Assembly: GCA_021613535.1 (NCBI GenBank)
Contig: CP075493.1
Location: 62,001-126,000, forward strand
Source of the DNA: Adineta vaga
Lineage: Eukaryota > Animalia > Rotifera
Length of the DNA stretch: 64,000 bases
Direction of reading: 5' to 3'
In this document: positions 1 to 64,000 of the stretch, piece after piece
Numbering within the stretch: the first letter of the stretch is position 1
How the letters are laid out: every line of letters begins with the position of its first letter
Notes under the pieces: generated by a model
Seen by the model: only the letters and a program-made list of their open reading frames with translations
The model's database searches: none
Told to the model about the DNA's origin: nothing
Translations under genes and position numbers: made by a program

Positions 1-1290
1 TATACAGACTGTTACAATACTGTGTCCACCTTTGTTTAATTTCGTCATTTGACCGTAACATTGTCCGCTCATGACTTCGTATGATATTTAAGCGAGGTGC
101 AAATTCTTTACTGAGCATTTTTATGAGGCCATATGCTTCTCTTGTATTTTCAATACTTAAACCTTTTTCAGCTTGCTCACGTTAGTCTTGTATCTAATAT
201 TCTTTGTTCTGTCTTGGTGATCTCTTGACGTTGCTACATAGACCTTTATATAGTTGTATATATCCTAAGGAAACGTGTTTTACCTGTTTCAATCTACGTT
301 CTTCGTCAGCTGGTTTTAGTGTTTCTTCTGAAATCCAGTTTTTTAGCTATTCCTTTTGTTGGTACAGTCGCCTCTATCTCTTTTAGCTGTTCCGCTAAAG
401 CGGCGCTATATGATTGGAATACAAATGAATGATCTGAACTTATGTCTGTACTCTGAAATGTTCGACAGATCCTGACCGAGGTCTTCCATCTTTGCTGGAT
501 GAATATCAAGTCAATCATATTCTTGTAAACGCCACCTGGCGATGCCCAAGTCCACTTTCGATTTGATTTACCTTCAAATCTTGTATTACATATGTAGAGA
601 TTGTGCGATCTATATTACCCTTACCAATTTTAGTGTTCTAGTCTCCTGTCAAGATAATTATGTCTCTCTTAGCTGTTCTTGATAATGCTTCTTTGATATA
701 GTTATAGAATGCATTGATATCTTCTTCTGAAGACGAGCAAGTTGGTGCGTATACGTATAATACTGAGATTTTGAATGGTGTTGCATCGAATCGTGCCGAA
801 ATTATTCGTGAGCTGATTGGATTGTATCCTATTAATGCCTTTTTCGCTTGAATGCTCAGTAAGAACCCCAACCCATCCTAGCATGTGAGGACGCTTCTCC
901 TGTCCATCGAACTTCTGAAATACCAATTATATCGTATCTAAACCGTTTCATTTCGTTTCTGAGTAGTTTTAGCTTGCCTACAGCCCATAGCATCTGTACA
1001 TACCATGTTCCTACTGTCAGAGTATATTTGGCAAGTTTTAGTTTTTGCGTGTTTTCGTCGTATATGAATTCTTTCCAGTCGCCAATTTGTTGACTATGTC
1101 CTGGTCATTCGACAGAAAACGCGGACATTGTTTTACCAGCTGTCGTCCGAGCCGGCATGACTTATCTTTGTTATCGTTCATGGTTGGTTTCTTTCGTCTT
1201 ATTCTTTTTACAGACGATGGTATCTGCACCCTTTTCGTCTAATGCTCCTCCTTTGCCCGGACTTGTGACTCACACGAAGCTCGCCGAACA
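1..1290 (-). mobile_element. Decayed RTE-clade non-LTR retrotransposon fragment (5' region + APE endonuclease), running off the left edge
   Basis: Minus-strand pieces in several frames: LTVGTW.VQ.L (~1020), RIISARFDATPFKISVLYVYAPT...DIIILTGD (871-638), KWTWASPGGVYKNMIDLIFIQQRWKTSV...SSDH (560-430). These are APE motifs with stops, deletions and frameshifts. Left boundary is the window edge; right boundary approximate. Confidence 0.85.
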
Positions 1291-1484
1291 TCGGCTTCCA
1301 TGTTGGAGTTTCTTTTATGTCATGCTCATTTAAAATGTTTGTACAATTACTGCAGTCATTTTATCTCTTTCTGTCGCTTTAAGGCTGACTTATATACGGT
1401 TTTCCGAACAATCGAATGGAACATCTTTTAGAAACGCAACTAGCTCAAAGCTATGACCTTTGAACACGATATTGAGAAAATCAA

Positions 1485-1556
1485 CATGGAACAAACTGAT
1501 TCCGTGATTTCAGTGATATCAAATGATTTCTGGTGTTGAAATCAGTTTGTCCCCCC
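1485..1556. mobile_element. Tiny GATTTCA-repeat MITE remnant
   Basis: GGAACAAACTGATT...AATCAGTTTGTCCCC inverted ends with internal (T)GATTTCA repeats; related pieces at 2793-2921 and 3730-3815. Confidence 0.5.
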
Positions 1557-1952
1557 GTTATCACTTGTATTAGATGGCATAAATGTTAGCATTGTCAGTG
1601 ACATCGATATCGATGAAAAATAGGGTTGAAAGTTCCGAGAGACTAACAACAGATCGAAATACCTAAACATCAGAAGTCTTCTATGAGAATTTATGAAAAA
1701 TCCTTTTCGTCCTGAGGAGGCTTTCTAATACTAAGAGAATAGTCGAAAACTTAAAATAACTAAGGGAAGCGTTGGATTGATGGGTATGAGAGATCTTAGA
1801 CCATACTTAAAAACACTGTCATTTTTGAGAAAATAGCCAATATCTAACAAAATGATGAAGACCCGATTATTTCATTCAAAGAAGGCTGTTAATTTAAGCG
1901 TCCGGTGATTGAAATGTGAAACACAACTACCTGCCTTTTTACTTCATAAATA

Positions 1953-2532
1953 ACGGGTGGCGCAGATTAAATAAACCTCTCAATATTTTCCATTTTCTTC
2001 ATCTATAATTCAGCATAGAAAAAAAAACTTTTTACAGAAAGATTCCTTGTCAAATTCTCGACGAAATGTAGACGTTTTTATTATCTTAAATAATCTTCAT
2101 TATTCTGAGGCACGTGATACAATCTCTTCATCCAAGAACTAGAACTTTCAAGCATAACATTTTTTCGATTTTTTTACTGCTCTTTTTATAATTCTTGTAT
2201 CATTGTTTCTTTAGATGTCATTCTATTTAAAAAAATAAAACAGATGACAAGATGCAGCATGAAAAGCTCTACAATCTACAAACTAAAGTTTATTCTAATT
2301 ATAAGTGTTCTCTTTTCAAATCGAAGCAAAACTCTTTGAAGTTGTAGTTCTTGGACCAACCGATTGTATCACATGTCTCAGAATAATGAAGACTATTTAA
2401 GATAATAAAAATATCTACGTTTTGTAGAGAATTTAACAAGGAATCTTTCTGTAAAAAGTTTTTTTTCTATTCCGAATTACAGATGAAAAAAATTGAAAAT
2501 ATTGAGAGGTTCATTTAATCTGCGCCACCCGT
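1953..2532. mobile_element. Palindromic MITE with ~200-bp inverted arms, TA-flanked (Tc1/mariner-like)
   Basis: TA|ACGGGTGGCGCAGATTAAAT...ATTTAATCTGCGCCACCCGT|TA; the arms continue through GATTCCTTGTCAAATTCTC / GAGAATTTAACAAGGAATC. Confidence 0.85.
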
Positions 2533-2789
2533 TACGAACACATAGTAAAGTCATCAAGCTGAACAACGTATAGAAACTTGTTAGTTAAGTGTGTGATGAT
2601 GCGTGCAGTATGATGAAAATCATATCAGTAACGGAGTAATCTAAATTTCACTTTTAAACTTCAGCTCTCCTTTCATATGATGTTTCATAAAAATTATTAA
2701 TTGATAATACTAACGCTCACCAAAGTTTGATATAAGGTTTTCAGTGGTTGCGAATCTGAATATATCGTTAGTTTGCCACAAGATAGACG

Positions 2790-3815
2790 ACGGAGAACAA
2801 AGTGATTTCGTAGTTTCAGTGATTTCAAGTAAACTCACATGTTTCTGCGTGATTTCAGATACTTTTAAGTGATTTCATGGAATTTCAATTCATCTCTAGT
2901 TTTGAAATAAGTTTGTTTCCCATGACTTTTTGAAACTCTCGCTTAAACTTTTCAATTACACTAATATTACTAACAGAAACAAAACAAATACTTTCCTATG
3001 CGATAACTATGAAAAGCGAGTAGCTCCCTTATCAGGCCATCACCAGACTCGATTGGTAGCATAGCTTATCAAGGACTTCCAACACGCATATATTATACGC
3101 GTTCAGGGGATGTGCCTATGCAATCACTCTTAGAAGTTCTGCTCATATCCCTAGTAGGTGTTTCGAGGACGTCTCGACTATACCTGCGATATGAATAATT
3201 AGAGTCCTAACTATAACTACATAAGTGCCATAAGGGGCTCTAACTATGCCTTCCATCCATATCCATTATTAGAGCACTCAACTATACTTCCAATATGCGC
3301 TATGTTGGATTCTAATTATGGGTCTTATAGACACTATGAGAGGTCTCAACTATATATCCGGATTCCATGATAGATGCTCCCGCGACATTTGATCCCGAGG
3401 GCCAGATCAAGTCCTAATGAAAATCGAAAATTACTCTCTCTGTCACCTTCACTCAGACTTGCACCTACACCCTCAACTATTAGGGGAACATATGTCGCTT
3501 GGGAGCAATTCCCTCAAGAGCAACAGTCGTGTTATCATATATCCAGTGAGCGCTATGAGTATCCTGACTATTTCTCCTATGTACATCCGGAGGGATCTCG
3601 ACTATACTTCTGATATGTATTATCAGGCGCCTCCAGTATGTCCTTGCTATGCGTATTGAAACTAAGAGATACGAAGTACTTTTATATTTCTATTATTTCA
3701 TTAGTTTCTAGTATTTAGGTATCGTCCCGAATGATTTCATGTGATTTTCGACTACGGGCGATTTCAGATGATTTCAACGTGTTTTCAGTGTTTGAAATCA
3801 GTTTGTTGCCCCTTG
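2790..3815. mobile_element. GATTTCA-family non-autonomous element(s), CAAGGGG-type terminus
   Basis: Right end GAAATCAGTTTGTTGCCCCTTG (rc CAAGGGGCAACAAACTGATTTC); GATTTCA subterminal repeats at both sides; left boundary uncertain. Confidence 0.45.
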
Positions 3816-6031
3816 GAGAAAATACTACTGCCGCCATTGTATTCTGTCCATCTTCATTCCTTTAGTTCAAAGTATGGCCTTCTACTTGAGTGAAAGATAC
3901 CGATTTTCGTATATCGACTTATTTTAAGTACATCTCGATATCAGAAATCTGGCTAAATAAATGAATGATGTTCATCTATATGTGCATGTAGCATATCTGT
4001 TCGGTTGTAAACTTCAATTTTTTAAAATTCAGTATAGAGGTTCGTGCGTCGGGAGCGATTTCATCTCTTCTCTCTGTTGTATTCTCGTCTGTTCATCTCA
4101 TACTCTCCTCTTCTTTCCTACATAAACGTGTATTTTACTATGAAGTAGAAAAATTCTGGATATATAATGTAACTTGTAAACATTTATAATATGAGCGGCG
4201 ATGAGATATTTATCCATTTTGTCGTCACAGTTTTGATATAAAATACAAATAATGGGCGTCGAAGAAAGAATGGGCCTCTGCGTATGCTGAAGATTCCTCC
4301 TTTATTATTCCTGCGATTAAAGAACGTTTTTTTATCAGAAGATAGTGCTTGAAATTCTCTACAAAACCATGTGCGGTTGAATACTAAAACATTATTAAAC
4401 AAGTTCGAAAAATGGTGAAATTAGAGACATACAAAAAGTAAGAAAGAGTAATTGATTAGGCATAATAAACAGCCGCCCTTTGTAGTCTACTGTTTTGCCA
4501 CTTATTTCGCTTCATAACAAAAAATTATACTACAAGATGCTCTGTGCAAAGGACTACAAACTACACACAATAATTTATTTTATGATGCAGTTTATTTTTT
4601 CAGAATAGACAAAATCTTGAGCAATGAAATTTAAATCAAACGAAATTATATTTTTTTTTGTGATAAGATGAATTGATCTTTCTCTTGCAACTTTTCAAAA
4701 TAATGTTTTTTTTTGTAAACTATAGTGCTTTTTACGCCCGCATCCTTTGGCACATTTTATTTGCTTAATAAGATGGAGCAAATGACACAAAAATGAGATG
4801 GAGCCGTTTAGCCCATTGCTGTGTACACCTTTTTCTATGCCTCTGATTGTATCTTTTTCGCATATGTTTAATAACGTGTGATATTTCGATCATACATGGT
4901 TTTTTTTAGAGAATTTCAAGCACTATCTTTTCGTAAAAAGGTTCTTAGACCACCTGAATGATAAAGGAGAAATCTTCAAAATAATCAGAGATCCATTCGT
5001 TCTGGAACAGCCGTTATTTTCAGATTTATAGAGTCAGAGTTTGGATTGAGGCTAATGCAAATATTTGGTAAGAAACATCCTATAGACTTCAAGTTGAGAT
5101 GAGTTTGTGGCATTTGTCAAGAAAGCTATAAAATATCTTCGTTTTAGGATGCTATCATATACAGATATATCGAAACAAATAATTTTACATTAAGGGAACA
5201 GCAATCTTTTCGGAATGAAAACTTATGTCGAAATGCAAATTCATTTATTTTTCTCACTCTTTAATACTCCATATAAAGTTATATCTGAAAAGATGGCTTA
5301 AGAACATGTTTTTGTTGAAGTTTTCGACTACACTTAGTTTTTTTCTAGATTTGAACCGTCGTTTCGAGTTATGCAATGAACGAATCAAGTTTTTTTTCAG
5401 TTTATGTTATCCGCACTTTACCCAGTTTAGTATTGTACAGAACGTAAATTTTTACCGTCATGTATAGTACAGAACCTAAAATATTTTATCGTCATGTGTA
5501 ATACTATATACGCTCTCACTGCTCTTCGATTACTTATTCATGCTTCGACGATTTTTTCCTTCGTTTTTTTATGAAGAATCGACGCGTAGAATAAAATAGC
5601 GACCATTACATTTCATATACGGCTTGATAGTAGTATGAAGCAAAATAATATGACGCTGCATTATGATCATCATGAGAAGGCCTATATGAACAAGAACGTG
5701 ATTTTGGTATCGGTAGAATATCACAGAAAGAGTTTTAATATGATATACTCGGTATTTTTTCTCAATTCTAGGTTGGTTAAGTAATACAGATGTATAAATG
5801 ATATCACGCTTATGGCAAAATGATATATCATACATCATTCGTTCTTGAAGCTCAAAAAATGTAAGTAATTTATCTATGTAGTTGTAAAGTATTATGCATT
5901 ATAACTACCTTAATATTTGATCAAACGTTGTAAAACATTCTGATTGAATATCATAATATTCATATTAATCCTATCCTGCTTTTGCGCGCTATGATACCCA
6001 TTCTATAAAAAAATTCGATTCTTTAGAAGTA

Positions 6032-6650
6032 ACGAGGGAGGGTCACTCACTGTCCAGTCGCTTTTCAGTTGATATTTTGGCCACAGGTAAGAGACTCTAA
6101 GCCTAGGATAATCCTATGAGGATATGAGCTGGTAGATGTTTGGCATAGAGTTATGGGCTTTTTACCGACTTTTTACCCCTTTGTCGATATTGAGCAAAAT
6201 ATTAAACAACGGAGTTTTCAACTGAAATTTGGACCATAGATAGGTCCAATCATCATTAAAGTATTCTGAAAGTTCCAGCCGAAAAAAATGTTCCTTTATG
6301 AAAATATTGGATTTTGAAGTAATCTGACAATTTGCATATAGTGTGTTGCAAGTGATTATCTTCTCATAAATCAATATCTCTATAAAAGAAAAGTTTTTTC
6401 GACTGAAACTTTCAGAATACTCTACTAATGATTAGACTTAACTATAGCCCGAATTTCAGTTGGAAACTCCACTCTTTAGTTTTTTTTGTTCAATATCGAC
6501 AAAAGCGTAAAAGTTTGGTAGAAGGTCCACATCTTGGCGCCAAAAGTCTAGCGGCCCATATCTTCGTCAAATTGTTCTACCCATACAGCCCCCTCCCTAT
6601 GGATAACATATTAACTGAAAAGCGATTGAACAGTTAGCGAACTCCCTCGT
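6032..6650. mobile_element. Near-fully palindromic mariner-like MITE
   Basis: ACGAGGGAG..CACTCACTGTCCAGTCGCTTTTCAGTT / AACTGAAAAGCGATTGAACAGTTAGCGAACTCCCTCGT; inner arms GTATTCTGAAAGTTCCAGCCGAAAAA / TTTTTCGACTGAAACTTTCAGAATAC. Confidence 0.8.
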
Positions 6651-7794
6651 AACAAACATTTAAAGCCCAATTTTATGTAAATCCAAAGCCAATCAATTCT
6701 ACTTTTCATAGGCTCTAAGTTGATATGCAATCGATCCTTAAATATTTCTTAGTTCAAAAAGAACCAGATTTTTGTAAGATGAGCGTTATAGCGCCCAGAG
6801 GACAGCAAAAGGATTAATATTTGTATGCACTAGTTTATGGATGTTGATATTCATGGGTTAAAAGTGTTTACCTGCTATTGTATCGGCTTTTTGAAGATTC
6901 AATACATCCTATTGAGACGTGAAAAACCTCGAGCATTGAGTTGTTTCAAGCCTTCCAATCACAGTTTTGAGCATTTTGCGAGGAACAGTCACCAACTGTT
7001 CATTTGCTTTTGGATTGATATTCTGGTTATAGGCGAGAGATTATAAGACTCGAAGAGTCCTAAACCCCCCTGCATAATAGAAGACCCCGAGTCTTCTAAT
7101 ACGCAGGGGTTTTAGGAAAACTAGGGCCGCTAGGTTTTTTGTGTGGAGTTATGGATTTTTAACCGCTTTTTCAGTATTGAGCGAAAAAGCTTTTCAGCGC
7201 AATCTATCTTGGGGCTAAAATGTGCAACTCACCTACCCTATTTGCGATTATAGCGTGTACGTGAGGCTTTACTTGAAACTGAGCCACACCTAAAATTGAA
7301 TTTTATTTATGATAAGTTTGTGTTTGTAATGGATTCCGTTTGTAATCGAGGATCGGAGAGAGGATTGGGCGAAATTTCTCGACGTGAAATTTAGATTCGT
7401 TTTTTTGTTTTCTCAATAAATAAATATGTGGCTTCCACAAAATATCAATTCAAAAGTGAATGGATAGTCGGTGACTGTTTCCTATTAGTCAACTTTTCCG
7501 ATAAAACACGTTAGTCGGAGTAATTTGTATTAATGTCTTGTCCATACTAAACTCATAAAGCATCGTACCAACTTGAAATCGCATTACTTTCTTTTATAGG
7601 TATGACACTAATATTTGTCCAATCTTAAACGCAGATTAAATCTGAAAAAGTTGATACGAAACTTGACACTTAAAAACGAAGGATTCTCTATTTATATTTA
7701 CAACGAATGGATTATTACACAACTTTGAAAACCAATTCTGTTCGAAACATTAATCGCTTGAATAAACTTTCTTTTAAACTAACACAGTTAAACC

Positions 7795-8737
7795 ACGGGT
7801 AGAACACTGTCGAGGCACTAGTGTTGGTGGAACTAAGGCTCTTGCACTAACATAAATCAAAAACGGGTAGAACACTGTCGAGGCACTAGTGTTGGTGGAA
7901 CTAAGGCTCTTGCACTAACATAAATCAAAAACGGGTAGAACACTGTCGAGGCACTAGTGTTGGTGGAACTAAGGCTCTTGCACTAACATAAATCAAAAAC
8001 GGGTAGAACACTGTCGAGGCACTAGTGTTGGTGGAACTAAGGCTCTTGCACTAACATAAATCAAAAACGGGTAGAACACTGTCGAGGCACTAGTGTTGGT
8101 GGAACTAAGGCTCTTGCACTAACATAAATCAAAAACGGGTAGAACACTGTCGAGGCACTAGTGTTGGTGGAACTAAGGCTCTTGCACTAACATAAATCAA
8201 AAACGGGTAGAACACTGTCGAGGCACTAGTGTTGGTGGAACTAAGGCTCTTGCACTAACATAAATCAAAAACGGGTAGAACACTGTCGAGGCACTAGTGT
8301 TGGTGGAACTAAGGCTCTTGCACTAACATAAATCAAAAAACGGGTAGAACACTGTCGAGGCACTAGTGTTGGTGGAACTAAGGCTCTTGCACTAACATAA
8401 ATCAAAAACGGGTAGAACACTGTCGAGGCACTAGTGTTGGTGGAACTAAGGCTCTTGCACTAACATAAATCAAAAACGGGTAGAACACTGTCGAGGCACT
8501 AGTGTTGGTGGAACTAAGGCTCTTGCACTAACATAAATCAAAAACGGGTAGAACACTGTCGAGGCACTAGTGTTGGTGGAACTAAGGCTCTTGCACTAAC
8601 ATAAATCAAAAACGGGTAGAACACTGTCGAGGCACTAGTGTTGGTGGAACTAAGGCTCTTGTACTAACACAAATCAAAAACGGGTAGAACACTGTCGAGG
8701 CACTAGTGTTGGTGGAACTAAGGCTCTTGCACTAACA
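7795..8737. repeat. Tandem array, 68-bp unit x ~14 (last copy partial)
   Basis: Unit ACGGGTAGAACACTGTCGAGGCACTAGTGTTGGTGGAACTAAGGCTCTTGCACTAACATAAATCAAAA. Period 68 (CGGGT at 7796, 7864, 7932...8681); one extra A near 8340 and two substitutions in copy 13. Confidence 0.97.
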
Positions 8738-9880
8738 GCGTCTAAGCAATTGAACAGAAAACTGGTTTTCGATTTGTGCTTTCCATGGATATTAGCGAAC
8801 AAGAACGTAACAACTGAGTAACATGGTTTGAAGATACAATTCAAACGGCAGTCAACTTCATTTCAATACCGATTAAACCAAGGTAAACCAGCATTTCTAG
8901 ACATCCTAGTATAATATTCAGAGGGGAAAACGTGGATGCTACTCATAAATAGTCTACTAGAAATTGTGTATATTGCGGTAGAGCGCTGCATTATATTGCA
9001 TTCTGTGATAATATACCTCATATACATGAAATAGGAAGAAGAATAAGGATGAATACACTGTCTTTACGAGGCACGCACTTTGGAGCCAGGAACGGAGTTG
9101 CAGCAGACTATTTTGTGAAAGACTGATATTATGCCATTTACGGGAAAATGTAATATGGTTAAAGGATGGTTCTACATAAAGATACATTCAGCCATATCTG
9201 TTAAATTGTGTTATAATATAGCAACAGTATTTATAATTAGAACTAGTACCTAAGAAGTTTATTTGTCGCTTTGAAAAAGGAGGAAGGAAGAACAAAAGTT
9301 TTCAGTCAGCTTGTGCCATATCTGTGTTCTTTTCTGTACCGTAAGCGTGTCAAAATGGCTCTATAAAGTGACCAAACGGTGAAGGGGATTTCATACGATA
9401 TCGAGTATGAAAAAGGTTTCGATATCTAACTTTCTCGTCTGTGTCTTCATATGCAGGTAAGTAAAAGTGCACCCTGGTATGGACACGCGCATCTGAACAT
9501 CATATTCTTTGAAATTTCGAGCTGATGAAATGGTCCAACATGTAACGCACAATTGTTCGTTTACCGATACTTCTATCTTTTCGTAAGCTGAATCTCTACA
9601 CTAAAATGAATAATAAGAACCGTTAGAAGAAAAATACTTGTATAAGAGGGAACTACGAAATTAACATCTCACCCTACACATAATCAGGTATTTAATTGCT
9701 GTGATCTTCCTAGTCGTTTACTTTTCTTATTTTCAATAGTGATCATAATATTTTAACAAAAACAGAAAAGCTGAAGTATTTTCTTCCATCTTGCTACACG
9801 CGTATTTTAGAATAGTCTTTCCATGTCATCACCATAAGAAGAAAATGCACAAAAGTTTGTATAAATCATACTGCGAACTT

Positions 9881-10468
9881 CCCACGGAAAAGTTTTTTTA
9901 ACGAAACCGCTGATATCAGCGGTTTTTTAGGACAGCGGTAATAGTAAACTCCGATGTACCAACTATTGACCGCGGTTTCACATATTGTGGTTATAACTGT
10001 TTTCATAAAACCGCCGTGTGAGTGCCAGAAACCCCGTTTTTCTCATATCGCAACTATAATTGGTTTCACAAAACCGCGGTGTGGGTCCTATTAAGCGCGT
10101 TTTGCTTTAACCGCGGTGTACTAGCTTACGAACGCGGTTCATCAATCAAAAACAGAATGTGTAAAGACTTAGAGGATGTCGTGCCCTGTTTTTTCGTAAA
10201 TTTTTGCATAAATCTTCTTGTGTGGCTCAGTCAGTAAAGAATGACATAGGAGTTCAATGGGGCTTGAAAAAGTTCCTACAAAGCCCCTCGAAGCGCAGCC
10301 ATCTCTGATGATGGAGAGGATAACCTGGTTTACCTTGGGTGAACTCAGGTGTGTGGAGTTTCGAAACCGCGGTTTTCAGCGTTTTTCTTTTCACCGCGGA
10401 AGTCAGGCCATTAATGATGGTATCGAACACCGCCTCAAACCGCGGTTTTCTGCCTTTTTTCTCGTGGG
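9881..10468. mobile_element. CMC(CACTA)-like MITE, CCCACG termini, 2-bp TSD (TT)
   Basis: TT|CCCACGGAAAAG...TTTTTCTCGTGGG|TT; interior has many AAACCGCGGT(TT) palindromic subterminal motifs. Confidence 0.75.
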
Positions 10469-10595
10469 TTCGTCAAGGTTTTTCGGATTTCTTTTCGACA
10501 AAATCAACAGTGATTCGCTTTGGAGAAGAACGTTGTAAATTGTTTCAACAATCGGAACAATTTTGTATAATCCGCACTATAAAGTCGAATCTTCG

Positions 10596-11197
10596 TTAGC
10601 CCTTTAACGACGATATTGCTCACCAATGGCACATACTCTAATTTGTGAACGTTAGTCAGCAATAAAAATAAAATGTTTTCTGAACATGTCTTCGAGTAGA
10701 AGATATTTGCGCTCATTTTTTATCCTGAAATGGTCATAATAGATAGCTCCGCAAGGTCTAATAGACTGAGAAATTTTCTAAGAACTTCACCTCTTGAGGA
10801 CGAGGTTACTATGCAAACACATCAAAGTTTTGAAACTTATAAGTTAATCTATTCATTTCAAAGAGGGTAGATGAGAATATTATATATGTACCAGTATCAT
10901 GAGACATAATTAGGGTCATATCAATTACTTGCACTAGCACGTAAAGTATTAATGAATTATAAGACACTTGCAATTGTCCATTCGGAGCTGATTCATAGCT
11001 GGACGCATATATGCGTCTTCCGTCCTCAGGGGATTAATTCTTTTCGTAAAAGACTGCGCAAGGAAGTACGCTAATTACTAATCATTAGTTTAGCATGTAA
11101 AGTTCTGCTTTTTCCGTTAATCTCTTTGCATTTGAGTTTAATCTAGGAAAAACATTTTTTGCAAACTTTTCAAAATCCCATCACTCCCGAAAGAGTT
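10596..11197. mobile_element. Two adjacent piggyBac-like MITE remnants (TTAA-bounded)
   Basis: TTAGCCCTTTAACGACG...GACGCATATATGCGTC..CGTCCTCAGGGGATTAA, then TTAATTCTTTTCG...CCCGAAAGAGTTAA sharing the TTAA at ~11034. Confidence 0.5.
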
Positions 11198-11491
11198 AAA
11201 TAAACTGTATGCTCTCAGCTACTTAGATTACCTTTTATTAGATAGATCAGAAAACAACAAATTGTTTGGTTTCATTGATTTATACACTTAAAATTCCGAC
11301 ACTTCGACCCAGAGATAGATATAATATCCAACCTGAATTTTCTAGACAAGCAGCACGATTTCTAATCATATGAGATTAGTTTTTTGGAGTTTTTTTTGTA
11401 AAAACTCATTCAGTGTAGAGACAAAATTCTAATAAGTAAAATATTTTGTGCAGGTTTATATGCGTCGAAAGTAGATAAACTATTCAGTATA

Positions 11492-11909
11492 CACTCTGAA
11501 TAAAAAGTTCATGTGATCGAACCCATCAAAAAGGTTTCGCAAATTTCAAAAGCTTCAGAAAGCGTTGAAAAATCGAAAGAAATGGTTTCCAAAATCTACG
11601 AAACCTAGAAAGGATCTGACCGCGAGTACACACTCCGAACCATCGTCTACGAATCCTTTTTAGGTTTTGTACAGCGAAAAAAGGTTTCGTATTAGCTCAC
11701 AAAACCTTATTGCTTTCGTTTAAAACCACAGTGCTGATCCCTGAGATTTCGTACTTTCTGAGGAAACTTTTTTTCGCTGTACAAAACTCAAAAAGGTTTC
11801 GCAGATTTTGAAAACCATATCTTTCGATTTGTCAACGCTTTCTGAAGCTTTTGAAATATGTGAAACTCTTTTGATGGGTTCGGTCACATTAACTTTTTTA
11901 TTTAGAGTG
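11492..11909. mobile_element. CACTC-ended palindromic MITE (copy 1)
   Basis: CACTCTGAATAAAAAG...CTTTTTTATTTAGAGTG; shares core GGATCTGACCGCG..ACAC.CTCCGAACCATCGTCTACGAA with 17825-18208 and 62900-63298. Confidence 0.85.
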
Positions 11910-12115
11910 TTGTTTGTTGAAAATTGAGCAGTTATCATTCAGAGTCTATGCACTGTTTTGCGAATGAAATGCGGCGACGTTGCGCTCAATTGCGTCCCAT
12001 TTCAATCTCAATAGGGCAATTTGGCGTGCCGATATAATATGAAAAAAGTCTGTTTATCCACATCCTTACCCTAATTATATTTATTCACACAGATAATAGA
12101 ATGAACTTTACCATC

Positions 12116-13521
12116 CAAGGGGAAAACGGCGGACTTCTAGACTTTGAGGTACTTTCAGGCACTTGAAATGTATTTTGAACTACTTGAAGTTACTTAAAAC
12201 TACTTGAATGTATTTGAAACTACTTAGAACTACTTGAGATACTTGAATGTACCTTTTAGTAACATGCGAATTTAATCAATATCCCCAATTTTTAGGGATA
12301 TTACTAATCTATGCAAACAATACAAACACCCAACTTTTTCAGAACGCGCGTTGGTTGCTGCTACAAACTCCTACTTTTCTTTAACTTTTGAAAGAAATAA
12401 ACCCTAAAGAAACTCGGGAAAATCACCCTTCGTAACGCTGATATACAGTGGCTCTCTTGTAGTTGTGACAATCACTCGCAGAACTTCATGATCTACATTT
12501 TGGCTCACTTAAGTTTTACCCATAAACACGTTTTAACGATAAAATCCGCTAGGGATATATGCGACCGATCAAAAAGCACTTCTGTAGACCCACTAACGCT
12601 CGAAATCTTTGCCATAGTTCAGACAAACACTCGAGCGTGTTTTGACGAACATTTACAGCAATACCCTCCCTAGAAATCAACGACTATTCGAATATTAATA
12701 CAACTTTTATTAAACTTTGTTATCAACCTTACGATATTTTTGTCCAGTTTTTATATTTATATAATGAAAAATCTTAAAGCATTACGCATTATATACGAGA
12801 ATCCGATTTATACTGCTCTCATGCAATATCAGGAAATATAATTTGGATATGTCAAGCTATTCTTATAATTTAATTGAATAATACTAAAAATTTGAATCTT
12901 TTTTATCTGAACTTTACCTATTTTAATGTATGACAATAAGTTGTTGACGGAAACTTTGTTTCAGAAATCTTTGAAAATTGTATTTCAGTCAAAATAAAAG
13001 ATAAAATTAAATATCCTCATAAACAATCAGCATGTTGACTGTTGCCCAACACAAGAACAAAGATATCAACTGATCGTCTATCTCAAATAATGCAGTAAAT
13101 AATCAATATTAACTGGTGAAATTCCTGATTCTTCTGTTCATTACTGATATTTCTTCTGTAATTTACACATAAGTCAATCAACATTTTCTAAACATTTCTT
13201 CACTGGAATTGAATTTCATTTGATAAACGATAACTTTTCGAGATCATTATTCCACTTTGTCATACTTGTCTGTACTTCAAGAGACTTTGATGATGCTTTC
13301 AGAGACTTTGAAGATCTTAAAGTAGTTACTGTTTCTTCTGACTATACTTTGTAGACACTTGGTCGTACTTCAAAGGTACTTTGTTATATTTTGAAGATAC
13401 TTAGAGCTACTTTTCTTATACTTAGTGCTACTTTAAACTACTTTTTTGCACTTCAAGTTACTTGAAGTTATTTTTGGATTTTCATCTACTTTTATACTTG
13501 AAGTCCGCCGTTTCCCCTTTG
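12116..13521. mobile_element. Non-autonomous DNA transposon with 8-bp TSD (hAT- or P-like)
   Basis: TSD TTACCATC at 12108-12115 and 13522-13529; TIR CAAGGGGAAAACGGCGGACTTC / GAAGTCCGCCGTTTCCCCTTTG; TACTTGAA subterminal repeats. Confidence 0.9.
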
Positions 13522-14655
13522 TTACCATCACATGTTTTCTAGGGTAGTTGTAAAGCCATTCATCTGCCACTGTCATTTCTCCATGCACGTTCCAATCGAA
13601 GCTGTTTCTGAAAATAAATTAGACTGCTGGTGTGACATTATTTCAAACATTATGTAAGCTGTCCACATAGACTAATGAACGCAACATATTTAATGCTTCA
13701 TACACTTGTCTCATTACATCATCTGACAATACATATAGCAACATATCTGCCGACAATCACATTATTTACAAGAAATCGAAAGCATAAACAACATTCACAT
13801 GGAGAAGGCATACATTCTACAGTTGATGCCACGCAGCTTGCAAGAAACAAACATATAAATTCACATATAGAACATGTCTCTAGTTTTTTTTATACATGTG
13901 TAATAGTAAATTCGAATGAGTGGGATTGTGAAGAATAAAGATAAAGAGGCGTGTGGGTGCGTATGAATGTCAAAAAACAAGATCGAGAATGAACGTTCTA
14001 AGGTAAGTGCAAGGAGAGGAGCTACCGGGATTTACTTTTTTAGGATTTATTCTCTACAGAGTATTTATTCATTCCATAAAGATTTATTTACACTTATCAG
14101 CTGCATTAGTATTTCAGCGCACCCTCACCATTAATTCTACTCCTCGTACTCGCCCTCATCCTCAGTAGTTCATCGCCCTCAAAGATTACGCGGGATTTAA
14201 TAAAAAAACTCCCATAAATTCCGAAGAATAGGTCCCTGTAACTGTTGGAGAAAATATCGTTTTCCTTCTTTTTACAAGTCGCTCATGTCCATGGTATGAG
14301 TTCACCTCTATCGGTGGAAGAATTGGTCACCAACGTTCCTCTCAAGGGGAAAGAGCGGAATTGTGGATTCTTGGACTTTCATGGAGTCTCTATGATATCT
14401 CTCAAAATTCATATAATTCAGATTTCCGCTCTTTTCCCTCGGTTCCTATGTACTTACAAGTAACGCTTGTCGTGCCGATTCACTTTACCCTCGACTGTGG
14501 AAGACAGGTATTTTCTGCGTGTGTCAATAGTGAGACTAATTGATTAAGCACCTTTATACACGAGGAAACGATGCAAATTATTTTTCTCACACATACTCGC
14601 GCTATATCACCCACTTTAGCACATTTACATTTACATCCACACCCACAATTTCATA

Positions 14656-15523
14656 GGTCCACAAGAAATTAAAGTTATCCTCGTAACTTTTCTATCGCCC
14701 GGTTCTATTTTTGGCTACTTACACTTCTTTTACTTGTCGCTTCTGTAACTTTCATCATTTTTTCCTTCTGTATTTCCTCCTAGTCACCGTAGAACTTTAA
14801 CTTCTTAAAGTCACTTCACCCCTTAATTTCTTAAGCTGTTTTAGCTTCTTTACTTCCTTTCCCTTTATCTATGATCAGAAAACGTCGTGAAGACCTGTGA
14901 ATATCTTTCACTATATAACTAAACTTATAACTAAGCACATATCTACTTCTTCATAACGACGTGCATCATCAATGCTGCAGAACAACGATTAAACCAAAAT
15001 ACAAGAGTAGCAAAAACATACAAGAATAACATATAACTTGATACATTTCTCCCCAATGAAAATTATACATAACCCGTCCTTTTTATTGATCATTCACGAC
15101 AAAGATTTCTTCCACAAAATAACATATATCTGCTATCCGGACATAAACGTTTGTTTCCATTCCATTTAATGATTTCTGGAATAGCTTCTGTAAAACCAAC
15201 TAAACCAAAAAACAGAAAAAGAACTGAGAAGATGTGAGGAGCTGCTCTCTATATAAGATACAGATGAACAAATCTTTGTTTTTATTCCATTCTCCCGTTC
15301 GTTGTGCATTAGATTTTTAAGACTTCTTTTCCAAAAAGCTATAAACAAACAACGAATAAGATAATAAATGCAGTTAACAGAATAACAGAAGATAGAGGAG
15401 TAAAAGGGGTTAAAGAAGTAAAGGGAGTTAAAGGACATAAAGGAGCTAAAGGAGTTAAACGGCTAGAAAATGTGGTTCAATAGTGTAAAAGTACACCAGC
15501 ATAACTTCAGTTTCTTGTGGACC
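14656..15523. mobile_element. MITE with ~40-bp TIRs and TAAAGGAG-type subterminal repeats
   Basis: GGTCCACAAGAAATTAAAGTTATCCTCG / CCAGCATAACTTCAGTTTCTTGTGGACC; mirrored (TAAAGGAG)n-like tracts at 15395-15460 and 14795-14865; superfamily unresolved. Confidence 0.75.
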
Positions 15524-17008
15524 CTTCATGTTCATACTCCCAACCACACTGTAAAAAAAGGAGTTTACCGAACCGAAAAGGAATCTTCCCACTGATACAC
15601 GGGACGATCCTTTGTTGGTTTAGTAGAAAAAATGTACCAGGTAGAACCCTACTAGAAAATTTCAGAACGTAGGTTTCGTAGCAAAGGTTTAGTACGAAAC
15701 TTTTTGTTTCCATTAGAAAGAACATTCCGTACAGTAGGTGCCTTGCAGAACCTCTTCAGTTCATCTGAAAAAAGGTTTCTTACTAATCCATAGCTACGAA
15801 TCCTTTTCCGCATTGATCTTGCTTTTGTTTTAGTGAAATAACCCTTTTATAACGATCACATTACAAGTTCTGTATATAGACATTTCAGAATACATCCTTC
15901 AAATGCTTCTGTTGAAGGTCAACTCGCACTTTCACAAAAACTGATAAATTTTTGGCATCTGGATGAATGTTGACCATTCTAGTAACACCATTAACATGGA
16001 ATCTAAACAGCCTAAAAGACAGGATGTATTTTATATTATATTATCACTTATCTGATTGCCTGATGGACTCTTGACAAGTGGACATCTGCCGATATCAATA
16101 CTCGTATTTTTCGCTGAGCTCTCCCCGTTTGTTAAATGAACCAGTGGCAGCTATCAGTCGTTCGGTAGAAAGTTCACTGAACTCGAACACTCTTCACCAT
16201 GTCAGCGATCGTTTCACAGAGCTTACACCGAACCACTTTCAAGTATGGGAATACATTCATATATTTGAATAAATACTACGGAACCTTGAGCCACTATATG
16301 AAATCATCGATAGTTTCGTAAAAATTTTAGCAAGCCAGGAGTTAGTATACGGAATCATTGATCTTTTTTAATAAATCTCATCAAACCTCAGTCTACTGTA
16401 CAAAACTATTGGTAGTTTCGAGGAAGCTACACCGAATTATTTACAAGTATATGAAACTATTCATAGTTTAGCGTAAACTTTGGTAAACCTTGAACCACTG
16501 TGCTGAACCTTTGATCGTTTTATGTAAATTTTACCAAACCACGAGTGAGTTTACGAAACCCTGAACTGTTTCGCAAAAAATCTGTTCAACCCTGCACCAC
16601 AGTACAAAACCCTCGATGATTCCGCAGAAGCTATACCGAACTTATTTACAAGTATGAAACTACATATCGTTTTCTGTAATGAAAACGAAACTTTCATAGA
16701 AGTTACTGAATTGTAGAAGGTCTTGTACTAAAAGTACGAAACCGTTTTGAAACTGATAGAACTATGTTTTGTTCAGTATACGACGCACAAAATCAAAACT
16801 AGCTTTACGAAGCCAAATAATGCTCGGTATTTTGTGTGCGAAACCTTCGTTGTTCTTACTAAAGTGTTACTCGTTCTATATAAGTTGTGCTTTACCATTA
16901 TGGATTCAAACGAATCTATGAATTGTTCTTTGTACACAAACCGAACCTTCAGAGACACAATCGGATGATAAAAAGTTTCGCATGAATTATACTGAACCTT
17001 TTGAAGCG

Positions 17009-17338
17009 GGTGTGGGTGTGGATATCTATGTGGGTGTGGATGTGGGTATGGGTGTGGATTTATATGTGGGTGTATGTGGGGTGGCATTATTTCATGTATC
17101 TTAGAACCACCCACATCATTATCCTTACCCACACCTACATTCACATAGATATTCTCACCCACATAGGACCCACACTCATGCACACCTGCCTATTATCTCT
17201 TACCTTCCTCTTGGAGATGGGAGATAGAGATGCGGGATATGGGTCATCTCCTTAGGGAGATGTAGCATCTACCTAAGGATATGCGTATCCACAAGCGTCT
17301 CCCGCCATCCCCGATCTGCGGGATATGTGACACTACTC
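17009..17338. repeat. Inverted TGTGGG-like repeat blocks plus GGGATATG-type MITE remnant
   Basis: G-rich degenerate TGTGGG tract 17009-17083 facing a C-rich CCCACA tract 17107-17185. Confidence 0.6.
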
Positions 17339-17832
17339 AATTGTTTATATCATTCTATTGTTCTTTTGATGAATAATCCATTAGTGGCGGCTAGTGAATT
17401 GCGAGGTATAAATTCTTTTTCTTGACATTATCCTAAATTAAGATTTGAAAACTATTTTTAGTTCGAACTGTTATTGAACTTATAACTAATGAAAACTATT
17501 ACGATACCGTGTTTTCACAATATGCAGGAAATACTGATATTATTATTCAAACAGCTTGTAGAAAGGGGATGTATTCTGAATTACATGAAGTTGCTGCATT
17601 ATGCAATGTACTACAATGTAACATACGAAGTGTTTATCCAAAAATTGATTTTTATCAAAATTATAGAGCAATTTGGGATAGAGTCTTTTCACCTATTCCA
17701 CCTATTATTGGGAATTGTAACATTGCAATCTTATGCTCAAATACTTTGCATGAAAATCATGTTCGAGAAATGTATAATGGCACACGGAGGCCAAATCATT
17801 TTGTTCCACTTCTGTCGCCACCTACACTCTAA
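17339..17832 (+). pseudogene. Vertnin-like / OTU-fold cysteine protease fragment (spliced, truncated on both sides by insertions)
   Basis: NCLYHSIVLLMNNPLVAASELR-(GT..AG intron ~17406-17461)-VRTVIELITNENYY...ELHEVAALCNVLQCNIRSVYP...PNHFVPLL. This matches the OTU-type NCL..S Cys motif and the NHF His motif. Confidence 0.7.
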
Positions 17833-18208
17833 AAAAAGGGTCGATACCAAACCTAAAAAGGATCTGACCGCGCGCACACGCTCCGAACCATCGTCTACGA
17901 AACCTTTATAAGTTTCGTACAGCGAAAAAAGGTTTTGTATTTGCTCACGAAACCTTAATGCTTTCGTACAAAACCACAGTACTGAACCACGAGGTTTCGT
18001 ACTTTCTGACGGAACCTTTTTTCCCTGTACAAAACTCAAAAAGGTTTCGTAGAGGATGGTTCGGAGCGTGTACCCGCGGTCAGATCCTTTTTAGGTTTCG
18101 TAGATTTTGAAAGCCATTTCTTTTGATTTATCAACGCATTCTGAAGCTATTGAAATCTACGAAACCCTTTTGACGGGTTCAGTCACCTTACCTTCTTTAT
18201 TTAGAGTG
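17825..18208. mobile_element. CACTC-ended MITE (copy 2)
   Basis: CACTCTAAAAAAAAGG...CTTTATTTAGAGTG; core shared with copies 1 and 3. Confidence 0.85.
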
Positions 18209-18984
18209 TGCGATCAAAGAAATTTACTAATAAGTGCAGAACAGACGATGACCTATAAAATAAATTGAAAAATTCATGAAAAAACACAGCTGTGCATACT
18301 TATTTACTGGATATCTGATGTAACCAGGAAATCATGAAGTTATCTTATCAATTCGTCGTTAAAGAATGAACTGTCACTTATTCAATAATAAAAATAGAAA
18401 AGATGATGAAAAGAAAACAAGTTCATCTGCTTCAAACTAACATTACTTGCCTTATAAAAAGCAGAATACTGTAAAAATATTCAACCATATTTTTGATCTG
18501 AGTGAGAGTCGACGATGAGATAGAAAGTTTTCTAACGGACGATCTCTATGAATATATAGGCTCTAGTATCTCAGTCTCAGTGATAGTCATTGATGACATG
18601 TAGGATTTTCGAACGGACGGTCTGTATAAATATAGACGAGTCAGTCAATGACTATCATCGATGGTATAGATGAAGTCCTACCTGGCGATTAATAGGAGTT
18701 TAGACAACCAACGGTTCCTCAGGTTTAGGGCTAGCTCTACACTCATAAGGATTTCTGTTATTGTCTGTAAGTTTCGTATGCAAACTATGGGAGTGTAATT
18801 AGTTTCGTATAATAGGAAATGGTTCGGTATACAATGCACACTAGTCACGAAAGATTTCGAGACTCGTCTGAGGGTTCGGTATACAGCACACGAAACTCTG
18901 AAGATTTCTGTAAGTAGTCAGATGGTTCTGTACACATTACGCTAAACCCTCGAGGGTTCTGTAAGTGTTCGGAAGGGTCACTAT

Positions 18985-21900
18985 CAGAGCTGGGACGCAA
19001 GTACATGTACTCGTACTTTCTGTACTTTTCAAGTACAACGTAGAAATACTTGTACTTAGCTCAGAGTACTTGTACTTGTACTTGTACTTTTGAGAGAATA
19101 CTTGTACTTGAGCAAAGTACTTGTACTCGAATGGTTGAGTTCGCCTTAGGCATATACCGACCGTATGTATGAAGCGAGACCACATTTCCTACAAATTGCT
19201 ATGCATCTTAAGTCGAGTAAAATATCGACTTGACGATATATGAATTTACCCAATCTTAAGCCTATCTTTTGACTCGCCCCAAAGCCGCCTAGGGATATGT
19301 GAGATATTATCATGGATTTCTACCCTAACATGTCTATCAACCCGAGGTCGGACGTTATTCCAGTGGCACAGATCTTTGCCAGAATATTGTCTGATAGTAC
19401 TATTTTCTTGATAATTCACCTCGGTCTTGTCGCTTCCTACAATGTACTCAATAACCTTTGAAGAGGTCTAAGCGGAAAAAAATAAAAATTCAACGGTAGA
19501 AGGTCCATGATGTGTTTTTGACCTTCCACGTGGGTAACCACGATGTACTCAATAACCTCTGAAGACGTCTAAGCGGAAAAAAATAAAAGTTCAAAGCTAG
19601 AAGGACCACTCATGTGTCTTTGACCTTTTCTGCCGATTTTAGAACTACGTATGGTCAAATATCGAGAGCTCAAATTTTAGAAACAAAAGAATTTCGTTAT
19701 TTTCATCTTCTAGATTATAAATTATGCGTAAACAGAAATATACAACGCCAAAAAAAGAGTGATTGAGAAGGAACTACAAAAACATATTTTACTGAATATA
19801 CAGAGAAACCACAAAACAGAAGATTTGAAAACTATCTATAACAGGTTCTGATTAACTCGTAGAAACACTAATGACTGAAAGAGTTCATCTCCCATCGATG
19901 TCCTTCTAGGTGACATGACGATTCCAGACTGACTAAAGGCACGTTCAATTGGAGCAGATGATGCTTGGACGGAAAAAACCTTTTTGACAATATCTGCTAG
20001 TAAGGATGGGACACTAGTTTTCCATGATAAAAGGGAATTAATGCGAGACGTATCGTTAATATAGTTTGTCAATTTATCTGCTGGACTAGCTCCTGTATGT
20101 GATGAAACGGGTCCTTCATTATCATCATATTCAAATAACTTTCGTTTTTTAACGTTTATAGTGGACTGTCCTGAATTCTCATCGCCGCTCAAGAAAGAAT
20201 GCTGTGATGATGATTGGCCTTTCTGTTGAGCACGATTCCGTTCACATTCATCTAGTACTAAATTTATCATTGCATGCTTTATTTTAGATTCCATTGATGG
20301 AGTATAATCCATCAAGTACATCCAACGAAACTTGAATTTTGGGTCTAATAAGGTTGCAACAAAATATAACGGGTCATTGAACGGATCACTATCAAGGACT
20401 GGTTGCAGAGATAGTCGCTTCACAATTCCAGCGAAACGAGTATTCATTGACTGTTCCAACTGACTTATCAACTTTTTCAATAATGACACTTTGCCTTTCA
20501 TTTGTTTCAAATGAGATATTATATGCACAACTGCAGGCACAACCATACCAACGGTAGCTGTAGTCTCAGATTGACAAACAGTAGTTATATCAGCAAAAGG
20601 CTCAAGCACATCAACAGCCTCCTCGAGTACGGTGAAATCTCTATTGTTAAAGCTAAGCGTGTCATCACCGATAGTATCAGTAATATCATCAACGGTTTTC
20701 TTTCCCAACCGAAGAATTGACTGAATAAGAAAATATTCAGAACTCCATCGTGTTTTATTTGATCGACTTATTCGTTTATCGACATCCTCCAAGATATCAG
20801 CAACTTTTGATGACTTATGAGACTTTTTTGAAAGCTGTTTGCATTTCGACAAAGTTTTAGAGAGATATGGTATCTTGTTCAACCCATCTCGAATTGCTAA
20901 CTGTAGACTGTGTGCGAAGCAAGAGAGTCGCACGTTTGTCTCTTCAGCCCCATTTGATCCGTCAGCTTTGTCATCGATAGGATCAAGGAGTGTCCATTCC
21001 ATTTCAGAATCAGATTCATCGATAATACCGTACTCTGAAGAGTTTTCGGAAGTATCACTAGTCTGAGACTGATTTTCTAGATCGCTCTCGTCATTAACAG
21101 CCAGTCCGAATTTATATGCCTTAATCATATTTGGTGCATTGTCCGTGATTATTCGATAGATTTTTCTACTGATTCCCAGTTCCTCTAGAATATCTTTTGT
21201 GATATTTCGAATATTCTCAGCTGTATGTGGTCCTTTCAGTCGCACAAATTTCAATAAAACGGCATGTGATTTGAAATCAACATCGATAAAATGCCCAGTA
21301 ATTCCTAAGAACGCTTTTGCTCTTCGGTCACACCAAATATCGATGGTAACTGAAAGATGATCGGTTTCATTGAGCATTGCGTCAACCTTTCCTTTAACAG
21401 ACCCATACAAAGATGGAATCATCTGGGCCTTGATGTAACGTGCTGAACATGGTTTCCATTTATGCGCGACCACGTTCATGAATCTTCGAAAACCACCCTG
21501 TTCAATCATGGACGGAGGCAAGTTACATTTCAGTATTAAATTTGTGGCTATCGACTCATTAATCTTTGCATCGTAATCAGTACTTTCATATTCAATATTC
21601 TCCTGTTCCTCATCATGTGAGCTAATAGGATTACGACCACGGCTTTGCATATATTCTTCCTTATGTCGTCGTTTCAGATGTTTATGAAAATTTCCAGTGG
21701 AACCAATTTTATCAGTATACTTGCGACTGCAGCGCTTACAATGCCCCATTACTTTACCCTCCTTCGGTGGGTCAAAATGATAAAACTGTTTCAGAAATTC
21801 CATAACACCGCAAGAAAATAAGTGAAATGCTTAATGCACACAAATACTTTGAATACTTATATTAAAGGTGTAACTGTTCACTACTATGATATGCAACTAA

Positions 21901-22543
21901 ATGAAAACACAACGAGAAATCGACGGTATATACTGTCCACCGTGGCAATCTGTGATTCGCCGATAGTAATACACCAATCAGAAGTAAGAAGAACCAATCG
22001 AGTGCCCCATCTACATGTCAATTTCACTATGTCTAAAACAAAACGTTCAGAATCTTCCTCATGTGCGCATACAACTAGAACTGCTTAGTCCAAACCAGCC
22101 AAACTCTTTTAAAAAAATGAAGGCGTCCATCTTCGACTAAAAGGAGTAAGAAAATCCAGGCGAAGGTCGACGACACATGAGTGGTCCTTCTAGCTTTAAA
22201 CTTTTATTTTTTTCCGCTTAGACCTCTTCAAAGGTTATTGAGTACATCGTGGTGACCCACGTGGAAGGTCAAAAACACATCATGGACCTTCCACCGTTGA
22301 ATTTTTATTTTTTTCCGCTTAGACCTCTTCAAAGGTTATTGAGTAAATAATAGTCAGACAGAAGTGGAAGTACGGTTCGTCAAAGACAAGTACAATTACT
22401 TGTACTTGTACTTGATGTACTTGTACTTGTCTTACCTGTGATACAAGTACATTCATGCGAGTACAAGTACAAGTACAAGTACATCGATACACGTACAAGC
22501 ACTTGTACGTGTACTTTGTGTACGTGTACTTATCCTACCTCTG
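18985..22543 (-). mobile_element. hAT DNA transposon, potentially autonomous
   Basis: Imperfect TIRs CAGAGCTGGGACGCAAGTACA / TGTACTTATCCTACCTCTG; (TACTTG)n/(CAAGTA)n subterminal repeats; encloses an intact transposase ORF; flanking 8-mers do not match. Confidence 0.9.
19836..21803 (-). CDS. hAT transposase (BED zinc finger, DDE core, C-terminal dimerisation domain), 655 aa
   Basis: CKRC...STGNFHKHLKRRH (BED); SVTIDIW, IITDNAPNM, SCFAHSLQLAI, TRWSS, ATLLDPKFK, SSAPIERAFSQSG. Confidence 0.95.
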   Translation of the reverse strand: MEFLKQFYHFDPPKEGKVMGHCKRCSRKYTDKIGSTGNFHKHLKRRHKEEYMQSRGRNPISSHDEEQENIEYESTDYDAKINESIATNLILKCNLPPSMIEQGGFRRFMNVVAHKWKPCSARYIKAQMIPSLYGSVKGKVDAMLNETDHLSVTIDIWCDRRAKAFLGITGHFIDVDFKSHAVLLKFVRLKGPHTAENIRNITKDILEELGISRKIYRIITDNAPNMIKAYKFGLAVNDESDLENQSQTSDTSENSSEYGIIDESDSEMEWTLLDPIDDKADGSNGAEETNVRLSCFAHSLQLAIRDGLNKIPYLSKTLSKCKQLSKKSHKSSKVADILEDVDKRISRSNKTRWSSEYFLIQSILRLGKKTVDDITDTIGDDTLSFNNRDFTVLEEAVDVLEPFADITTVCQSETTATVGMVVPAVVHIISHLKQMKGKVSLLKKLISQLEQSMNTRFAGIVKRLSLQPVLDSDPFNDPLYFVATLLDPKFKFRWMYLMDYTPSMESKIKHAMINLVLDECERNRAQQKGQSSSQHSFLSGDENSGQSTINVKKRKLFEYDDNEGPVSSHTGASPADKLTNYINDTSRINSLLSWKTSVPSLLADIVKKVFSVQASSAPIERAFSQSGIVMSPRRTSMGDELFQSLVFLRVNQNLL

Positions 22544-22866
22544 TACCAGATTAAAGCCCATCAAACCACTGAAAATAGATTTTTGTCGGAGCTCTAAACG
22601 TTGTCTCTCGTCTCCGTTTAGGAAAGCAATAGTAACTGTTTGTTTTTTCCATACAAAATGTGGATCAACAACCAGACCATCTAATCGAGCATCAGTTAAA
22701 ATTTCAAGCATACGAATAATTATAGTATAGAAAAGAAGGGTGGGGTGTGGGTGTGGGTGGGTGTGAGTATTCTTTTCATTCGACACCCTCGCCCTCAATA
22801 TATCATTGTTCGATTTCAAGTGGTAATTATCGAGATGAAATATTGTTTTCTTTAAGAACATTCTAG

Positions 22867-23145
22867 TTATAATATTTCTTCAGTATTCAATCTCTCAAGC
22901 CCAATATCGATTGATGAAGGTGAAAGTCTATTAATTCAAGCTCCATCTGATTATGATCGTATTTATTGGTGGTGTGATGATAATGAAGAACTTCCAAGAA
23001 GTCTATATCAAGTTGGTAATAGTTTGGAAATTTTAAAAGCAACTTCTGATCATAATCGGGAACATATCATTGTCAGTTGTACAAACATGATGGTACAAGT
23101 GAACAGATTTCATATGAAATTCGGGTGCGACGTAGTCAAACATCT
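22867..23145 (+). pseudogene. Isolated Ig-like domain exon with frameshift
   Basis: ISIDEGESLLIQ...IYWW...ELPRSLYQVGNSLEILKATSDHN-(frameshift)-GTYHCQLYKHDGTSEQISYEIRV; an I-set-like pattern. Confidence 0.6.
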
Positions 23146-25329
23146 TAGAGAGAGATTAATAAACGAAAAAAGAAACAAAACTTCATTTTCATTTTATTTC
23201 GTCTTCTGTTTTACGTAGTCAACCGAAAATATACTGTTAAATCGACATTGAATATCGTGATTTCAAACAGTTTCTTTTTTTTTCTTTTGTTTTGAATAAT
23301 AAATTCTGACTGGAATAATCATTTCATTAACATCTGATAAAATATGTTATAACAACTATATCGATATTGCAATTTGTTTCAGTAATAGAAAGTATTAGTG
23401 AACATAAGCATAAACATAAAAATCACTGTTCAGAAGCATCCTCTACCATTCTTAACCAGAGATGGTCGAGTGAAAAAACTTGATCTTGAAAAAGGTTGTG
23501 ACACACGAATTTGTGATTGGATTGATGGTCATATGACTTTCGATGATGTTCATCATCAACTTCTCACTGTTTTCGCTTTCAATAAGATGATATTTAATCA
23601 AATACAATATATAATATCTCTATTTCTATTTAGCAAATAGATGACTCTATACCAACAGATAAAAACAATCAATCACTTCTAGCTGTGGAGAATGAACTAG
23701 AAGATAATATTTCAGAAAACATCATCCTAGAATGTTAATTTATTTCTAGATAAAAATATCTCAAATAATCTTTATCCCATTTAGAATATTTATTTATAAT
23801 ACAAGTAAAGATATGATACAGAAATATTCGTGAATTAATCAATCATCGATCTATGATGGAAGAAGGTTGTTATTAGTAGTGAAAAATCGATCCAATAGAA
23901 AACTTAATAGGCAATGATTATTATCGACAATACTCTATCGTTATTAAACAAAGATGATATCATATGACCGATAAAAGAAAATTTTAAATTTATTGAACAA
24001 GAGTTACCACGTATCTCTTAAGAATGAATTCCACTTATTTTGGATATGATTTGCACAGGATTATTAGACTCTATCTACAATCTATAGCATATAGTGGAGC
24101 AAAAACTGAAAATGACATTTGAGATTAAAGTTTGATAATAATTAAAATAACAACAACAATACTGAATATTCAATGTATAAAGTCATTTTAGAAAAATGAT
24201 GTCTAATTTAATTATAAAGAACTTCATAACAGTGGTGAATAAAAAATTAAATATTATTAAAATTAAATGAATGACTAAATTTCTATAATGATTTTATGAA
24301 ACGAGCCGAATATTCTTAGTTTTTAAGAGCGGTGAAACAAGAACCATAAACATTAGAAATTATTCATTATGAAAAATTTTGATATACGTTTCTCACTCTA
24401 ATACTATTGTAAATTTGTTATCAGACAAAAGAACGGTTTACTCCCGATTCGGACGGAATCGTCCCTTCTCATTTGTGTCCTTTTCTCATTTCGGCTCCTA
24501 GCATTTGGATCTTTATTCATTTATGTGTTTTTAATGAAAAGAAATTGCGTATTTAGTGTTCCTCTTCGTGATTAGTCATAGATAGAAAACTGTCTCGAAT
24601 ATTCATTGGTAGAAATGAATTTATATAATAGTCCAGTTTGACCACATGATGAGTCATCAACTATTCTGTATATAAACAAATATATTCTAGCAAAAAACGA
24701 ACAACAAAACAAATGGAATTTACAAGTACAAATCGTACAGCAATTCTTCTTAAGAGGCGTTCCACGAAAAAACCAAAATTTTTCTAAAACATGGGGGTCA
24801 ACGGATTTGGGATCTGGCCCCATAGGAAGCTAGGCACTATTGACCCATATATGAATCCGAAATATTATGGTCTGAAGATTTACTTTAGGAGAGTTAGGGT
24901 ATGTCGAACGATTTCACCCTCAAACATGAGATGAAAAATGAGCAAAATGATGTTTTTTTTTCTTATGAATTTTTTTCATATAAATTTTCCTCTGAGAAAA
25001 TTGAGTCATATACCAATCGATAGAGCTTGACTTGCTCTACAAGAGGGTATATATGGGATCTTTTTATAGCGTTAAGATGGGTGTGGGTGTCCTGTTATTT
25101 TGTGCCCACGCATACTCTGCTACAAACTCTCACCCACATCCACAGCCTCAGCCTCAAGATATAACAATTATTCAACATGAAACAGTATACTGATCAAAAT
25201 TCAAATTTTACTAATCAAAGTACAATTTCTACTAATCAAAAATAAATTTTCTACTGATCAATAAATCAAACTGATCATTCACAAAAAAATACTGATCATT
25301 TAAATAAAAGCCTTTATTTATTATGTTCA

Positions 25330-26040
25330 TCAATAATTAGATTATTAATAACGATTTTATTTATCTTTATACACAAATTTCAATATTATCATTAAATCAT
25401 TCATTCTTATAAACAAGTCAATGTTATTCATTAGATTTTCTTCTTCGAATTTATATCTTCATATGTATCAATGGAAAGAACAATAACAGTTATTCAAAGT
25501 ATTTGATTTGTGAAAAATAAAAAGTATACAATTCGTTAAAAAATTTATAATTTTTCTTTTATTATTCACTATTTTAACATCAATTCATAATCCAATTTAT
25601 CGACATTTATTTCAAGAAGAAAATGAAAATGATAATAATAAAATAATAATATGGTGTATTGTCAATTATTCTTTGAAATTACAAATTTATAATCCAATAA
25701 TAAATACATTTCATTTTTATTATTCTATTTCTTATTAATTTTATTTCATCAATTATTTTAATAACAAAAACATCTCATCAACAATTTATTCTTCATAAAA
25801 ATCGATCTTATAAAGATATGTTACATGAGAAAATTGGAGAACATCAACATTTATTGGTTGCATCTGTTATTTTAATTATTCTTGCTTTACCACGTTTAGT
25901 TCTATCCTATGTATCGAAATGGATGAATTCAACAAGAGATTCATGAATATTTCTTTGTGATTATTTTATTTCATTTATTCCACCAATGATTACTTTCCTT
26001 ATCTTTGTTTTACCATCGAAATTTTACAGAATATTATAAT
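25330..26040 (+). pseudogene. Rhodopsin-like 7TM receptor C-terminal fragment (decayed)
   Basis: DFLLRI..SMERTITVIQ..SIHNPIYRHL...IWCIVNYS..HQHLLVASVILIILALPRLVLSY..YFISFIPPMITFLIFVLPSKFYR with stops and indels. Confidence 0.7.
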
Positions 26041-26608
26041 AAACATAAACTAAAAATCTGGTGAAAATGGAAGTTTGATGATTTCTTCTTTGTCTGTACT
26101 TTTTATTGTTTTCTTAATAAATTAAAAATAATAATAAAAACAAGAAAATGTTCAATCATGTTTTGAATTGAGGATAAACATGATAAAATATGAATATGTT
26201 ATGTTTTTTTCTTCTCATTTTTGAAATATAGATCGGTTATTTGTTCTTTTATAAGTAAAATAATTTGTAAAAATATTAATAATATCCATCAGACAGATAT
26301 AACTGTTATAAAATTTGTTATGAACACTTTGATGAAAAAGGAATTGATCAGTACGCAAAGCTTATTCTATCTCACAACAACGATATAAAATATACTTTCT
26401 GCGTAACGAATTACTACTTTTATTCCTACATGTCAATAATAAAGAAAATACCAACACGTTGTTGTCTTATCAATACATATACTGACATAATTATTTTTTA
26501 TAGATATGTCTTTTTTTTTTTGTATTAGATTTTACAAGGCTAAACAATGTAAAGAGTAACTAGAATGATAATTAACATATTGAATAAAGTTTAGTTGATA
26601 ATCAAATC

Positions 26609-28273
26609 TTAATTTTGTAAAAGAACTGTAACATTATTTGAAGTATAATTTGGAACAATTATATCCGGTTTATTATCATTGTTTATATCAATTACGATTA
26701 TGTAAAAGGGCGCATTACCGACATTGTAAGTCATTTCAGATGAAAAGGTACCATTTCCTTGATTATAAAGAATACTAATAGTATTAGAATCAGTATTTGC
26801 AGCAATAATATCTGGTTTATGATCTCCATTTAAATCAACAACTGATACAGAATGTGGTTGTGAACCAACATTGTAAGTAATTTGAGATGAAAAAGTACCA
26901 TTACCTTGATTATAAAGAATACTAGTAGTATTTGCACCATTATTTGAAGTAATAATATCCAATTTATTATCTTCATTTATGTCGACAACTGCTAATGAAT
27001 ATGGATTGGAACCAACAGCATATTTAACTGATGTAGAAAAATTGCCATTTCCTTTATTGAAAATAATATTTGTAGTGTTACTAGACGATATTGCAATAAT
27101 ATCAAGTTTTTTATCATCATTAATGTCAGCGACGACTAAATAACGTGGTAAATTACAAATTGTGTAATTTCCTTGAATATAAAATGTTCCATTGCCTAAA
27201 TTTAAGAGTATAACAGCAGTTCCAGCATTAAATGTAGTAACAATAATATCAGTTTTATTATCATTATTTATATCAGCAGTAGTTATTGAAAATGGTCTAT
27301 TATTTATTGTATAATTATTTTGAATATAAAAATTTCCATATCCTGTATTAAAATAAACAGTAATGATATCAATACTATTATCCATATTAACATCACATGT
27401 TGTTAAAAAAAAATGGAGATGCACCAGTTGGGTAAGTTATTTGTGTATTAAATGTTCCATTACCTTTATTATAAAGAATACTAAAGGTATTCGCCGCCTT
27501 ATTTGCCACAATTATATCTAATTGATTGTCATTATTAAGATCAGCAACGGCAATTGAATATGGTCCGCTTCCAACTGCATAAGTTGTTTGATTATAAAAT
27601 GCACCATTAAATGTCGTTGTTGATGTTGACGATGTTGATGTCGACGTAGTAATTGGTTCTATTATATGTAGAAATTAGACAAAAATAAGAAATATATATT
27701 GAAAATGAGTTTCTTTATCTATAAAGAATAGCTGCAATTCTTCGATAAAAACAAAAACTTCAAAGCACAAAACTGTGTTATTTTTTGTGCAAAATTCATA
27801 TGAGATTTCCTGAAAACTTTGTTTCTCTCTAATAGATTTCAGACTATAAAATTTCATCTGGAACTACGAGAATACTGGCAATAAATGATGAACACTAAGA
27901 TTTTTTCAATCTTTATCATTGTATTTAAACAAACCTGATGGTACTCGTGTTCCATCTTTGACTATCATAGTAATCATTCCTGTGCTTGCTTGTAAATCAG
28001 TACTTGGATCCAGTGTATCAGAAAAAATTGACATCTAGAAGTTGATAATTGAAAATTAATCGATTTGCATTGAGTATAATATAAACATTTTGTTTGACAT
28101 TGACGAACATTCGAAACAGTAACAGTAGAAAATGGTAAACATGTTGTTGTAGCACATTGAAATTGCCATCCATTCATAATAGACATTTTGAATGATGTCA
28201 TATCTTGTGTTTCTATTTGTTTCAATATAATAAACAGAATCAATATTGATATTTTCATGGAAATCATAATCAA
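26609..28273 (-). CDS. Secreted PAN/apple-like domain + FG-GAP/VCBS-repeat beta-propeller protein (2 exons; two 1-nt homopolymer frameshifts)
   Basis: Exon 1 (28273-27935): signal peptide plus C..TTC...C...C.....C.SINF....C. Intron 27934-27659 (GT..AG). Exon 2: Thr/Ser linker then ~7 repeats of D(I/L)NxDxxxDII..N..S..ISILYNQGNGTF. Frameshifts at A-runs ~28022 and ~27405. Confidence 0.85.
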
Positions 28274-28737
28274 TCTGGCCGTAATTTCTATGATAAAAGA
28301 GAATTTGTTTAATTAAAAGTACAACTCAAAACAGAAACTACCCAGGACGATGGTTCCACAGGACGGATCCGCTTGGAACCTCCAGGATCCTATAGTCTTT
28401 CCGGCTCTTTCCTGCAGGTTCCATACGGGAAGACCAAGGAACCCGCCGGAACTTAAAAGGGAACATGGAAGCAGTATTCCCAAAGGTACTTCGCGGAACA
28501 GGAACCCTTTATATCCCATTTCCTCCCACCGCAGGAACTCCACTGGAAACGAATAGTGACCCATCGGATACGACCGGAACGATTATAGGAACCCGCCGGG
28601 AATGACCGGATATACTTTCAGCAACGGACGGAAATACACCGTATCCTATATAACACAAACACATTTTCGTTATATAAATTTATCACATGAATCATGTTAC
28701 AAAATACTTCACTAGTTGACCTCTGCTTCTCGCCTAC

Positions 28738-28896
28738 GATTTTTCGTGATTTACCGTCAAAATCCAAGAAATCCTCGTTGATTTCGGTTGGATTTTTCGT
28801 GATTTACCATCAAAATCCAAGAAATCCTCGTTGATTTCGGTTGGATTTTTCGTGATTTACCATCAAAATCCAAGAAATCCTCGTTGATTTCGAATG
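28738..28896. repeat. 53-bp tandem repeat x3 inside the CMC element
   Basis: GATTTTTCGTGATTTACC(A/G)TCAAAATCCAAGAAATCCTCGTTGATTTCGGTTG at 28738, 28791, 28844. Confidence 0.92.
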
Positions 28897-30081
28897 GATG
28901 TCTGGTGAGTTAGCCTAAAAATCCTCATGGATTGAATATAGCGAACGAATATCGGGAGCGATTTGGTGCAAACTTCAAGAAGAGATGCACATTGAAAAGT
29001 CCGAGTAAATACTCATATATATATAGAACTTCTACTTCAAAACAAAACGGTGAATAGGTATTGGCGCATCAATCGGCATAAATCGGATGTAAATTAGATT
29101 GTGTCTCAATCTGTAATATAGATAAAAGTCAGTAGAAAGACGTATGTATATAGGACTGGTACCGAAAAACAGAAGGGTATACGGATGTTGAATGGTGAAT
29201 AGAATTCGTATGATAATTTGATTGCTATTTAAATGTTGGAAAGAGATTGGTATATAGCATTGTTTTGGGTAGCATTCATTGACACTATGATGTATAATGA
29301 AAGTTAGATGGAACGCTGATTGGAATTAGTATAATTATATGAAGGTTTTTGTAAATAAATTATACGTAAGACATATTTTGTTGCCAAACATAGGGAAACG
29401 AGTAGGCTGATCCAGTAAAATGATTTTCACGGTGGGGTCATGGTATCGAATAAATTGGCAATAACAAAGTCTAAGTCGTTCTGAGAAGCAGAAATTTTGT
29501 TGAATTGGTATGGTGACTTATTTTTATAAATATGCCTTTGAATTGGTATTGTAATGGACAGACATCTATTGATTATTTATTTGGAATTTTCTTGTACAAT
29601 ATGGAAATAATAGGTTTGCTTTATAAATTACTAGCTGCAAATAATTGTTTTTATGGATTAGAAAGTTTGGGTATGATGAGTGATGACGCACCTCTATTAT
29701 TAAGTCGCAAACGAATCACTGATGACTTTAGCTGGATTTATCGTCTATATCCAGGACATCGTATTCTCTTATGATGATTTTTCCTTTATTCATTTCGAAT
29801 ACTCTCTCGATGTGCGTTCGTAGTCCTTTCACTCGTATATATTAACTAAGAAACACGATAAAATCAGTCGAAAATCACTATTCAAATCATTCCCTCATTG
29901 AATAGTACTGATCGATATAAAATCGAATCGAATAATATTATGAATGTAAAATTTTAGATTGTTTTTATCGTGTTACTCGGTTTGTTCTAATATCTCGAAG
30001 AAAAAGTCTCCTTGGAAAACGAAATGAACTAAGAAGAATTATTGATCAAAATGGTAAATTTTATACTTTATTTCTCTGGTT

Positions 30082-31036
30082 ATGTTGTATGGAGTTTTAG
30101 ATCGTGCACAAGATGAAAATTCGTCACTATCAATCGACAATAAATTAAATGGGAATCACAATATTCCTTTTATTGAAAGCAAGGAAGAACAAATTAATTC
30201 AAGCATGAATAATGCTGTTTCACCAATACAAGGAATTGATTTTCAAGGTGCACAAATAAAAACCGATTCAGCTTTGAAGAATATTTCCAATATCAAAATG
30301 GAAACTAAACCATATCTAACGGATCTGAATACAACAAGTAATATATTAACAAATATGACTTGATTTATTTTGTAAAAGGATTGAACATCATATATAAACT
30401 TAGATCCTGAACCTATTGTCGGCCAAAAACGATCTGCTGATGAATTGCATTACATCAACACGGATTATGTAAACGAACTCGATCTTCCACAATTGAAACG
30501 ATTTTGTATGAACTTACAAGCTCGAGTTATTCGATTAGAAGCAGCATGGATACGTATATTAATAATTGAAAATCTTTTTTATATGATTCAGATTCATGTA
30601 TTTAGCATCTGTTGAAGATGTCGAGATCGTTCAAAATACTTTGAATGATATGTTTGAAGGTGTCAATCGATGTGGTATTGTTTTGGACAATAACAAAAAC
30701 ACCATGAATGCAATGAAATTATTAAATATTGACAACGATGGAATGATCAAATTGAACAAAGCAACTGCTACAGCAATAGCTCGATCGTTAATTAAGCACA
30801 AATTTCCTAATCCACCGATCAACTTCAAATTGGTCGATGTCGACACAGAAATTATTGATGCCATACTATGTAAGTGCGATTTTGATGTTTTCATCATTTA
30901 TCTACATGACATTTGTTCTATAGTATTGTCCAAACTAGCACATCCAAATGACATGTCATCAGCTGCCAAAATACGTCGCGCTATCAGCAATTATTTTGCG
31001 ACGATGACGTACAGAAAAAAACTTAATAATGTTTAA
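30082..31036 (+). CDS. Spliced accessory gene, coiled coil + BEN-like helical C-terminal domain
   Basis: Multi-exon: ..LKRFCMNLQARVIRLE.. then ATATAIARSLIKHKFP...DTEIIDAIL|LSKLAHP..SAAKIRRAISNYF. Exon boundaries approximate. Confidence 0.5.
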
Positions 31037-31248
31037 TACATGCATTAAAGAATAAAAATAGGACCTTTTATGAAAACGATGAGAAGTAGTCCTTCTCTAA
31101 ATATTGACACAAATACGTTTTTTTTATTCAAGTTGTTTAGTTTTTTGTTCATTGTGTGGTTGACCTTCTTCTGCTGAAATCCAATTTTCTTTATATTCAA
31201 GTTGTTCATACAGAAGCATGTCTATGATCTTTATCATTCTTCTGTCTT

Positions 31249-31760
31249 TTTATGTACTCAAAAAGTGAGTACACTACTAGAATCGGTCAGTGTGTCCGGC
31301 CGTTTACACGATAACTCTTCAGAACTACATTTGTTCGATCTAAAATTTTCGTGCAGAAAATTGCTTCATCAATATCTCGGTCGAGTTCGAAGATGAGAAT
31401 GATCTCTCGAGAAATGGCTGAGTTATCGAAAAAATAGTCATTTTTGACCAGACCATCCCTGAGGGGGGATACAGGGTTTTTTGAAAAAAACATTTTCTCT
31501 GAAAATTTTTTAAAACATGTATGAATCGACTCAGTTTTTAACGCTGATTCCGAATCTGATATTGGTTTTGAGTCAAATCGTAGTTTACTAATGAAAAAAT
31601 GCTTAAAAATGGTCTCAAAATGCGCAAAAACTGTATTTTAACATCGAATTGCCTAAATACGTTTGGTATGATCTGTAGTTTGGGAGTTTCCCAAATGCTT
31701 GGTTTTGTAGCTAGTCGGAACGACTATCAAAAGAGAAAAACCTGATCTCCAAACCTATTG
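31249..31760 (+). mobile_element. DINE-1/HINE-like (Helentron-derived) insertion, composite
   Basis: T-run then TGTACTC-AAAAAGT-GAGTACA inverted repeat, CTAGAATCGG, GTGTGTCCGGCCGTTTACACGATAACTC core; small 3' hairpin TAGTCGGAACGACTA. Confidence 0.4.
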
Positions 31761-32939
31761 ATATTGATGATCTATTACGAAAATGCTGATATGTGTATCT
31801 ATCATAGATCTTTTATAGATTCATGAGGTTGCATATGACCGTTATTCCGATAGATTCCAATACAAAAATTCATTCATAACTCAACATGAAATATCTTGCT
31901 CATTGAAAAATTTCTCGTGGTAATTCTGATGCGTAGACATTCTAGAATGGTCCATCTCTCCCATACACTTTTTGCAGTACACATAACTCTCGGATAAAAT
32001 CCGAAGTTTCCCCATTTATTTTATTTGTTTTTATTCATATGAACATGTTATCCTAGAAGTTATATCTTCTTTTCGATTATTGTTTAATTTCACTCTTGCG
32101 ATTTACTTTTTTCTTCCATGTTTGTATTAAGACGTGTTATTTATTCTCTTGAAAATTCAACTTTTATGAAACAAATCAATCATGATGTCGAATAAAACAA
32201 AGATGTAACACGACAACATAAAAATTTCATCATTTTTCTCCTAGAATTTGCTTTGTTCTTTTCAAACTATATGTCTGATTTATCAACTCTAAAGAATTAG
32301 AATATTTATAAAAATAATCGCCTCTGTTAAGGATGAATAGAATAAATCATTAAACTCGTTAAAACATGACTTACAATATTCGAAAATAATGAAAAAAATT
32401 ATGGTTATGATATAAGTTTCTTTTATATCATATTGTCACAAGAATAGGTGACGAGATTAGTTTATTCCTGGTTAAAAAATCATCTCACCTTTTTAATTAA
32501 AAAGATCGTTCCAAATAATTATACTAATCATATATTTTATAAGAAAGAAAATTTATTGTTCTGAAAAGCCACTATTTTTTCTATTGGTACATTGGTTTTC
32601 ACAATGGTATTTGTTGAAAGAATATTGCTTCATTAAGATGTAAACGAAATGATTTGATAATAAAAAACATTTCGTTAGGTACATGAGAATATTGAAAATT
32701 CTTTGAAAAATGACATTTAATTTGATAATGGAAGTCCGAATAAGTTAATCTAATCGTCAATGAATTTACAAATTTGATGTAACCAACGCAAGAAATACGA
32801 GTAGTGCTTCACAATTTAATAAAGTAAAAATGATTTTTTTCAGTAAAACAATAATTGAACTATATAAGATAATCATAAGAACGAAGAAGAGAAAAGAGAA
32901 GAACAAAGATTTCAAAAGAAGTTATTTGGTCCATCTGAA

Positions 32940-34788
32940 CTAAGTATATTGATATAATTGAACTATTACTCTGCACATTGGTTATCCATCGTTTCTTGAT
33001 TATCATCTGAAACTGGTTGTGCCATGTTTTGCTGAATTTGGAAATAAAAGTGTTTTTATAATAAAATCATCACAGCATGTTTTCAACAGTTACCTTTGAC
33101 TTTCGTTCTTGACAACAAATTCTTCTCCGGCATTCTCTCCTTCGCTCCTCGTATAAAAAATTAGATAATTTCGCACGTAATATGTCATTAAAACATTGTT
33201 CCATGAGTACCGAATCTAATCGAAATTTAATACGAATTGCTTCTATAATTACATTTAAATTGATTGAAGAAATATAATCAAAAGATTCACCAGATATTTT
33301 TACCAATTAAAATGTTAAATCTTTCATGATCAAGCGATGGTCGACGAAAATGTTCTCTTTCTGGTGGAAGAATATGTGTTTTAAGTTCTTCCTGAGAGAA
33401 CAAAATTTTTAAAGTTCGTCTAGCAAAATCGATAATATCTTTCGCTGGTGTATGTAACAAGTTTCTGCTTCCATACATCTAAATGGTCGAAAGCAACAAG
33501 TTTTCGTTTGACTTGAGAAGCAATTTATATTACATACGTATTCGGAAGGGAAATTTTCACCATTTTCATTTCTATATTGATCTAAAACTTTGGAACTCTA
33601 TGAAAGAAAAAGTAAGCTAGTTTCATTTATCATAACTATCGTATCATTCTAAACCTGAATGTAATTGCTCTCGCAATAAAACGCAAATTTTCTTTCCATT
33701 CGTTTAAGTGTTTTGTTGATCATATTTTGTTGGAGAATCATTTGATTTTCAATACGATTTAATGAATCTAATTATGAGAAACAGGCAAAATCAAATAAAT
33801 TTGAAAGGCATTAAGGAGATTATTACCATTTGAATTTGTTTCATTATCAATTAATAGATCTGAATCACAAATTCTTTGTTTATTTGGTTGGACTTGATTA
33901 TATAGAGCTTTCAAAAGGAATATTATTATTTTACAAAAAATACTCACAATTTGTATTGTCTACACGTTGTCGTTTAGGCTTACTATCATTTACAACAGTT
34001 TGCTTTCGTTTTGTTTTATTCGTGCTTGATTGATGTTTTTGTTTCGAGGTGGTAGTTGGACGAGTAATACGATCATCTCCAAAATCAACATCTAAATTAC
34101 GAAGAAATAAAGTGTGGATTATTTGCGTTTGATGAAAAATGCCAAAGAATAAAATAATGAGTAGGAAAACGTCGAAAAAAGAAAATACCCGTGGAATTTT
34201 TCTTTTTCTTTTCTCAACGTTTTCTTATATATTTTTATTTTACGTACCTTCTTCATTTGGTTGAAGATTAACACGAGATGCGTCACATAAAATAGTTTGA
34301 TGGTTAAATGAAGATATATCATGTACTGAATCGTCCTCTTGAACATTAATCAAGTAATCATTTCCATCAATCATACCATTATTAAAAGTTTTGACTAAAA
34401 CTTAACTAATAAATATTATATAGATACTAAAGCAGGATACTCACAACGTGTATTTTCAACAGAATCTTGTTGAGAATTTCTTGTTATCTTTCTTTGTTTT
34501 GTTTCGCAACACTCCAAAGTTCCTACAAGTAGATCGTTAATTGATTGGCAAATGTAAGAACAATTAAAAATACTACCTGAAGTAATAATTGTTGCGACTG
34601 TCTTTTTACCGTGAATATTTAATGTAGCCTTATTACCGGATATGTTGTAAATACTGCTGTAGAGAGCTATATTATATGAATTAGTAGATTCGAAATGTAG
34701 TAAAAAAATGACTCGGTCGATCAAATTGATCACTAGGTGAAAGCCTTGTAGGTGGTCGAATAACACGTTTTTCTCGTTGTGTACTCAT
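32940..34788 (-). CDS. Spliced accessory gene with C-terminal BEN domain (some lesions)
   Basis: Start MSTQREKRVIRPPTRLSP; C-terminus DFARRTLKILFSQEELKTHILPP....RPSLDHERFNILI|EAIRIKFRL...LRAKLSNFLYEERRR, a BEN-like pattern. Confidence 0.65.
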
Positions 34789-35000
34789 TTATAAAATATT
34801 TAATCTATAAAAAAAGATCCGATGATGAAAGACAGATAGAACAATAATGTTCTAAGTATGTTAAAATATACGTAAAAACATATTTAATTACTAGTGATTC
34901 ATATCTTAATTGATAACATCTTAGTATCATACATGTTGACATCGAAAAAACATTACATTTTATCAGTATATCTGAAGAGAACACCATACTTTATTCGTTT

Positions 35001-38000
35001 TCAATCATGTTCGTGATACACGGAAACTGGGGTAACAACAAGCGTATCATCTTCTTCAATGACTATGCACATTTCCATGGAATTGAGATTATCAATCAAA
35101 TCAAATCGACTTGATGATTTATCCAATACGAAAAACAATGAATCAATAGGTTTCGATAAAATACTATAATACTTTGAAGAAAGGAAATAATCAGAAAAAT
35201 TATTCTTTATCGTATGCCGATTAAGAATTGCACATTGCTTTTGATTGTAGGACATGAATACTTTGATAACACCAAATGTGTTGTTGTACTTAACAAAGTA
35301 TGAAATAGATGATTGTCTTTTGTCATATGTTAATGAATGATAAACAACTTGCTTATTATTTTTGAATCGTCGATAAAATTTAAGGCAATTGTCTCTTTCT
35401 TTGCAATTACATATTGTTGAATGAATATTTGATATTGTCTTAACATAAATATTATTGTAAATGTTGCTTAAGATGAATTCATATCCACTAATATTTATCT
35501 CAATAAGATCCTCAGGTATGATCGGGCTGTCAAAAACACCTTCAGATGTTGAAGTTTGAGACGCTGATGCATAAAATTTTTTCTCATTATATAGAGCAAA
35601 ATCAATCTGAAATAAGGAAAGACATTTCCTGTAAATAATCTTTCTTAAATAATCACTTAGTATTGGATTCTTATATTGTCACAGTCATGTGATTTCAATG
35701 GTTGCCTTATACATAAATAATTCTGGTAAGATAAACGATTGGTTATAAACTTGTTTAATAAAAAAGAAACGAAATAATTGTTTCAGGAATGCTTTTTTTG
35801 CGTAATTATCGAGAAAATGTTTTACAGACTAAGAGCATCTCCTGTGGAGGCTTCCGTGACCGTAAACTACAGCATATATTAACATAAATAAAATCTCACT
35901 AATGTTGTTGTTAGAAAACTATGCTTTTCAAAGATTAAAGAATTTAGCAATCTGACAATATGAGTCTCACTGATCTAGGAAAAAACGACAAATATATGTA
36001 AGGGAAACTTACATTCAAATAGAAAATAAGTTGGTCACCCCAGTAAGTAGTCCCGTGCTTCAACTTTGACACAAAGCCCATAAAATCTTCTTGAGAAAAT
36101 GTGTTAATGTTAGACAAACTACCATGATTTCTATAAAGTTGCGAGAAATGATAATGGATGTGAAGTACAAAGTTTTGTAGACCAGAATGGAACTTGTCAT
36201 GATCACGATAGAACGCTACCAACAATGTATGTGCCACATTTGCTGTTTGTTGACCAAATATACGACGACCATGAAGTAGCTAAAACAAAGAAATATATTT
36301 GACTCAATTATTCAGGATTAGATGATAATACAGAACAGAATAACTTTTTTATCTTTCTATTCAATAGACATATATTATTAATTGATGAATTTCAAATGCA
36401 TATTTGCTATTTGTTATTCTATTAAAGTCATTAGAGATTAATGAATGGAATACGATATGTATACGTAAAAGGAATAAGATTATTTCCTATTTGTCTTAAT
36501 ATAAAAAATAATTCTGCAATAAGTCAAGAACATAATCACAAAAATCAACAATCCAATTGAATCTTGACTTTCTCCATGGCAAAGTATCTCAGCTATCAAT
36601 AAAGTTCAATTCGTTCGAAAGGACTATTCAGACAGCTTCTTAGTTCATTTGAACGCGGTTTGTGAACATGAACTGTGCTACTTCAAATAATCATCAGGTA
36701 GAAAAATGCATGGACATGTACTTTTTGATACTTCATACATATTTAATTAAAAGTCGCAAACGTATATGGTAATATCTTGCTAGGAACGGTCTTATATTTA
36801 ATTTCAAATAATATGTTAATATGCAATATTCAACTCATACACTTTTGCATAATCTTCAATCAGTTTAATTTTACTTAAGCGAATACCTGCTACAAAAATT
36901 CCAATATGTGCCACAGTATCAAGAGGAAGCAATTTGTAAATCATCGGTAAAATGCAGAAAAAGAAGATATTTCGCATCTCCGTGACTCTAAAATGGAAGT
37001 AAAAGGTAAATACATAATTCTGATATATTCCTACTTTAAATATGGTTGATCAAGTACTTTTATTTTCCGATTGAATATATGTGGAAAACGTTGACTATAA
37101 ATTTTTTCATCGAGTTGAGTACGCTGTTTAGGTTTCATATGATTTCTATATAGAGCAAGACATAGTGCTTTTGCATGACCCAAAAGGGGTACATGCAGAT
37201 AATCAACTATTACAGATGTAGGCAAAGGAATATCAACAACATTTTCCAAAATCGACATCCGATGACGTCCATTGATGGTGTCTTGAAAATATCGTGCCTT
37301 CCTCGAATCCATTGCAAAATCATATTCACTTCTCATTGAAATATTTTCATCGCAAAGATATTGTCTCTTACTATTTTTGTGCACACCTATAATTTTACAA
37401 AACCAGCAGCAGTTGTAACCAACATGTGAGTTGTGATTTAATATCAAGTTCAAGGCCGGTGTGTCACCAATAACTCCATACACTTTTATCATTATTCGTT
37501 CACCTACCCTTGATGGGAATCCTACAAAGAAACATAATGTGAGAATAGTTTTGTCTTTATTGAATGAAAGATTTTAATGAGAATTTTAAGAAACTGCACA
37601 GTATTAATGTAGCATTTGTGAATAGATCATACTAAGACGAATAACTTCTAACAGATTGATTATTCACTTTATTATGAATACAGAGTATTGTATTTAATTT
37701 GTCATTCTGGAATTGTTTCTTTGCTAACTGATCATATATTACGGGCTAATTCTATAGTATTTGACTGATGTATATGTTTGACAATGAGAAAATCGCGTTC
37801 TATTGGCGAACAGCGATTTACAAGCTAAAGAAACAATGCCGCATCACCTGAAAAGTTGACTTTAAAAGGATATGAAACGATATCTGGACAATCTGTTTCG
37901 CTAATCATCAATTAGGTTTGATGACATCTACACAATAATAGTTGAGTAGAATCTGATAATGAATAAATTCATAACCGTTGAAAGAAATCAGATTGCCTAT

Positions 38001-39624
38001 AGCATGAATGATACGATAACGCGTGTGTTATCATGAAATATAACAGATATATGCATTCTAATGGCGACTCAATCTCCTTCGAAAACTTTTAAATTTGTCA
38101 ATTTTATTATTTACATAAACACACCATTACTTTCGATATTTTCTTAAAGTTTATGATTACCCTTCTTCGAAGTATGTCTTCTCTCTATGTATAATACTCA
38201 CTAAATTCGATGAGTTTATATGAAATAATTTACTTCACATTAATTGTCTCCATATATTTAAAGATCTTTTAGGAAGAATCTTTTTTAATGTGGTTAATAT
38301 ATAACCTATTTAAGTAAGTATAAACACTTGCCGTTTATTTTCAAGTTTTTTAGTTGAGAAAAACAACGATGAAGCCGTAAATTAATATCTGGTTGACTTT
38401 TGGCAATCCATAATGAAAGAATAACATTGTTTTGTCGCTGTATGCGAACAACAGGAGGCAGTTCAACAATTGAGCAACTTAAAATCCATAGTTTTTATGT
38501 CAAAGATTTGCCTAGTGGGATTCCATCTAGATGAAGAATAATACTTATAAAAGTGTGATGAGTAGAATCATAAAGAAATTTGTAATTTTGGTTATATATA
38601 ATATCATTTGATTCATCATCAAATGGTTGATTCGTGAATTGTTCACGATATGAATTGATAACAGAAGATAATCGATCATAAACTTGAGTAAAAAGAGCTT
38701 CTTGTAATGAGTCAAAAATTGTAGCTAAATGTTTCGGCTTATTATCTGGACAATTCCAACATTTTTTCGAGGACATCAACAAATCTTTTCCACATGAAAT
38801 ACATACAATTCGTTTCACAAATAGATTTTCGACTAGAAAAACAATAAATGGTATTTAGTTTTTAAAGGAATCGTTAAAAAACATTCTTGAGAAGAACTCT
38901 TTCGTGAACACTTTCACGAGTTTAAAAATGTGTCTTTCATACAAAAATGATGTTTATTCCAACTAATTGACAACTTATTAAAACTCGAAAGAAAAAATGC
39001 AAAATCGATCAAACTACCTGATAATAAAATGAGTAATCCAGAGTAACTTTTTGGAAATGTATTTGGTTGTGGAAGACTTGAGTAAATCAAACCAATAAGA
39101 TAATTGGCATGACGTTTTGAAATATTCGCTTTACGAATAAAAGTAACGAGTGTTTTGGTGAAAGAATAACAGCTTCCAGTTGTATATGGATGAAGAGTTA
39201 AATCAGATATCTGTTGACGAAAAAATATATTATCAAAATTTGAACTTTCATAAGTAGAATATATTGATTCAGTTTCACGATTTTCTCTTTGTTCGTCGAT
39301 ATTAACTAATGATGATGCAGATGTAATATTAGTTTTTGTTGAAGCCTGTTCGTCAAGCAATGTGAGATTTTGTGAAGAGATTTTATTTGGCATTGATTCT
39401 TCAGTAGAAAACGTGTCACATAATGATGTACTTGAAGAGCATTTCAAACGCGCCATACGTCGATAAAAATTATTTTGTTTCAAACGATTTGCTTTTTTTC
39501 TACTCGCATATTGTAGAGCAATTTCGATTTCATGCAGAATATTTTGTTCTATGAAGAGGATAATTTGATTGGTTTTACCTAAAACTATAGAAATTTTGAG
39601 AATTTGTATTGATAAGGTATTCAT
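35001..39624 (-). pseudogene. En/Spm-type (Transposase_21/TnpD-like) transposase, multi-exon, with frameshifts
   Basis: FIRKANISK..LPQPNTFP; CISC...CWNC; ISIILHLDG..(fs)..ELPP; IGDTPA...HVGYNCCWFCKIIG; IVDYLH; LHIHYHF..YRNHGSL...TFSQEDFMG. Confidence 0.85.
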
Positions 39625-41015
39625 ATTATGTCGCGAGGAAATCTCATATTTAATGAAATGTGAAGGTAGTATCTTATTCTCTTTTTCAGTTAGTGACTAG
39701 ATGATAAGATGACTCTTTAGTTACTTGATTTTTAATTGGAGAATATAATATATTGATTAGAAATCATTTTTGCCAGATGGCAGAGCGTTTCGATATGATA
39801 ACTTTTAATATATTATCATGCATGATTATTTGTTATTATACTAATTTTTTTTCAAAAAAATGAACTTAATCGCAAATCAGAAGCTGTGTTTTTCTCCATT
39901 ATAGTTTGATTAAAGACGCTAGTATATTTAAGTGTAATGCATATCTGTTCTTCCAAATACTTGATTAAGAATTCAAGACGATAGAAATAAAAATATTATG
40001 TCACAAATAAAATAACGTCAATTCTTTTTTAAATTACTAGTGTATATTATGAACTTGGATATTATTTAAATGGGCGCTTTAATCCACGCATTCATCGTAT
40101 ATTCAGATAGCGTTTACTACTCATTTAACGTATTTTCGAATTAAAAGCAATTTAGAATCCTACCAGAATCGGACACTTTTCATACAATACAGAATTTTGT
40201 GGATAAGAGCTTGATTAATATATATATATTATAATATTATAATTCAAGCGGGGGTCACATCATTTTCATTGAAAACCATTGAATGATCAATAGAGAGAAT
40301 CGTTTTCAACATGAATATTTGTAAGCGAATGTTCAAATCTTTCGAGTGATCACATACAATACACGTATTCGTCATCGAAATTCGTGACTGATCTCAATAT
40401 ACCATTCAGTCACTGGATGTGGCAATATTCTAAAATATTCCTTTACTTGGAATGCAGGTTAATGAAGAAAAATCTGAATCAATGATTACAGATGTAAAAA
40501 TTCTCAGAAATCTCTATTTATAAATCCGTAACCGTAGAGGAACCGGCGGGATACGGTCCGTATCCTGTCGTCCGGAAAAGATCAACCGATCCTTCTCCAG
40601 GAACCGGTCCGGATCCGGTGATCGTATCCAAAAACTCAATCCGCGCCAGGGATTCGCCTGGAACTGTACCGGAAACGGATACCGGGATAAGAAAACTCAA
40701 TCCACATCCGGGAATCGAACGGAACTGTACGGGAAACGGATGCCCGGATACGAAGTTGGAATCCTGCTGCGGGAAATCACCAGAAATTCCTGGATCCCGC
40801 CGGTTCCGACCGTACCAAATTGACATGGGAATATAACGTAATTCTCCTTATTGTTATTCAAAGTAAAATTGTTATCTTAATCTAGCAAATATATATATCA
40901 AATAAAAGTCTACATTATGCGACGATATGAATATATCATTCTATTGTAGATTTATAATATTTCATATTTAATCAATAATTACACTGTCATTATTCAAACT
41001 ATCGTACAACTCAAT

Positions 41016-42412
41016 ATGGAGACTTCACCAAATCAAACATTAAGTAAGATTTTAATCTATATTAAGAGTAGATTTTGAACGACAGATCAATACTAGTTAA
41101 AGTTCTCTGTCCATTTAATCATAACATGGATGTCTTTTCATATTCATCGTTTAATCCATTTTTAGACGCTCCAATCAGTAACTTTGATTATTTGTCGAGG
41201 CAAATAAAACATGAATTGTCTACTCATCCCTCGTCCTCATCATCCTTACCTACTTCTGAAATGCTACATATCCATGATTGTACAACTGTAACAATCAAAG
41301 AGAAACCATGTGAACCTCTTAGTTCTGTCGAAAGCACAAATCATCTGGATCCATTGTTTCTTAAATCTGGATTTGATGGTAAATTGTTTGTTCATCGATG
41401 ATATCATCTCACCGTTCTTTCATTTATTTAGATGCAATGAACATAGCATTACAACATAAATTCAATTTAACTATTCCATCACAAGATGAAGATCCATGCA
41501 AGAAGTTTCGACTTGAAAGGAAATGTTTTGCTATCACTTGTAGATCAAATTTCACCAGTGAGATATAGTTGACACATAATTATCAAATTAAAACTACTAA
41601 AATATTATCTTTTAAATAGAAGAAGATATCTCCCATCATATTCAAAATGAATTCAATGAAAACTTACAATATATTTGTATTGCACGTTCAGATAAACCAC
41701 AATTTTATGGGTTGCCTTCTATATATTACATTCAAATAAATCTTCATAAAAAGATCAACAAGAAGAGATTGTTTTTAAAAGAAATATCAGGTTAGAATAA
41801 TTTCATTTGATTTATATGAATGTTGAAGATATTTTTGAATAGCATTCTGTTAATAAACTGTTTTTAGGAATGAATTGTAATTATCAAGTAACACGTGATG
41901 ATCGAGCTTGGAATGCATTCCTGAAAAAAGGTTTCTCTTTTGATTAAAGTTTTTCTTCATTAAATAAAAGCTTATATATATATATATATATATGTTTATT
42001 CTAGTTGGCGCATATATTGAATATGGACAATTTCGATCAGTAAGATCACGTCTCGGTATAGAATCGACTCGGGCAGGTAGAAATAAATGTAAAAAATTGA
42101 GAAAAGGAACTTTGGTACAAAATCAAAAAATTGAAATGAAAACAATGCAATTAATTGTAAAACAACTCGTCGAGATCATCACCACGAATGTAAGAACATC
42201 TATTGATAATGCAATTCAACTTGCGACTCGATTCATACCACATGAATGTGAACATGAAAAACAAATGTAAGTATCAATAATTTTATTCTTTTAGATGTTT
42301 CAAGAAATTAACTCATGCTTTTGTCTATCATTAATAGGCTTCTAGAAAAACTGAACTCTGCTTACAAATTCTTACAAATCGATCCCATGCAATAACTATT
42401 TGATTTTCAATG
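41016..42412 (+). CDS. Rep-like (CRESS/geminivirus-type HUH) protein, catalytically degenerate, no helicase domain seen
   Basis: Spliced: KFRLERKCFAIT|..LQYICIA...SIYYIQINL..|CNYQVTRDDRAWNAFLKK|..YIEYGQFRS. Motif I is present; motif II HxH reads IYY and motif III YxxK reads FLKK. Confidence 0.7.
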
Positions 42413-42648
42413 AAACGGCCAGCAACGTGCATTTCGGGAACCATTTATCTGATATGCTTAAATGTACTCTGTTTGTCTCTTTCAAAATAATTCTGATTTT
42501 CTGAACATAATCTTGTATAGTCAATTGTTCTATAATAGAATTTGAAAAAAATGTAGATCTTGTATATATATATATATATCAACACTTTAATGAACATAAA
42601 TAATATGATTCTATTAAAATATTCTAGATTAAATTACAACACACACTA

Positions 42649-43020
42649 ATGGCATCTGATTTGTGGCGCTTAGTTCAGATTATGATAGATTCAGCCATCG
42701 AAGAATTTGTATTAACACCTGATGATAAAAGATCATCAACAACTGAAGATTCCAACGAACAAACAAGCAAATATGATCAACCATCAAATACTGATCGGCA
42801 ATTTTGTTTCATCATCTTCAACAATCCAAAATGGTCTCATATACTTCGACGACACAGAGAAAAGGTGCATGAAAACGAAATAAAGGCACTCAACTCCATG
42901 ATGTATATATTTTTTCTAGATTGCACAACAACGAGCACAAACTGTTACATCTGATCCATCAACTGCAAAGAGAAATGAAGAAAAAAAGGAGCTGTCTTTG
43001 GATGATCGTTTTACTGCGCA
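42649..43020 (+). CDS. Small co-oriented ORF of unknown function in the Terminon-like array
   Basis: 101-aa ORF with a probable short intron; no recognised motif. Confidence 0.3.
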
Positions 43021-43433
43021 ATTACGACAACTATTCGATGATTATATGCAGCATACAAAACGACGATATCCTATTAAATATTTTATTGATTTTACTGAAT
43101 GAAAGAAGTGAATTTTGTTCTAAATTGTCTTGAAAAGAGATATTGATATACATATATATCAAAATAAAAACTAATTGAAAACTCTATGTCGAAATCCATA
43201 TTCGGACATCATACATGTATAACTAAAGAAACATCTTTAAAATATTTCTGTTTCGTTTTGGATTAAAATAAAAATAAAATAAACAATACTGATTGAAGCA
43301 CCATTCATTCATCGTAATTTAATTTTAACAATGAGCGAATATTCATTCTATAAGATATATGTATATAGCACTATTGTACTGATTTAATAAGCTACTAACT
43401 TATTGTATTCGTTTTCTTTTTCAGTGGCGTGAT

Positions 43434-46400
43434 ATGCAATGGTGTGATAACATTTTTGATGTCATCGATGACAATGAAGATATATTGGAATATACACCAG
43501 AAGAATTAAATCGATACTATATGTCGGGTCAACTTCGGTCAAACTTTGAAGAAGATAATGACAATAACAATGAAGAAATCACGTCAGATATCGATACGGT
43601 ACTGTTCGCTGATCACACCGATGATAATCAAGTAAACAAAGTTTCAGTTATAAATTGTAGATAACTTATGGGTTTCTTAATGTTTAGTCAGCCACAATAA
43701 CAAATGCAGACAAGAAAATAGAAAACAAGGCGACACACAAGGAAGAAGACATTCTATCAGAAAAACTAAGTCAATTATCCACAGATAATAATTACGAGCA
43801 ACCTATTGCCAAATCTAATCGAAAAAGACGACGAAGTACATATAGAAGTCTGAATTTAGTTTCAAAAAAGATTAAATTTACTCAAAATAATGATACAAAG
43901 GATAAGAGTACAAATGATAATGTTAAAGAAGAGAAATCTGATGATGTACCAGCATATTTATCACTAACAAATATATCGTTTCTTCATGTCATTCAACAGA
44001 TTCAAAATACAGAAAATTCAATTGATATGAAAGATTTGCAAATAATAGCATTGTTAATGCATCGTATAACTGCTAATCGTATACAAAAACAGATTAACAG
44101 TGTCTATCTACGATCCGGTACTGGTAAATTAGATGATTCTAGTTTCGATTTAATCGAAATCGATCGACGAGTTTGGCCTAAAGAAGTTAAATCAGATATG
44201 CTAGCGAAAATTGCACAATCGAACATTACTACGGCAACAAAAATCAATTCAGATAGTGAACAACTCGATTTTGAAAATCTTGTCAATGAACGTCTACAAC
44301 AAATCAATGAAAAAATTGAACAATATACTCAACAACTCATTGACAAAAAGAATCATTTAATCGGATTTACATCATCAATAGAAAAGACAATCATTCAGTA
44401 TGTTCAACGCTATGGCATTATTCCACTTCAAATGAAAAGAGATCTAAAAATAGCTTTACTCAAACATGATTACAATACCATCATACTTCGAAGAAAATAT
44501 GAACAAGAAAATCCAAACGAATATCATGTAAGTCAAGTAGAGCTAGTCGAAGAATTTCATAGAACTAATATCAATATTCTTTTATCATTCAGACTGAAAT
44601 AGCCGAACAGCTATGTACTACAAAATATGAGTTGGAGAAATCGAAACGTGAATTAATTGAATTAAAACAAAGAGTTTTCTATCATAAACTCCCTGCTTTT
44701 GTCAAAGATATCGAACTATCACCACCATCGTCTACTATGTCTGCAACCACAACAGCATCCAACACTGTTCATAGTCAGTTATTCAACAAAAGAAACTTGA
44801 TCTTCTTGCTGCACATATAGCCAAAGCAGAAATCAAATACTATCAAGCAGACAGTAACTTCAATTCTGAATATACGAAAATGCTGAATAATCATCGAAAT
44901 CTTGTACGAAACAAAGGAATGACTTCAGCATTAAGCGATTTATTGGAAAAGCGACTCACCAATATCACTGATCGATTACGAGATATACATTACTATCGAA
45001 TCAATTTCTTTCTTCGAAGTTCTTATAGTGATTTGGAAAACATATACAAACAAATTGAGCCTCAAGAAAATACGAATATTAACGTGTTCTTTTCAAATGT
45101 AATTAGTTATACATTACACGGATTGAATCAAAAACAAATACAGTTACTTAGTCGAGGACCGACTTATGTTCCACCTTGTCAATCACGACTCAAATTTTCG
45201 TCGAAATCAACAGAGACAACCATAACAGATATTGTGAAAAAGCAATATGCACCATTGAAACATCAAATGGCTAGTCTCTTTTCAAAGCATCGTGTTAATA
45301 TTGCTTTATCATGGGATGTTCATTCAATTATTTGTCAAAAGTTTACTAATCTTTTTGCTATTTCAATTCCTCATAACATTCAACAACGTGCTACTGAAGA
45401 AATGAAATTAATTCAATCGATACGATCTTCTCTAAAAACAAACAATATGATAATACGACGAACAGCTGACAATCGAAATAGATTCTATGTAGGGAACAAG
45501 ATTGATTTCGAAGCAAAAGCAAACGAATTCATGTCGAAATCTAGTGATAAATATGAATTCACAGTGACCATTGGTAATGATCAAGGTAATAATGACGATC
45601 AAGAAAAACAGCCACAAAATCCACAATATTTTTTGAAGGGAAGAATTGAAGCAATCAATTTTGCATTAGAAACGTTGGGAAAACGCAAAGCATTAGATAA
45701 TGATACGATCAACAAGTTAATAATTGATCCAGAGAAAGTTAAATTACCTTATCTCTATTTCTTGCCAGATATTTCGAAAGTGAGTATCATCTCCAGTCAT
45801 CGTTTTTTTGCTTCTCACCTAACCTATCTCAAGATAATATTCATTTTTTTAATAGGAAAACGAATTGACACTTGTACCAACGATCGTAGCACATCAAAGT
45901 ATGACATCAAATATTGGTGAATACGTTGATAAACTGATTCGACCATTTGCTGAAGAAAAGATGAAACATTTGACATTTTTTAATGAAGCTGATTTCATGA
46001 AAAAATTAATGTATTATGCTTATGATCAACGTCGTTTAAAATCAACAAGTCTCTTTTGCACAATTCAAATTACCAATTTTTATTCATTGGATAAGCATGA
46101 TACAATGATTGATACAATTATAGCTTTCTTAAAAGATAAATCAGCAAATAACACAGTCAATAAAGTATCGATCAATACAATAAAAAATCTACTACAATTA
46201 TTTTTCTATCAAAATCTCTTTACATATGAAAATAAAATTTATATGATAAAAAATGGTAGTCCAAACACGCTATCATTAACTGAAACACTAGCTAATATAT
46301 ATTTATTTGAATGGCAAAAATCCATATTGAATCAATTCGAGTACGACCAAGAATTATTTGGACGGTTAGTACAATTCTTTTTTTTCTCTATCAATATAAT

Positions 46401-47135
46401 TCGCAATGATACTCGCTATCTTTTAGACATAAAGATCACATCTTTTTCACTTGGAATAAGTCTTATGACATGCTTTATTCTTATCTACAGTCCCTAAGAA
46501 AGCAACAACCTAGTGTTAATTTTAAAATATCGATTGGATCAAATGTACATTACTTCAATGCTCATATTGAAAATAGAAAAGGTGAACTATACAGTCGAGT
46601 GTATCATGATCCAATGATACCACGTTATACACTGCCTTATGTTGTTGGTCATTCAAAAGTACGACTTAGTGACTGGCTTCGATCAGCACTTCTTCGAGCT
46701 GTCTGTTATTGTTCATCTGTTGAAGATTTTCATCAAGAACGTCTCTATCTTGAACTCACTTACCTTGTCAATGGTTATTCATTTTTCTTTGTGGAAAGTC
46801 ACATACAAAATTTCTTCGATTATTTTCAAAGAGAATCAATACGATACTGTTTAGAACAATCAAATTATCATTCATTTCGTCGACAATGGTTTGATTTTTT
46901 TGAGTTGCAAAATCAACGTTCGGAAAAACTTCAACAATTGGATGATAAGAAGCAAGTGATTCGTTTCAACTATTTCTATGATTATGGCCCAAGATGTGAA
47001 TTTAATCAATATTTTCATGAATTATGGTCGGATTATTTTAAATCGAATCCAACATTATCCAATGAAAAGTTAAAAATCCTGCTGACAACCAAGCACACCC
47101 AGTCACTCAACGCATTATTATCTTTTCAAACATGA
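43434..47135 (+). CDS. Coiled-coil domain fused to Athena(PLE)-type reverse transcriptase, catalytically dead; one frameshift at ~44790
   Basis: GT-AG introns 43632-43687, 44528-44592, 45780-45855, 46365-46426 restore the frame. PLE motifs LLSRGPTYVPPCQ, RRTAD, LPYLYFLP, YTLPYVVGHS. Motif A reads FCTIQITNFY; motif C reads R|HKDHIFFTWN. No GIY-YIG domain follows. Confidence 0.85.
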
Positions 47136-47491
47136 GATTTTGTATACTATAGATTGTATTTATCTTTGACGACCAATTCAAATGTTTTCTTGGAGGCTAT
47201 GCACTTTGTAACATGATTAGAATTGATATTAATAAAATATGAATAAAATAGATCATGTGGTATACGCTGATCTTTTTCGTTTGAATTTTCTTTCAATCAC
47301 TTGTTTTCTATCATTTCTCTAATACTTTATGTTCGATTTCTTGTTTCAGACACATTTCTAGCGAATCTGGTCTGCGATCTATTAAGCTTCGAAAGCCTAT
47401 CAGTCTGCATTTCAATTCAAACAAAACTAAACATCCAAACAATCGAGTACTTCATCATTGAAACCATTTCAAATCTGTCGATAAAAACACA

Positions 47492-48296
47492 ATGTTACAA
47501 TCGAATTCAAATCTATCCAGTAATGAACGAAAACGACTCTTAAATATACAATTAAGTATTTTACCAGCATTCACTCCACTCAATGGCTGGCGAGTGTATT
47601 GTATTAATCAAACAACTGATCCATCATTATTGCACTATCTTATTGAATTAGCACGAAAAACTGTCAAATATACGATCGATACGGAACATGATTATTATAC
47701 ACATGAAGCAGCATTGATTCAAATTGAATTTATACGTCGACAATCAGTTATCCTTTTGATTGAAACATGCCATTTACCACAAGCATCAACTGTCACATTT
47801 TGGTTAATCAAGTCACTTTTTAAAATAATTTTTAATCCATCTAATGCCATTTACTCGTGGGGTGATGCTGTAAATGAATTAAGTCGATTTACACATTACA
47901 ATCTATTTTCCTGTTCAAGTCTTTATCAAATGAATAACATCGATATACAAAGTGGCTTCAAAATATGGTAAACTTTCATTCATGATTGTGGTCTCCATTT
48001 ATACGGAGATGATAATGAACTATGTACATGTCCACACCGACCAATAAAACATAAAAACAATCAATGGTCACTTCAGAAAGCAGTTGCTTATGCATTTCAT
48101 GAATTTCTAGATAAGAGTCGCTGTAAAAGTAAATGGCGCCAACGACTGACAAGCACGAATCAAATACGACAGAAAATTTGTAATGAATTAATTCGATATG
48201 CAGCTAATGATTGTTTAGCTGTCACCAAACTACAAATGCTAGTCGGTTTCAATTACACCAAAGAACAACTTGACATGTATAATCGAAACAAATGAT
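47492..48296 (+). pseudogene. DEDDy-type 3'-5' exonuclease with one in-frame stop (47969-47971)
   Basis: ExoI YTIDTE, ALIQIEF, YSWG...EL, IDIQ, then same frame CTCPHRP..WSLQKAVAYAFHEFLDKS...LIRYAANDCLAVTKL (ExoIII YxxxD). Confidence 0.85.
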
Positions 48297-48639
48297 TTAA
48301 ATAGTAAGCCATGTACATATAATAATATACGCATAGCTATCGAATTCTTTCTAGAAATAGCAACCATATGGAACATTGAAGAAATTTCGAACATATATGT
48401 TTTATCATTGTATTTGTGTTTTGTTGATGTTTTTGAAAAAGAAAAAATAGATGACTATAATATGTATTCGTCGTTGCGTTTTTTTATATTCATTTCTTTT
48501 ATTTTTAGATAGCATCCTGAGTATATCTATTTCTACGTTTCAGAAAAAAATGTCTAGTACAAGAGCAACGTACCAAGACGGAAGTAATTACAATTATGAC
48601 ATCTTTTATTTTGAATTGAAATAGCTCGAATTTTCTTTT

Positions 48640-49741
48640 TCTTTTCAGGTGATGACAAGCAACAACAACAGATCGAGCGGGTAAATATAGAAAACAAAGT
48701 TAATGTATGTCCAAAATGACTATTGTTTCTTACCAGCAATCGGATCCATTGTCAATCACCGACACTACGAAAACATTCATCGAAAACGATCAGCAAAAAT
48801 TCGTCAATAATCAACAAGTTGAAGGAATAAGCACAGATGTAAATTTAATTGATTTTTTGCGATGTTATATCCCACTTGAACGTTGTAAGGTAAAATATGT
48901 AATATTTTCGATTAGGAAGTAGATGAACTGATATCCATATTCTCTTCTCATTTGCATCATTACTTATAGGTGGAAAACTATGTGATTAATCATAGTGACA
49001 CTCAAAGTACAACTTTTCGAAAAGATGCACCACTAACCCAAGAAGAAGAAGATGGAAAAGAAACAACAAAAGAATTAAAACAAATAAGTCAATCAAATCA
49101 ATTCGCTACATCACGAACGGAATCAAATGAAGATAAATGATGTGGAACATTATTCGACTTCGTAGACTTTAATCCGTTGGAAAACTACATCTATATAGAT
49201 TTCTTTGAATAAACTTTTATATTAAACAAGAAGACGAAAGAGATATTACTTATCAAATAAACTAGTTTTCTTTCATTTTAGATCTGAACTCATATTGGTT
49301 TCATTTCCTGTAATCATCTTATTTCAACCGCTTTCGTTTTTAAATGGCTTCCAGCAGTAGCTCAACGTCAGTCTCAGACAAAATGAATTCAATCCGTAAG
49401 AAACTGTTACAAATTGCCATTGTGAAACTGACCTATATTTTGATTTATAACTAGATACGAACAAGCCATCAAAAATGATGGACATAGAGGATATTGTGAC
49501 ATCTCCAGTACAAACTGAACAATGTCCTAGTTTAGCATCATCAATAATACGGACTCCAAGTGCACCATTACCACGAGCTTCAGCATCAGTTGCACAAGAT
49601 CCCAGTCAAACACCGCGACGTCAAGTGGTCACATTTCAGTTACCAGGAGAAGTAGATCCAACGATTCAATTACCCAATATGTCATTACTATGGAGATCTA
49701 TCAAGAATATGTCTCTTGAAAAGAAACCTGGCCAAAAATGA
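48640..49741 (+). CDS. Two short spliced co-oriented ORFs, unknown function
   Basis: ORFs 48707-48922 and 49475-49741 with flanking GT/AG signals; low-complexity products. Confidence 0.3.
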
Positions 49742-50636
49742 CTCAGATGATTTCCATGTCAATTTAATTGTTTTTGAAACCTTTACTAGTAACTAGTGTA
49801 TCTTTTATTGGTTCATGTCTTTTTTCGTCAAAATCTCATTGTATTTCGAACTTTATCTAAATCTGTTCTTCGTCTACTACATATTATAAACATTCGAAAT
49901 ATCATCATTTTTCTTCTAACATATTTCACCTTTCTTTAACCATATGTTTATCGATTCTAGATATAAATATATCTTTATCAGCAATTGCCAAACAGCTCAA
50001 TCGTACAATTTATCAGTCATAAATGCATTTACTTGAACAAGTAAGTAGCTTGAACATATGTAGGACAAGTAGAATGAGATATCGTTATATTTGAAATTCT
50101 CATAAACGTAGATGGTGATCCATTTGACAAAAAATCTATGACATAGATTTCAATAATCTCAATAACAATACCATATCAAATACCTAGGTGAGTACTGGTC
50201 GGTTAGAATATCATAGAAGAATTTCCCAGATATATTTTATATATATTTATTTACATTAGATAAAATCATCGATCTACCTTGAACATTCAAAAGTTATTTG
50301 GATGATGACAGACAATTACCATGAAGCCATACGACTGAAGGGAAAATAAAACATCCAGCTTCATTTTATCTACTCCATTGGTGTAATCGTAACTGCTGTT
50401 TTGTGAAATGTAACCTAGTATGAATTCAAAATGTCTGTCGCAATCCATAGCACATTTATTTTTTTTTGAAAAGCTGGCAGTTTTCTTTCGACTTCTATAC
50501 AAAATTATCAAAAATCATCTGAACGATTTGATCTGTGTGAAAGACACGAACTAATGTCGTAGCTCTATCTTTTTATACACATTCGTTTAAAGTTCTTTTC
50601 GATCGAATTTATCTTGATTTGCTTTTCTTTTTTCAG

Positions 50637-52102
50637 ATTGAAAAGAATATTTTTAAATCGGACGATTTATTACCTTTGCATCACACACAAATGACAAAAG
50701 ATGGGTACCAATCGAACCGATTAACACAACACAATTCAGGAAGAAAATCTCATGGTAACCGGAGAATACAAAGATTCAGAAGAAAATGTCGTTCAAAAGG
50801 AATGACTAAAGAAGCAATCGAAAAATTAGTGGAAATTCAAAAGACAACTTATTCAATTCATCAAAACAATCGAAATCTAGAGAGAAAATATATGAATAGT
50901 TATTCCACAAGTTGTACTGATGATGATCTCAACATCGTATCGTCAATGTTGTTTGAAAACCATCAGGTATGACGATAATAGGTAACGAAATAAAGTTATA
51001 TAGTATTATTTTACATATAGACCTATCTTCATGAATATCAATCTAATAAAGAAAACATACCAACCGGATCAGCTGGTGGATCATTATCGATATTGACCCC
51101 AATAATATCAACAGGAACTTGGAGTTCACCACCATCTTCTAAAACATATCATAAGGCAGTTCACCGATATTCTTTATCTACAGATCATTGGAAACAAACA
51201 TCAATGCTAATACCTAACTATTATCAACTCTCTTTCTTTGAATTCAAAGATTTACTACTTAACATAATTCAAGCAAGCAATCGGCAGCAGATTCAAGAAC
51301 GAATAACAAATTTTACCGCACTACAAATCATACAACAGCGTGCTCAACTAATGTGCAAGGTTTCCCAATTAAGAATTGAAAATGATTATTGGAATTATAT
51401 CAGCAATATGGCGGACATACCCATTGTAATTTGGCTATCAGAAGTTTCTAAAGACGTCACTAGACAAAATTTCATTAATTGGGATCATACTAAAACAAAA
51501 AACAATATTCAACAACGTCAACAAATGATTCAAGATAAATTGCAACAAGCTGAATATAATTTGAATAATCATTTACACCAACAGCTAGATCCGTTATCTT
51601 TTCAAGCGAAAACAATAGCGCTTCCAGATCATCCAATGACTATTATTTCCGATGCTCTGGCTCATCTGGTAGAAAATGGTCTACATTATTTTCGTATGAA
51701 CTTTGAACAAAAGAAAATCTTATTAATGTTTGATACTAATGATGCACAACTTGTCAAATCATTCTATGATTTAAATCCAACATCGCAACAGGTTTCTATT
51801 CATTTATTACATAGTTTTTATTTTATTTTATTCTTGTTTTTCATTATATCTTAGATTTCGACTGCCCAAAAACTTTGGCGAACTAAAATAAAACAATGTC
51901 AAAAAACCGTTTGTCATCAAAAGAAAAACTATCCATTGCCAATGTTATATGATAGTACAATCAATACAGAGAGCCAAAAGCAGCAAAATGAAGTACCTAA
52001 AATGGGATCATTTACTCCGACCATGTCTACTATTGTGGAAGCTCGTCTATGCAATATGGAAGAGCGCATTCATCAAATGATACATTTTTCTTCTACTTTT
52101 TA
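50637..52102 (+). CDS. Terminon-type coiled-coil ORF with basic N-terminal motif (partly degraded)
   Basis: GRKSHGNRRIQRFRRKCRSKGM; PNY; Q-rich heptads; FEQKKILLMFD..D..LVKSFYDLNPT..Q|I..AQKLW. Ends at an intron position similar to the CC part at 44027-44527. Confidence 0.7.
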
Positions 52103-52959
52103 ACATAAACCTTTCTTCTCGTAATATGCATCTACACCGAATATTGTGTCCTCTATATAGATGGGGGAAAACTGTCAATGAAAGTTTGAATGTATAGAAG
52201 TTTTCATTTCTTTCCCTTATTTGAATTGGTGTACAACTTCAACATGTAAACTAAACTTCTCTCTCTGTTCTAGATATAATTAACATTTAACATTTTGTAT
52301 ATTCTGGAATCAATTATCGAAATCTACACCAAGGAACGCTTTTTACGTACCACTAGTATTGAAAAAAGTGTGAAAACGAAAAGAAAACTTTCTATTATCC
52401 ATCTCCATTTCAAATTATATCATCAAGGAATCAACCATTTTAATACATATCTCATAGTTTCAAACATCTCAAAAGTAAGTGTAAGCAGGAAAAGTAAACT
52501 ACATACATAATCATATACTCATACCTAAATATTTTCAAGACATCTTATCTTATTACGCACTCCCTTGACTAACAATAAGATTTTCCCAACATGCTCAGCT
52601 CCAACTTACATCTACTACACTGAATATGAGACTATAAAATTTATTTTATCATATACCAAACATAGAGGTAAGTATAGCTTCGGTTTTATATGCAACGAAC
52701 GTTACACTACTTCTTCTCTTATGAGCTTTCAGTCACATTTCAGCCTTAAAATATTAAAAATTCTCTTTTGAGTTTAGACACAAATTTTCAGCGATCTGAA
52801 CAGCTGGATCTTCAACTAAGGTGAGGCATATAGTTATAACATTTTCAATCCATACAAACCCCTGTAAATGTAAAAATTGTTTTTGTTTCGATTTAATTTA
52901 TTTTGATATTTCTTTCAGATAGCATTTCTCAGCAAGTTCACAGATACCATTTTGAAGAA

Positions 52960-55900
52960 CTTGGGGCTAAGCTGGATGCTACCAAGCGGGTCCACAGGTT
53001 GCGGATAGTAGAACGGCCATTAGTATGATGGTTAGCTGCGAATAAGATCAAGCGATTGATCAAATAAACAGTCCCGGACAATACTCAGCCTTCTTGCCAG
53101 CAGGGTGTGGTGGGGTTTTGTTTGGAACCAAAACTCTTATAAAATGCCACAGAAACCCAAAGACGACAGGATGACAGGGCGAGTATAGGCCGCCAGAAAC
53201 AAGGTTCCTCCCGAACCGAGATTTCATAAGCCTTATCCTGGGCCGATGGAGCTCGCTAGCCAGGACTAGCAAATTCATCAAATGGAGAAAACCATTCCAA
53301 ACCGGCGGAAGGCAAGGGGAAACCACCGCTGTACACTCCCAAGCACAACATGATAAACGTCAATACTTCCAGTCAAGATAACAGCGTGAAGGGGGTTCTC
53401 AGAGAGAACAACTCGCTCGGTAGAGGTGGTCATGTACGACAGGTGACCCTCGATCGTCAACAGGCTACTGTCCCAATCAAGATCTCACTCAAAATAGGAA
53501 CATGGAATGTAAGAACTATGTTTCAGAAAGGAAAATTAGACAATATAAAGAACGAAATGGAACGGATGAAAATAAATGCGTTAGGCTTATCTGAAGTCAG
53601 ATGGCTGGGTGCTGGATCTTTTACAACTGATAACTTTCTTTTATTATACTCTGGAGGAGACAAACACGAGAAAGGAGTAGGAATGCTTCTTGACAAAGAA
53701 ACCTCCAAGAGTTTGCAAGGCTTTTGGGCGATTTCAGACAGAGTTCTTCTTGTAAAACTCCACAGCAAACCCTTTAACACTTCATTAATTCAATGTTACG
53801 CACCAACAGCCGATTATGATGATGACGCAATCACGAGCTTCTATGAAGATCTAGACAAAGCCTACAAACAATGTAAGTCTGATGATATCATTTACGTAAT
53901 GGGTGACTTCAATGCAAAAGTGAGAGATAAAAGAATTGGCAATACAGTAGGACCTTTCGGTTTAGGAAACAAAAATGACAGAGGAGATAACTTAATAACT
54001 TGGTGCCAATCACATAATCTCGTAATCACAAACACGTGGTTCAAAAATCACCCACGTAGACTATGGACATGGCGAAGCCCAGGAGATCGGGCAAGAAATC
54101 AAATAGATTACATTATGGTCCCTCATCGATTCAGGAATTCAATCATTTTCTCTAAAGCATTTCCTGGAGCGGACTGTGGTAGCGACCATGTCCCAGTTAT
54201 TAGCAAAATTCGAGTAAAACTAAAAAGAATAAATCATCCACAGAAAAATATAAAGCTTCAAGTTCACATTCTGAAAACTGATGCAGATCTGAAAGAAAAA
54301 TTCCGCATAAAAGTGCAGAATCGTTTTGAAGCACTAGATCAAATAACAGAAACCGAGGTATTGTGGGAACAGATAAAATCATCCATACTAACATCTGCTG
54401 AAGAAATAATTCCAAAAACTCAATTAAAGAAAAAGAAAAGATGGATGACTAATGAAATCTTACAACTAATGGAGCAAAGACGACTGAAGAAGTCAAACCC
54501 CCACGAATACCAATTGATAGACAAATCAATCAAAAAGAAATGTTCAGAGGCAAAAGAGAAATGGTTGAACGAACAATGTTCAGAGATCGAAAGTAAGTTG
54601 AGTGTAAACACCAAATTCGCTCATCAAAAGATCAACGAAATAACAGGAAAATCAAGATGCACCAGTTCAGGTTGTATCAAATCGAAAAATGGAACCGTTC
54701 TAATGGAAAAAGGTGACATACTGAACAGGTGGTCAGAATATATAGAGGAACTCTTCGATGATAATAGAGCTTCTAAGCCTAACATAAAGAAAAATATAGA
54801 AGGGCCTCCAATAATGAAAGATGAAGTAAGACTGGCCATAAAATCAATGAAAACAAACAAAGCAACAGGGCCAGATGGAATATCCATCGAAATGATTCAA
54901 TGTCTCGATGAATTAGGTGTAGATGTCATGACAAAACTAATAAACAAAATATATGATACGGGTGAAATTCCGGAAGATCTAACAAAATCAGTATTCATAG
55001 CACTTCCAAAAAAGCCTGGAGCTACTGAATGTGAATTACATCGCACAATCAGCCTCATGAGTCATATCGCAAAAGTTTTGCTTAAGATTCTGATAATGCG
55101 TATGAAAAATAAAATCACGCCAGAAATCGCAAAAGAACAATATGGCTTTATGCCTGACAAAGGCACCAGAAACGCAATCTTCATCCTTCGAATGATAATC
55201 GAAAGATCAATTGAAGTCAAACATGACTTATACCTATGTTTCCTTGACTACACAAAAGCTTTTGATAAAGTCAAACACGACAGTCTATTCCAAATTTTGG
55301 AGAAACTCGATATTGATGGCAAAGATCTACGATTAATTCGAAATCTTTATTGGGATCAAAAAGCCGCCATGAGAGTAAACAATGATATAAGTGAATACAC
55401 AAACATCAAGAGAGGTGTCAGACAAGGATGTGTTCTATCTTCAGATCTCTTCAACATCTACAGTGAAATGATACTCAGAAACCTAGAAGATGTTGAAGGC
55501 GTAAAAATTGGAGGATACAACTGTAACAACCTAAGATATGCAGAGACACTGTATTGAAGCACCGAAGCAGAGTTGCAGAAGATGATTAATATAGTCTCGA
55601 CAGAGAGTACAAAAATGGGCCTATCACTTAATGTCAAGAAATCAGAATGCATGAGTATTTCAAAGAATAAAATTTCACCGACATGCAATGTAAATATATA
55701 TGGTGCACAAATCAAACAAGTCACTCACTTCAACTACTTGGGATCAATCATAACCTCAGATGGCCGATGTGATGAAGATATCAAAAAGAGAATCGCTCTC
55801 TCCAAACAAGCTTTCCAAAAGATGAGTCCGATTTTGAAAAACAGATCCATATCGATCAATACTAAAACAAGAGTTCTCAAATGTTATGTATGGTCGATTC

Positions 55901-56326
55901 TTTTGTATGGATCTGAATGCTGGACAATCAATAAAGAGATGGAAAAACGCTTAGAGGCTACTGAGATGTGGTTTCTCAGAAGGATGCTCAATGTACCTTG
56001 GACTGCTAGAGAAACCAATGCGTCAATATTAAAAAGAACGAAATCGAAAAGATTTTTAATCAATACCATCCGTTATAGGCAACTGAAATTCCTTGGCCAC
56101 ATAATCCGTAAAGGTTGCATGGAACATCTGGTATTGAGTGGAAAAATCAATGGAAAGAAAGATAAAGGCCGACCAAGAATCAAATATCTTGAAAACATGA
56201 ACCTTTGGATTGAAAAACAGGGTTACACGAAAATAGGCTTTCTTCACGCAGCTCAAGATCGGAAAAATTCGCGTATCATGTTAGCCAACGTCTGTAACAG
56301 ATAAGGCACCTATCTGATCTGATCTG
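52960..56326 (+). mobile_element. Near full-length RTE-clade non-LTR retrotransposon, 11-bp TSD
   Basis: TSD ATTTTGAAGAA at 52949-52959 and 56327-56337; 3' tail (ATCTG)3; RTE-type 5' UTR (GGTTGCGGATAG...TAGCTGCGAATA). Confidence 0.95.
53350..56304 (+). pseudogene. RTE APE-RT polyprotein broken at the YADD motif
   Basis: IGTWNVRT, YAPT, MGDFNAKV, QIDYI, GSDH (APE); KATGPDGI, FLDYTKAFD, GVRQGCVLS, NNLRYA-(lesion, TGA)-...YLGS. ORFs 53350-55557 and 55573-56304 are in the same frame. Confidence 0.93.
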
Positions 56327-56439
56327 ATTTTGAAGAAAGTTAATTAAAAATGAATTCTATTTCACCAATCAATCGATTTATTCAAATGAATTCATGTCAT
56401 TTCTACAGAAAAAAGAATACTCAAGATTGTTGGCTTGGA

Positions 56440-56754
56440 CCCAGGTCGAAAAATCCGAGCCGGATCCGGCCGGAACCAGAACATTTCGGTCATTTCATGG
56501 AAGCAGGATTCCGACCCGGATATTTTCGAACTTTTCCACTCGCTTCTGACTAACTTCCAGTAAGTTCCAGTCGGAAAACGACTGGAATTCGCCAGAACAG
56601 TCCGAGAAATTCCGATCGGAATACTGCTTCCACTCTCCTTTGTTTTCCGGTTGGAACCGTTTGGAACTAGCTAGAACCGTCCGGAATATCCTCGGAAAGG
56701 CGTGATTTCTGGCAGGTTCCTTTCGGATCCGGAGGCCGGAACGTCCGTCCTGGG
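56440..56754. mobile_element. CMC-like MITE, CCCAGG termini, 2-bp TSD (GA)
   Basis: GA|CCCAGGTCGAA...GTCCGTCCTGGG|GA; CCGGA-rich interior. Confidence 0.88.
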
Positions 56755-57946
56755 GATACAAATATATTTCATGTGATCGTTTACAAGAATATCTACTTAA
56801 AATGATTAAACCATGTACCAATGTGGTTAGTGATAACATAGTAGTAACAACAATGACGGTACCTCAATTACCTAGTACGTATTGGTTTGATAATCTTATT
56901 TTGAGTATGGCAAACAATTCAGACCTCGATGTCTAGATTACAAAAAGAAATTTCATTCTGTCTCTTTTTCTACCTTTTTATTTGCCAAATAGATCAATTA
57001 CAAGCTACAATTTCATTCGATTTCCATTCGCCATACATCATTGTTATTTTAATTCTATCTATGATTCTATTCATAAGTCTACTTGTATTTTTGACAACTA
57101 TTATCATTATTTATACTATGAATTATTGTCGAAAAAACCGACGACGTCAAGTATGTATGCCGGAGACAAATCAATACATCCGTGAGTACTTTTATGTCCC
57201 TTATTCACTCATTTCTTTTCGTGAATCGTTTTTCGATATAACGGTGATTCCTACTCTTAGGAACAGAAGGAAGAGAAAAACAAAACTATTTAAATCCATT
57301 ACCAATAATCAATAACAAAAAAGAAACAGAGATCGGAAAAAATAATCAAGGTCTTCCGATAAATCATAATACGCAACGACAATCAACAACTTATGATCAT
57401 AATCTACAGTCCGTAAGTTCTATGACCAAAATCTACTTTACCTTTAATTCAATTTCATTCATTTTTCTTGCTCCTCATATTTCAGTCGCCACTTTACTAT
57501 GAATGCCTATAAATTAGAAACTTCAACCAACCTCGATTCCAGTGCAAGCGGAACAAGCATTGGACGCCAACAAATAGACGAATATATTCCTTTCGATTAC
57601 CGCCCAAGGCATTACTTCTTTTTTTGCATATATCTTTCAGTTTTGTACTTCTTTATTGTCAATTTCATCTACTTAATTATTGCAATTCTCGCGTATTGCT
57701 TCCAATTGAACATTCTCATCTCTATACTTTGACATTTTACTTCAGCGGATCAATTTCTGTAAAATATTTCGTAGCTAATATAAACTGATGCTATCTTTTC
57801 CACTAAAAACTAATATCACAAATCTACCCTATCCGTAGACCAAGAACTAACAACGCACAGAAATACATTAATATAAATAGATACATTTCTGAATTCGAGA
57901 TGAAGCCAGAGTAGAACCAGCATTAGAATTGATTGTAGACTAATTA

Positions 57947-57996
57947 TGCCACCTGAAGATAGACCCTTTAGCAAGGTCGAAACTATAGTCGTGGTA
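57947..57996 (+). ncRNA. Minimal type I hammerhead ribozyme (Penelope-like element type)
   Basis: Stem I TGCCAC/GTGGTA; core CTGAAGA (57953-59); stem II GACC..GGTC; GAAA (57979-82); palindromic stem III CTATAG; GTC cleavage triplet (cut after 57990). Two extra nt (TA) before stem II. Confidence 0.8.
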
Positions 57997-58014
57997 GCTA
58001 TATCTTTATATATA

Positions 58015-58038
58015 CACACCCACACCCACCCACCCACC
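58015..58038 (-). repeat. Short interstitial telomeric-type repeat (TGTGGG/TGGG on minus strand)
   Basis: CACACCCACACCCACCCACCCACC at the junction between the hammerhead and the Gypsy pol. Confidence 0.65.
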
Positions 58039-58384
58039 GCTCCTGTTGTTACTCGTTCCAAAACTCGTGCACATCCTCCTACCACCACCTCTGATCCGAT
58101 TCCACCATCTGTTGGTGCTTTTGCTCCAGCAGACCCTTCGCATTCTTTCTCCTCTAGCCCACCCATCCTCTCCCCTGACACGTCGTTAGATCTCAGTTTT
58201 TCTCGTATTCAACACGAACAATACTCTGATTCCAGTAGTCTTTCCCTCATTAATCAGTTGCGTCAACAACCTTCTCACTCACAATACGTCTTACACGACG
58301 ATACACTCTTCCGCCTCGTTTCTCGTTTTCCCTCTGATCTTCCCTCCTCGCATTCCTTACCTTCCTAAATCTCTCATTCCCTTA

Positions 58385-59426
58385 GTGCTTCGTCTTTATC
58401 ATGATCATCCGCTTAGTGGTCATTTTGGTGTACATCGCACCTTTTTGCGCATTCGCGATAAATTCTGGTGGCCCAACATGCACTCTAGCATTCAAAACTA
58501 CATTGCCTACTGCTCTTCTTGTGCTCGTCATAATATCCTCCGCACTAAGACTCCCGGCCATCTTCATTCGATTGATCCACCATTTGGCGTGTTTCAACTG
58601 TTGCACCTCGATTTCTGGGGTCCTGTTCTAACCCCTTCTGCTTCTGGTAATCGTTACGTCATTGTTCTTACTGATAACTTGTCAAAATACGTCATTGCAC
58701 AGGCACTTCCAGATTGTACTGCTCGCTCCGCTGCTCAGTTCCTCATCGATCGTTTTATTCTCGTGCATGGTGCTCCTGAACGTCTCTTAACTGATAACGG
58801 TACACACTTTAACAATACTCTTCTGCGCGCCGTTACTTCTTCCATGCAGATCCCTCACACCTTTTCTGTCGCCTACCATCCACAAACCAATGGACAAGTT
58901 GAGCGGTTTAACGCTACGTTTGCCGCTCAGCTTGCCAAATACCGTCATCCCGATCGTCATGATTGGGATCTCTACCTTCCCTCTATTGTCTATGCTTACA
59001 ATACTTGTGTTCATTCTACCACTCAGCTCATGCCTTACGAAGTCCCTTTTGACCGCCGTCCAAAAAGTCCTTTTGATGCAGCTTCTCCCACTATTAATCT
59101 CCCTCCTCTCCATTCCTTTTACCCGTATCTACAACAAACTCGTCGTCTTCTTCTTTCTGCAGCTCGCAAAAATATCATTCGTCATCAGTTACACTGGCAA
59201 CAGCGCTATAATCGTAACCGTCGTAATCCCTCTTATCATGTCGGTGATCTTGTTTATGTTCATGTTGCTGGTGGTCGTACTAAATTTACTTCTCGCCGCT
59301 CTGGTACCTATCCAATTCTCGATATTTCCGGCACGCAAAATTATCTTGTACAGGATCCTTCCTCTGGTTCCACTGGTGGTGTCATGTTAGTCAACTCCAT
59401 CCCTTTGTAGACCGTCTTTCTCCGTA
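58385..59426 (+). CDS. Gypsy integrase (H2C2 zinc-binding, DDE core, GPY/F-like end), frameshifted at both ends
   Basis: YHDHPLSGHFG..CSSC; LHLDFWGP; LLTDNGTHF; YHPQTNGQVERFN; alternative-frame C-terminus WCHVSQLHPF. Confidence 0.92.
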
Positions 59427-59717
59427 ATTCTTTTCTACCCCTCTTTCTCTATTCTTTCCATCATGTCCGTCATTTACTCACATTTCGATCGACAGGTTGT
59501 GGCAGCCTGGATCTTCTGAATTTGTTTTTCTTTTATCTACTCCCTTGTCGCTATCTTTTATATTACTTTTTTCACATGGCTCCATTCTTTCGCATGTGAT
59601 TTTTTTTGTCTCGTGTTTCTCCATTTCCTGGATCTGTACTCATCCCCTATATATACGGATACATTCTTCTGATCATTCGCTCATTCATTCATTCATTCAT
59701 TTATCTCTCCTTTTATT

Positions 59718-60035
59718 ATGGTCTTCAACGTTATCTACCTTCTGGTGTTTTTATGCATTTTCTCCACAGTTGCTCTTGCTAGTATTATCGATTCTAAGCC
59801 GCTGTCTCCCTCTGCAAACGTTCATGTTGATATTGTCAATTCCATGGCCGCTTCCTTACAAACTCACGCCCGGCAATTTCATTCATCCTGGCGTGATTAT
59901 TGTGTCATTTACCTTATGGTCGTAGTCAATGGTCTTCTGGTTCTTACCTGCTGCGGTCTTTTCCTCTTTTGTTCTTATCGTCGCCTGCTTCTTCAACTGC
60001 AAAAATCTCCACCTCCAAGTATTATTCGTACATAA
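59718..60035 (+). CDS. Small signal-peptide + TM ORF at the env position
   Basis: 105 aa with a hydrophobic N-terminus and a second TM followed by YRR; lies between integrase and PPT. Confidence 0.5.
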   Translation: MVFNVIYLLVFLCIFSTVALASIIDSKPLSPSANVHVDIVNSMAASLQTHARQFHSSWRDYCVIYLMVVVNGLLVLTCCGLFLFCSYRRLLLQLQKSPPPSIIRT

Positions 60036-60199
60036 TATTCTTCAATTACACCGAACATTTGTTTTTTTTCGCTTTGCTTCATTATCTTGCCCTGCTTGAT
60101 TCTCATGTGCAGCACTTATTTTTTTTCTTTTTTCGTTCTGTTTTTCTCACTCTCTTTTGCTTCCTTTGGTATGCATTCCACTTGCTTGATGGGGGGAGG

Positions 60200-60390
60200 T
60201 GTCATGGACTTCGTCCATGATTCTTCCACTCCTCAACACACTTCATTCCCCTTCATTCCATTCTTCTCCTCTTTACTCCTCTTCCATTCTCTTTCATCCC
60301 ACATCTACTCTTTTCGTATATATACATGCGCATTCTTCATAAGAGTGTGTGTTCTTCTCCTGTCTCTTCCATCAATAAAGGACTATCACA
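60200..60390 (+). repeat. 3' LTR (191 bp)
   Basis: TG...CA ends directly after the PPT; TATA-like TATATATA and AATAAA inside. Confidence 0.8.
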
Positions 60391-60859
60391 ATGCCACTGG
60401 CAGCGGTCCAGTTTAGTTTCGGTCGCAAAAAATTGTACCCGTATATAATTGTATACGAGAAACGAAGTTTCATGTTTTCGCCTTTTCTCTTTACGTTTCC
60501 TTTTCATTTTTTTCTTTGTTCGTTGTACTATCATATATATTTATTACTTACTTTGCATTTCTGGATTCATAGTGCATATCATATCGCCTCTTCCTGAAAT
60601 AGTTAGATTCCGTGTATCTTTTTCTCGTATGTTCTCTTCTTGTGATATATGATAATTTCTCTTGTGGTTAGTAAGATTATGAGAGTGTGAATGTGAGTGT
60701 CGGTATGACAATTCGTGAAAAGAATATGGACACTATCATCGTGCTCACTCATACTCTCGCGTTTATACCAACATTCATCCAGAATCATGCCGTTATGCAT
60801 GTCGCTTAGATTTTTCTTCATAAATAGAGCGAATAAAATACTTTTAGAATTTTTTTCAG

Positions 60860-61817
60860 ATGTCGAATGTATCGATATTAATTGCCGCCATCATTCTATG
60901 TGTTACTGTCGAGTGTCAATGCTCCGAAGAACCAGAGATTAAGCCTTTAAATACGGTAAATCCTATTACTAAATCCTCTCGTCTACTCTTTGTGCCAGCA
61001 CCGTCGTATTCTCATCTAAACGTACTTAAGATCATTGCGACTGATTTGTGTCAATCTTCGGAATATCATCATCAGTGTACGTTTGCTGTATTCGACGAAC
61101 AACTCGATTCTTTTCGATCTGCCACAAATATATTCAAAGTCATTACTTTCGGAAAAATACCTTTGCCACCAAAAGTAGATGGAAGTAAAATTAAAACAAC
61201 TCTACAATTTCATTCTCATATCACATTACCATTTTTTTCCAACTTATACAAGCCAATGCATCATGCCTTGATGAATCATTTGAAAACTAATACTTACGAT
61301 CTCCTAATAATCAATATGTTTGCTTTTGCTGCACAAGATATAGCTTATGATTTGAAAATACCATACGTTATCCTTGCATATACAACCGTTGAAGGTAACC
61401 TCATACTACCGAGTTGGATACCACGAGGTTATGATTTCATGACGCCAACTGATTTAACTATGTCAATAATCAGACGATTCTATAATAAATTTATTGTTCC
61501 GATACAGATGCTTTATTATTTGTGGCCACATATGCAGCGATTGGATCGAATACGCATTGAGTGTAATCGATCAACGCACGGATCATTTTCTACACCGATT
61601 ATTCAGCGATGGAATGGACATCCAGTGCTGCTACCATATTCTCGAGCGTTTGATTTTAAAAGACCGTTGTCCATGAATTATCACTATGTAGGTTTTGTCA
61701 CAGGTGAAAGTCAAGCAGATGCATCAAAATCAGAAGATGACAAAAGTGTACAGTTCTGGCTCAATAAAAACAGTGAAGATAAAGAGGAAAAAGAAGTTAT
61801 TATGTATGTAGGATTAG
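60860..61817 (+). CDS. UDP-glycosyltransferase (UGT family), first exon; the gene probably continues beyond the window
   Basis: Signal peptide; LLFVPAPSYSH; YDLLIIN.F...A..IA..LKIPYV; FDFKRP...YHYVG; WL....IMYVGLG|GTGAGT donor at 61818. Confidence 0.88.
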
Positions 61818-62322
61818 GTGAGTCTTATAAAAAATCACTCAAGTGATAAGTATAGATTGGATTTACATTTTTAACAGAATTCCAAAAACTAGAAAGTGCA
61901 ATTATTTATATAATACTTCGAAATCTTCTATGTTTTTCTTAGTTTATGATTTTTTAACTGTAGCCTAGACGAGCCAGCAAAACTCAAGGTGGAATTCCAC
62001 AGGATTTTAAAAACTATCTCATACATATGGACCCGAACCAGGTTACATCCATATAAGTTACCGTTTGATATAACTTAATTCAATCCGTTAATGAGAGAAT
62101 CTGTCACGGTGCTGCCCTTCAAGTTCTAGGATATTCTCGTATGGATAACATATGATGTCGTAGTAAAAAGTCCAGAAGAATTAGAGTCGAGGTATCAGTT
62201 TTCCAAGAGTGTCTGACATGTCAACGCATTTCAAACGTTTTCAATATCTACAAAATCATTTTGACGAGTTTGGCCACGCAGTTTGTGCTTCAGGGTGTTC
62301 TGGAACTTTTACAGTATAAGAA

Positions 62323-63322
62323 CCACTGAGCGAAAAGAACTACTGATTTCTCTATATAGCTTCTCAATCAGCAATCATACATTTAGCTGAAAGTTAATCA
62401 ATCTTGTGTGGAATGTTATTGAGGTCTAAATTCAAATTTACAACCCTACAATTTGAAATTTGATCGAGATACGAAAGAGAGATTGAACGCACCCGAAATA
62501 CCATTTTTCTTCTATTTTGATTGTCTTGGACGGTTGTCCATTAGCAATATTTTAGCGATATCTCTTCACCGGAGTGTGACAGAGTTCTAAAATTTTAACT
62601 AGGAATGCATTTCAACATGGGGAATACAACCGTTTTATTAAAGAGATATGTTATGATTGTAATCAGATAGGTTGATAGAGAGATATCGTAACAATATTGA
62701 TGACAGACGACCATCCAAAACAATCAAAATAAAAGAAAAGGGTATTTTGGGTGCGTTCAATCAGTTTTTCGTATCTCAGTCAAATTTCAAGTTATACGGT
62801 TGTAAATTTCGATTTAGATCTCAATAATATTGCTCACAAAATCGATTAACTCTCAGCTAAATCTATGATTGCTGATTGAGCAAGTATATTGAGAAATCAC
62901 ACTCTAAATAAAAAAGGTAAGGTGACCGAATCCATCAAAAGGGTTTCATAGGTTTCAAAGGTTTCAGAATGGGTTGACAAATCGAAAGAAATGGTTTTCA
63001 AAACCTACGAAACCTAAAAAGGATCTGACTGTGGGTACACGCTTCGAACCATCATCTACGAAACCTTTTTGAGTTTTGTACAGCGAAACAAAGGTTCCGT
63101 CAGGAAGTACGAAACCTCGTGGTTCAGCACTGTGGTTTTATACGAAAGCATTAAGGTTTCGTGAGCAGATACGAAACCTTTTTAGGTTTCGTAGATTTTG
63201 AAAACCATTTCCTTCGATTTATCACCACATTCTGAAGCTTTTGAAATCTACCAAACGCTTTTGATGGGTTTGGTAACACACCATTTTTATTTAGAGTGCA
63301 GTTATTCGTCTCGCCTCGTGGC
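62323..63322. mobile_element. Long palindromic MITE (~240-bp arms) interrupted by a CACTC MITE
   Basis: Arms e.g. GATTGAACGCACCCGAAATACC / GGTATTTTGGGTGCGTTCAATC; the right arm resumes at 63299 after the nested insertion. Outer termini uncertain. Confidence 0.75.
62900..63298. mobile_element. CACTC-ended MITE (copy 3), 2-bp TSD (CA)
   Basis: CA|CACTCTAAATAAAAAAGG...CCATTTTTATTTAGAGTG|CA. Confidence 0.9.
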
Positions 63323-63659
63323 TTTTGCGAACGTTGTGAAAATTAAACTACTGTCTGTTTAAAGAAAGACTGCCCGTGCATATTTTTACAATAGCTCAAG
63401 AATGGAAAGGGCTAGAGACCTGAAATTTTCAGCAACATACTTGGCACTCTATTGGGTATAGAATCGTGCCAAATTTGATTGGTCCAAGAGCTAATCCATC
63501 AGGTCGTTTCTTGATAACAATAATAGGAATATGATTTCGGGTGACATGTTTTTAATTGTCTATATGGTAGAGCTAGGTGTACCCTTTCAATCTACGGGAG
63601 AATACTTCCTATTCTCAAAATTTACACATTCCTGCACAGTCTTGCCACCCGAAATCGAG

Positions 63660-63960
63660 TACCAGCAAATCCGGAATACATAAAAACATCATTTACGGCA
63701 TATACTAGCCACTACCAGGAAATCCTGCACCGACGCACCATCTATCTCCATTCCATCACACGCACCTTCTGGTTATTCCTGCCTCTTCCGGAAACCGAAA
63801 CCCATGCGAGATAAGAAAATCATTGTTCTGAACAATTCTTTCGATTCCGTATCGGAATTCCGGAATTTGTGCACATCCGGAATCACTGGGAAATGTAGGA
63901 ATTCCTGATCATTCCTGTCTATTCCGGAATTTGTTGCATTTTCTGAATAATGGAATAATA
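63660..63960. repeat. TTCCGG/CCGGAA-rich CMC-type subterminal remnant
   Basis: Repeated (T)TCCGGAA(T) motifs like those at 28341-28640 and 56440-56754; no clear termini. Confidence 0.35.
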
Positions 63961-64000
63961 GTTCTGAAAGGTGAAGTCTTTGATTGGTTGGATTTCGTGA

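Follow-up and report, generated by a model that had tools for sequence, protein, structure and literature searches.

A probable non-autonomous Terminon-type retroelement with a catalytically substituted RT-like gene in a subtelomere of Adineta vaga

Genes, borders and copies of the unit

The window, meaning the whole stretch of 64,000 nucleotides that was analysed (A. vaga CP075493.1:62001-126000), is subtelomeric and lies 62-126 kb from the chromosome end; its part 33434-57135 and A. vaga CP075493.1:95434-119135 are 100% identical. A unit of 17.2 kb, or about 13.5 kb after subtraction of an RTE and a MITE insertion, occupies positions 40830-58038 on the + strand and is collinear with a second full-length copy on another chromosome (L010, A. 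vaga CP075497.1), with differing flanks on both sides. A sequence-only reading had described a Terminon-like unit of about 17 kb at this site, and this was borne out by an Athena-type RT-like gene, coiled-coil (CC), DEDDy and transmembrane (TM) ORFs, a hammerhead, reverse telomeric repeats, the subtelomeric position and co-linear copies. According to the gene calls the genes of the unit lie on the + strand throughout and have short introns. The description of all genes as being on this strand and spliced is right for the strand but not for the exonuclease gene.

The first gene (41016-42403, +) has an NCBI model of 329 aa and was read here as exons at approximately 41126-41378, 41433-41557, 41620-41790, 41868-41930 and 42005-42267 with a short last exon. 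It is open in both full-length copies with a dN/dS of 0.54, exon 3 showing one non-synonymous and three synonymous changes, and it is part of the unit. Its putative label "Rep-like" goes back to a resemblance in short motifs, for which none of the tools applied here gave support. Relatives sought exon by exon were absent from Pfam, PDB, the protein database, plasmids (tblastn), IMG/VR and two metagenome scans, phmmer with three Rep-like exons gave no match in PDB, and the record of the annotated spliced 329-aa product lists no Pfam hit. The next gene call, a small conserved ORF of 132 aa with one intron (42649-43102, +), is homologous to a 138-aa gene located directly upstream of the RT-like gene in two Rotaria loci (L004 and L005) and has a dN/dS of 0.13 relative to L010.

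Downstream of the RT-like gene, which is treated below, an unspliced DEDDy-type 3′-5′ exonuclease gene (47492-48295, +) is cut short by an in-frame TAA (47969-47971), which falls after the Exo II region and adjoins a gap of 6 bp when compared with three paralogues that are intact, those of the copies L001 and L006 among them. PF01612 was matched by the L001 paralogue (79% identical) with 26.1 bits against a cut-off of 23.6, and by the second exonuclease piece of the window with an E-value of 6e-4, and the Exo I (DxE), Exo II (acidic residue) and Exo III (Yx3D) motifs are present, DxE and Yx3D being conserved. The family label given earlier is thereby supported, but with its premature stop the gene is not intact in the window copy. 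Neither the DEDDy pieces nor the paralogue had a phmmer match in PDB, exact look-up of the interrupted ORF returned no record, and an AlphaFold model of the paralogue, built on six sequences, was of unusably low quality (pLDDT 42). Three small ORFs with no assigned function follow (48704-49741, +); they are collinear in L001, L006 and L010, gave no Pfam hit and show dN/dS values of 0.36-1.08. The last gene of the unit (56929-57732, +), collinear in L001 and L010, encodes a small membrane protein in at least two exons, with Kyte-Doolittle 19-residue windows above 1.8 in both pieces. It had no match in a Pfam scan and is under weak constraint (dN/dS 0.4-0.9).

Two insertions interrupt the window copy. 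An RTE-type non-LTR element foreign to the unit (52958-56326, +), the borders of which were set by comparison with L010, has APE and RVT_1 domains and a 9-bp flanking duplication, is absent from L010 and L001, and is itself broken by destruction of its YADD box and an in-frame stop after it. A MITE-like insertion of about 314 bp (56440-56753, no strand assigned) ends in inverted hexamers, with 2 bp duplicated at the empty site, and is likewise absent from L001 and L010. With the RTE, the MITE and the exonuclease stop, the window copy is probably no longer functional.

At the 3′ end a minimal type I hammerhead motif (57947-57999, +) was found, with CUGANGA and GAAA core, helices I-III and predicted cleavage after GUC at 57990. 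The Rfam model RF00163 matched it over the full length with 21.3 bits (E-value 0.011 in a 401-nt search; gathering score 34), and the core pattern had one match where 0.04 were expected. A covariance model built from the window, L010 and Rotaria copies gave a single window match of 70 bits and also matched another locus, on which it was not trained, with 42-51 bits; twelve pairs are 95.7% paired, with both-sided changes in five of them. In the A. vaga copies two additional bases separate helix II from the core, and self-cleavage is a prediction for a motif that scores below the Rfam threshold. Reverse-complement (C-rich) telomeric repeats (58013-58038, +) follow and abut a 5′-truncated LTR-retrotransposon pol fragment with integrase domains at 58385-59410. 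The unit is joined to a healed break inside this LTR element.

L010 is 92.7% identical to the window copy at the nucleotide level and aligns with it in the segments 40830-52959, 56321-56439 and 56754-58029. The homology begins at about 40830, which is the common 5′ end, and extends to the same hammerhead and the repeats; in L010 these repeats, (ACACCC)n, are followed by a 460-bp mini-unit, of which only the terminal 100 nt are in common. More diverged or truncated copies elsewhere retain the gene order, as in the 5′-truncated L001 (71-82% nucleotide identity to the window) and in L006; L007 is also truncated. The copies are located 54-330 kb from chromosome ends. The comparison of gene order that had been proposed as a check thus yielded co-linear copies in other subtelomeres, at least one of them full-length and two others diverged or truncated, and these are not the single-copy syntenic host genes that had been named as the contrary case. 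Since the two full-length copies differ by 7%, activity of the unit is not recent.

The RT-like gene and the second CC gene

The RT-like gene (43434-47135, +), here called dRT, encodes a basic/coiled-coil N-terminus fused to an RT-like domain of PLE/Athena type with substituted catalytic residues. Its splice model is intact, with six exons (43434-43631, 43688-44527, 44593-44700, 44793-45779, 45856-46364 and 46427-47132), 1116 codons in frame and GT-AG introns of 56-92 nt. Q replaces D in motif A, and motif C reads HKDH with one aspartate missing, so that two of the three catalytic aspartates are absent. Full-length tblastn matches were bdelloid proteins of 1046-1313 aa, and by this full-length homology to CC-RT proteins dRT has the PLE N-terminal domain, core and thumb. 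The precomputed family is PF26215; scans of single ORFs and exons against Pfam gave no match for the gene, nor did phmmer of the RT exon against PDB. The fold model of a dRT homologue had a pLDDT of 82, with TERTs as best structural matches (E-values 1e-9 to 1e-7) and the RT-like domain of Prp8 also among the matches.

An RT phylogeny had been proposed in the sequence-only reading, and in it the dRT clade is sister to active EN-less bdelloid RTs; a placement outside the Athena grouping was not obtained. The split has 100% SH-aLRT support, and the motif A aspartate is absent in 49 of the 50 rows on one side, with 20 active rows on the other. The clade has about 50 representative proteins, is bdelloid-wide with members in Adineta and Rotaria, and has K, T, H, R, S, E or Q in the motif A position, while one motif C aspartate is often retained. 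The selection analysis, another check proposed earlier, showed purifying selection, with dN/dS of 0.16-0.36 relative to L001 (dS 0.38-0.58), the lowest dN/dS being that of the palm/fingers exon, and 0.30 relative to L010, values that host-level selection could also produce. By these comparisons dRT belongs to an old, conserved and bdelloid-wide paralogue family that has lost catalytic residues and is under purifying selection, and is not a product of decay. The RT was rightly called dead, but this is no peculiarity of the window unit. The assignment of dRT and the unit to the Athena type was drawn from architecture and relatedness to active bdelloid EN-less PLE-type RTs, which stood in for a named Athena reference sequence.

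In three other bdelloids an active Athena-type CC-RT gene lies downstream of dRT (L003, L004 and L008; Rotaria, A. steineri and a metagenome bdelloid), and in L008 hammerheads mark the border of the unit upstream of dRT. The gene at 50619-52103 (+) of the window, earlier described as a second CC gene, corresponds to the N-terminal basic/coiled-coil part of such a gene and lacks the RT domain. Window 50742-50843 corresponds at 59% to residues 22-55 of P0088, an active RT protein, and window 51210-51794 aligns with residues 103-290 of the CC region that in L004 is joined to the active RT (E-value 9e-19). The CC ORF had no match in a Pfam scan, and no RT remnant was found here by comparison with the active gene of L004. 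The ORF is the N-terminal remnant of an active CC-RT gene in the A. vaga family, which makes the unit a deletion derivative. Outside the RTE, dRT is the sole RT-like gene of the unit, and Pfam found no endonuclease domain in any of its ORFs; the statement that the unit has neither a catalytically intact RT nor a recognisable endonuclease was thus confirmed.

Mobilisation of the unit and rival readings

The region is very likely one copy of a non-autonomous Terminon/Athena retroelement family of A. vaga, and this family was probably copied by the enzyme of another element. Mobilisation in trans, as suggested earlier, is the best reading of an RT-less architecture that is common to at least three copies with different flanks. 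The unit would be transcribed into a single long RNA, and its 3′ C-rich tract would pair with the G-rich telomeric overhang as in the published Athena/Terminon model, upon which an active Athena RT from another element would make the cDNA. The role of dRT in this would be non-catalytic, most likely RNA/RNP binding of its own transcript or association with the active RT as its partner subunit. Among A. vaga elements, none that is autonomous and has a matching 3′ terminus was identified as a partner of the unit. A more general proposal can be put forward tentatively, and we consider it possible but rather doubtful: Terminons may carry a dedicated pseudo-RT, an ancient, selected and non-catalytic paralogue needed for their own propagation, which binds the hammerhead/telomeric 3′ RNA end or partners the active Athena RT, and which RT-less derivatives retain with catalysis supplied in trans.

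The purifying selection on the dead RT, the small ORF and the exonuclease, and the conservation of the family across bdelloid genera, would also agree with a domesticated, host-maintained subtelomeric locus, a Terminon remnant co-opted for telomere biology and no longer mobile; Terminon co-option has been suggested (PMC7943196). Such a locus is nevertheless unlikely in view of the several diverged copies that each genome contains, which differ in their flanks, have exact element termini and are in some cases 5′-truncated, of the stop codon, RTE and MITE in the window copy, and of L010, which has telomeric repeats at its end as an inserted element would. The damage to the window copy, i.e. the DEDDy stop and the TE insertions, would fit a once-autonomous element in decay in which the aspartates were lost at random after insertion. 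This is scarcely credible for dRT, being already contradicted by its intact 1116-codon ORF, by dN/dS of 0.16-0.36 with the minimum in the palm/fingers exon, and by the clade of Adineta and Rotaria proteins, with about 50 representatives, that the same substitutions define.

It would be very surprising if the substituted RT were a polymerase with a non-canonical active site and the unit autonomous. The frequent retention of one motif C aspartate, the confident prediction of an RT/TERT-like fold and the strong selection on the palm exon are in favour of it, but two-metal catalysis by right-hand polymerases depends on the carboxylates of motifs A and C, the residue in the motif A position is free to change within the clade, which is unexpected for a catalytic residue, and three other species keep an active RT beside the dead one. 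Equally improbable as the origin of the copies, in place of retrotransposition, is segmental duplication or gene conversion in subtelomeres. Subtelomeres commonly exchange segments, and all copies are subtelomeric; however, the window and L010 cease to be similar precisely at the 5′ end of the element and at the terminal repeats, L001 is 5′-truncated as expected from incomplete reverse transcription, and next to the window copy lies a broken LTR element with a telomeric cap.

Relation to known elements and significance

The published component lists of Terminons match the unit (PMC6431247, PMC5408684). Terminons (Arkhipova, Yushenova and Rodriguez 2017, as summarised in the same two reviews) occur in the same host species and the same subtelomeric position, and likewise have co-oriented intron-containing ORFs (RT-like, CC, DEDDy, TM and possibly Rep), no endonuclease, a 3′ hammerhead directly before (ACACCC)n, 5′-truncated copies and head-to-tail mini-units. 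Their principal polymerising component is an Athena RT, usually near the 3′ end, whereas a catalytically competent RT is missing from the window unit, in which the RT-like gene is the substituted paralogue and the 3′-proximal CC-RT gene is cut to the CC part. The unit is best described as a non-autonomous variant of a class that is already known. Athena, an EN-deficient PLE (Gladyshev and Arkhipova 2007, cited in PMC8557442), has the same architecture of CC and PLE-type RT with a TERT-like fold, and likewise a C-rich 3′ tract near a hammerhead and attachment to telomeric repeats. It is compact, of about 4-6 kb, with an active RT, in contrast to the RT-like protein of the window, from which the aspartate of motif A and one of those in motif C are missing. 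Literature searches, which for Terminons reached reviews, found no described dead Athena RT, and the family of the window and its dead RT may already be catalogued in the original Terminon description.

HeT-A of Drosophila telomeres works in a similar way, being telomere-specific with non-catalytic proteins and no RT of its own, and is thought to rely on an RT in trans (PMC5537684). As a non-LTR, poly(A)-type element it is of an unrelated class, and it lacks a hammerhead, telomerase repeats and a dead-RT gene. The RT-like domain of Prp8 has likewise retained the RT fold for nucleic-acid/RNP scaffolding after loss of catalysis; Prp8 is however a single-copy host protein, whereas dRT is located inside a mobile element, often beside an active paralogue.

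No RTs are more closely related to telomerase than those of Penelope-like elements, and no known retroelements are more complex than Terminons. RT-based censuses of transposable elements would score dRT genes as RTs. The current A. vaga gene models of dRT genes are mis-spliced or fused. The present comparisons suggest that one or two RT paralogues, catalytically dead and under selection, are a routine component of Terminon units, and that a derivative family in which the dead copy alone is kept has spread from one chromosome end to another. This offers a concrete and testable example of a polymerase fold put to non-catalytic use in a protein of a mobile element, together with trans-mobilisation at telomeres. 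If the proposal of a dedicated pseudo-RT is true, dRT would be a dead polymerase that a retroelement encodes and that has a function under selection, and an evolutionary neighbour of telomerase.

Substituted RT-like gene

The RT-like gene of the Terminon-type unit (dRT, 43434-47135, + strand) has full-length bdelloid counterparts of 1046-1313 aa, which match 43434-47132 in five to six separate stretches. Joined across GT-AG introns of 56-92 nt, these stretches give a model of 3348 nt (1116 codons) without internal stops. Both NCBI models of this gene, of 717 aa in the window and 1279 aa in L010, the second full-length copy of the unit in A. vaga, are mis-spliced. I4U23_000017 (717 aa; window 43434-47135) skips large parts of dRT, and I4U23_027323 (1279 aa; L010 10001-15756) fuses dRT with the exonuclease and a small ORF.

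With the fingers/palm exon as query, HMMER gave 294 matches at E up to 1e-3 among 1.8 billion representatives. The alignment shows that in the nearer relatives the motif A aspartate of active RTs is replaced by K, T, H, R, S, E or Q, the GGAMGS-type motif B by GSP and the R-Y-I-D-D of motif C by R-Y/H-K-D-Q; the window dRT has Q at the motif A position and HKDH as motif C. Canonical RT residues are present in more distant relatives from the same scan. The RT tree of 81 rows contains one split with 100% SH-aLRT, on one side of which 49 of 50 rows are without the motif A aspartate, and the window dRT falls on this side, in a clade of 16 rows supported at 96%. The 20 canonical rows are on the other side, together with a second clade in which 10 of 11 rows are without the aspartate. 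This second clade is an independent group of substituted RT-like genes nearer to the active RTs, with H/N/S/Y/R in motif A and D-E or D-K in motif C.

The sequence-only reading had called this RT dead and proposed dN/dS as a check, and the ratios show constraint: 0.16-0.36 per exon against the paralogous copy L001 (dS 0.38-0.58), with the minimum in the palm exon, and 0.30 against L010. Judged by these ratios the dRT genes are constrained. For the RT part of the homologue P0045, 47-50% identical to the window dRT, AlphaFold gives a model with a mean pLDDT of 82. In structure this model comes closest to telomerase catalytic subunits (E 1e-9 to 1e-7); retron and group II intron RTs come next.

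Borders, copies and gene content of the unit

L010 (CP075497.1:54038-79793) is collinear at 92.7% identity with window 40830-52959 and then with 56321-56439 and 56754-58029. The 5′ border of this similarity is sharp, at about 40830, and the flanks upstream are unrelated. The two interruptions correspond to an RTE-type element with APE and RT domains (52958-56326), bounded by a 9-bp target duplication, and a MITE-like insertion with inverted termini (~56440-56753); since the limits of both are fixed by empty sites, the native unit measures about 13.5 kb. The L010 collinearity and the empty sites show that the borders proposed from sequence inspection were nearly exact, and the gene order is indeed kept in other copies, fully in L010 and partially in L001 and L006. 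L001 (CP075494.1) is 5′-truncated, 71-82% identical over 44040-57527 and without the RTE; L006, at the opposite end of CP075493.1, retains the stretch from the dRT C-terminus through the exonuclease and the small ORFs to the gene after them.

The RTE is also catalytically dead, as its own YADD box is destroyed and an in-frame stop follows at about 55555; its 3′ end carries short GATCT-type repeats. Another MITE-like element (40539-40807) lies 25 bp upstream of the 5′ end of the unit and, like the one inside it (56440-56753), is GC-rich and CCGG-rich with terminal inverted repeats. By blastn the two are not similar to each other, and no other copy of 56440-56753 was found in the window.

The small ORF at 42649-43102, directly upstream of dRT and conserved from Adineta to Rotaria, shows the strongest constraint of all the genes, with dN/dS of 0.13. 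The exonuclease has dN/dS of 0.24-0.33. Its L001 paralogue scores above the cut-off of Pfam PF01612 (26.1 vs 23.6 bits), and the second piece of the window gene matches the same family with E 6e-4. The ORF is uninterrupted at 269-270 aa in four other copies, with DxE and Yx3D motifs and a Cys/His cluster; in the window gene a TAA stands at 47969-47971, next to a 6-bp gap in the comparison with these copies. The membrane-protein gene has clear hydrophobic spans and is weakly constrained. The first gene (41016-42403) belongs to the unit because it occupies the same place in L010; both copies have it open, dN/dS is 0.54 and the third exon hardly varies. It may carry geminivirus-Rep-like motifs with substituted HUH and Tyr residues. 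Searched exon by exon in Pfam, PDB, a protein database, plasmids, IMG/VR and metagenomes, it gave no link to Rep or any other family, and its annotated spliced product has no recorded Pfam match.

Hammerhead, telomeric junction and surroundings

The 3′ end of the unit carries a minimal type I hammerhead motif (57947-57999), a full-length match to Rfam RF00163 of 21.3 bits, which is below the gathering score of 34 (E 0.011 for 401 nt searched); an Rfam scan of the whole window at gathering level gave no match. For the core pattern, 0.04 occurrences are expected in 64 kb and one is present. A matching hammerhead closes L010, and others recur where Rotaria units end; ACACCC-type repeats always come within about 15 nt after it. 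Over eight copies, pairing in the three helices is 95.7%, against 11-51% in slid controls, and 5 of 12 pairs have changed on both sides. A covariance model built from these copies has exactly one match in the window and gives untrained matches of 42-51 bits at unit borders of L008, a metagenome bdelloid locus. Between the CUGANGA core and helix II, the three A. vaga hammerheads are all two bases longer than the Rotaria copies (window 57960-57961; L010 20859-20860 and 21317-21318). L010 ends in a hammerhead and (ACACCC)3, then a 460-bp mini-unit (L010 20930-21470) and about 100 bp of telomeric repeats. The mini-unit and the unit agree only in their terminal 100 nt, the hammerhead module, which suggests a terminal cis-element common to different families.

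C-rich telomeric repeats at 58013-58038 adjoin an LTR-retrotransposon pol fragment (58039-59410; integrase zinc-binding and core domains at 58385-59410). Its abrupt start at 58039 is as if a break had been healed before Terminon addition. A chromosome break inside the LTR element would have been capped by telomerase, and Terminon cDNA then primed from the new end, which is the published Athena/Terminon model (PMC6431247).

Telomeric hexamers form three tracts in the 64-kb window, with 19 pattern matches against 1.0 expected. The other two (17005-17080 and 22738-22767) are G-rich on the + strand, in the opposite orientation, and ahead of each, on the minus strand, are degenerate hammerhead-stem-like pieces, uncalled by the covariance model at E up to 1. 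These tracts look like fossils of older terminal additions whose orientation is now the reverse of that of the unit. Window 33434-57135 is 100% identical to locus L009, reached through a homologue (GCA_021613535.1, CP075493.1:95434-119135), which places the window at CP075493.1:62001-126000, 62-126 kb from a chromosome end. The window also contains a 68-nt unit repeated in tandem almost perfectly (7795-8737; 13.9 copies, 99% matches), a hAT-family transposase ORF identified by domain search, with zf-BED and hAT dimerisation domains (19836-21803, − strand), and, within an AT-rich stretch, an exon with many FG-GAP repeats (26609-27424, − strand). The hAT transposase, the LTR-retrotransposon integrase fragment, the RTE-type element and the three hexamer tracts fit a bdelloid subtelomere.

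Gene company of the dRT and proposed mobilisation

Elsewhere dRT genes accompany canonical RTs. In L004 (Rotaria sp. Silwood2) a small ORF, CC-dRT and small ORFs are followed by a coiled-coil (CC) region fused to a canonical-motif RT, a hammerhead and (ACACCC)3, and in L003 (A. steineri) dRT, a second substituted RT-like gene (16942-18828) and a canonical CC-RT stand in succession, so that two different dead RT paralogues and an active RT can occur in one unit. L008 has an upstream canonical RT and, beyond a cluster of hammerheads, a unit that opens with CC-dRT and continues with exonuclease and CC-RT. The dead-RT module can itself be arrayed: L005 1131-13630 (Rotaria sp. Silwood2) holds small ORF plus CC-dRT three times head-to-tail, the first truncated.

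The gene taken for a second CC in the sequence-only reading does have CC homology. It matches the N-terminal part of a canonical CC-RT gene, with 59% identity over 34 residues to the basic N-terminus of a canonical RT protein and E 9e-19 to residues 103-290 of the L004 CC region, and no trace of an RT domain follows it in the window. This RT-less layout is common to the window unit, L001 and L010, and L006 still retains the CC-RT gene up to RT motif 1. By the CC-only remnant and the shared layout, the window family is a deletion derivative copied to several chromosome ends.

The Terminon class and its component list are already published for A. vaga (PMC6431247, PMC5408684). In reviews and related papers (PMC6431247, PMC5408684, PMC8557442, PMC7943196, PMC5537684) there is no mention of substituted RT paralogues or RT-less units, and according to one review Terminon units always have RT activity. 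An earlier description in the primary Terminon paper is possible.

Four rival explanations keep a low probability, each contradicted by part of the evidence: domestication of the cluster, plain decay, a remaining catalytic activity of the dRT, and segmental duplication. The exact shared termini, found together with differing flanks, 5′ truncations and telomeric junctions, are best explained by a non-autonomous Terminon family mobilised in trans. The unit probably represents such a family, in which the dRT may serve as an RNP or RT partner.

What the first reader, a model, noticed from the sequence alone, without database searches (positions are those of the whole stretch)
43434..47135. Intron-containing CC-RT fusion with YxDD changed to HKDH and motif-A Asp changed to Gln
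Splicing four canonical introns yields a ~1150-aa protein with one frameshift. The RT fold motifs are conserved through the thumb, but two of three catalytic aspartates and the motif-B GxxMG are replaced, and an intron sits immediately before motif C. Many substitutions focused on the active site within a long open frame suggest an old lineage selected as a non-catalytic RT rather than recent decay. Catalytically dead Athena lineages are known in Terminons; their function is not.
Basis: partly seen in the sequence, partly recalled or inferred. Interest (0 to 1): 0.75.

Follow-up and report, generated by a model that had tools for sequence, protein, structure and literature searches.

The report
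Conserved dead reverse transcriptase in Terminon
This is a broken copy of a telomerase-shaped reverse transcriptase gene in a rotifer telomeric retroelement, whose whole rotifer lineage has lost the copying residues yet stays conserved, so it likely serves as an RNA-gripping scaffold and not as an enzyme, a kind of gene probably already described.

Summary
The four introns, the frameshift and the changed motifs (A: Asp to Gln; C: HKDH; B: GAMG lost) are real, and a fifth, 5' intron was missed (ATG at 43331). The loss is family-wide: 97 of 103 relatives scored (window included) lack the D..DD triad, as do all 47 at 40% identity or more; they form one side of the tree against six intact Athena-type RTs. 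The dNTP-binding Lys and Arg are lost too. The family is under purifying selection (dN/dS about 0.25-0.6) and keeps a predicted telomerase-like ring. This copy is itself a pseudogene: the frameshift is a copy-specific deletion, the next gene (DEDDy exonuclease) has a stop, and a LINE has inserted. It lies in a Terminon-type unit ending in a hammerhead plus ACACCC repeats at 57947-58027, with no active Athena RT in the window. Best reading (0.5): a pseudo-RT scaffold for the element's RNA, mobilised by an active RT in trans. No RNA evidence was obtained. Dead Athena lineages are, by recall, already described (paper not held). New member of a known kind; interest 0.38.

The parts
43331..43360 (+).
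   Evidence: N-terminus matches P0008 and P0005
43361..43424 (+). Fifth (5'-most) intron, 64 nt, GT..AG, phase 0
   Evidence: predicted, no RNA
43425..43631 (+). Exon 2: acidic N-terminal segment with a conserved FD..D...D motif
43632..43687 (+).
   Evidence: same junction in gene model P0001
43688..44527 (+). Exon 3: basic NLS-like stretch and helical, predicted coiled-coil region
44528..44592 (+). Intron 2, 65 nt; same position in L001, L003, L004, L005, L008
44593..45779 (+). Exon 4: end of the helical region, TERT-RNA-binding-domain-like N-terminal extension, start of the fingers
44755..44790 (+). Copy-specific deletion that shifts the frame (a paralogous contig has 28 more nt here)
45780..45855 (+). 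Intron 3, 76 nt; same offset in 9 metagenome loci
45856..46364 (+). Exon 5: motif 2 (Arg lost), motif A (Gln for Asp at 46066-68), motif B (GSPNT for GGAMG)
46365..46426 (+). Intron 4, 62 nt, splitting the Arg codon before motif C; same position in 8 loci
46427..47135 (+). Exon 6: motif C (HKDH), motifs D and E, thumb/CTE-like domain, stop
41800..43100 (+). Two upstream co-oriented spliced ORFs of unknown kind; similar sequence lies upstream of the dead RT in L016 and L018/L020/L021/L023
   Evidence: tblastx; bounds approximate
47492..48295 (+). DEDDy-type 3'-5' exonuclease ORF with an in-frame stop at 47969-71 (open in paralogue P0001)
48650..49140 (+). Small spliced ORF; a similar peptide follows the dead RT in Rotaria models P0018, P0020, P0024, P0060, P0061
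   Evidence: likeness to the Rotaria models read by eye; bounds approximate
50638..52104 (+). Stand-alone coiled-coil-type ORF; its N-terminal basic motif matches the N-terminus of the active CC-RT P0132; no RT follows it
52960..56327 (+). Secondary insertion: APE+RT LINE (RTE-like by recall), broken in motif C, with a 10-bp target-site duplication; the empty site exists in run X1
57947..57996 (+). Minimal type I hammerhead ribozyme motif with palindromic stem III and a 2-nt insertion in the core
   Evidence: RF00163, E 0.0095 in a 351-nt scan, 21.3 bits, under the gathering score of 34; only hit in the window, 0 in 100 shuffles
58016..58027 (+). Two ACACCC telomeric-repeat units: inferred 3' end of the Terminon unit, joined to a 5'-truncated Gypsy-type integrase region

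Best explanation
The ORF is a frameshifted copy of a bdelloid-wide pseudo-reverse-transcriptase carried by Terminon retroelements, and intact copies likely work as a non-catalytic scaffold that binds the element's own RNA while an active Athena RT made elsewhere would do the copying. Shown: loss of the catalytic and dNTP-binding residues across the family, purifying selection on the rest, location in a co-oriented cassette ending in hammerhead plus telomeric repeats, and decay of this copy. Predicted: a telomerase-like ring (RNA-binding domain, fingers/palm, thumb). Inferred: the spliced mRNA makes a ~1170-aa protein that oligomerises through its helical N-terminal half, enters the nucleus, and grips the long unspliced Terminon RNA or its duplex with the G-rich telomeric overhang. 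That would hold a template of tens of kb in a particle and in register for an active RT. Selection would act on the master elements that carry it, because units with a working scaffold are copied more often.
For: 97 of 103 rows with all catalytic columns lack the triad. Motif-A Asp is kept in 3 of 97, the last Asp of motif C in 6 of 97, the first in 58 of 97. The motif-1 Lys is kept in about 1% and the motif-2 Arg in about 4% of the dead rows, against 6 of 6 intact rows. Eight Arg/Lys positions are 85% or more conserved among the dead rows, four of them in the N-terminal extension. Dead and intact rows are split by one branch, SH-aLRT 100, with deep subclades among the dead. Selection: of the 40 listed differences to paralogous contigs, 21 are silent and 19 replace a residue, pN/pS 0.23-0.36, p at most 0.0013. 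Window against L001 gives dN/dS 0.25 over 706 codons, and pN < pS in 268 of 268 pairs with pN above 0.01. The model of the P0005 RT stretch has pLDDT 86. The top 14 Foldseek rows are all telomerase RTs; VIA Z 17.7, rmsd 5.3 over 400 residues, with the alignment starting in TERT's RNA-binding domain. The gene keeps its introns and its cassette neighbours across loci. L008 holds three diverged dead RTs in 18 kb and no active one. No active Athena RT lies in the window.
Against: No call shows RNA binding, oligomerisation, expression or splicing; the scaffold role rests on fold and conservation. Conserved Arg residues may be structural. This copy cannot make the full protein. Constraint is only moderate, and it is weak among near-identical copies (dN/dS about 0.7-0.8 for L018/L019 against L020-L023, 0.64 for L004/L005; few changes). 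The NG86 pairs are not independent and have no transition correction. The 40 variants are the best supported of 386, from one sample. Only six intact rows root the tree, and they were the ones that reached the top 150 of 1830 hits. The window may lack an active RT only because the unit is 5'-truncated.
Confidence: 0.5

Rival explanations
1. The pseudo-RT is an obligate structural subunit of a heterodimer with an active Athena RT, as p51 is for HIV-1 p66 (analogy recalled), and acts through protein contact more than through RNA binding.
For: The whole fold, thumb included, is kept, and C-terminal positions are 95% or more conserved among close dead rows where the intact rows end or differ. Overlaps with the best reading.
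Against: No active RT lies next to a dead one in the window or in any of the 23 loci (most loci are short). Three different dead paralogues in L008 suit a general scaffold better than one partner.
Confidence: 0.17
2. It is a clamp for the adjacent DEDDy exonuclease, handing it structured RNA or ssDNA 3' ends for trimming before priming.
For: A DEDDy ORF directly follows the dead RT in the window, P0001, P0050, L001, L002 and L009, and its acidic motifs are invariant in 61 aligned relatives.
Against: No DEDDy was found downstream in L003, L008, L010 (554 nt only) or the L018-L022 family. DEDDy ORFs also ride on unrelated LTR elements (PMC5408684, passages).
Confidence: 0.1
3. It is a regulator: a dominant-negative decoy that competes with active Athena RT or telomerase for chromosome ends, possibly useful to the host.
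For: Telomerase-like ring without chemistry; long retention in both Adineta and Rotaria.
Against: It is multi-copy, stays inside mobile units, and individual copies decay, unlike a domesticated host gene. A self-limiting cargo would be selected against on master elements.
Confidence: 0.12
4. It is still an enzyme, with a rebuilt active site (for example a metal-poor terminal transferase or annealing catalyst).
For: The first Asp of motif C survives in 58 of 97 rows, and motif A often has Lys (38 of 97), which could replace a metal.
Against: No replacement residue is fixed: ten different residues occur at motif A and eleven at the last Asp, and the dNTP-binding Lys and Arg are lost.
Confidence: 0.05
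5. It is simply a decayed RT, copied passively.
For: This copy has a frameshift and decayed neighbours; near-identical copies show dN/dS of 0.64-0.8.
Against: Family-wide loss with open frames of over 1100 codons in two genera, and dN/dS of 0.25-0.6 at depth.
Confidence: 0.03

Closest known systems
Terminons of bdelloid rotifers (Arkhipova et al. 2017, not held; described in PMC6431247 section 8, read in full, and in passages of PMC5408684, PMC5537684, PMC5072296, PMC7761336)
   Same: Co-oriented intron-containing ORFs, a DEDDy exonuclease, coiled-coil-type ORFs, a minimal type I hammerhead followed by ACACCC repeats at the 3' end, and secondary insertions.
   Different: No catalytically intact Athena RT lies in the part of the unit held in the window. 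The hammerhead has a 2-nt core insertion. Position on the chromosome was not tested.
Catalytically dead Athena derivatives (the 'JVX' clade; name and description recalled from Arkhipova et al. 2017, from no call)
   Same: As recalled: RT-like ORFs in Terminons with the catalytic aspartates replaced, fused to a coiled-coil N-terminus.
   Different: Could not be compared with the named reference sequences. The passages I read in the secondary papers do not mention the dead clade, and the term search found nothing relevant.
Active Athena RTs (AthR/AthM motifs shown in the supplement of PMC8557442; P0127, P0132, P0146, P0162, P0177, P0188)
   Same: 25-30% identity over the extended RT domain, with shared N-terminal motifs and thumb.
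   Different: They keep D..YIDD, G[GS]AMGS and the dNTP-binding Lys and Arg. Their N-terminal half is not detectably similar.
Telomerase RT (TERT), and Prp8 as a pseudo-RT
   Same: TERT gives the best structural match. Prp8 is the precedent for an RT core kept as an RNP scaffold after losing catalytic residues (PMC5718144, passage).
   Different: About 10% identity to TERT, which is active. Prp8 matches less well (Z 14.6) and is a single-copy host gene.

Membership tests
Terminon unit | 3' hammerhead motif directly followed by C-rich telomeric repeats | tested here: met
   below Rfam's gathering score, 2-nt insertion, only two perfect repeats
Terminon unit | Multiple co-oriented accessory ORFs (DEDDy, coiled-coil types) | tested here: met
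Terminon unit | Intron-containing Athena-related RT ORF without GIY-YIG endonuclease | tested here: met
   introns; the ORF stops after the thumb, and Pfam finds no endonuclease
Autonomous Terminon | Catalytically intact Athena RT in the unit | tested here: not met
   tblastn of 8 active-type proteins hits only the dead ORF and the CC ORF's N-terminus; so filed only as a non-autonomous or 5'-truncated unit
Terminon unit | Telomeric or subtelomeric position, head-to-tail chains | not testable with these tools
   no genome held for this window
Active Athena/PLE RT | D..YxDD triad | tested here: not met
Active Athena/PLE RT | Motif B GAMG, motif-1 Lys, motif-2 Arg | tested here: not met
Active Athena/PLE RT | TERT-like extended RT fold and sequence kinship | tested here: met
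   (fold predicted for homologue P0005, not for the window's own protein)
Dead Athena 'JVX' clade (recalled) | Catalytic residues lost clade-wide while the ORF is conserved | tested here: met
Dead Athena 'JVX' clade (recalled) | Groups with the named J, V, X reference sequences | not testable with these tools
   primary paper not held

The most novel reading that the evidence does not exclude
Terminons carry an ancient, diversified set of pseudo-RTs, up to three paralogues per element, that act as Prp8-like or telomerase-like RNP scaffolds: a retroelement that built its particle from dead copies of its own polymerase and splits template holding from catalysis. The radiation and the loss of the dNTP site may go beyond what has been described.
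Probability: 0.35. Interest if true: 0.65.

Novelty: new member of a known kind. Interest (0 to 1): 0.38.

Why it matters
Athena RTs are among the closest mobile relatives of telomerase. A dead branch that keeps the predicted TERT-like ring under selection would show which parts of that fold serve RNA handling and not chemistry, and how a template of tens of kb is held at a chromosome end. The finding supplies a testable set (intact homologues such as P0017, a confident model of the P0005 RT stretch, a residue list), but this locus is a pseudogene and the phenomenon is probably already in print.

Tried and rejected
No whole genome was held, so copy number and chromosomal position were not tested. 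No RNA holder was listed. Three guessed-RNA runs laid on 41000-53000 gave only short partial matches and no splice joint; this is no evidence either way. Complex prediction of the P0005 RT stretch with DEDDy P0208 gave no verdict (score 0.00, alignments not used). Pfam finds no RT family on the window's exons or on the 28 rows of A1, and RVT_1 on only 1 of 3 active relatives tried. The PDB sequence search found nothing. The ESM Atlas gave only unnamed or DUF8422 clusters, mostly rotifer, under 0.9 for the N-terminal half. An Rfam scan of 30000-64000 missed the hammerhead, and its minimum-energy fold is not unusual (z -0.64); it appeared only in a narrow scan chosen after I saw the motif. No hammerhead pattern was found in the 23 loci. 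A programmed frameshift was rejected, since homologues are in frame there. The primary Terminon paper was not held. Seven literature searches found no held paper whose passages, as far as I read them, describe the dead clade; that is no claim that it is not in print. Earlier scan findings held nothing on this gene. Rows dropped: of 205 proteins, 115 spanned motifs A-C; 13 of the 116 rows (window included) had gaps at the scored columns and were dropped. Two of these (P0191, P0205) are active-type, and P0186, also with YxDD, was not among the 115.

Full report
Observation. The window is AT-rich eukaryotic DNA. A gene model named by its source as Adineta vaga (P0003) is 100% identical over 67% of the exon-4 query, so the species is very likely A. 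vaga. A fifth intron (43361-43424) and an ATG at 43331 extend the gene, and the new N-terminus matches P0008 and P0005. Introns 2, 3 and 4 recur at the same codon in metagenome loci: 5 of 23, 10 of 23 and 8 of 15 scanned, many loci being too short and the L009/L018 group lacking introns 3 and 4. No RNA evidence was obtained.

Is the loss family-wide? Two homologue searches gave 36 and 37 proteins; every one that carries an organism name is from Adineta or Rotaria. A search of the 50% representatives with the RT stretch of P0005 gave 1830 hits, of which the best 150 were listed. Of 205 proteins pooled, 115 spanned motifs A to C; with the window and after dropping 13 gapped rows, 103 were scored. 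Six keep D..YIDD and are 25-30% identical to the window; 97 do not, including all 47 at 40% or more. The replacements vary: ten residues at the motif-A position and eleven at the last Asp of motif C, while the first Asp of motif C survives in 58 of 97. Motif B's GAMG is gone, and the motif-1 Lys and motif-2 Arg, which bind the incoming dNTP in RTs (established knowledge), are kept in about 1% and 4% of dead rows. The tree (quick IQ-TREE, LG+G4, 302 columns) separates dead from intact rows with SH-aLRT 100 and shows deep subclades among the dead; one origin depends on the root. The intact rows resemble the AthR motifs printed in the supplement of PMC8557442.

Is it selected? Among the 40 best-supported of 386 differences between the window and paralogous contigs of one sample, 21 are silent and 19 replace a residue, against about 20-29% silent sites: pN/pS 0.23-0.36. 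NG86 on metagenome loci gives 0.25 for window against L001 and 0.32 against L002, and pN < pS in all 268 pairs with pN above 0.01, of 275. Against this, near-identical copies give 0.64-0.8 on few changes, and the pairs are not independent. AlphaFold2 on the P0005 RT stretch (633 aa, 28 rows; 72% identical to the window in the last exon) gives pLDDT 86 and pTM 0.81. Telomerase RTs fill the top 14 Foldseek rows and the top 13 VIA rows (Z 15.7-17.7, rmsd 4.1-6.9, 324-415 residues), and the match begins in TERT's RNA-binding domain. LINE-1 ORF2p follows at Z 15.6 and Prp8 at 14.6.

This copy is broken. Contigs of four runs cross the frameshift unchanged, so it is real, while a paralogous contig has 28 more bases there and so keeps the frame; P0001 and P0005 read through as well. 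The DEDDy ORF downstream has an in-frame stop that P0001 lacks. A LINE with a 10-bp duplication sits at 52960-56327, and its empty site exists in X1.

Context. On the + strand lie two small upstream ORFs, the dead RT, a DEDDy exonuclease, a small ORF, and a stand-alone coiled-coil-type ORF whose N-terminal motif matches the active CC-RT P0132. After the LINE comes a minimal type I hammerhead (57947-57996; RF00163 at 21.3 bits, under the gathering score of 34; sole hit of my pattern in the window, none in 100 shuffles) followed by two ACACCC units and a truncated Gypsy-type integrase region. That is the 3' structure described for Terminons (PMC6431247, section 8). No intact Athena RT lies in the window or in the 23 loci (most are short). 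L008 holds three diverged dead RTs in 18 kb. A DEDDy ORF follows the dead RT in P0001, P0050, L001, L002 and L009, but not in L003, L008, L010 or L018-L022.

Mechanism. Everything needed for nucleotide chemistry has been released from constraint, while the ring and several arginines, four of them in the N-terminal extension, are kept. The most economical reading is a non-catalytic RNP scaffold that binds the element's RNA, or its duplex with the telomeric overhang, and leaves synthesis to an active Athena RT in trans (0.5). Rivals are a structural subunit of an RT heterodimer (0.17), a decoy or regulator (0.12), a clamp for the exonuclease (0.1), a rebuilt enzyme (0.05) and passive decay (0.03). 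None of the binding steps is shown.

Known or new. Terminons and their accessory ORFs are known. I recall, from no call, that Arkhipova et al. 2017 describe a catalytically dead Athena clade (JVX); the paper and its supplement were not held, and they bear directly on novelty. I read section 8 of PMC6431247 in full; passages of PMC5408684, PMC8557442 (and term hits in its supplement), PMC5537684, PMC7943196, PMC8885841, PMC5072296, PMC7761336, PMC5718144 and PMC3846280; none of those passages mentions the dead clade. Verdict: a real, well-supported pseudo-RT family; this locus is a decayed member in a non-autonomous or truncated Terminon unit. New member of a known kind, interest 0.38.

Noticed in passing
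L008:205-13780: Three diverged non-catalytic RT paralogues, co-oriented within 18 kb, each with the intron before motif C, and no active RT among them.
   Followed up: partly
window 57947-58190: The hammerhead/ACACCC end joins directly to a 5'-truncated Gypsy-type pol (integrase, 58190-59410), as expected if the unit attached at a telomere-healed break inside that element. The C-rich run may partly be the Gypsy's own sequence.
   Followed up: partly
window 17008-17190, 22739-22765, 25079-25090: Short G-rich telomere-like GGGTGT runs on the + strand, opposite in sense to the Terminon's repeats; at 17008 they face degenerate C-rich copies about 100 nt on.
   Followed up: no
window 19836-21830 (-): Open 664-codon hAT transposase frame with a BED finger.
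   Followed up: no
window 34400-39700 (-): Fragmented minus-strand ORFs without a Pfam match, by eye like a decayed DNA transposon, at the 5' side of the Terminon cassette.
   Followed up: no
window 40500-40830, 56430-56760, 28450-28930: GC-rich short elements with internal repeats (CCGG-rich), probably MITE-like insertions.
   Followed up: no
window 26609-27620 (-): FG-GAP repeat protein with 147-nt repeats.
   Followed up: no
window 56905-57600 (+): Small spliced ORF with a hydrophobic, transmembrane-like stretch just before the hammerhead; no Pfam match.
   Followed up: no
window 60848-61846 (+): 332-codon frame that by eye resembles a UDP-glycosyltransferase N-terminus; no Pfam match at E 0.01.
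   Followed up: no
window 62344-63288: Nested long inverted repeats (164, 112 and 61 nt arms, 82-85% complementary).
   Followed up: no
L009, L018-L023: A dead-RT subgroup lacking introns 3 and 4, with motif C further changed (FHTQ, YHHL); L009 is followed by two DEDDy ORFs.
   Followed up: partly

Follow-up and report, generated by a model that had tools for sequence, protein, structure and literature searches.

The junction at positions 58014/58015 of the window (the whole 64,000-nucleotide stretch of Adineta vaga DNA analysed here, C1:62001-126000, from an assembly of 6 contigs and 100.8 Mb) is best explained as the usual 3' terminus of a Terminon, comprising a hammerhead motif, a short spacer and a few reverse telomeric repeats, abutting a Ty3/Gypsy-type LTR retrotransposon that has lost its front part. 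Healing of a chromosome end with telomeric units, followed by the addition of Terminon cDNA, is the best explanation of this arrangement and probably the correct one. Capping of this kind is already described in A. vaga, and the mechanism is not new. A sequence-only reading of the same DNA had proposed such a history, with a break in the Gypsy that gained telomeric repeats and was then covered by Terminon cDNA growing leftward, and this stands as the preferred account, reconstructed from the anatomy of the site.

The reverse-complement telomeric tract (58015-58038, plus strand) reads CACACCCACACCCACCCACCCACC, with 2 canonical CACACC units in the 12 nt beside the spacer and three CACC units in the irregular 12 nt beside the Gypsy (CACCCACCCACC). 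As at a healed break, the telomeric repeats adjoin truncated non-telomeric DNA and their G-strand heads toward the chromosome end. Telomere-like 12-mers with at most one mismatch occur 9 times across the window, against 0.05 expected, and no telomeric units were found right of 58038 in the window. Two further telomere-like tracts (17011-17140 and 22741-22767) have their G-rich strand on the plus strand, a polarity opposite to that of the junction; within 17011-17140 a C-rich run stands opposite a degenerate G-rich one, and neither tract has a hammerhead beside it. The junction corresponds to C1:~120,015. The earlier reading had correctly recognised that DNA now lies distal to it, and its figure of at least 40 kb is replaced by ~120 kb, the distance to the left end of C1 given by the position of the window.

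The hammerhead motif, the 18-nt spacer and the telomeric tract all lie where they had been placed from the sequence. The motif (57947-57996, plus strand) is a minimal type-I hammerhead-like sequence whose GUC site ends at 57990, kept in 5 other copies, and reads UGCCAC CUGAAGA UA GACC CUUUAGCAA GGUC GAAAC UAUA GUC GUGGUA. Helix I is formed by UGCCAC/GUGGUA and helix II, after a 2-nt bulge, by GACC/GGUC, around the core CUGAAGA...GAAA; helix III has a stem of 2 bp closed by a palindromic loop, which is ACUAUAGU in the window copy, ACUAUAUAGU in the copy at C3:19857945 and ACCGGU or ACGCGU in other families. By reading of the sequence, the type-I core CUGANGA...GAAA...UH with its three helices is present. 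Rfam (RF00163) returned no match to the window copy, either for the whole window at the gathering score or for 57600-58200 at E≤10, and the C6 copy, which has the canonical CUGAUGA, gave a full-length sub-threshold match to Hammerhead_1 (20.3 bits, E=0.36, where the cut-off is 34). For 57940-58005, the minimum-free-energy fold was not better than those of shuffles (z = -0.77). All 12 proposed pairs form in each of four distinct aligned copies, a statistically weak result (32 of 500 shuffles did equally well), and two helix-I pairs are changed on both sides in the divergent C3:19857945 copy (G-U to C-G and C-G to U-A).

The motif resembles the minimal PLE hammerheads (Cervera & de la Pena 2014, PMC4209133) in its type-I topology and 6-bp helix I, in a helix II of 4 bp that has bulged bases on the 5' flank, and in a helix III of 1-2 bp with a small palindromic loop, suggesting dimer action. 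It differs from them in N7, which in the window copy is A, the others having U, U, U and G; in the 2-nt bulge before helix II; and in its occurrence as a single 3'-terminal motif, not paired in pLTRs. The spacer (57997-58014, plus strand) is A/T-rich and reads GCTATATCTTTATATATA; it is conserved in other copies as GCTATTTCTTTATATA, with CACACC units always directly 3', and across all the hammerhead loci takes the form GCTAT(T/A)TCTTTATATA, followed by (CACACC)n. Cleavage at the GUC would remove both spacer and telomeric tail. Because all DNA copies keep spacer and repeats, their templates would have been uncleaved, and the motif here probably serves as a fold and not as a cutter, a role that agrees with PMC6431247.

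A genome search located the same hammerhead at six loci (the window and 5 others), each leading through the spacer into (CACACC)n and then into different DNA. The number of telomeric units varies from 2-3 to about 25: the first C6 copy has 3 units followed by a 5'-truncated related 3' end, the second C6 copy about 25 and the C3 copy 9, each followed by unrelated DNA, the C2 copy about 5, and the divergent C3:19857945 copy 2-3, with another degenerate hammerhead end with repeats ~290 bp further on. The start of the tract is identical in every copy (CACACCCACA). The expectation that other copies of the hammerhead segment would end in such repeats joined to unrelated DNA was borne out, and target-site duplications were found at none of them. 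On C1, C6 and C2 the copies are 75-120 kb away from the chromosome end, and one on C3 is 627 kb away. Genome-wide, the pattern of a GAAAC-palindrome-GUC followed after 10-40 nt by telomeric units has 48 matches, against 9 for the reversed pattern; the 48 represent about 25-30 distinct loci in several families, and this combination is the published Terminon terminus.

The left partner of the junction (40830-58014, plus strand) is a Terminon/Athena-type retroelement, ~13.5 kb net of two later insertions, with its 3' end centromere-ward. The segment 57816-58014 is best read as the 3' terminus of this telomere-attaching, presumably Penelope-like element. The element is assigned by its terminus, size and location, which match the descriptions in PMC6431247 and PMC8557442: the body is large and multi-ORF, the location subtelomeric, and at the 3' end a hammerhead motif directly precedes reverse-complement telomeric repeats of variable unit number, without a target-site duplication. 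A long C6 copy and homologues confined to bdelloids further bear out the earlier identification. The window element is 92.7% identical over 12.2 kb to C6:61434-73614, with a 5' start common to both, and its 3' 1.3 kb is common to the C6, C3 and C2 copies. ORF 44880-45920 has homologues in bdelloid rotifers only (Adineta, Rotaria), some of which carry PF28514 or PF26215; the nearest protein-atlas clusters of ORF 45865-46497 are RVT_1/HTH_animal/DUF8422, a lead and not proof. Pfam found no RT in the element's ORFs, for which sequence searches against Pfam and PDB yielded no usable match. PLE RTs have YxDD. At motif C the RT-like ORF instead has FRHKDHIFF in the window (46428-46454) and FRQQDQIFF in the C6 copy (C6:67027-67147), so that neither long copy has a canonical RT active site, which suggests mobilisation in trans or decay; the element's own RT may therefore not have made the cDNA. 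In ORF 47492-47971, which has no Pfam match, YTIDTEHD...AALIQIEF is similar to the ExoI motif of DEDDy exonucleases; DEDDy exonucleases are known Terminon cargo (PMC5408684, PMC6431247).

Shorter copies at C2:16197444 and C3:19721339 have the last ~2.6 kb of the element. Both begin at one internal point (AACGGAGGAAAATCTT, window-equivalent 51705), with different upstream flanks and no telomeric units at their 5' ends, and may represent a ~2.6-kb non-autonomous derivative with the Terminon's 3' end. At its 5' end (40830) the window element directly abuts a second repeat family at that family's own terminus (window 40355-40833), and copies of this family at C1:397720, C6:3219237, C3:1382788 and C3:2170734 all stop at 40829-40833. 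This join lacks telomeric units, and the step that next extended the chromosome outward thus departed from the textbook order of 'cap, then next Athena'.

Two elements entered the Terminon later. A LINE with APE endonuclease and RT (52960-56326, plus strand; Pfam Exo_endo_phos and RVT_1; ORF 53350-56304) is flanked by an 11-bp target-site duplication, ATTTTGAAGAA, at 52949-52959 and 56327-56337, has a (CTGAT)-like 3' tail and is 99% identical to C5:16314654-16318025; it is a young secondary insertion. Its APE and RT ORF was considered as part of the Terminon body and ruled out by the 11-bp duplication and by the empty site in the C6 copy. The second is a TIR element of ~315 bp (~56440-56755, no strand assigned) with ends CCCAGG...CCTGG, a multi-copy sequence with more than 40 genome matches of up to 98% identity; the C6 copy again shows an empty site, marking the element as a secondary insertion into the Terminon. 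Elsewhere in the window, a 183-bp inverted repeat of 96% identity (19445-19627 and 22163-22345) flanks a minus-strand 655-aa ORF (19836-21803), together probably a DNA transposon, and a tandem array at 7795-8737 has a 68-bp period with units about 99% identical.

The right partner (58039-60232, plus strand) retains the end of the RNaseH-IN linker, the integrase and downstream sequence of the 5'-truncated Gypsy, collinear with its relatives to at least 60232, and reads GCTCCTGTTGTTACTCG... from 58039 onwards. Integrase_H2C2 and rve domains (Pfam) lie in ORF 58385-59410, and this Ty3/Gypsy integrase is collinear with the relatives' full pol; the relatives have a GPC motif in the integrase tail, as reported for TelKA and Vesta6c (PMC5408684). 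Homology to related pol genes (L037-L040, by tblastn/tblastx) begins at 58039/58040, at the PVVTRSK codons of the linker, and the open pol ORFs (RT-RNaseH-IN) of L037 and L039 align to the window only from 58039 on. At the alignment anchor, PVVTRSK(A/T)RA, the relatives' DNA reads gattgttatcTCTCCTGT(C/A)GT and the window cccacccaccGCTCCTGTTGT, placing the breakpoint at 58038-58040. LTRs, gag, PR, RT and RNaseH of the Gypsy are absent left of 58039 and elsewhere in the window, where no 3' LTR was identified either, in agreement with the abrupt start of pol in the RNaseH-integrase linker that had been noticed at the outset. As no Gypsy RT or RNaseH is found in the 58 kb upstream, the arrangement is not a simple insertion into an intact Gypsy.

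The assembly contains no close full-length copy of this Gypsy. Its relatives at C4:15.06 Mb, C1:17.88 Mb and C5:1.30 Mb have 67% identity over 1 kb; the closest, on C6, is 78% identical over a 414-bp integrase fragment, and those that span the breakpoint reach at most 67%. The RNaseH-IN linker is poorly conserved, at about 32% amino-acid identity. At the position of the window's tract, L037 and L039 read 'gattgttatctctcct' and the more distant, independent L040 reads '...ITHSCSAITRS...', with no His/Thr/Pro run corresponding to the C-rich tract upstream of the (V/I)TRS anchor in any of them. Two independent relatives thus lack the tract at the homologous place, against the possibility that intact Gypsies contain all of it. 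The earlier caveat that some of the C-rich sequence may be the Gypsy's own is weakened by these relatives and kept for CACCCACCCACC, which is not assignable with certainty because a close full-length copy is lacking from the assembly.

Logan contigs from four short-read runs of four studies (2013, 2015, 2021 and 2022) were aligned to 56760-59760. From run X2, a 990-nt contig on 57983-58973 bridges the junction, and contigs from X1, X4 and X5 on 58044-58973 (X5 to 58946) carry 44-46 further letters on the junction side, the repeat 57999-58043 being skipped in the alignment. Short-read contigs of all four studies thus run from Gypsy through the tract into the spacer, and the junction is therefore real and no misassembly. 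The contigs of all four runs lack a C that the assembly has at 58346 (plus strand), which makes the apparent frameshift separating ORFs 57946-58368 and 58385-59410 an error of the assembly. In the reads' version the pol remnant is a single open frame from the junction to 59410, and a remnant so intact is probably not very old. The same version holds a frame of about 488 codons that runs from an ATG in the hammerhead through spacer and telomeric tract into the integrase (57946-59410); RNA support for it was not found in four presumed-RNA runs, which hold only 5% of the sampled words.

We propose that a chromosome end came to lie within the RNaseH-integrase linker of the Gypsy, by breakage or erosion, and that a few TGTGGG-like units were then added to its G-rich strand. 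The (CACACC)n tail of a Terminon transcript would have annealed to this G-overhang, allowing the chromosomal 3'-OH to prime reverse transcription and the Terminon to be laid down outward, that is leftward. Further distal DNA would have accumulated thereafter, and the LINE and the small TIR element would have inserted in the Terminon afterward. The site would accordingly once have been a physical chromosome end, and the units nearest the Gypsy would have been supplied by telomerase and not by the element. Break-induced replication from another end, one published possibility (PMC2861651), may have brought in the distal 120 kb through which the junction became internal.

Healing is supported by where the junction lies, 120 kb inside the left end of C1 and with the 3' end of the element directed inward, and by published accounts of the same architecture and mechanism (PMC6431247, PMC8557442, PMC5537684) and of Athena fragments together with telomeric repeats at fresh A. 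vaga breakpoints (PMC13564844). Against it, the junction is internal today, and the sequence gives no proof of a former terminal position. The uncapped 5' end of the Terminon and the want of a canonical YxDD in both long copies also tell against it. The polarity had been described as that expected of a healed end, and in a left arm the inward 3' end does match, but this match lends weak support, since either orientation is found among the telomeric tracts and Terminon 3' ends of the arms. On the left arm of C1, long telomeric tracts located at 154 kb, 511 kb and 1.12 Mb run opposite to the junction, and of 12 Terminon ends close to chromosome ends only about 8-9 point the expected way, in a survey whose reversed-pattern control is uninformative, that pattern being itself a telomeric permutation.

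Telomeric units need not have come from telomerase if the G-rich complement of the Gypsy's own CACCCACCCACC paired directly with the (CACACC)n of the Terminon RNA, the tract then being partly or wholly Gypsy- or element-derived. The division of the tract into a canonical half beside the spacer and an irregular half of CACC units beside the Gypsy would suit such priming, as would the C-rich coding strand of the Gypsy, with CCACC runs nearby (e.g. 58070-58084), and the identical start of the tract in all copies, expected if the first units come from the element RNA. With the linker poorly conserved and the relatives distant, CACCCACCCACC could be Gypsy sequence, which would favour direct microhomology priming. 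However, such a run is missing upstream of the (V/I)TRS anchor in the two independent relatives, and variant units of the CACC type are also present within long, undoubtedly telomeric tracts (those of the second C6 copy and the C2 copy), and we consider this origin unlikely. In its stronger form, in which the G-rich complement of the CACC-rich Gypsy linker mimicked a telomere to which the (CACACC)n tail could pair and the Terminon was attached without telomerase at all, it is a little more doubtful still. If this were true, Terminons could directly cap raw internal breaks, and would do so here through a family mobilised in trans, without a canonical RT site.

About as unlikely as direct priming is that an interstitial Terminon 3' end with a short tract was ligated to a broken Gypsy during double-strand break repair, for instance after desiccation, or was brought there by ectopic recombination. 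Such joining would accommodate the heavy rearrangement of the subtelomeric arms, in which telomeric tracts and Terminon ends face either way up to megabases inward, and the absence of telomeric units from the 5' ends of the Terminon and of its C2 and C3 copies; it nevertheless requires a chance break within the 24-nt tract, and leaves unexplained the different-length tract and unrelated DNA at every copy, both of which terminal attachment explains. Bdelloid LTR elements are concentrated in subtelomeres, where they adjoin Athena elements (PMC2861651, PMC5408684), and the Gypsy might accordingly have integrated in telomeric repeats downstream of the Terminon, a later deletion taking its 5' half and part of the tract. 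The absence of telomeric units right of 58038 in the window, and the need for two events where one is enough, make this improbable. A chimeric join in the assembly between a repeated Terminon end and an unrelated Gypsy contig would find some encouragement in the multi-copy hammerhead region, where short-read contigs break (word depth is 3-4 times higher on the Terminon side than on the Gypsy side, which fits about 4 copies), and in the presence of at least one single-base assembly error nearby, at 58346; with independent contigs from four studies crossing from Gypsy to spacer, it is hardly credible.

Chromosome-end healing followed by Terminon attachment also has close counterparts. The Athena/Terminon 3' termini of Gladyshev & Arkhipova (2007) and Arkhipova et al. 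(2017), in the parts of their content relayed by PMC6431247, PMC8557442 and PMC5537684, share with the window a hammerhead motif directly before short (ACACCC)n, chromosome-end attachment and a subtelomeric location, as well as host or TE sequence beyond the repeats and a large multi-ORF element, whose RT-like ORF in the window has look-alike clusters with RT and PLE-associated domains as its nearest. Compared with the elements so described, the window family has FRHKDHIFF (FRQQDQIFF on C6) in place of YxDD, its 5' end is without a telomeric cap and its partner is a Gypsy cut in the RNaseH-IN linker, the likeness being to published descriptions. The neotelomeres of A. vaga mutation-accumulation lines (PMC13564844) have (TGTGGG)n and Athena directly at the breakpoint in the same species; those are fresh, seen in reads of experimental lines at deletion breakpoints, whereas the window junction is fixed in the reference, present in runs of 2013-2022 and ~120 kb inward. 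In Drosophila, HeT-A/TART healing (PMC5537684) similarly caps a terminal deficiency with end-primed retroelement cDNA whose 3' end faces the centromere, although these elements are non-LTR, with a poly(A) tail, no telomerase repeats and no ribozyme.

Existing knowledge of Terminons or of telomere healing is unchanged by the junction. It provides a well-resolved, read-supported case of bdelloid end rebuilding, in which a break would have been followed by a few telomeric units and then by Terminon cDNA, with the breakpoint mapped within 1-2 nt in a recognisable gene and an order of events given by the later insertions. As a marker, the locus could help to compare strains and haplotypes and to date the growth of subtelomeres.
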